Assembly: GCA_964634385.1 (NCBI GenBank)
Contig: CAZWIZ010000005.1
Coordinates: 4,849 to 28,848, forward strand
DNA length: 24,000 nucleotides
Direction: 5' to 3'
Source of the DNA: an uncultured Candidatus Izemoplasmatales bacterium
Lineage (GTDB): Bacteria; Bacillota_I; Bacilli_A; Izemoplasmatales; Izemoplasmataceae
Shown here: positions 1-24,000 of the stretch, piece by piece
How the letters are laid out: each line of letters begins with the position of its first letter
How positions within the stretch are numbered: position 1 is the stretch's first letter
Position numbers and translations under genes: made by a program
Notes under the pieces: generated by a model
What the model was told of the DNA's origin: nothing
Databases searched by the model: none
What the model saw: only the letters and a program-made list of their open reading frames with translations

Positions 1-2
1 AG

Positions 3-524
3 ACTCAAAATCATTTTAGATGTATAGATTATGTTATCAACTTGGTATTTGAACCAGTTACAGAAACGATAGTTAAAGACTTACATAAGATCTTAAAAAC
101 TGGGACAAGTGACTCAAAACTCGAATGGGTTAATGTTGGAGAATATAAACAGAGACCAAATACTGTTGGTGGTGTTGAGACATCTAAGCCAGAACAAGTC
201 GCAAAAGATATGGCAAAACTAATTGGAACTTACGAGAATAAGCCTGAATATACTTTTGAGGATATATTAGAGTTTCATTATACATTTGAGACTATTCATC
301 CTTTCCAGGATGGAAATGGGAGAGTAGGTCGTCTTATTGCCTTTAAGGAATGTTTGCGACATGGTATTGTGCCTTTCACAATTAATGAAAATATAAAACT
401 ATTTTATTATAGAGGATTAAGGGAATGGAAGAATGAACAAGGATTCTTAATTGATACTTGTAAAACAGGACAAGATAAATACATGAGATTGTTAGATATT
501 TTTGAAATTGATTATGTAGAATAA
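3..524 (+). CDS. Fic/DOC family protein, 5' end lies outside the window
   Basis: The frame stays open to the window edge, so the TTG at 42 is probably not the true start. Canonical Fic motif HPFQDGNGRVGR (HxFx[D/E]GNGRxxR). TAA stop at 522-524. Confidence 0.85.
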   Translation, partial: TQNHFRCIDYVINLVFEPVTETIVKDLHKILKTGTSDSKLEWVNVGEYKQRPNTVGGVETSKPEQVAKDMAKLIGTYENKPEYTFEDILEFHYTFETIHPFQDGNGRVGRLIAFKECLRHGIVPFTINENIKLFYYRGLREWKNEQGFLIDTCKTGQDKYMRLLDIFEIDYVE

Positions 525-540
525 ATCGAAAAAACAGATA

Positions 541-630
541 GAAACCTTCTAAGGTGTCGGCAAGGGGTTCAAATTCCTCTAAAAATGCCATTTTAAAGCA
601 CAAGCTAGCCCTTAAAGATTGGCTTTTTTT
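541..630 (+). repeat. tRNA-Arg(UCU) 3'-half-like repeat, copy A
   Basis: GAAACCTTCTAAGGtGTCGGcaaGGGGTTCaAATtCCTCtaaaAATGCCATTTTAAAGCA, then a weak AGCC/GGCT hairpin and a T-run. Starts 17 nt after the Fic stop. Confidence 0.7.
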
Positions 631-954
631 ATTTGATTTATGCTTTTTCTAACAAAAAGGATCCATTGTAATAGGGTTTTGAATGATTTTTAGCACTTGT
701 TCACACATTTCATATTAAACTGTAGAAGTACCATATTACATTTAGGAATGTTTCAGGGGAAACTAAATTATTATTTTTTTGAAAATGCCAAATAAAAATC
801 CCTGAATTTACTTGCTGATACATGATAAAAAGTGTGTATACAAGATAATAAGCGTGAACTCAATCTGCAATTGAGTAATTCAAAGTCTTCTTTCGTTCAT
901 TGAAAGAAATAATAGAAAAAAATGATTAAACATTTATTTCAAATCCAATAAGGA

Positions 955-1215
955 TGCACTGCTATGAAAAAGTGGGACCTTAGTCCCACCCCAAAGAAAA
1001 TATTGTAGTATAATAATACAAAGGGGTTGATAATATGGTGAATCAGTACAGTGTAGACTTTAAGTTAAAGATAGTTAAGATGATTCTTAATGAAAATATA
1101 AGTAAACGTGAAATAGAAAGATCATATAAAGTATCAAGGAAAGCACAAAGACGGTGAGTACACAAGTAAGAAACTGAAGGTATAAGTGGTTAGTGAGTAA
1201 GAGGAAGATAAGGAT
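955..1215 (+). mobile_element. IS3-family insertion sequence remnant (IRL-like terminus plus decayed orfA)
   Basis: TGCACTGCTATGAAAAAGTGGGAC at 955 resembles IS3/IS150-group left ends (TGxACTG...AAAAGTxGGAC). The ATG at 1035 opens MVNQYSVDFKLKIVKMILNENISKREIERSYKVSRKAQRR, an OrfA-type HTH. It then runs through in-frame TGA/TAA/TAG codons at positions where the family has W/Y/L (..RR*VHK*ETEGISG**). No orfB follows. Confidence 0.6.
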
Positions 1216-1297
1216 AAAGTAATTGCAAAAATTATTATTGTACAGTATACAACTTTCAGCAATGGGTATTATTCAATGCTTTAGCATCATTTAGTAA

Positions 1298-1341
1298 TAT
1301 AAAAATCAGCAACAAAGCCAGTTTAATGACATTGTTGCTGA
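1298..1341 (-). terminator. Rho-independent terminator of the minus-strand two-gene operon
   Basis: Perfect 10-bp inverted repeat TCAGCAACAA (1306-1315) / TTGTTGCTGA (1332-1341). On the minus strand it is followed by TTTTTATATT, just downstream of the CDS ending at 1360. Confidence 0.7.
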
Positions 1342-1359
1342 ACATCTATCCAAATACAT

Positions 1360-1938
1360 TTATTCCTGTTCCCCATATATCCTAGATATTGTATCAAATA
1401 TTGCATAATTCAAATAAACAATACTAGGAAATGAATCAGAAAAAGAATGTTTGTTAAAATCTGATTCACATAATTCATTGTTTTTATAGAAAACTAAATC
1501 AGAGTCTTTATCAGTAAGCTCATAGAAATCAATAACATAGTTAGTATTCGATGAGTGATAATTAGCAATTACAATGTAGCTACATGTACTGTTGAACAGT
1601 GCTTCAATATTTGAAGCATCATCATAATTTTCAATAAATTTATTCATATCAATAATTATGAATGTTGTATCAGATTGATAACCCGATGTTGGATTTATTG
1701 AATTAAGTTCAAAAAATCCATAATGCTCATTTAAATCTATAACATCACTATAAATATAGATATTAGTATCGTAATCTTCAAGAATTTCTATTCGATCATA
1801 ATAATTTAATGGTAATCCTTCAGGTATCTTTTTGGAAAATGGGTTTAGAGATAATAATAGTACAAATGCAATTGTAAGAAATACAGCAGTTGGAATTTGG
1901 TTTCTATCTGAAGTTTGCCTTTCTTGTTTACTATTCAT
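1360..1938 (-). CDS. Hypothetical membrane-anchored protein (one N-terminal TM segment, acidic Tyr/Asn/Asp-rich remainder)
   Basis: 192-aa ORF with hydrophobic segment IPTAVFLTIAFVLLLSL. Its start abuts the stop of the upstream gene (1938/1939), which suggests coupling. I recognise no family. Confidence 0.6.
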   Translation of the reverse strand: MNSKQERQTSDRNQIPTAVFLTIAFVLLLSLNPFSKKIPEGLPLNYYDRIEILEDYDTNIYIYSDVIDLNEHYGFFELNSINPTSGYQSDTTFIIIDMNKFIENYDDASNIEALFNSTCSYIVIANYHSSNTNYVIDFYELTDKDSDLVFYKNNELCESDFNKHSFSDSFPSIVYLNYAIFDTISRIYGEQE

Positions 1939-2733
1939 TTAGTAATATAAAGTATTCAATATAGTTTTGTAAACTACAATAGGAGTTGAAAATCTTCCGA
2001 CTTTGTCTCCAAAAGAAGTTTCCAGAGTCATTGTGTTAAAGAAATCTCCAACATTCCCATTATATCCTGCCGTCATATCTACTAAGAATAAACCTCTATT
2101 ATAGGTTAATTCATTTGCATAATCACAAGAACCAGTTACACAAATATATTCGAATGTAACATCATATATTTGGTTAGCCCCAGAATGATCAAAATCAAAC
2201 TCTAATTCGTCAACAGTAAAAGAAGTAGTTGCTGAAACTTTTGGTGTACCACTAACTTCAACAGAAACAGTGTATTCATTAGATTGTGGTTCAATCATTG
2301 GTTCTGGTTCTGCCATAACAAAACCGGAATTCGTGTATAAGTCTCCATAATAAGTGTACATATATGATCCATCAATATCAGATCTTAAATTAGCCTCATA
2401 TGTAATAGAATCATATGTATATTTGATGCCAAATAAACCAGGGATTTTGATATTCATTGGTTCAGCCTGTGCTTTTGCAATAACAAGTGCCCAATCACTA
2501 TCAGTTAAGTCTTTGTATACAGCTGTTTCGAGTCTAGACCAACCAATGATGTATGATGTACCACTTTTAACATAGTATGAATAAGATGAGTGTGTGTCGT
2601 AATCATCCTTAACTCCATACATTGTAGAATCAACATCGAATCCCATACCAGTACCTGTAGAGTCTGCACTTACATTGTTGATATTAACAAATGCTGCAGC
2701 AAAAAATAATGCGAATAATAATAATTTTTTCAT
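1939..2733 (-). CDS. Secreted hypothetical protein with Sec signal peptide
   Basis: 264-aa ORF. N-terminus MKKLLLFALFFAAAFVNINNVSA-DS looks like a signal peptide. AAGGAGA RBS lies 8 nt upstream of the ATG on the minus strand. Confidence 0.7.
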   Translation of the reverse strand: MKKLLLFALFFAAAFVNINNVSADSTGTGMGFDVDSTMYGVKDDYDTHSSYSYYVKSGTSYIIGWSRLETAVYKDLTDSDWALVIAKAQAEPMNIKIPGLFGIKYTYDSITYEANLRSDIDGSYMYTYYGDLYTNSGFVMAEPEPMIEPQSNEYTVSVEVSGTPKVSATTSFTVDELEFDFDHSGANQIYDVTFEYICVTGSCDYANELTYNRGLFLVDMTAGYNGNVGDFFNTMTLETSFGDKVGRFSTPIVVYKTILNTLYY

Positions 2734-2803
2734 AAAAATAACATCTCCTTAAGTTTTTCTTTTTTGAGATGGATTACCATCCCTTACATTTAATAATGTT
2801 TCT

Positions 2804-2832
2804 ATTTTAAAACTAATTTCGAATAATGTCAA
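2804..2832 (-). promoter_or_regulatory. Sigma-70-type promoter for the 2733..1360 operon
   Basis: The minus strand reads TTGACA (2832-2827), 17 nt, TAAAAT (2809-2804). Confidence 0.55.
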
Positions 2833-2884
2833 CTTAAATCAGAAAAATTACGCATTCGGTAACTTTCTAATAGCCCTAGGCTAA

Positions 2885-2969
2885 ACGCCCTTCTAAGGCG
2901 TCGGCCGGGGGTTCGAATCCCTCCCGGAATGCCATTAAACAATTTAACTAAGCCCTTTTGGGCTTTTTT
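2885..2969 (+). repeat. tRNA-Arg(UCU)-like element, copy B (most complete; probable tRNA pseudogene or att junction)
   Basis: Anticodon stem ACGCC/GGCGT, loop CTTCTAA (anticodon TCT), variable CGGCC, T stem GGGGG/CCCTC, T loop TTCGAAT, acceptor 3' strand CCGGAAT, discriminator G, CCA (ends 2934). Then terminator AAGCCC-TTTT-GGGCTT plus T-run (2950-2969). I could not fold the upstream sequence into a canonical D arm or acceptor 5' strand; ATTCGGT at 2854 pairs at only 5 of 7 positions. Confidence 0.8.
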
Positions 2970-2999
2970 ATTTATCTGTTTTTTCAATATTTTTTTGAA

Positions 3000-3029
3000 A
3001 AGGGCGTCGGTCACCTGTACGGCGCCCTT
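3000..3029. other. GC-rich 10-bp-stem hairpin whose 5' arm repeats the core motif AAGG(G)CGTCGG
   Basis: AAGGGCGTCG (3000-3009) pairs with CGGCGCCCTT (3020-3029), including one G-U pair, around loop GTCACCTGTA. No T-run follows on either strand. Confidence 0.6.
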
Positions 3030-3140
3030 AAACTAATTACTCTACGATAAAAAGTATTTAACTATGATTTTATTTAGTTTTTATAAATGAAAAATAGTTG
3101 GTAATGTTTCGTTATTTCGATGTTTTAATTAATAAATATG

Positions 3141-3185
3141 TTGATTTCCTCCAGATAATGGTATATAATGCAATTATCTGGAGGA
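3141..3185 (+). promoter_or_regulatory. abiE promoter embedded in a perfect 13-bp inverted repeat (candidate AbiEi operator)
   Basis: TTGATT (3141-3146), 17 nt, TATAAT (3164-3169). TCCTCCAGATAAT (3147-3159) is the exact reverse complement of ATTATCTGGAGGA (3173-3185). The right arm contains the GGAGGA RBS. Confidence 0.65.
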
Positions 3186-3192
3186 AATAGAA

Positions 3193-3807
3193 ATGATTAA
3201 AACAATTCATGATTTACTAGTTACATATGAAAACTATGCAGATCCAATTGGAAAAACAAATAGAGAGATAAAAAATGGAAATCTTTTTCCAATTGTTAAA
3301 GGTTTATATGAGACCGATATAAATACACCTGGGCTCTTTTTGTCTGCATACATTTATGGCCCATCATATTTGTCTTTTGAATATGCTCTTTATTATCATG
3401 GTTTAATTCCTGAAAAAGTAACTGTTTTTACAAATGCAACTTTTAAAAAGCAAAGGTCAAAAAAATATAAAAACAGTTTTGGTGTATTTACATATCGTGA
3501 TATTCCTCAGAATGCTTATCCTTATGGAGTTAAAGCCTATATAAATAACGGATATTCTTATATTATTGCTAGTCCTGAAAAGGCACTGTGTGACAGACTT
3601 TATATAGCACAACCTCAAACTAGTATGAAAGATCTAAAAGTATTAATTTTTGAAAATTTAAGAATTAGTGAGGAAACATTTTTAGAACTTAATTTTGGGG
3701 ATCTACTATTTTTATGTGATAAATATAGATCTACAAATATGAGATTACTAAAAAGAATAATAATAAAGGAGACAATGAATCATGACCATCCTAGAGCAAA
3801 TGATTGA
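3193..3807 (+). CDS. abiEi: AbiEi-like type IV toxin-antitoxin antitoxin / transcriptional regulator
   Basis: 204 aa. Sits directly upstream of an AbiEii-type gene and overlaps it by 26 nt. Segments such as KGLYE, SYLSFEYALYYHGLIPE and SPEKALCDRLY resemble AbiEi-family proteins as I remember them. Confidence 0.7.
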   Translation: MIKTIHDLLVTYENYADPIGKTNREIKNGNLFPIVKGLYETDINTPGLFLSAYIYGPSYLSFEYALYYHGLIPEKVTVFTNATFKKQRSKKYKNSFGVFTYRDIPQNAYPYGVKAYINNGYSYIIASPEKALCDRLYIAQPQTSMKDLKVLIFENLRISEETFLELNFGDLLFLCDKYRSTNMRLLKRIIIKETMNHDHPRAND

Positions 3808-4645
3808 AAACTATTCTATAAATACAGTAGATGATAAGAAAAATGTTATTAAAGAAATAATGCAAGAACTTACATTAGCAGGTCTTTCAAAAACTGATTT
3901 TTTTAAGAATGCAGCTTTTTATGGTGGGACTGCCTTAAGAATTTTTTACGGACTAAATCGATTTTCTGAAGATTTAGACTTTACTTTGTTAACTACGGAT
4001 AAAGATTTTACTTTAGATAAGTATATCCCAGCTTTAAAACAAGTTGTAGAATCATTAGGTCTTAAATTTGAAATAACAACCAAAGAAAAGAAAATTGATT
4101 CAAATATCAGATCAGCCTTTTTAAAAGGAAATACTAAAGAGCAGTTTTTAATTTTTTACCTTGATTCTAATCAAAATAATTTAATCTCTCATAATGAAAA
4201 AATTAAAATTAAATTTGAGATTGATATTAATCCGCCTGAGTTTGCAATAACTGAATTAAAGTTTCGTTTACTACCATTTCCTTATCAAGTAAAAGTATAT
4301 GATAAACCATCTTTATTCGCAGGTAAAGTTCATGCTGTTATTGCAAGAAGTTGGAAAACAAGAGTAAAGGGTCGAGATCTCTACGATTATATATTTTATT
4401 TATCATCAAATACAAAGATTAATTTAAAACATTTGGAAGCAAGGTTAAGACAAACAAATACTATAATAGAAGAAGAACGGTTAACATTGAAAGTACTTAT
4501 TAATATTTTAAATGACCGCTTCGATATAATTGATTTTAATGAAGCGAAGAAAGATGTTTTACCATTTATTAATGATATAGATACCCTGGATTTGTGGAGT
4601 GCAGTATTTTTTAAGAATATTACAAAGAATTTAAGAGGTGAATGA
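3782..4645 (+). CDS. abiEii: AbiEii/AbiGii family nucleotidyltransferase toxin
   Basis: 287 aa. The signature FYGGTALRIFYGLNRFSEDLDF matches the AbiEii hallmark GGTAL...R.SEDLDF. Later KGRDLYD block. TGA stop. Confidence 0.85.
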   Translation: MTILEQMIENYSINTVDDKKNVIKEIMQELTLAGLSKTDFFKNAAFYGGTALRIFYGLNRFSEDLDFTLLTTDKDFTLDKYIPALKQVVESLGLKFEITTKEKKIDSNIRSAFLKGNTKEQFLIFYLDSNQNNLISHNEKIKIKFEIDINPPEFAITELKFRLLPFPYQVKVYDKPSLFAGKVHAVIARSWKTRVKGRDLYDYIFYLSSNTKINLKHLEARLRQTNTIIEEERLTLKVLINILNDRFDIIDFNEAKKDVLPFINDIDTLDLWSAVFFKNITKNLRGE

Positions 4646-4733
4646 AAGTCGTATGAGTTATTATCAGTTTGTTATAATACAATTATGATATATAAGTAAA
4701 CAAAGGAAGGCTTTTGTAAAACTTAAATAATTT

Positions 4734-4849
4734 CAAGAAACCTTCTAAAGCGTCGAACTGAGGTCTTTAGATTCTTTCGGAATGGCATTTTAAAGCAAAT
4801 ACTAAGCCATTTACTGGTTTGGTTATTTTTTTTACTCCGACCGTTGTAG
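4734..4849 (+). repeat. tRNA-Arg(UCU) 3'-half-like repeat, copy C (long form)
   Basis: TCAAGAAACCTTCTAAaGCGTCG... with a decayed T arm (GGTCTTTAGATTCTTTC), then CGGAATGgCATTTTAAAGCAAATA. A long hairpin follows, AAATACTAAGCC/GGTTTGGTTATTT, plus a T-run and the CGACCGTTGTAG extension shared with copy E. Confidence 0.75.
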
Positions 4850-4907
4850 TATTATGTCGTTAGTTATCGTCTTTTCTTCAAACCTGCCAAATCATGCCAA
4901 CGACATG

Positions 4908-4936
4908 TTGATTATTACCTCTTTTGATATTATAAT
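4908..4936 (+). promoter_or_regulatory. Sigma-70-type promoter of the HTH gene
   Basis: TTGATT (4908-4913), 17 nt, TATAAT (4931-4936). GAGGTGA RBS at 4943-4949. Confidence 0.6.
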
Positions 4937-4954
4937 ATTGTTGAGGTGATATAA

Positions 4955-5392
4955 ATGTATAACATTAAGGATATAATGACAATTACAAATTTAAGTGAAC
5001 GAACAATAAGAAGATATCTAAAAGAAGGAAAATTAGATGGTACAAAAGTTGGTGGAGTATGGAGATTTACTGATGCTCAACTAGAGAATTTTTATGGATA
5101 TAAAGAAGCAATGAAAAAAATAAGAAAAGAAGCTACACAACAAGTTGTTGATTTTATTAATATGCCAAATCCAGAAAAGCAAAATACTAGAGTTTGCACA
5201 ATGATTGATCTTATAAATGAAGACGATGTAATTGAAGATGTTAAGCAAGCAATCATGAATGAATGCAACAATGCAACTGATACTATGACAATGAAATTTC
5301 TAAAAGAACAAAACAACTTTCGTTTTATACTCATTGGGTCTTTGGAATTTATTCATAATGTAACTAAAAAAGTATATGAAATAGTAAATTAA
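4955..5392 (+). CDS. Helix-turn-helix protein, excisionase/MerR-type N-terminal domain (HTH_17-like)
   Basis: 145 aa. The N-terminus IMTITNLSERTIRRYLKEGKLDGTKVGGVWRFTDAQLENF is typical of excisionase-family DNA-binding domains. I do not recognise the C-terminal 90 aa. Confidence 0.65.
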   Translation: MYNIKDIMTITNLSERTIRRYLKEGKLDGTKVGGVWRFTDAQLENFYGYKEAMKKIRKEATQQVVDFINMPNPEKQNTRVCTMIDLINEDDVIEDVKQAIMNECNNATDTMTMKFLKEQNNFRFILIGSLEFIHNVTKKVYEIVN

Positions 5393-5433
5393 AACATTCT
5401 ATTTTTGATTTCCAATCTATAAATTTCTAAAAA

Positions 5434-5516
5434 GAAACCTTCTAAGGCCTCGGGCTGGGGTTCGAATCCCTCCTAGAACAACATGAAATCAAAAAAGTCC
5501 ACCTTAGTGGACTTTT
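5434..5516 (+). repeat. tRNA-Arg(UCU) 3'-half-like repeat, copy D
   Basis: GAAACCTTCTAAGGCcTCGGgCtGGGGTTCGAATCCCTCC, with intact T loop and stem, then a divergent acceptor part TAGAACAACA. Bidirectional terminator GTCCAC-CTTA-GTGGAC flanked by an A-run and a T-run, between convergent genes. Confidence 0.8.
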
Positions 5517-5533
5517 CTAAATATTTAGTATGT

Positions 5534-6400
5534 TCAATTGTTTAAACATGTGGCGCCTGAATATATGTCATAATCTAAGTCTTCAAATATATATGCAAGA
5601 ATATCGTCGAAATTATCTACACCATCATATGTTAACCGGAAAATAAGATTTTGATATTGTGCATAGTACTTTGTGTTTGAAGATTGAGGAAGATAAAAAT
5701 CACATTGATTATTGAATATTTGTACTGCATCGTCTTGATTATATGTTTCTATTATAAGGACTGAGAAATAGAGTTCAGAATTATATAGTTTAATTGCACT
5801 TTGTAATGGAATGTTTAAACTGGTATATGTATATTCCCCTTCAATGAGAATATCTCTATCATATTCAAACATAATCTCATCCATTCTAGTCATTAAACTT
5901 GTAGTAAAAGGGTGATACTCTAATTCATTAGTGTAGTGAAGGTGATATTGGTAGTTTCCTTCAAAATCATATTGTCTTAATAATCCTGGAAATGTGGAAT
6001 CAACTGAATGATACGCTTCTAAAATATAATGATCAAGTGTATATACAAATATAATATTGTTTTCATTTAAACTATATTCATTTCGCTCAGTGAAGAAACT
6101 ATTTTGTGCATCACCATCACTAATTTCATATATATATCCATAATCATCTGATCCGTTGTCATTGAAGGTATAAATGTTATTGAACTTAATACTCTTATCA
6201 TTGTAAATCTGATTAAAATCATCAAGTTCTTCTTCATAAGACATTGAAGTTAAATCAATTCCCAAATTAACAGAAAAATCTGCTGACTCAAGAGTAGAAA
6301 TAAATAATGATTCTTCAGCACTTGGGTCTTTGGTACAAGAACATAGTAATAATACAGACAGTAGTAATAACAGAGTTTTCTTTATATAATTACCATTCAT
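5534..6400 (-). CDS. Putative lipoprotein, acidic Tyr/Asn/Asp-rich
   Basis: Start moved to the ATG at 6400, preceded by GGAGG 5 nt upstream on the minus strand. This gives MNGNYIKKTLLLLLSVLLLCSC, a lipobox-like sequence. The 55-codon upstream extension in the ORF track overlaps the preceding gene and has no RBS. Confidence 0.65.
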   Translation of the reverse strand: MNGNYIKKTLLLLLSVLLLCSCTKDPSAEESLFISTLESADFSVNLGIDLTSMSYEEELDDFNQIYNDKSIKFNNIYTFNDNGSDDYGYIYEISDGDAQNSFFTERNEYSLNENNIIFVYTLDHYILEAYHSVDSTFPGLLRQYDFEGNYQYHLHYTNELEYHPFTTSLMTRMDEIMFEYDRDILIEGEYTYTSLNIPLQSAIKLYNSELYFSVLIIETYNQDDAVQIFNNQCDFYLPQSSNTKYYAQYQNLIFRLTYDGVDNFDDILAYIFEDLDYDIYSGATCLNN

Positions 6401-7013
6401 ATGATCCTCCAGAAATTGCAAAATATATGGTCGAACTGTCATAGAAATTTTCGAAGTATTCATCAAATTGTTGACTAGTATATGCATTCCAATCCATAAT
6501 TGATGGAAAAACCATAGTATAATAAACACTAGGAAGAGTACCTTGTTTACCTGCCCAACTCCCATTATTTAGTTGAATCATAAAGTGATTAGTTTGATTG
6601 CTTACATAAGATGCATAAACATTGGCTTTCGTATTTATGTCATCTTCTATAATAGAAGCTTTCCCGAAATAATTAATCTCGATATGGAAAAGGTCATAGT
6701 AGTTCAAAGTAATATTGGTATTATCTGAATTGCTATTTGGTAATCCTACAGAGTAATTACTTTTTTCTGTTGTATATTTTGTTGTTTTAGAATCGTAGGT
6801 TAGATCTTGATTGTATTCAATATATTCTGTCTTGTCAAAATAGTGTATTGGGGTTGAATAATACTCGTACCTGTAAGTGTTATTACCTAAATCATAGATT
6901 TTTCTATTCGCAGTACGTAACTCAATTATTTCTTCTTGGTACTCAACTATTGCGAATACTTGGTTGAAATTTAAAAATAGTAATATAAAAAATAATAATA
7001 TAATTTTTTTCAT
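6390..7013 (-). CDS. Secreted hypothetical protein with Sec signal peptide
   Basis: 207 aa. N-terminus MKKIILLFFILLFLNFNQVFA. AGGAAGGGGA RBS. Overlaps the downstream lipoprotein gene by 11 nt. Confidence 0.65.
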   Translation of the reverse strand: MKKIILLFFILLFLNFNQVFAIVEYQEEIIELRTANRKIYDLGNNTYRYEYYSTPIHYFDKTEYIEYNQDLTYDSKTTKYTTEKSNYSVGLPNSNSDNTNITLNYYDLFHIEINYFGKASIIEDDINTKANVYASYVSNQTNHFMIQLNNGSWAGKQGTLPSVYYTMVFPSIMDWNAYTSQQFDEYFENFYDSSTIYFAISGGSYEW

Positions 7014-7077
7014 AGATTCCCCTTCCTTGAAAAAATATCTCCCTGTGGGATAAATTTCTAATTATCCCTATATATTT

Positions 7078-7106
7078 ATTATCGCTTAATCTAAATACTA
7101 AGTCAA
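7078..7106 (-). promoter_or_regulatory. Sigma-70-type promoter for the 7013..5534 operon
   Basis: The minus strand reads TTGACT (7106-7101), 17 nt, GATAAT (7083-7078). The resulting 5' UTR contains the palindrome GGGATAA-N8-TTATCCC (7047-7068). Confidence 0.5.
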
Positions 7107-7116
7107 TAAGTAACGT

Positions 7117-7233
7117 CAAGAAACCTTCTAAGGCTTCGGCCTGGGGGCTATGATCCCTCCCGGAATGTCATTTTAAAGCAAATAACTAAGCCGTTTATTG
7201 GTTTGGTTATTTTTTTACCCTCGACCGTTGTAG
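7117..7233 (+). repeat. tRNA-Arg(UCU) 3'-half-like repeat, copy E (long form)
   Basis: TCAAGAAACCTTCTAAGGCtTCGGCCtGGGGGctAtGATCCCTCCCGGAATGtCATTTTAAAGCAAATAACTAAGCC. Loop, then GGTTTGGTTATTT (13-bp stem with two G-U pairs), a T-run and CGACCGTTGTAG. Confidence 0.8.
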
Positions 7234-7362
7234 CTTTAAATTATTATTTACACACCAATATTACTGTGATAAATTGAATATAGGGAGATGGTGTTATAGA
7301 ATGGGGAGACTTGATATTTGAAGACATAGATAGCAATCATTATGATGGCTATTGAAAACCAA

Positions 7363-7446
7363 GAAAACTTCTAAAGAGAAAACCTTGGTTTGAATTACTA
7401 CGGAAGGGTATATAAAACGAAAAGTTCTTTAAATAGGAGTTTTTTT
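7363..7446 (+). repeat. Degenerate tRNA-Arg-like repeat, copy F
   Basis: GAAAACTTCTAAAG...GGTTTGAATTACTACGGAAGGGTA parallels GAAACCTTCTAAGG...GGTTCGAATCCCTCCCGGAATGCCA. Ends in a T-run. Confidence 0.45.
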
Positions 7447-7451
7447 ATGAC

Positions 7452-7480
7452 TTGACAATTTTAATAGCACATGCTAAAAT
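7452..7480 (+). promoter_or_regulatory. Sigma-70-type promoter of the nucleotidyltransferase pair
   Basis: TTGACA (7452-7457), 17 nt, TAAAAT (7475-7480), with an upstream TGc extended -10. Confidence 0.6.
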
Positions 7481-7525
7481 AAGTTTAAATTAATAGTATT
7501 AAAATAAAGATAAAAGGTGAACATT

Positions 7526-8026
7526 ATGAATAAAAAAGAACTTGAAAAAAGAATGATAGAACTAGATACTATTACATACGACTTATATCCTGGCTTAACA
7601 TTTGAATGTGTTATTGTTGGAGGGGGCGCGCTACTAATTAAAGATATAATTAGTAGAGGTACTTTGGATGTAGATGTTTTAGAAGTATCTAAGGAAGTTG
7701 AAGAGTTGTTTGCTGGTTTTGATTTTAACACTAGAGTAAAAGCTGTTTTAGATTGTTTTCCATATAATTATGAAGATAGAATCGAATTAGTGAGTTTAAA
7801 GACTAAGAGTATTTTGTACTATACCCCATCTATTGAGGATTTGATAGTTTCTAAACTATATGCTTATAGAGGTAAAGATATAGAGGATTTAGAAAAAATT
7901 AAGAAAAGCAAGAAATATAATCGAATTCTCTTAGATAGGATTGTGACAGAAGCAAGACTCTCTGCAATTACTGAGAGAAGGTACCTAGAAATGGTAGATT
8001 TATATAACGGATTTTTTAAGGAGTGA
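7526..8026 (+). CDS. Minimal nucleotidyltransferase-fold protein (DUF6036/MNT-like)
   Basis: VIVGGGALLIKDIISRGTLDVDVLE gives the GG..A...T.D.D NTase pattern. Later IEDLIVSKLYAYRGKDIEDL. ATG at 7526 preferred over GTG at 7517 because of the AAGGTGA RBS spacing. Confidence 0.65.
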   Translation: MNKKELEKRMIELDTITYDLYPGLTFECVIVGGGALLIKDIISRGTLDVDVLEVSKEVEELFAGFDFNTRVKAVLDCFPYNYEDRIELVSLKTKSILYYTPSIEDLIVSKLYAYRGKDIEDLEKIKKSKKYNRILLDRIVTEARLSAITERRYLEMVDLYNGFFKE

Positions 8027-8030
8027 TTCT

Positions 8031-8561
8031 ATGAAATTAAAAACATTTAAAAGTTTTCTTGTTGATTACGTGAAGGATATGAATCCAGAGCGATCTTTAA
8101 GTTTGTTTAAAAACGAGAAGTACGTTCTTAATGATAAAAGATTATTAAATGTATATTCATTTTATGTATTATTTAATAGCAACGTAGAAAAAACACTTCT
8201 AAGTAAGAAGGAAAAACTTCCTGAATTATATGACATGTATAGATTATATAAGGAGAAGTATAAAGGGTTTACTTATGGAAATCTTTCTAAAAAGGTAGAT
8301 ATGTTAGATGGATTTGATGAATTGAAACAATTATATAACTCATACAAAAACTTAGTTGTTAATAGGAATTTGCTTCTCAAAAAGCTGTATCATAATAGGA
8401 TAACTAATATTAAGAAGGAAAAGAGTATTACTAATTATAGAATATATACAGATTTAAAACTTAATCATGGGAATACTAATGATTACCTAAAGAATGAAAA
8501 GTATGAAAAACTTTCAATCAATAAGGTAAAATCTATACTTGAATATGTGACTTCAGCATAA
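8031..8561 (+). CDS. Hypothetical protein, partner of the nucleotidyltransferase (possible C-terminal HTH)
   Basis: 176-aa ORF starting 4 nt after the upstream TGA stop. Lys/Asn-rich. The C-terminal segment SITNYRIYTDLKLNHGNTNDYLKNEKYEKLSINKVKSILEYV looks HTH-like by eye only. Confidence 0.55.
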   Translation: MKLKTFKSFLVDYVKDMNPERSLSLFKNEKYVLNDKRLLNVYSFYVLFNSNVEKTLLSKKEKLPELYDMYRLYKEKYKGFTYGNLSKKVDMLDGFDELKQLYNSYKNLVVNRNLLLKKLYHNRITNIKKEKSITNYRIYTDLKLNHGNTNDYLKNEKYEKLSINKVKSILEYVTSA

Positions 8562-8563
8562 TA

Positions 8564-8638
8564 GAAATCTTCTAAGGCGTTTCCTTCCTTTTCTAAGTGT
8601 CCACTAAACGGTACAGTTAGTTTTGGTTTTCTATTTTT
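8564..8638 (+). repeat. Degenerate tRNA-Arg-like repeat, copy G
   Basis: GAAATCTTCTAAGGCGTtTCC... begins 3 nt after the TAA stop at 8559-8561. The 5' 17 nt match the family well. The T-arm part is decayed and ends in T-rich sequence. Confidence 0.5.
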
Positions 8639-8670
8639 GTGATAAAATTAAATTCATAGGAAGTGATTAC

Positions 8671-9036
8671 ATGAATCCATTTACTGAAATATTTGTTTGG
8701 GCTTTAGTTCTCACGATAATACCAATTATTAGTGAAGGATTGGTGTTTTTTAGATTAGTAGATAAAGATGTGAGATTATATTTCCATATTTATTGTGGAC
8801 TAAGAAGAGGAGCAAATATTCTTATTTTCATTTCATTAATGTATCTCATTGGAAATTTTTTTCTACCAATTGTAATTATGCTATTTATTGAGATTATAAT
8901 GGGGATTATTCTCTATAAAAGAATCTTGATAAAGATTTCGCTAAAAAGTTTAGTTATTTATACTACGGTTGCTAATTTAATATCATGGGGAATTATATAT
9001 ATTATTTTTAAGTTTTATTTTTTGAATAAAATATAA
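8671..9036 (+). CDS. Small integral membrane protein (about 4 TM segments)
   Basis: ATG at 8671 preceded by an AGGAAGTG RBS. The ORF-track start at 8623 lies inside repeat copy G. Hydrophobic throughout. Confidence 0.55.
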   Translation: MNPFTEIFVWALVLTIIPIISEGLVFFRLVDKDVRLYFHIYCGLRRGANILIFISLMYLIGNFFLPIVIMLFIEIIMGIILYKRILIKISLKSLVIYTTVANLISWGIIYIIFKFYFLNKI

Positions 9037-9280
9037 TGAATATAGATCTTTATTTCAATTGATTTATGCTTTTTTATAAAAAAATATTTAAAAAGAAAGA
9101 TAATAACTTTTATTAAAGAATATATTTAGTATAATTACGGATAGGTTATTAAATACAGTAAAAACACATACAATAATATAGTTTTGTGTTATTATTGATT
9201 GAAATTAAAAACATGTATGTTCAAAATGAAATTTCTTTGATTGAATGTATGTTAACAAATATAAAGGAGAAATCAAATTA

Positions 9281-10606
9281 ATGACATTTCAAGAATTAAA
9301 TATTATCGAACCTATTTTAAAGGCATTGAAGCTTAAAGAGTATTTAGTGCCAACTCCGATTCAATCTGAATCTATCCCTGTTTTACTACAAAGAAAAGAT
9401 ATACTAGGTAGTGCGCAAACAGGGACAGGAAAAACCGCAGCTTTTGCGATTCCTATTTTACAAAATCTATATTTAGAAAATCATCGTAAATCGTCAAAAA
9501 GAATTATCAAAGCTCTAGTTTTAGCACCGACACGAGAACTTGCATTGCAGATTCATGATAACTTTTTAGAATATGGTAAAAACCTTAATTTAAGAACAAC
9601 AGTAATTTATGGGGGAGTTCCACAATCAAAACAAGTAAGGATTCTAAATCAAGGAGTAGATATTTTGGTAGCAACTCCGGGTAGATTACTCGATTTAGTC
9701 CAACAAAGAAAAATGACTCTTTCAAATGTATCTTACCTAGTGTTAGATGAAGCAGATAGAATGTTGGATATGGGATTTGTAAAAGACGTAAAGAAAATTG
9801 TAGCGATGGTTAAAAAAGAAAGACAGACAATGTTCTTTTCTGCAACAATGCCAAAGGCAATTGTAAGCCTATCAAATGAAATGCTACATAATCCTATAAG
9901 AGTAATGGTAACTCCTGAAGAAGAGACGATTGATAAAATCAAACAGTCTGTTTATTTCGTTGGAAAAAAGAAAAAAATTGATTTACTAGTTGATCTTTTA
10001 AAGAAGAGAGATTTAAAATCAGTTTTGGTGTTTTCGAGAACTAAACATGGTGCAAACCATATTGTAAAACTTTTAGATCAATTGAATATACCTGCAACAG
10101 CAATTCATGGGAATAAATCACAAAGTGCTAGACAAAAAGCATTAGCAGCTTTTAAATCGAAAAAAATACGAGTATTAGTTGCGACTGATATCGCGGCAAG
10201 AGGAATTGATGTAGATGAATTATCTCATGTTATAAATTTTGATTTACCGGAAGTTCCGGAAACATATATTCATCGTATTGGAAGAACAGGACGTGCAGGA
10301 CTAGGTGGGTTTGCCATCTCGTTTTGTTCCAAAGATCAAGCAGACTTACTAAGAGATATTCAAAAACACATCAATATGAAAATACCGGTTATGAAAGATT
10401 CTGTGTATGCTATTGATTTAATAGATATTCCAATTGAAACAAAGAATCAAAATTCTCCAAAAAAGAAAAGACCAAATACTCAAGGAAAACAAAATAAATC
10501 ATATTCTCGTACACGTTCGAAACGTAAAAAGACAGAACCAAAAAACTTTTCAAAACATGATAGTAAGAATCAGTCTAAAAATTATAAAAATAGAAACAAA
10601 CGATAG
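9281..10606 (+). CDS. DEAD-box ATP-dependent RNA helicase with basic C-terminal tail
   Basis: Motifs: Q (PTPIQ), I (AQTGTGKT), Ia (PTRELA), Ib (TPGRL), II (DEAD), III (SAT), VI (HRIGRTGRAG). ATG at 9281 follows an AAAGGAGA RBS. The upstream extension from 9245 was rejected. Confidence 0.92.
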   Translation: MTFQELNIIEPILKALKLKEYLVPTPIQSESIPVLLQRKDILGSAQTGTGKTAAFAIPILQNLYLENHRKSSKRIIKALVLAPTRELALQIHDNFLEYGKNLNLRTTVIYGGVPQSKQVRILNQGVDILVATPGRLLDLVQQRKMTLSNVSYLVLDEADRMLDMGFVKDVKKIVAMVKKERQTMFFSATMPKAIVSLSNEMLHNPIRVMVTPEEETIDKIKQSVYFVGKKKKIDLLVDLLKKRDLKSVLVFSRTKHGANHIVKLLDQLNIPATAIHGNKSQSARQKALAAFKSKKIRVLVATDIAARGIDVDELSHVINFDLPEVPETYIHRIGRTGRAGLGGFAISFCSKDQADLLRDIQKHINMKIPVMKDSVYAIDLIDIPIETKNQNSPKKKRPNTQGKQNKSYSRTRSKRKKTEPKNFSKHDSKNQSKNYKNRNKR

Positions 10607-10610
10607 ATAA

Positions 10611-10693
10611 GAAACTTTCTAAGATGTCTATAAAGATTAAAATTTATTACAGAATGGCAACAAACACTAAAAAAAGCCAATTTGGCTTTTTTT
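10611..10693 (+). repeat. Degenerate tRNA-Arg-like repeat, copy H
   Basis: GAAACTTTCTAAGatGTC...CAGAATGGCA parallels GAAACCTTCTAAGGCGTC...CGGAATGCCA. Begins 5 nt after the helicase TAG stop. Terminator AAAAAAGCC-AATTT-GGCTTTTTTT. Confidence 0.5.
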
Positions 10694-10911
10694 AAAAATC
10701 TACACTACCCTATAGTAATGCTTTTTTGCACTTGTTTAACACTAAAAAAGATTGAATAAGATTTCAACGTAATATTTACAAATGAAAAATAGTTAGATAT
10801 TTTTCATTGATTAATACATAGTTTTATGCAAATTGATATTTTAACTCCTTGGCTTTTATCAGCTTTTAAATAGCATTATATTATTAATAATAAAAAATAA
10901 TAAATATTTTA

Positions 10912-10940
10912 TCAGCAATTTAGTATTAATTTGTTATAAT
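10912..10940 (+). promoter_or_regulatory. Extended -10 promoter driving the structured leader
   Basis: TGtTATAAT (10932-10940) with a weak -35 (TCAGCA, 10912-10917). Confidence 0.5.
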
Positions 10941-10946
10941 ATGATT

Positions 10947-11237
10947 TAGTGGTGCGCCGGTTCAGTTGTACATATATAACTGGTGTAAATCTAGTCTAGT
11001 AAGACATCGAAAGTCGCTAATAGTTAGCCTTAGAACTGAAGCTGTGAGGTAAGGTTTAAGCGTAGGTAAGCATCCAATCTTAAAAACTAAACTGTATGTG
11101 AATATTTGGTAAACTAAGAATATATGAAGAGCCTATTGTCTTAATAAGGCACGTTGGGTTCTGTGAGGGGCTTATAAGACTTTCCTCACGAGGTAAAGAA
11201 ACGAGGTGAAAGTCGAGAATAGTCTACTCGACATATT
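10947..11237 (+). ncRNA. Candidate structured 5' leader or cis-regulatory RNA of unknown class
   Basis: GC-enriched relative to its surroundings, with several stems. CAGTT/AACTG near the 5' end. GTGAGG (11163-11168) / CCTCAC (11184-11189) competes with GACTTTCCTC (11178-11187) / GAGGtgAAAGTC (11203-11214). GTCGAG/CTCGAC (11211-11232) abuts the ATG. No protein-coding signal. Confidence 0.45.
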
Positions 11238-11876
11238 ATGAAAAAAATACAGAAACCGATTTATAATTTTCAACTTGATAATTATGAAGGAAACTTACAA
11301 AAACCAGAACTAACTGATATTATTGAGTATTCAATAATTAATGACAAATCTATGAATAATAAATACGATTTTAGAATTGTTTTTGATTGTTGTAAAATGG
11401 AAAGAGTAACAATGAATAAAAATGAATTTAAACGTAGTGAATTTTTTGATTGTACATTTGAAAATTGTGATTTCTCAAACAATAGTTTTATAAATTCCAC
11501 CTTTATTAGATGCCAGTTTATTAACTGTAGATTTACAGGAAGTCATTTTATTGATAGTTTTTTGAAACATATCGCATTTAAAGATTGTATTGGTAACCTT
11601 CTCGACATGGCTGAGTGTAAATTAGAATTTGTTGAATTTAGCAACATGAATTTACTAGAATCAAATTTCTATACAAATAAGATGAAACAAGTATTTTTTA
11701 ACGAAGTAAATTTAGAAAAATCAACATTTTATGAAACGTCTTTAAAAAATGTTGATTTAAGGACATGCGATATATATGATTTAAAAATAGATGATAAAAG
11801 CATAAGAGGTTCTATTATTTCTTCTTTTCAAGCCCCTCATGTTTGTTATTTGTTGGGAATAATAGTAAAGGACTAA
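11238..11876 (+). CDS. Pentapeptide-repeat protein
   Basis: 212 aa with consecutive A(D/N)LxX-type pentapeptides (FFDCTFENCDFSNNSFINSTFIRCQFINCRFTGSHFIDS...NLEKSTFYETSLKNVDLRTCDI). No obvious SD upstream. Confidence 0.85.
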   Translation: MKKIQKPIYNFQLDNYEGNLQKPELTDIIEYSIINDKSMNNKYDFRIVFDCCKMERVTMNKNEFKRSEFFDCTFENCDFSNNSFINSTFIRCQFINCRFTGSHFIDSFLKHIAFKDCIGNLLDMAECKLEFVEFSNMNLLESNFYTNKMKQVFFNEVNLEKSTFYETSLKNVDLRTCDIYDLKIDDKSIRGSIISSFQAPHVCYLLGIIVKD

Positions 11877-12122
11877 GAGGTGTATTATAAATAGTTATTT
11901 AGCGTATGCATTGGTAATTAGACTATCAATAATCATATAGAAGAAGAGATATTGTTATTTTTTCATATGCAATTTTGAATTGAAAATCGATGTTCTATTT
12001 TCATGGATATCAAAAAAATCTTTCAAAAGTAGCTCTTTTACAATAAATAAATTAAATCTTATATCATGGGAAAATAAATGATATAATATTATTGAAACAG
12101 TCAATTATAAAGGAGTTATATT

Positions 12123-12461
12123 ATGAGAGGATTACGAATTGGAGTAACATTCGTTATTGTATTAGTTTTATTCCTTTTAAGTGTTTTTCAAATGCAATTA
12201 AGAGGATATGAGAAATTAGTAAGAGTTAAAGAATGGACTATTTATTATAAAAGTGAAGAAGGATGTATTGAACAAAAGGATATATTTTATTCAGATGATG
12301 AATATGATTATTACTTTAATTGTGTTTTAAGTGATAAATATTATATTATAAAAAGAGGATTTGAAGAATATTCATTAGTTTATGCCCTTGAAAATGGGTA
12401 TATTGAGATAACTGAAATAGAAGGTATTATTGATTTTCAAATAGCTTCAAATACAAATTGA
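12123..12461 (+). CDS. Small hypothetical protein with N-terminal TM anchor
   Basis: 112-aa ORF with AAGGAG RBS and hydrophobic segment IGVTFVIVLVLFLLSVF. Confidence 0.55.
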   Translation: MRGLRIGVTFVIVLVLFLLSVFQMQLRGYEKLVRVKEWTIYYKSEEGCIEQKDIFYSDDEYDYYFNCVLSDKYYIIKRGFEEYSLVYALENGYIEITEIEGIIDFQIASNTN

Positions 12462-12538
12462 AAAAAATGTCAAAATTATCCATATAGAAATAATACAATA
12501 TATGATAAAATATAAATGAAGATGAGAGGAGAATTACA

Positions 12539-13063
12539 ATGGAATATAAATTTACACAAACATGGACAAAAGAGGATTATGTTGCTTTTGCGATGAATCA
12601 TATGTATATGAGCGTTTTTAAACTATCAAATGTTATTTTATTTACCGTAAGTATTGGATATTTAATAATTACTCCATTAGTTACAGGAGGAGATTATACC
12701 TTTTTCTATTTAGGTATTGGAATCTTTCTATTTTTACTTATTTTTATGCTTTACGCAAAAGTAGGAGCAAAAAAAGCATATGAAAAGAATATTGATTTAA
12801 TGACAATTAATTTCCTTATTAATGATGAAGGAATAACTTATTTAAACAATAACGGGGAATTGTTGAATCAATGGAATTCATTTTATAGTTTTAAGGAAAC
12901 TGAAGATTATTTCTTTATGTATTTTAGTAAACATAAAGGAATGTTACTTGCTAAAAGAGAAATTAGTAATGAACTTCAGAAGTTTATTATTAATAATGTT
13001 TTATCACATATAGTAAATAAAAGAAAAGTCAAACTTTTAAAAGAAAAAGATAATAATATTTAA
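12539..13063 (+). CDS. YcxB-like membrane protein
   Basis: 174 aa. Two central TM helices followed by QWNSFYSFKETEDYFFMYFSKHKGMLLAKREIS, which resembles the YcxB-family C-terminal pattern. GAGGAG RBS. Confidence 0.55.
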   Translation: MEYKFTQTWTKEDYVAFAMNHMYMSVFKLSNVILFTVSIGYLIITPLVTGGDYTFFYLGIGIFLFLLIFMLYAKVGAKKAYEKNIDLMTINFLINDEGITYLNNNGELLNQWNSFYSFKETEDYFFMYFSKHKGMLLAKREISNELQKFIINNVLSHIVNKRKVKLLKEKDNNI

Positions 13064-13075
13064 AAGGAGGATTTA

Positions 13076-13450
13076 ATGGTTAATATCTTATGTATCGATA
13101 ATTCTAAAACAATAAGACAAGTAATTAAAGATTGTGTATTAGATCTAGGTTATGGTTTTTACGAGGCAGAAAATGGAAATGTAGGATTAGAAAAAGCAGA
13201 CATAATTGAAAATCTAAAAATGATTATTGTTGACTGGAATATGCCAGAAATAAGTGGTAAAGAAACATTAAAAAAATTAAAACTTAATCGTAAAATCACT
13301 AACGCTCTATATCTTGTTTTAATTAGGATTGAGAATAAAGATGAAGTTATGGAAGCACTCGAAATGGGAGCAAACGGCTACGTGTTGAAACCTTTTAGTG
13401 TTAAGGAAGTTCAAGATGAAATTGAGAAAATGATAAAAAATGCAGTCTAA
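13076..13450 (+). CDS. Single-domain CheY-like response-regulator receiver (atypical)
   Basis: 124 aa. Phospho-acceptor context IIVDWNMPEISG and conserved KPF are present. The N-terminal acidic pair reads DN, and the usual Thr/Ser position aligns with Arg (LVLIRIE). AAGGAGG RBS. Confidence 0.8.
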   Translation: MVNILCIDNSKTIRQVIKDCVLDLGYGFYEAENGNVGLEKADIIENLKMIIVDWNMPEISGKETLKKLKLNRKITNALYLVLIRIENKDEVMEALEMGANGYVLKPFSVKEVQDEIEKMIKNAV

Positions 13451-13477
13451 GCTGCATTTTTTAAAGAGGTGTTAAAA

Positions 13478-13954
13478 ATGGACATTGAAATATTCGCAGA
13501 TGATTTATTAAAAGAAGATTGTGATTTGACAAATCATCATACTGGATGCCGAGGAATTATTGTAAAAGATAATAAATACTTAATGGTTCATGTTATAAAA
13601 AAAGACGTTTATACTTTTCCAGGTGGTGGACTTGAAGAAAACGAAACATTAGAAGAATGTGCTAAAAGAGAGGTATTAGAAGAAACAGGAATTGAAGTAT
13701 TAGTATTAGAAAAGAAAGTTTCTATTACCGAATATTTTCAAGATAGCGTTTGGACTAACCATTACTTTGTATGTCAATTCCTAAATAATACTAAGAATAT
13801 TTCTTTAACTAAAGAAGAAATATTTTTTGGATTAGAAGTAGTATGGAAAACATTAGATGAAGTGCTAGATATTTTAGAGAATCATCAAACTAATGATATT
13901 TTCGGACCAAATGTTCATAATAGGGAATTTTTAGGGTTTATTAACAGTATTTGA
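13478..13954 (+). CDS. NUDIX hydrolase
   Basis: Nudix box GGGLEENETLEECAKREVLEETGI (Gx5Ex7REUxEExGU). ATG at 13478 follows an AGAGGTG RBS. Confidence 0.85.
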   Translation: MDIEIFADDLLKEDCDLTNHHTGCRGIIVKDNKYLMVHVIKKDVYTFPGGGLEENETLEECAKREVLEETGIEVLVLEKKVSITEYFQDSVWTNHYFVCQFLNNTKNISLTKEEIFFGLEVVWKTLDEVLDILENHQTNDIFGPNVHNREFLGFINSI

Positions 13955-13965
13955 GGAGGGGTAAG

Positions 13966-15759
13966 ATGTCAAATATGAATATTACCAAAAGTAAGTTTAT
14001 GGAATTTATTCGTTGTAATAGATATCCAGCTTTAAATAATATCTATAAACGACGAAATTTAGATGATGCTTTAATGGATCGATATAATGATTTATTGGAT
14101 TCATTACAAAATATTAGTGAAGATGTTTATGAAGATGATTTTTTAGAACCTGATTTATCTCATTTGAGAACAATGATGCCTTATTTCACCCAAGTAGAGG
14201 TTTTAGCTGCCAAAAAAGTAATGGCTTTATTTGGCGGAGAAACAATATATGGAACAAAATATGGTGTTCAAAAATTATTCTTAAAAGACTTTAATAATTT
14301 TAATTTAATGTGTTATGTAGATATTTATAATACAAGTAAAAAAAGTATAAACGTTATTGAAGCAAAGGCAACTACAAGTAATAAATTTATGAAATTGGGA
14401 TATACTGAAGATAAAATTAGATATAATCTATTTTATTTAGATGAATCAGATATTCTAAGACTAGAAGAAACTAGAAATCGTGACTTACTAAAAAATAAAA
14501 AATATATAAAACAAAGAAATAAATTATTTGATCGACTAGATTCAGCTGGAGTTTATGTATATGACCTTGCTTTTCAAAGATTTGTTATTGAAGGTAAAAC
14601 AAAAGATGCTTCATATTATCTAGCTGTTTTAAATCATGAGTATGTTTTTGATGGAAAATATATTAATGATGAACCCCAATATACAAATGATATAATCCGA
14701 TTTGTTGATTTATCTATAATTACAAATGAGTTACAAGATAAAATTGAAAATGATATTAATATAGTTATTAAGAGAATTATAAATGATGATGAATCTCGTG
14801 TAAAACTTGGAAAACATTGTCAACTTAAAAAAATGAGACAATGTATTTATAAAGATCTATGTTATGATATGTTTCCTGAAAAAAACAGTATATTAATGTA
14901 TCTCAATAAACATCATGGATTTAAAGATCCTGATGGTATAAAACATGACTATTTTGATCTTATAGATGAAGGATATTATACTATGGAAGATATTCCTGAT
15001 TCATGGCTTACACGGAAAAATAATAGAATTCAAAGATATGTAGCACAAACGAAAAAAATTCATTTAGATGAAAGAAAAATTCAAGCTGTAATTGAAATAA
15101 TTCAATATCCAATATATCATCTTGATTTTGAAAGTTTCCCATGTCCATTACCTAGATTTAAAGGAGAAAAACCATATTATCAAAGTCTATTTCAATTCAG
15201 TTTACATATTGAAAAAGAACCAGGAATTTGTGATAAACAAAATGATCATTATGAATTTTTAGCAAGTGATTCTACTGATCAAAGATTAGAATTAGTAAAA
15301 AAACTATGTGAATATATTAAAGATGATAATGGTAGTGTTATGGTTTATAATGAAGCTTTTGAAAAGACAAGAATAAAAGAATTAGCTGTTATGTATCCGG
15401 AATATAGTGAAAAATTACTATTAATAAATAGTCGTCTATTTGATTTATTACATGTTGTTAAAACAAATAAAAATTTATTTGTAGATCTTGGTTTTGATGA
15501 AGAAAGAGCTAAAACAGTTAATTATTATCATGAAGATTTATCTGGGTCTTACAGTATTAAAAAGGTTTTACCAGTTTTTAGTGATTTAACATACAAAGGA
15601 ATGGCAGTTGGCAATGGGATGGAAGCTGTTTATGCTTATGCTGGATTTAAAGATTTAAATAAATCAGAGCTAGAGGTTACAAGATCTAACTTAAAAGTGT
15701 ATTGTCAACAAGATACTTGGGCTATGGTTGAAATATTAGACAAGTTACGAAAGTTGTAG
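13966..15759 (+). CDS. DUF2779-type protein: N-terminal PD-(D/E)xK/Cas4-like nuclease plus C-terminal DEDDy-like exonuclease
   Basis: ATG at 13966 follows a GGAGGGG RBS. N-terminus ITKSKFMEFIRCNRY. YVDIYN...VIEAKAT is D...ExK-like. Cys pattern C...C-x8-C-x5-C (HCQLKKMRQCIYKDLC). C-terminal YHLDFESF, VYNEAFEKTRI and YCQQDTWAMVEI match the exonuclease-like half of DUF2779 as I remember it. Confidence 0.7.
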   Translation: MSNMNITKSKFMEFIRCNRYPALNNIYKRRNLDDALMDRYNDLLDSLQNISEDVYEDDFLEPDLSHLRTMMPYFTQVEVLAAKKVMALFGGETIYGTKYGVQKLFLKDFNNFNLMCYVDIYNTSKKSINVIEAKATTSNKFMKLGYTEDKIRYNLFYLDESDILRLEETRNRDLLKNKKYIKQRNKLFDRLDSAGVYVYDLAFQRFVIEGKTKDASYYLAVLNHEYVFDGKYINDEPQYTNDIIRFVDLSIITNELQDKIENDINIVIKRIINDDESRVKLGKHCQLKKMRQCIYKDLCYDMFPEKNSILMYLNKHHGFKDPDGIKHDYFDLIDEGYYTMEDIPDSWLTRKNNRIQRYVAQTKKIHLDERKIQAVIEIIQYPIYHLDFESFPCPLPRFKGEKPYYQSLFQFSLHIEKEPGICDKQNDHYEFLASDSTDQRLELVKKLCEYIKDDNGSVMVYNEAFEKTRIKELAVMYPEYSEKLLLINSRLFDLLHVVKTNKNLFVDLGFDEERAKTVNYYHEDLSGSYSIKKVLPVFSDLTYKGMAVGNGMEAVYAYAGFKDLNKSELEVTRSNLKVYCQQDTWAMVEILDKLRKL

Positions 15760-15767
15760 TGATTTAG

Positions 15768-15795
15768 TTTACAAATCATATTAATATGATATAAT
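15768..15795 (+). promoter_or_regulatory. Promoter of tig
   Basis: TTTACA (15768-15773), 16 nt, TGaTATAAT (15787-15795). Confidence 0.5.
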
Positions 15796-15832
15796 AGTTT
15801 TTGTGATTTTGGATTATTAGGAGGAAATAAAA

Positions 15833-17122
15833 ATGGTAAAAGTAGATAAATTATCAGGTTCTAAAGTTAGAATCGAAATAGAAGTTTCTAAAGAGTCATT
15901 TGAACAAGGACTTGAACATTCATTCAACGCTGTAAAAGATGATGTTGAAGTTAAAGGATTTAGAAAAGGGAAAGTATCAAGAACTATTTTTGAAAAACAT
16001 TTTGGAGTTGAATCATTATATGAAGAAGCAATTAATCATTGTATTCAAGAATCATATATTGACGCTGTAACCACGGAAAAAGTAACTGTTGTAGCACAAC
16101 CTAAAATTGATGTTGATATTACAAAAGTAGAAAAAGGAAAAGGATTTAAATATGTTGCCGAAGTAGCTGTTGAACCAGTTGTAACTTTAGGAGATTACAA
16201 AGATTTAGAATTTGAGAATCTTAGTGATGAAGTTAAGGATGAACAAGTTAATACTGAAATTAACAAATTATTAGAACAAAATGCTGAATTAGTCCTTAAA
16301 GAAGAGGGAAATTTAGAAAATGGTGATACAGCAATCTTTGATTTTGAAGGTTCTGTTGATGGGGCTTTATTCGAAGGTGGGAAAGCAGAAAACTACGAAT
16401 TATTAATAGGTAGTGGACAATTTATTCCCGGATTTGAAGATAAAATGTTAGGAATGAAACTTGATGAAGAAAGAAATATAGAAATTAAATTCCCAGAAGA
16501 TTATCAAGCTGAAAATCTTAAAGGAAAAGATGCTGTTTTCAAAATAAAACTACATGAGATGAAAAGAAAAGAAATACCAGAATTAAATGATGACTTTATT
16601 AAAGAATTAGACAAAAAAGGTATTAATACAGTTGATGAATTAAGAGCTGACACTTTAACTAAATTAAAGGATCAACTAATTTTGAAAAACAACAATACTA
16701 GAATTGATTTCGCAGTAAATAAAGCTGTTGAAAATGCAACTTATGAAATAGCACAAGAAATGATTGAAGAGGAGAAAAATCGTTTAGTTGATAACGTTAT
16801 TCAACAAGCTAAACAATATAATTTAGACTTGGATACATATTTACAATATTCAGGAATCTCAAAAGAAGATTTTGATAAAAATTTACTGAAAGATGCTGAA
16901 AAATCAATTGCTACTAGAATAGTAGTTCAAGCAATCTCAAAAGAAGAAAAAATAGAAGCAACACAAGAAGAAAAAGATGCTAAATACGAAGAAATAGCTG
17001 CTCAATATAAAATGGACATCAATCAAGTTAAAGTAGCTGTTAATGATGAAGCTGTAGCGTCAGAAGTTGAATATAAGAAAACATTAGATTTTCTAGTGGA
17101 TAGTTTAAAAATTATAAAATAA
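15833..17122 (+). CDS. tig: Trigger factor
   Basis: 429 aa. N-terminal ribosome-binding signature GFRKGKVSR and central FKBP-type PPIase region (DFEGSVDGALFEGGKAENYELLIGSGQFIPGFEDKMLGMK). Strong GGAGG RBS. Confidence 0.93.
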   Translation: MVKVDKLSGSKVRIEIEVSKESFEQGLEHSFNAVKDDVEVKGFRKGKVSRTIFEKHFGVESLYEEAINHCIQESYIDAVTTEKVTVVAQPKIDVDITKVEKGKGFKYVAEVAVEPVVTLGDYKDLEFENLSDEVKDEQVNTEINKLLEQNAELVLKEEGNLENGDTAIFDFEGSVDGALFEGGKAENYELLIGSGQFIPGFEDKMLGMKLDEERNIEIKFPEDYQAENLKGKDAVFKIKLHEMKRKEIPELNDDFIKELDKKGINTVDELRADTLTKLKDQLILKNNNTRIDFAVNKAVENATYEIAQEMIEEEKNRLVDNVIQQAKQYNLDLDTYLQYSGISKEDFDKNLLKDAEKSIATRIVVQAISKEEKIEATQEEKDAKYEEIAAQYKMDINQVKVAVNDEAVASEVEYKKTLDFLVDSLKIIK

Positions 17123-17125
17123 TTA

Positions 17126-17154
17126 TAAAAACATCACATTGTGATGTTTTTTTA
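17126..17154 (+). terminator. Rho-independent terminator after tig
   Basis: ACATCAC-ATT-GTGATGT followed by TTTTTTT. Confidence 0.7.
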
Positions 17155-17206
17155 TGTTAGAATAGTATGACAATTTAATAATTAAATATTATGCGAGGTG
17201 AGAAAA

Positions 17207-18025
17207 ATGTATAAATTAGCTGTATTTGATATGGATGGAACAATTCTTAATAGTAAACATGAAATCTCGAAAGAGAACAAGGATGCAATTAAGGAACTTG
17301 AAAGTAACGGAGTAAAAATTGTTATTGCGACTGGAAGACCAGGCCAATTTCTAAAAAAATTTGTTAATGATTTAGAAATAAAAGAATACGTTATAACATG
17401 CAATGGTAGTGTTATTGGTAAGCCTTTTACAGATGATTTTTTACATATTAATACAATTAATAAGGAAACGGTAATTAAAATAGTAGATATGTGTGAAGAA
17501 AATCATTATGATTATCTTCTTTATACAATTGATACTGTAGTAACAAAAATGAACGATAAGCTAAATTTGATTAGAAAAGCAGAAGAATTATATGAGGAGA
17601 AAGATAAAGCTCATATTATTCAAACGGAGGATCCTAATTATATTAAAAATAATTTTTTTCCTAATAAAATACTAATTACCGAAAAAGACCCAGTAAAATT
17701 CAAAAAATTATGGGATTTTATGAAAGGTTTTAGAAATATTGAGTATACTCAAAGCTGGGTAGGTGCGTTAGATGTATCACCTCTAGGAGATACAAAAGGT
17801 AACGCGGTTAAGATACTAGCTAAACATTATGGTATAAAAAAAGAAGAAATAGTTTCATTTGGTGATCAACTAAATGATATTACTATGATTAAATATGCAG
17901 GATTAGGAATAGCTATGGGAAATGCTGAAGATGAAGTTAAACAAATAGCTGATTATGTTACGTTAACGAATGATGAAAGTGGAGTCGCGTTTGCTATAAA
18001 AAAAATAATTCTAAAAGAATTATAA
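17207..18025 (+). CDS. Cof-type HAD-IIB family phosphatase
   Basis: Motif I FDMDGTILN, ATGR, and C-terminal GDQLNDITMIKYAGLGIAMGNA. ATG at 17207 follows a GAGGTGA RBS. Confidence 0.85.
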   Translation: MYKLAVFDMDGTILNSKHEISKENKDAIKELESNGVKIVIATGRPGQFLKKFVNDLEIKEYVITCNGSVIGKPFTDDFLHINTINKETVIKIVDMCEENHYDYLLYTIDTVVTKMNDKLNLIRKAEELYEEKDKAHIIQTEDPNYIKNNFFPNKILITEKDPVKFKKLWDFMKGFRNIEYTQSWVGALDVSPLGDTKGNAVKILAKHYGIKKEEIVSFGDQLNDITMIKYAGLGIAMGNAEDEVKQIADYVTLTNDESGVAFAIKKIILKEL

Positions 18026-18108
18026 TAATTTATCTAAATTTGAATCTTGAAAATATAAATCTTTAGTGCTTTAATTTGATTAAAAGATAATAAAATTAAA
18101 AGTATGTA

Positions 18109-18687
18109 ATGGAAATAAAAGGTATTGTTGCTAGTGATGGAATAAGTATTACGAAAATATATAAGTTAGAATCTATTGTTTTGATGGGGAAAAGATTTTA
18201 AATGAGTGTCATAATGAACTAAATAGAAAAATGATTTGAAGTAAGTGATAATTATAAAGTTTGTATAATGGTAGAAATCATCGCAGTCGCATTACTCACA
18301 GATTAGTTTGCTAAAGAAGTTGATTTTTTCAGTATTGGAACTAATGATTTCATTCAATATGCGTTCATTGCGGATAAAATAACTGAAGAGTTTTGTGTTA
18401 TATCAATCATATAACTCATCACTATTAAGATTATTAAAATGTAATAATGCTTCGTATAAAGAAGGAATTTGGACAGGTGTGTGTGAAGATATTGGAGATT
18501 AAAGCGGTGCTCTACTTTATTTGGAATAGGATTAAGTGAATTTAGTATGAGTATAACTAATATTTTACAAACAAGATGTTTGTTTAGTTAGTTAAGTTAT
18601 CAAGAGATAAGATGTATTTTGACCGATTTTGGAAACTTAAAAATAAACAAAGAGATAATGAATTATATAAGTAATTTAATATTTTAA
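18109..18687 (+). pseudogene. ptsI: Decayed ptsI (PTS enzyme I) remnant with a large internal deletion and multiple stops
   Basis: N-terminal MEIKGIVASDGISITKIYKLE, then a stop. Later, across frames and stops: [46 protein letters not shown] and GIGLSEFSMSITNILQTR. These match the conserved EI C-terminal blocks [32 protein letters not shown] and LGLDEFSMS. Only about 170 of roughly 570 codons remain. Confidence 0.8.
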
Positions 18688-18782
18688 ATTACAAAATAGA
18701 AACTTATTTTTTTATTTTTTTATTTACTGCTTTTTTTAAGATGATAAATAAAATTTAAAAAAGTTTTACTAATGCTTAAGCG

Positions 18783-18810
18783 TTGATAATTATTAAAAAT
18801 AAGATATAAT
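18783..18810 (+). promoter_or_regulatory. Promoter of lon
   Basis: TTGATA (18783-18788), 16 nt, TATAAT (18805-18810). AGAGGTGA RBS before the ATG at 18849. Confidence 0.5.
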
Positions 18811-18848
18811 ATAATTGTACAAAGTATATATTACAAGAGGTGATTTAA

Positions 18849-21173
18849 ATGTATCAAAATAACGTGTTAACAGAAGGACTATTACCAAGTATCGCAATTC
18901 GCGGAATTGCGCCTTTTCCACATACAGATCTTCGCATTGAAGTAGGACGTATTGTATCAAGAAATGCTCTTTTAGAAGCAGAAAAGAATTTCGCAGGGTT
19001 TGTATTATTATTAATTCAAGAAAACCCAATGCATGATTTACCAACTAAAGAAAATGTTTTAGAATATGGGGTTGTAGCTAAAATAGGAATTAAAATAAAA
19101 TTACCAAACGGTAATTTTAAAGTAAAATTTAATCCAGTTATTCGAGCTAAAATTAATGATATTGAAAGAACCACTCCGTATTTTTTAACTAGATTTACAA
19201 CAATGCCAACAATTCAAGAAGATATTGATCAAGAATTGGCATTAGTTAGAATGCTTGCTCAACAAGTTTTAGAAAACAATAAAACATTTTTAAAAAATCC
19301 TAAATTAAGTTTAGAATCAATTCAAAAAGGTGTTTCAAGTGATCGATTATGTGATGTTGTTACTAATAGTTTAAGAATTAGTGAAAATCTAAAATATAAG
19401 TATCTTAAAACAGCTTCTTTAAATGAACGATTAACTTTTTTACTTGCTGATATTGAAAAAGAAAAATATATGCATGAATTAGAAAACAAAATAAATAAAA
19501 CTGTTAAAAAGAATATTGATGAAAACCAAAAAGAGTATTATTTAAGAGAAAAAATGCGTGCAATTCAAGAAGAATTAGGCGACAAAGTAAAAAAAGAAAG
19601 TGATATCGAAGATTTAAAAGCTAAAATATTAGAGAAAAAAATGCCAAAATCCATTGAAGAAAAAGCAATGTATGAATTATCTCGTTATCAGTCCCTTCCT
19701 GTATCATCTGGGGAATCTGGAGTAATAAGAACATATTTAGATTTTTTACTTGATTTGCCATGGCATGAAGTTACTATTGATGAAAAAGATATAAGTAAGG
19801 CTGAAGCTGCTCTTAATTCTACCCATTTTGGACTTGAGAAAGTTAAAGAAAGAATCATTGAGTATTTAGCTGTTAAAATATTAACTGGAAAAAACCCTCA
19901 AACAATTTTATGTTTAGTTGGTCCACCAGGCGTTGGTAAAACAACATTAGCACAAAGTATTGCTTTGGCTTTAGGAAGAAACTTTGTTAAGCAATCTCTT
20001 GGAGGAATAAAAGATGAAGCTGAAATAAGAGGACATAGAAGAACATATTTAGGAGCTTTACCTGGAAGAATATTACAAGGAATTAAGAAAGCACAAGTTA
20101 TTAATCCTGTCTTCTTATTAGATGAAGTAGATAAATTAGGAAGCGATTATAAAGGTGATCCTAGTGCTGCCTTACTTGAAGTGCTAGATCCTGAACAAAA
20201 CGCTAAATTTAGTGATCATTATTTAGAAGAACAATATGATTTATCACAAGTATTATTTATCGCAACAGCTAATTATTTAGGAAATATTCCTGCGGCTTTA
20301 CGCGATAGAATGGAAATTATTCAGTTATCAAGTTATACGGAAATAGAAAAATTTAATATTGCTCGTGAACATTTAATTAAGAAACAATTAGATACTCATG
20401 GATTAGAAGCGAAAAAATTCTCGATTACCGATGAAGCAATTATGGAATTGATTAGATCTTATACAAGAGAAGCTGGAGTAAGACAATTAGATAGAACATT
20501 TGGAACATTAATTAGAAAATCAATTAAAATTATTCTTGGGGATAAAAAGAAAAATGTAAAAATAACAAAAGAAACAGTAGTAGATTTTCTTGGGAAACCC
20601 CGATTTACAAATACAAAAAGTGAAACAGAAGATCAAATTGGTGTAGTTACAGGTCTTGCATATACACAATTTGGAGGAGATACTTTAGCAATTGAAGTAA
20701 CTTATTATAAGGGTAAAGGTAAACTGGTACTTACTGGTAAACTAGGAGATGTTATGAAAGAGTCAGCACAAGCTGCTTTATCATATGTTAAATCAAATAG
20801 TGAAAAATATCATATAGATCCTGAATTCTATATCGAAAACGATATTCATATTCATGTACCTGAAGGTGCTGTTCCTAAAGATGGACCAAGTGCTGGTGTA
20901 ACGATGGCAACTGCCATAGTGTCAGCTTTAACACATAAAAAGGTTGATCATTTTATCGGAATGACTGGAGAAATTACTTTAAGAGGAAGAATTTTACCAA
21001 TTGGTGGGTTGAAAGAAAAATCAATTGCAGCTCATCGTAGTGGATTGAAAACAATTTTAATTCCATTTGATAATAAAAAGGATTTAGAAGATATACCAAA
21101 AGAAATCAAGGAAGCATTAGAAATTGTCCCCGTTGCTTCAATTGATGAAATTATTACAAGAATATTAAAATAA
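18849..21173 (+). CDS. lon: ATP-dependent Lon protease (LonA)
   Basis: 774 aa. N-terminal LON domain (LPSIAIRGIAPFPHTDLRIEVGR), Walker A GPPGVGKT, Walker B FLLDEVDK, protease active-site block PKDGPSAGVTMATA, and downstream Lys (GGLKEK). Confidence 0.95.
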   Translation: MYQNNVLTEGLLPSIAIRGIAPFPHTDLRIEVGRIVSRNALLEAEKNFAGFVLLLIQENPMHDLPTKENVLEYGVVAKIGIKIKLPNGNFKVKFNPVIRAKINDIERTTPYFLTRFTTMPTIQEDIDQELALVRMLAQQVLENNKTFLKNPKLSLESIQKGVSSDRLCDVVTNSLRISENLKYKYLKTASLNERLTFLLADIEKEKYMHELENKINKTVKKNIDENQKEYYLREKMRAIQEELGDKVKKESDIEDLKAKILEKKMPKSIEEKAMYELSRYQSLPVSSGESGVIRTYLDFLLDLPWHEVTIDEKDISKAEAALNSTHFGLEKVKERIIEYLAVKILTGKNPQTILCLVGPPGVGKTTLAQSIALALGRNFVKQSLGGIKDEAEIRGHRRTYLGALPGRILQGIKKAQVINPVFLLDEVDKLGSDYKGDPSAALLEVLDPEQNAKFSDHYLEEQYDLSQVLFIATANYLGNIPAALRDRMEIIQLSSYTEIEKFNIAREHLIKKQLDTHGLEAKKFSITDEAIMELIRSYTREAGVRQLDRTFGTLIRKSIKIILGDKKKNVKITKETVVDFLGKPRFTNTKSETEDQIGVVTGLAYTQFGGDTLAIEVTYYKGKGKLVLTGKLGDVMKESAQAALSYVKSNSEKYHIDPEFYIENDIHIHVPEGAVPKDGPSAGVTMATAIVSALTHKKVDHFIGMTGEITLRGRILPIGGLKEKSIAAHRSGLKTILIPFDNKKDLEDIPKEIKEALEIVPVASIDEIITRILK

Positions 21174-21211
21174 AAAAAATAGTAGTGAATTTTATTCACT
21201 ACTATTTTTTT
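21172..21211 (+). terminator. Rho-independent terminator after lon
   Basis: ATAGTAGTGAA-TTTTA-TTCACTACTAT (11-bp stem) followed by TTTTTT. Confidence 0.8.
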
Positions 21212-21312
21212 GTCAAAAGTCTGTTAAAAATTGATACTACTAACTTTTTTTATAAAATTTCAAAATGAGTGTTATAATTAAAAAAAGGATATTATAAATA
21301 TGAGGTGGAAAT

Positions 21313-22074
21313 ATGAATGAATTTATTCGAAAAATAGTTTCTAAAATTGACAAAACGAATGTTGATTTTATATATTTGATTGGAAGTTATTCACGAAATA
21401 ATCAAAATGAATTTAGTGATATTGACATAATAATTGCCTTAAAAGATGGAAATGCAAGTTATAATGAAAATCAGTATATCGATGGAACATATGTATCCTT
21501 AAACTATGATTCTTATAATGAAATAAAAAAAAATTATACAGATCCATTAAAATATATTAATGGACATACTGGAATAGTTAATTTGATTCCTTTATATGAT
21601 GAACATAATAAATTAAATATTTTTCAAAATAAATGTATGAATATTGATTATTTTAATGATTTTAAAAGTAAAATAGACAAATATATAAATAAAGAGGTAA
21701 TTGATTGGATTGAAGAAGTGAATAAAGCTTGTAATGGATATTTTAATAATAATCCAACTAAAATGCTTGCTGGTCTTCATGGACTAACATACGGAATGTT
21801 AAATGTTTTAGCGGTTAGTGAAGGCATAATAACCTCTGAAAATGGTTTTTTAGAATCATTCAGCAATTTTTTTAATAATAATGAAATTTATAGATTAATT
21901 GAAAAAGCATTCGGAATCGAAAAAATTAGTCTTGTAAATAGAACAATCTCTGGATTAATTTTGTATCTGGATATTATAGATATTATTAATTATCGATTTT
22001 CAGAAGTTACTAAGAACAATGTTTATTTAGCAAAACAAAATATAATAAAAGTGCTTAACGAGGTGAAAAAATGA
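21313..22074 (+). CDS. Nucleotidyltransferase-domain protein (kanamycin-nucleotidyltransferase-like architecture)
   Basis: 253 aa. GS...D.D signature LIGSYSRNNQNEFSDIDIII followed by a helical C-terminal domain. GAGGTGGA RBS. The substrate cannot be inferred from the sequence alone. Confidence 0.65.
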   Translation: MNEFIRKIVSKIDKTNVDFIYLIGSYSRNNQNEFSDIDIIIALKDGNASYNENQYIDGTYVSLNYDSYNEIKKNYTDPLKYINGHTGIVNLIPLYDEHNKLNIFQNKCMNIDYFNDFKSKIDKYINKEVIDWIEEVNKACNGYFNNNPTKMLAGLHGLTYGMLNVLAVSEGIITSENGFLESFSNFFNNNEIYRLIEKAFGIEKISLVNRTISGLILYLDIIDIINYRFSEVTKNNVYLAKQNIIKVLNEVKK

Positions 22075-23093
22075 TTGATTTTAGAAGTGATACAGTAACA
22101 AAACCAACAACAGAAATGAGAAAAGCTATGGCTAATGCAATTGTGGGGGATGATGTTTATCAAGATGATCCTACAATAAAAGAATTAGAATCTTTAGCTG
22201 CTGAAATGACAGGTAAAGAAGCTTCGCTATTTGTCACAAGTGGTACTATGGGAAATCAACTTTCTATTTATACTCAAACAAAACGTGGAGATGAAATAAT
22301 AGTTGGAAGTTCAGCTCATATTAAGAATTATGAAGTAGGAGCTAGTGCTGTCATTAGTGGAGTAAGTTATCATTTAATTCAAGAAATTGACGGAATGATG
22401 CCATTAGATAAAATAAAAAAAGGAATAAGAGGAGAAGACATTCATTTTCCTAATACTTCTTTAATTTGTATTGAAAATGCTCACGGTAGTGGAAAAGTTT
22501 TACCACTTGAATATATGGAAGAAGTTTATAAATTAGCTCAAAAAAATGAACTAAAAGTTCACTTAGATGGAGCTAGATTATTTAATGCAGCAACGTTTTT
22601 AAATGTTGATCCTAAAGAAATTACAAAATATGCGGATAGTGTAACGTTTTGTTTATCAAAAGGATTAGCTAGTCCAGTTGGTAGTATGATTTGTGGATCA
22701 AAAGAGTTTATTGAAAAAGCACGACATGGTCGAAAATTGCTTGGTGGAGGAATGAGACAAGTTGGAATTTTGGGGGCAGCTGGACTTATATCTTTAAGAA
22801 GAATGACAAATAGATTATATATTGATCATGAAAATGCGAAATATTTGGCTAATAAACTTGATAGAATTAACGGAATTGAAGTTGACTATAATCGGTTAGA
22901 TATTAATATGGTCTTTATCAAATTTTATAAGGATTATCCAGATTTGCTTGATTATTTTAAAGAAGAAGGAATATTATTAGGAGGCTACAAAGATCAATTT
23001 CTTAGATTAGTTGTTCATAATGATATATCAATAAAAAATATTGATTATCTGGTATCTATTTTTGGCAAATATTTCGAAAGAAAGGATATCTAA
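22071..23093 (+). CDS. ltaE: Low-specificity L-threonine aldolase (PLP-dependent)
   Basis: IDFRSDTVTKPTTEMRKAMANAIVGDDVYQDDPTIKELE is the typical N-terminus. SGTMGNQ, HLDGARL and the PLP-Lys context FCLSKGLASPVGS are present. ATGA start/stop overlap with the upstream gene. Confidence 0.88.
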   Translation: MIDFRSDTVTKPTTEMRKAMANAIVGDDVYQDDPTIKELESLAAEMTGKEASLFVTSGTMGNQLSIYTQTKRGDEIIVGSSAHIKNYEVGASAVISGVSYHLIQEIDGMMPLDKIKKGIRGEDIHFPNTSLICIENAHGSGKVLPLEYMEEVYKLAQKNELKVHLDGARLFNAATFLNVDPKEITKYADSVTFCLSKGLASPVGSMICGSKEFIEKARHGRKLLGGGMRQVGILGAAGLISLRRMTNRLYIDHENAKYLANKLDRINGIEVDYNRLDINMVFIKFYKDYPDLLDYFKEEGILLGGYKDQFLRLVVHNDISIKNIDYLVSIFGKYFERKDI

Positions 23094-23095
23094 TA

Positions 23096-23800
23096 ATGGG
23101 GAAAGGAAAAGGAAGTTATTATTTTCAAGGGAATAATAACCTAGGAGTTTTAGTTTGTCATGGATTAACTGGTGCACCTGATGAAATGAGAGAATTGGGT
23201 AAATATTTAAATAATTTAGGATATACTGTAGCTTGTCCACAATATCGAGGCCACGGAATGGATTCCGATAATTTTTCTTTTACATCTATTGATATGTGGT
23301 TTGAAGATATTGAAAAAGCATTTTTAGATTTATCCTCTAAAGTTAATGGAATTTATGTGATAGGTCTTTCAATGGGTGGTGCTTTTACAGTAAGAATTGC
23401 AGAAGATTATGATATATTAGGATTAGTAACAATGAATGCACCATTAATAGGACTTCCTATAAAAGAAAGATTTGACAAAATGGAGAAAGAAATCACAAAT
23501 GTTAATAATTTGGAAAAAGCGAAAAAAGCTTTATCAAAGTATAATAAATTTGTTATTGAAACAGGACAAGTAAATAATTTATCAAAGATTATAGCACCAT
23601 TATTAATAATTCAAAGTGAGTTAGATATCGATCGTTATAAAATAAGTTCTAGTATGTTAACTGAATATACAAGTTCTAAATACATTTCCCGATTAGATTT
23701 TAAAAAATCAGGACATGTACTTGTTTTAGGAGATGAAAGATATGAAGTATATGAATCAATTGGGAATTTTCTTTCAAAGAAAGAAAAGGTTTCTTTTTAA
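23096..23800 (+). CDS. Alpha/beta-hydrolase carboxylesterase (YvaK/Est-like)
   Basis: HGLTGAPDEM, nucleophile elbow GLSMGG, and C-terminal SGHVL. Length (234 aa) and layout resemble Bacillus-type carboxylesterases. Confidence 0.8.
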   Translation: MGKGKGSYYFQGNNNLGVLVCHGLTGAPDEMRELGKYLNNLGYTVACPQYRGHGMDSDNFSFTSIDMWFEDIEKAFLDLSSKVNGIYVIGLSMGGAFTVRIAEDYDILGLVTMNAPLIGLPIKERFDKMEKEITNVNNLEKAKKALSKYNKFVIETGQVNNLSKIIAPLLIIQSELDIDRYKISSSMLTEYTSSKYISRLDFKKSGHVLVLGDERYEVYESIGNFLSKKEKVSF

Positions 23801-23804
23801 AAAA

Positions 23805-23841
23805 AATAAAAAAGCTAAATTATGAGATTTAGCTTTTTTTA
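23805..23841. terminator. Bidirectional rho-independent terminator between convergent genes
   Basis: AAAGCTAAAT-TATGAG-ATTTAGCTTT (10-bp stem) flanked by an A-run and a T-run. Confidence 0.75.
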
Positions 23842-24000
23842 TTGGTCTTGTTGTTTTTAATAAATATTTTTTCAATACCTTGATCTAAATCTTTTTCACC
23901 TTTTAATAAAAATATACTTTGTTTAATGATTTTTTCCTCAAATAATATTAAACTTAAATATAATAAGAATATAATCACACTTCCAAAGAACCATAATTCA
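23829..24000 (-). CDS. 3' end of a minus-strand gene (membrane protein C-terminus); start lies outside the window
   Basis: Open minus-strand frame from the window edge reads ..ELWFFGSVIIFLLYLSLILFEEKIIKQSIFLLKGEKDLDQGIEKIFIKNNKTNKKS*, with TAA at 23831-23829. Not in the supplied ORF track because it has no start in the window. Confidence 0.4.
   Translation of the reverse strand, partial: ELWFFGSVIIFLLYLSLILFEEKIIKQSIFLLKGEKDLDQGIEKIFIKNNKTNKKS

Follow-up and report, generated by a model that had tools for sequence, protein, structure and literature searches.

The locus analysed here, an array found in Izemoplasmatales, is of a known kind that includes the tycheposons and the ssrA islands of Dehalococcoides, and the integrase-less cassettes present here resemble cis-mobilizable elements. 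Membership among the integrons is not supported: the sites of the Izemoplasmatales array are not attC-like, the cassettes possess promoter-like sites and terminators of their own, the integrase is borne by elements, and the cassettes within the window, as the whole analysed stretch of 24,000 nucleotides is called below, are fixed in every assembly.

Repeat copies and cassettes of the window

The window carries on its + strand an array of copies of the tRNA-Arg(UCU) 3′ half, each followed by a hairpin and a T-run, at the places given in the initial annotation. The word TTCTAAGGCGTCGG is found at up to 3 mismatches six times on the + strand against 0.48 expected, a count reached in none of 100 shuffles. 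A profile derived from the repeats of many genomes and scanned against both strands matches copies B, E, A, D and C with E-values of 1e-20, 8e-20, 9e-18, 7e-16 and 4e-13, respectively (all ≤ 4e-13), and has no comparable match on the − strand. Copy G is matched only at 8562-8580 (19 nt, E = 0.0045) and retains the junction and the anticodon loop and stem alone, copy H scores E = 0.86 by this profile and 0.0067 by a model including the terminator, and copy F, assigned by eye, is not significant alone (E = 5.4). Eight copies sharing the full consensus, as originally described, is therefore too strong a claim; the tally is five certain copies (A to E), one probable (G) and two possible ones (F and H), with H doubtful.

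The cargo was confirmed with Pfam and PADLOC for Fic, AbiEi/AbiEii, the MerR-type HTH protein and the DUF6036 nucleotidyltransferase pair, and the placement of repeats 3 to 92 nt past + strand stop codons likewise holds for Fic, AbiEii, the HTH gene, the nucleotidyltransferase partner and the helicase. The window begins with the 3′ part of a PDC-S04/SoFic-like Fic gene (3..524, + strand; 311 aa in full; Pfam Fic 2e-19, PADLOC PDC-S04 7e-107). Copy A (540..636, +) starts 15 nt past its stop codon and consists of AGAAAC (540-545), CTTCTAA (546-552) and a decayed 3′ half reaching CCA at ~590, followed by the TTTTAAAGCA spacer and a T1-type terminator. Cassette A-B (1360..2733, − strand; promoter-like site 2832-2804) has two genes of 192 and 264 aa without a family match. 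Copy B (2853..2975, +) contains a perfect 45-nt 3′ half (2890-2934) and, according to the terminator scan, a T4-type terminator (2950-2965 and T-run, +). In cassette B-C (3193..4645, +; promoter-like site 3141-3169), AbiEi (3193-3807; PADLOC 1e-57) is followed by AbiEii (3782-4645; PADLOC 3e-105, with a Pfam AbiEii match too), and 92 nt past the AbiEii stop codon lies copy C (4736..4835, +), with the AGAAAC-CTTCTAA core intact, the T arm decayed, and a T2-type tail with a terminator (4801-4823, +, terminator scan) preceding a ACTCCGACCGTTGTAG motif. Copies C and E are 83% identical across 129 nt.

Cassette C-D (4955..5392, +; promoter-like site 4908-4936) encodes a 145-aa MerR/HTH_17 protein. 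Copy D (5433..5524, +) comprises AGAAAC-CTTCTAA and a 3′ half with an intact T arm and a decayed acceptor and CCA; its bidirectional terminator (5489-5520) also terminates the − strand gene 5534-6565 by the terminator scan. That gene belongs to cassette D-E (5534..7013, −; promoter-like site 7106-7078), the genes of which (~288-343 aa and 207 aa) have no family match. Copy E (7119..7218, +) has AGAAAC-CTTCTAA and a 3′ half with a 1-nt insertion, an altered T loop and a T2-type tail with ACCCTCGACCGTTGTAG. The possible copy F (7361..7450, +) is very decayed (AGAAAACTTCTAAAG ... GGTTTGAATTAC ... CGGAAGGGTAT, T-run) and, if real, would enclose with E an 'empty' cassette of 240 nt, similar to an empty interval of 167 nt between two copies in HR2.

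Cassette E/F-G (7517..8561, +; promoter-like site 7452-7480) encodes a DUF6036 nucleotidyltransferase (Pfam 7e-32) and a 176-aa partner, with 76% and 64% amino acid identity, respectively, to ZiA1 (Ca. Izimaplasma) proteins encoded in the same position, which makes it an old cassette common to both. The probable copy G (8562..8640, +) starts 3 nt past the stop of the partner gene and keeps AGAAAT-CTTCTAA-GGCGT with the T arm deleted; in ZiA1, a good copy is found at the same place behind the homologous cassette. At the distal end of the array (8623..10606, +) lie genes for a 137-aa membrane protein and a DEAD-box helicase, the latter with 68% amino acid identity to ZiA1, where it also marks the distal end of the array. 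The doubtful copy H (10610..10695, +; AGAAAC-TTTCTAAG ... CAGAATGGCA, terminator 10667-10695) starts 5 nt past the helicase stop codon, and no counterpart of it is present behind the syntenic helicase gene of ZiA1. At least 14 contigs, drawn from at least nine samples, have the cassettes of the window in one and the same order, with no sign that these particular cassettes ever moved singly; this, together with the lack of an integrase in the window, stands as a counterpoint to the serial integration discussed below.

The resident tRNA gene and related arrays

The parse of the repeat as tRNA positions 32-76 is exact when checked against the true gene of L035 and 10 other genomes, which reads ...GAGCAACGCC-CTTCTAA-GGCGTCGGCCGGGGGTTCGAATCCCTCCCGGAATGCCA. 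Homology in copies A, C, D and E begins with the initial nucleotide of the anticodon loop, as does tRNA similarity in 47 distinct non-tRNA junctions, where the loop CTTCTAA is 99% conserved and the left arm matches AGAAAC to 82% at positions -6 to -1 versus 41% at -12 to -7. Exceptions occur where the left arm itself resembles the anticodon-stem 5′ strand, which is so in a few cases (B and the AAATCGCC class). Homology of copy B extends further 5′ into the stem strand ACGCC (2885-2889) and the word TTCGGTAACT (2855-2864, +; tRNA positions 3-12, p = 0.03), a possible decayed 5′ half, so that B has the appearance of a full-length tRNA in decay and not of a 3′ half, something that simple serial integration does not predict. 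The copies also match the species-specific anticodon-stem sequence of the resident tRNA.

Extension of the locus leftwards, proposed in the initial annotation as a check, leads in other assemblies through two perfect copies (R1 and R2) to a tRNA-Arg(UCU) gene that is intact, has the same orientation and lies ~6.5 kb before the window starts (L035/L036). The order in the same population is a sulfatase/LtaS-like gene, tRNA-Arg(TCT) (L035 8982-9058), R1, R2 and copy A of the window; L036 runs at 100% identity into L001, which is 99.9% identical to window positions 1-12733. L035, one variant of the population, has a tyrosine integrase element at the internal copy R1 that is absent from L036 and L001; the window itself lacks a recombinase, as had been stated, but the implied absence nearby was wrong. 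Along this lineage the distal copies are more decayed: R1, R2 and B are perfect, the others from A to E have 6-15 changes, and in F to H the repeat can hardly be made out. The gradient in HR2 is only rough and not monotonic, with the tRNA-near copies 7563 and 9830 decayed, and simple stacking with the newest element next to the tRNA is therefore an incomplete description.

The layout recurs across Izemoplasmatales as an LtaS-like gene, the tRNA, a 4-17 kb element with integrase, rolling-circle Rep and XRE genes, and up to 14 same-strand 3′ halves that separate mostly one-gene cassettes. This upstream gene together with the tRNA is shared by HR2, HR1, ZiA1, L011, L021, L022 and L028. In HR2, the tRNA is followed by the integrase, Rep and XRE genes and then by 14 same-strand copies over 16 kb, with + strand genes, mostly single, in 12 of the 13 intervals; the complete HR1 genome has six copies and two integrases, ZiA1 four copies and L026 five. 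Every copy found at all loci examined lies on a single strand downstream of the tRNA gene. The integrases constitute one family of small tyrosine integrases (33-53% identity; Pfam Phage_integrase 1e-30 to 1e-35), and all eight of those examined are located at most 1.2 kb downstream of the tRNA or a copy and read towards it.

Related genomes, a comparison of which had been proposed in the initial annotation, differ by whole elements exactly at repeat boundaries. In the related MAG L021, the tRNA with its T1 tail is joined straight to the Fic cassette, and in the window lineage a group II intron stands between R2 with the same T1 tail and Fic, further cassettes lying to the left; the two are 92% identical over the tRNA tail and the start of Fic. 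The element adjoining the tRNA in L020 is the third in the CS24 array (190 nt at 100% identity). Terminator tails can be grouped into a small number of families (T1-T5) that recur with unrelated cargo; T1, T3, T4 and a T2-like tail each come right after the true tRNA in one or more genomes, and T5 was found behind copies only. The T1 tail of copy A is the tail behind the true tRNA in HR2, CS24 and L021, and that of copy B is related to the CS24 12140 / L020 tail, which has an integrase next to it. About 70 nt past the CCA of B, a G+C-rich hairpin holds a secondary tRNA-core-like motif, GGGCGTCGGTC (3001..3027, +), which matches tRNA positions 40-47 (p = 0.03); the integrase-linked tails of HR2, ZiA1, HR1, CS24 and L016 have motifs of the same class at +66 to +83. 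The 'ninth fragment' initially suspected at 3000 is thus real but of a different nature, a second copy of positions 40-47, and may be what is left of the integrase-proximal arm of an element that has lost its integrase gene.

Origin of the array

Judged from comparative sequence, the repeat units are most probably att-site scars of serial integration at tRNA-Arg(UCU), since the layout recurs, homology breaks at the loop edge and the tails also follow the true tRNA. Among the four interpretations originally put forward without a choice between them, this one is favoured by the tRNA gene ~6.5 kb to the left, the integrases beside the sites and the boundary differences between genomes. A tRNA-derived MITE/SINE-like repeat, spread by transposition or retroposition and dense here by chance, would account for a short (~100 nt), tRNA-derived, multicopy unit but has next to no likelihood: all seven exact 45-nt copies of the HR2 draft genome share a single contig and strand, behind the tRNA gene, every examined locus is alike, the left boundary is always the same tRNA base, and the copies carry the anticodon-stem sequence specific to the resident tRNA. 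No terminal inverted repeats or target-site duplications were found in the repeat units, and for the genomes examined such a dispersed repeat is refuted by the single-strand placement downstream of the tRNA gene. A functional tRNA-like 3′ UTR module, recruiting RNase P/Z or the CCA-adding enzyme or stabilising the upstream mRNA, is very improbable. Five copies are probably transcribed as 3′ UTRs, because they start just past + strand stop codons and end in a terminator, but no acceptor/T minihelix is possible because the 5′ acceptor strand is absent, and predicted folds consist of the T hairpin and terminator only. T-stem changes in 46 copies are pair-breaking in 18 cases and compensatory in 3, and C, G and HR2 12787 keep the junction with the T arm deleted or scrambled. 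Two cassettes are reverse-facing, and their genes therefore cannot use the unit as a 3′ UTR; a search of Rfam gave no family match except one of 18 nt to the T arm. On the missing strand and the broken pairs this module was rejected.

An integron-like capture platform, possible but rather unlikely, would share with serial integration the origin of the sites and differ in present activity and cassette origin. Units of one or two genes that lack an integrase would then be genuine mobile cassettes and the array an actively shuffled gene store instead of a graveyard, with circles bearing one AGAAAC-CTTCTAA-3′-half site excised and re-inserted at the tRNA or any copy by element-borne integrases acting in trans. 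The core AGAAAC-CTTCTAA-GGCGT is indeed better kept than the remaining tRNA part: in 15 decayed copies found without the junction pattern, the loop and 3′ stem are 93% identical to the tRNA versus 77% for the rest (Fisher p ~1e-6, in a test open to detection and alignment bias), and the AGAAAC arm is 83% conserved. The integrase element at R1 in L035 and the mostly single + strand genes in 12 of 13 HR2 intervals are in line with such a platform, as are the homologous lipoprotein cassette of HR2 and L017, which lies between different neighbours and is shared from just past the upstream terminator to AGAAAC, and the integrase-less cassettes directly behind the true tRNA in L032 (AbiE pair) and L028; under serial integration these last would need either precise loss of the driver element or insertion in trans. 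However, the window cassettes keep a constant order in every assembly, the DUF6036 cassette and the helicase hold their position between genera, and many copies are plainly decaying, with T arms deleted and acceptors lost. Class-2 right ends that lack an integrase (HR2 17320) and the integrase-type tail of B, also without one, point to deletion and not to cassette capture, and no free circular form was present in the viral contigs searched. The likeness to integrons thus stands as an analogy, in the integrase at R1 and the better-kept core, but not as membership.

The elements of Izemoplasmatales are small integrative ones of 4-17 kb and encode a ~285-aa tyrosine integrase, a rolling-circle Rep (Rep_trans or Viral_Rep) and an XRE regulator. 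Under serial integration, their attP begins with a short left arm not derived from the tRNA, in most cases A-R-A-R-A-C and in the window lineage AGAAAC, and continues with the 7-nt anticodon loop CTTCTAA, the whole 3′ part of tRNA-Arg(UCU) through CCA, and then the element's own spacer, intrinsic terminator and integrase gene, the last of which is directed back at the site; candidate integrase-binding sites are the AGAAAC arm and the tail motifs. Strand exchange, presumably within or beside the anticodon loop of the tRNA gene on the chromosome, would splice the element in and rebuild the tRNA from its own 5′ half and the element's 3′ half and terminator, displacing the old 3′ half and terminator to the far end of the element, where AGAAAC, the element's right end, would now precede it. 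Repeated insertions at the tRNA or an internal copy would produce an array of one orientation, with the window as its tRNA-distal, oldest part. Either excision of the driver part or deletion would have removed the integrase modules there, leaving one- and two-gene cargo (Fic, AbiE, HTH, the nucleotidyltransferase pair and secreted proteins), each cassette with its own promoter and decaying att copies at its bounds, and the displaced terminators would now also terminate upstream cassette genes. The cassettes without an integrase presumably originated in integrase-bearing elements or travelled on them, which would make them CIME-like. If the repeats are leftover attachment sites displaced by insertions, the window is therefore that end of a gene-collecting hotspot which is old and by now static, and the Izemoplasmatales bacteria would harbour a known kind of gene-collecting process in an unusually dense form.

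Half-tRNA copies in the window and the locus to its left

The repeats of the window are very probably the att-site scars of integration at a tRNA-Arg(UCU) gene. The word TTCTAAGGCGTCGG has six matches with up to three mismatches in the window (547, 2891, 4743, 5440, 7126 and 8570), all on the + strand, against 0.48 expected, and the repeat finder together with a MAFFT alignment shows that copies A (~540), B (2885), C (4736), D (5433) and E (7119) are homologous over ~100 nt. The unit common to these five opens with a junction and a tRNA-like part, followed after a short spacer by a hairpin and a T-run. A profile made from 34 distinct copies of many genomes gives A to E E-values of 1e-20 to 4e-13, while the - strand of the window yields no match comparable to them. 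The initial annotation had counted eight copies, of which A to E are significant; copies G and H are weaker, G (8562-8580) retaining AGAAAT-CTTCTAA-GGCGT alone (E = 0.0045) and H (10610) reaching E = 0.86 with the 34-copy profile and 0.0067 with a model that includes the terminator, and copy F (7361) is not significant (E = 5.4). ARAGORN makes no tRNA call in the window or in the contigs L001-L006 from other assemblies. With Rfam at E <= 1, the sole match of the tRNA-like unit is an 18-nt T-arm match to tmRNA at copy B, and no known RNA family fits the repeat unit.

The distances of the copies from the + strand stop codons are as originally reported, and the cargo is borne out as well, with Fic to the left of A, AbiEi/AbiEii between B and C, a MerR-type HTH protein between C and D and a DUF6036 pair between E/F and G all identified in the window, from which a recombinase is, likewise as claimed, absent. 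The cassettes A-B, B-C, C-D and D-E are each flanked by copies and lack a recombinase, and two of the window cassettes are inverted relative to the array. High-scoring promoter-like sites precede the first gene of each window cassette (3141-3169, 4908-4936 and 7452-7480 on the + strand, 2832-2804 and 7106-7078 on the - strand) and a terminator lies behind each site copy, with the qualification that in this A+T-rich DNA the number of promoter-like sites is not above that of shuffles (72 vs 73) and only the position of the best sites is informative. No decayed terminal copy was found at 11880-12120, where the synteny with the contig L017 resumes. A short + strand ORF at 1035-1160 (MVNQYSVDFKLKIVKMILNENISKREIERSYKVSRKAQRR, followed by a stop), situated in the non-coding stretch of cassette A-B, resembles by appearance the N-terminal HTH part of an IS3-family OrfA. 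Further to the right, an intron-like stretch of ~280 nt (10952-11232) starts with GTGCG and ends 5 nt before the start of the pentapeptide-repeat gene (11238); it has sub-threshold Rfam matches to group II intron domains, with 31.9 bits for D1-D4 at 10977-11091 (gathering score 49) and 30.6 bits for D5/D6 at 11127-11232 (gathering score 40). Its length is far below that of a complete intron, and it may be a relic left by internal deletion, or else something different.

Twelve contigs of other assemblies encode the 264-aa protein of the window; they are 99.9% identical to the window and add 4.9 kb leftwards, exposing two perfect copies, R2 and R1. The true tRNA gene surfaced only after a further leftward walk by way of P0001, a 94-aa protein encoded at the end of L001, a walk that leads to the contigs L035 and L036. 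The order there is FeoB, a 609-aa sulfatase/LtaS-like gene, the intact 77-nt tRNA-Arg(TCT) gene (8982-9058, in the same orientation as the copies), a 1.5-kb cassette and copy R1. The gene sits ~6.5 kb left of window position 1, and since L036 runs into L001 at 100% identity, the array is contiguous from the true tRNA to the window. The L036/L001 variant has no integrase between the tRNA and the window. In L035, from another sample, R1 carries a different terminator tail followed by a tyrosine integrase gene that reads back towards R1 (10718-11536, 272 aa before the contig end) and retains the ...HKWRHTFATNF...GH...Y motifs, and a third variant (L003, L039) has other genes behind R1. On these contigs, the tRNA-proximal part is polymorphic in the population. 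In the window part, genes follow each other in an identical order on all contigs, which number at least 14 and come from at least nine samples, and a search for alternative contexts of the window HTH and AbiEii proteins returned the same neighbours on every contig.

Bacterial class C introns insert just behind terminators. A group II intron with an RT/maturase ORF, starting GTGTGAC..., lies upstream of Fic on the - strand of the locus (L001 15150-13290), ~2.4-0.6 kb to the left of the first window base, where it breaks the tail of R2 in the window lineage immediately behind the T-run of the terminator; the related MAG L021 has no intron there. The RT ORF has an in-frame TGA in L001, L002, L003 and L005. 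A reading of this TGA as a sign of genetic code 4 was rejected because L004 keeps the ORF intact (423 aa, RVT_1 + GIIM), so that the TGA is a nonsense polymorphism.

The same architecture and its integrases in other genomes

Scanned against one genome per species, the exact 45-nt 3′ half is found in 17 stretches, 16 of which are titled Izemoplasmatales, Mycoplasmatota or Bacilli, and a complete tRNA-Arg(TCT) gene is present in 10 of the 17. The seventeenth is the 2.8-kb contig L007 (CAZFHC010000029.1). Its bin bears the name 'Candidatus Woesearchaeota archaeon', and it includes the Izemoplasmatales tRNA-Arg(TCT), a T3-type tail and, as a second copy, one of the AAATCGCC type; most likely it is a misbinned bacterial contig. 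The seven exact copies of the Ca. Izimaplasma genome HR2 all share a single contig and strand and are identical to the tRNA gene at 45/45 positions. In order, HR2 has an LtaS-like gene, the true tRNA, a tyrosine integrase of 287 aa encoded at 3739-4602 on the other strand, a Viral_Rep-type protein of 301 aa and an XRE regulator, beyond which 14 more copies follow in 16 kb between mostly single + strand genes of 78 to 584 aa. Contig 24 of CSMAG_300 (CS24) has the tRNA, an integrase, a Rep_trans protein, XRE, a copy, a 6.8-kb radical-SAM/ABC cassette, another copy and a second integrase, while in the complete genome HR1 the tRNA and a 16.8-kb integrase/Rep_trans element precede six copies, one of which has a second integrase behind it. 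In ZiA1 the tRNA and an integrase element come with four copies, and the metagenome contig L026 carries an array of five copies. Integrase-less units also occur directly behind the true tRNA, namely an AbiEi/AbiEii pair in L032 and a cassette of a single 1033-aa gene in L028. An intact tRNA stands at the array end, oriented as the copies, also in HR2, HR1, ZiA1, CS24, L028 and L032. A scan of JGI metagenomes with the junction pattern gave 11 loci, too few for cassette-reshuffling statistics, and neither the 45-nt half-tRNA nor the junction pattern has a match among viral contigs (IMG/VR), where no free, packaged or episomal form was found. No account of the Izemoplasmatales locus came up in a literature search on Izemoplasma/Izimaplasma integrases and on cassette arrays with partial tRNAs.

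Integrases adjoin the att site in L035, HR2, HR1 (two), ZiA1, CS24 (two) and L016, and all match Pfam Phage_integrase. Each of the eight examined has the tRNA or a copy no more than 1.2 kb upstream of it. They are ~285 aa long, with the matches coming from Pfam Phage_integrase, and form one family with pairwise identities of 33-53%, which has ~100 clusters at E < 1e-35 in the protein database, annotated as XerC, XerD or tyrosine-type recombinase. The integrases are carried inside incoming elements that also encode Rep and XRE.

The true gene reads GTTTCGGTAGCTCAGCTGGATAGAGCAACGCC-CTTCTAA-GGCGT CGGCC GGGGGTTCGAATCCCTC CCGGAAT G CCA. In 47 distinct non-tRNA junctions the similarity to the gene starts at the first base of the anticodon loop, except where the left arm mimics the stem. 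Most copies have the left arm AGAAAC, with AAAGAC and ACAGAC in HR1 and ZiA1, giving the consensus A-R-A-R-A-C. A second class of left arm, GGGGACGATATTA, is the right end of the HR2/L016 integrase element, and a third, AAATCGCC or AACGCC, mimics the anticodon-stem strand and occurs in R1, R2, B and L007. The anticodon stem varies by species (GGCGT; GGCAT or GCCAT; GCCGT), and the copies vary likewise. Past the CCA the tails fall into a few families, T1 to T5, that turn up repeatedly with cargo of unrelated kinds. Tails of types T1, T3 and T4, and one like T2, directly adjoin the true tRNA itself in one or more genomes, which fits with an incoming element supplying the new 3′ half of the gene together with its terminator, and T5 is found only behind copies.

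A second motif resembling the tRNA core is present in 16 of 70 distinct tails, 48 to 85 nt past the CCA, where 3.5 are expected at p <= 0.05. One of its forms corresponds to tRNA positions 21-35 (TAGAGCAACGCCCTT) and the other to positions 38-54 (AAGGCGTCGGYCGGGGG), the latter mostly in tails that adjoin integrase genes; the motifs at about +50 to +85 read TAGAGCAACGCC.. and GGCGTAGGTCGGGGG. They are candidate accessory integrase-binding sites. The possible ninth fragment of the initial annotation, at 3001-3013, is present, yet it belongs to this second form (tRNA positions 38-54) and probably marks the tail of B as the integrase-proximal arm of an element now devoid of its integrase. Upstream of B, at 2855-2889, the words TTCGGTAACT, matching tRNA positions 3-12, and AACGCC, the 5′ strand of the anticodon stem, suggest a decayed full-length tRNA copy with a D region 7 nt longer; a complete gene copy in the middle of the array is not predicted by the simple integration model.

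A second repeat family is formed by a terminator hairpin, AGAAGTCATTTACTGGCTTCT(T)n, behind several small tRNA-proximal genes (L001 ~17560, 17140, 16650, 16280 and 15460; L003 13340 and 12700), and the gene content of the L001 and L003 variants changes exactly at these hairpins. A related hairpin (AAGCCATTTAYTGGTTTGG) lies within the T2-type tails of C and E (window 4801-4823 and 7176-7205). Some junctions and hairpins are preceded at 15-40 nt by a conserved motif, (CA)TTATAGGTCTCCAACACCGTT, that resembles a tRNA anticodon arm with the anticodon CCA (L001 17175-17150; L003 12735-12710; HR2rc ~8790 and 17280; L016 ~3705; L027, reverse strand, ~2889). In the contig L027 there is also a 3′ half that belongs to another tRNA (...ACTCCAACACCGTCTACGGGGGTTCGATCCCCTCCGCCCCTGCCA) and has non-tRNA sequence before it, and a second tRNA may be used likewise. 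Directly before each AAATCGCC-type junction (R1, R2) and antisense to the array lies a 54-aa ORF (MAKLISKL.KAKEEYL.AVAEIED...; L001 15281-15445 and 16955-17119 on the + strand of the locus, L035 10349-10513), which is part of a 270-nt repeat that is 82% identical between R1 and R2. The ORF has zero PADLOC matches and could encode a small recombination directionality factor, or nothing.

Unit differences at repeat boundaries and the probable origin of the array

Whole units are present or absent exactly at repeat boundaries in three comparisons. In L021 the true tRNA with a T1 tail is joined straight to the Fic cassette, at 92% identity to L001; in the window lineage the T1 tail is instead behind R2 and further cassettes lie between R2 and the tRNA. 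The tRNA-adjacent integrase element of L020 is the third in the CSMAG_300 array (100% identity over 190 nt). Finally, L035 and L036/L001 differ by the integrase element at R1, which implies that internal copies are used as targets, or as excision partners. Within the window part no whole-unit variation was seen in at least 14 contigs from at least nine samples. The cassette of DUF6036 and its 176-aa partner, and likewise the DEAD-box helicase, have kept one and the same distal position in ZiA1 and the window, with amino acid identities of 76%, 64% and 68%, respectively, so the distal part is old and vertically inherited. In the window lineage the copies become poorer away from the tRNA: no change is seen in R1, R2 and B, there are 6-15 changes in A to E, and F to H can hardly be recognised.

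The tRNA at the array end, the adjacent integrases and the unit differences at repeat boundaries uphold the earlier proposal of serial-integration scars at tRNA-Arg. In the proposed mechanism, an attP composed of the left arm, CTTCTAA, the half-tRNA and the terminator, with possible accessory motifs and int, would recombine with the tRNA gene in the region of its anticodon loop. That gene would be rebuilt using the 3′ half of the element, and the displaced 3′ half with its terminator would land behind the element, after its right end. Repeated insertions would produce the array, and the driver modules (int-Rep-XRE) would be lost later, by excision or deletion. Excision could involve the tRNA and one of the internal sites, for instance the decayed HR2 copy at 7563 that divides int-Rep-XRE from a cargo gene, whereas deletion is suggested by the tail of B and by an integrase-less class-2 right end at HR2 17320. 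The residue would be integrase-less cargo units bounded by att copies and having their own promoter-like sites, and the displaced tRNA terminators would end the transcripts of upstream cassettes.

Of the alternatives raised with the initial annotation, a dispersed element of the MITE/SINE kind is excluded by the distribution of the copies, which in HR2, HR1, ZiA1, CS24, L026 and the window are all confined to one locus and one strand, downstream of the tRNA gene, with a constant boundary. A functional tRNA-like UTR is excluded by the missing 5′ acceptor strand together with the T-stem and T-arm evidence: substitutions in the T stem are pair-breaking in 18 cases and compensatory in 3, several copies that retain the junction have lost the T arm, and the predicted folds of the unit contain the T hairpin and the terminator only.

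A further reading, in our judgement rather unlikely, is that the tRNA-Arg(UCU) locus of Izemoplasmatales works as an integron-like gene-capture system whose small cassettes are mobilised in trans today. Each one-gene cassette would carry a single AGAAAC-CTTCTAA-half-tRNA site with tail motifs echoing the tRNA core, and small tyrosine integrases from Rep-encoding drivers would excise, exchange and re-insert the cassettes in trans, at the tRNA or at any internal copy. Such a system would agree with the integrase element that R1 holds in one population variant, with a homologous lipoprotein cassette (82% identity, from just past the upstream T-run to AGAAAC) that has different neighbours in HR2 and L017, and with the left arm, whose six bases are 83% conserved compared to 41% for the preceding six. 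In 15 decayed copies, those not found via the junction pattern, the loop and 3′ stem are identical to the tRNA at 167/180 positions versus 382/495 in the rest of the tRNA part (p ~1e-6), although this test may be biased by copy detection and alignment. However, the window cassettes are invariant across assemblies and decay is visible in many copies.

Likeness to known systems and biological meaning

Williams in 2002 reportedly distinguished sublocation classes of tRNA integration sites, including an anticodon-loop class. The present site resembles that class in that the crossover segment is the 7-nt anticodon loop and the element carries the whole 3′ part of the tRNA, rebuilding the gene, but the AGAAAC arm at most sites is no mimic of the anticodon stem, as only the AAATCGCC/AACGCC class is. 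With integrons the locus shares a unidirectional array of mostly single-gene cassettes with a recombination site between them, a tyrosine recombinase at the insertion end and a cargo rich in toxin-antitoxin and unknown small proteins. In contrast to integrons, the sites are sequence-conserved half tRNAs with no attC-type palindromic R''-L''/L'-R' organisation, the integrase is borne by elements instead of being fixed beside attI, and the cassettes each have their own promoter-like sites and a terminator, some being inverted. Two defining integron features, attC-type sites and promoterless cassettes beside a resident intI, are thus both lacking, and the locus is therefore filed as a tandem integrative-element / CIME array at a tRNA gene.

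Pavlovic in 2004 and Bellanger in 2011 are said to have described CIMEs and accretion at ICE attachment sites in streptococci. CIMEs are att-flanked, have no integrase or transfer functions and are thought to be deletion derivatives of integrative elements, and they are mobile when adjacent to an integrase-bearing element, as has been shown experimentally. The window cassettes A-B, B-C, C-D and D-E are likewise att-flanked and free of integrase and transfer genes, whereas their mobility is inferred, not experimental, and the drivers are small Rep-encoding elements, not conjugative ones. The CIME concept is cited in PMC3146451 and PMC5704250.

The tRNA-flanked islands of Prochlorococcus contain tycheposons, tyrosine-recombinase elements with a replication module, cargo and a specific tRNA target; successive integrations drive older elements deeper, partial tRNAs occur between and within islands and divide neighbouring elements, and degenerate remnants lie deeper (Hackl et al., 10.1101/2020.12.28.424599). 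The stacked insertions, the partial tRNAs between them, the degenerate remnants and the tRNA-specific tyrosine-recombinase elements with replication module and cargo have counterparts here, although the resemblance is architectural only. The host phylum differs, the target is tRNA-Arg(UCU) with the crossover at the anticodon loop, a rolling-circle Rep takes the place of the primase/helicase, and the units here, most of which have no integrase at all, are much smaller (0.17-2.8 kb) and much more tightly packed (as many as 14 copies in 16 kb). In Dehalococcoides, which carries ssrA islands, a single-copy tRNA-like gene is followed downstream by over a dozen direct repeats of its 3′ end, with tandem islands of which some have an integration module by attL and 15 do not, and with a conserved non-target motif just upstream of each repeat; the module-less islands were proposed by the authors to be cis-mobilizable elements (McMurdie et al. 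2011, PMC3146451). The repeat number, the islands with and without an integration module and the motif upstream of the repeats are similar here. The recombinase there, however, is a serine and not a tyrosine recombinase, the repeat is 20 bp at the tmRNA T loop in contrast to a 45-nt half-tRNA plus terminator from the anticodon loop, and the islands of several kb with rdhA operons contrast with one-gene defence and secreted-protein cassettes. Within its kind the locus stands out by how dense it is, by the very small size of its units and by a site that combines a half-tRNA, starting at the anticodon loop, with a terminator.

The striking repeat pattern is explained without a new RNA or a new kind of element. 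If the small cassettes are moved in trans, the locus would represent a compact natural cassette exchange with a simple tyrosine recombinase and a tRNA-derived site of a defined 18-20 nt core, and the gene-capture reading, should it hold despite our doubts, would make it a second cassette platform of independent evolutionary origin, one in which a wall-less bacterial lineage stores genes for defence and surface proteins. Half-tRNA copies behind tRNA-Arg(UCU) provide an island-finding rule for metagenome bins. For a little-studied free-living mycoplasma relative, the locus is the main gene-acquisition hotspot, which gathers abortive-infection and toxin-antitoxin genes (Fic, AbiE, HigBA-like and the NTase pair) together with small secreted proteins.
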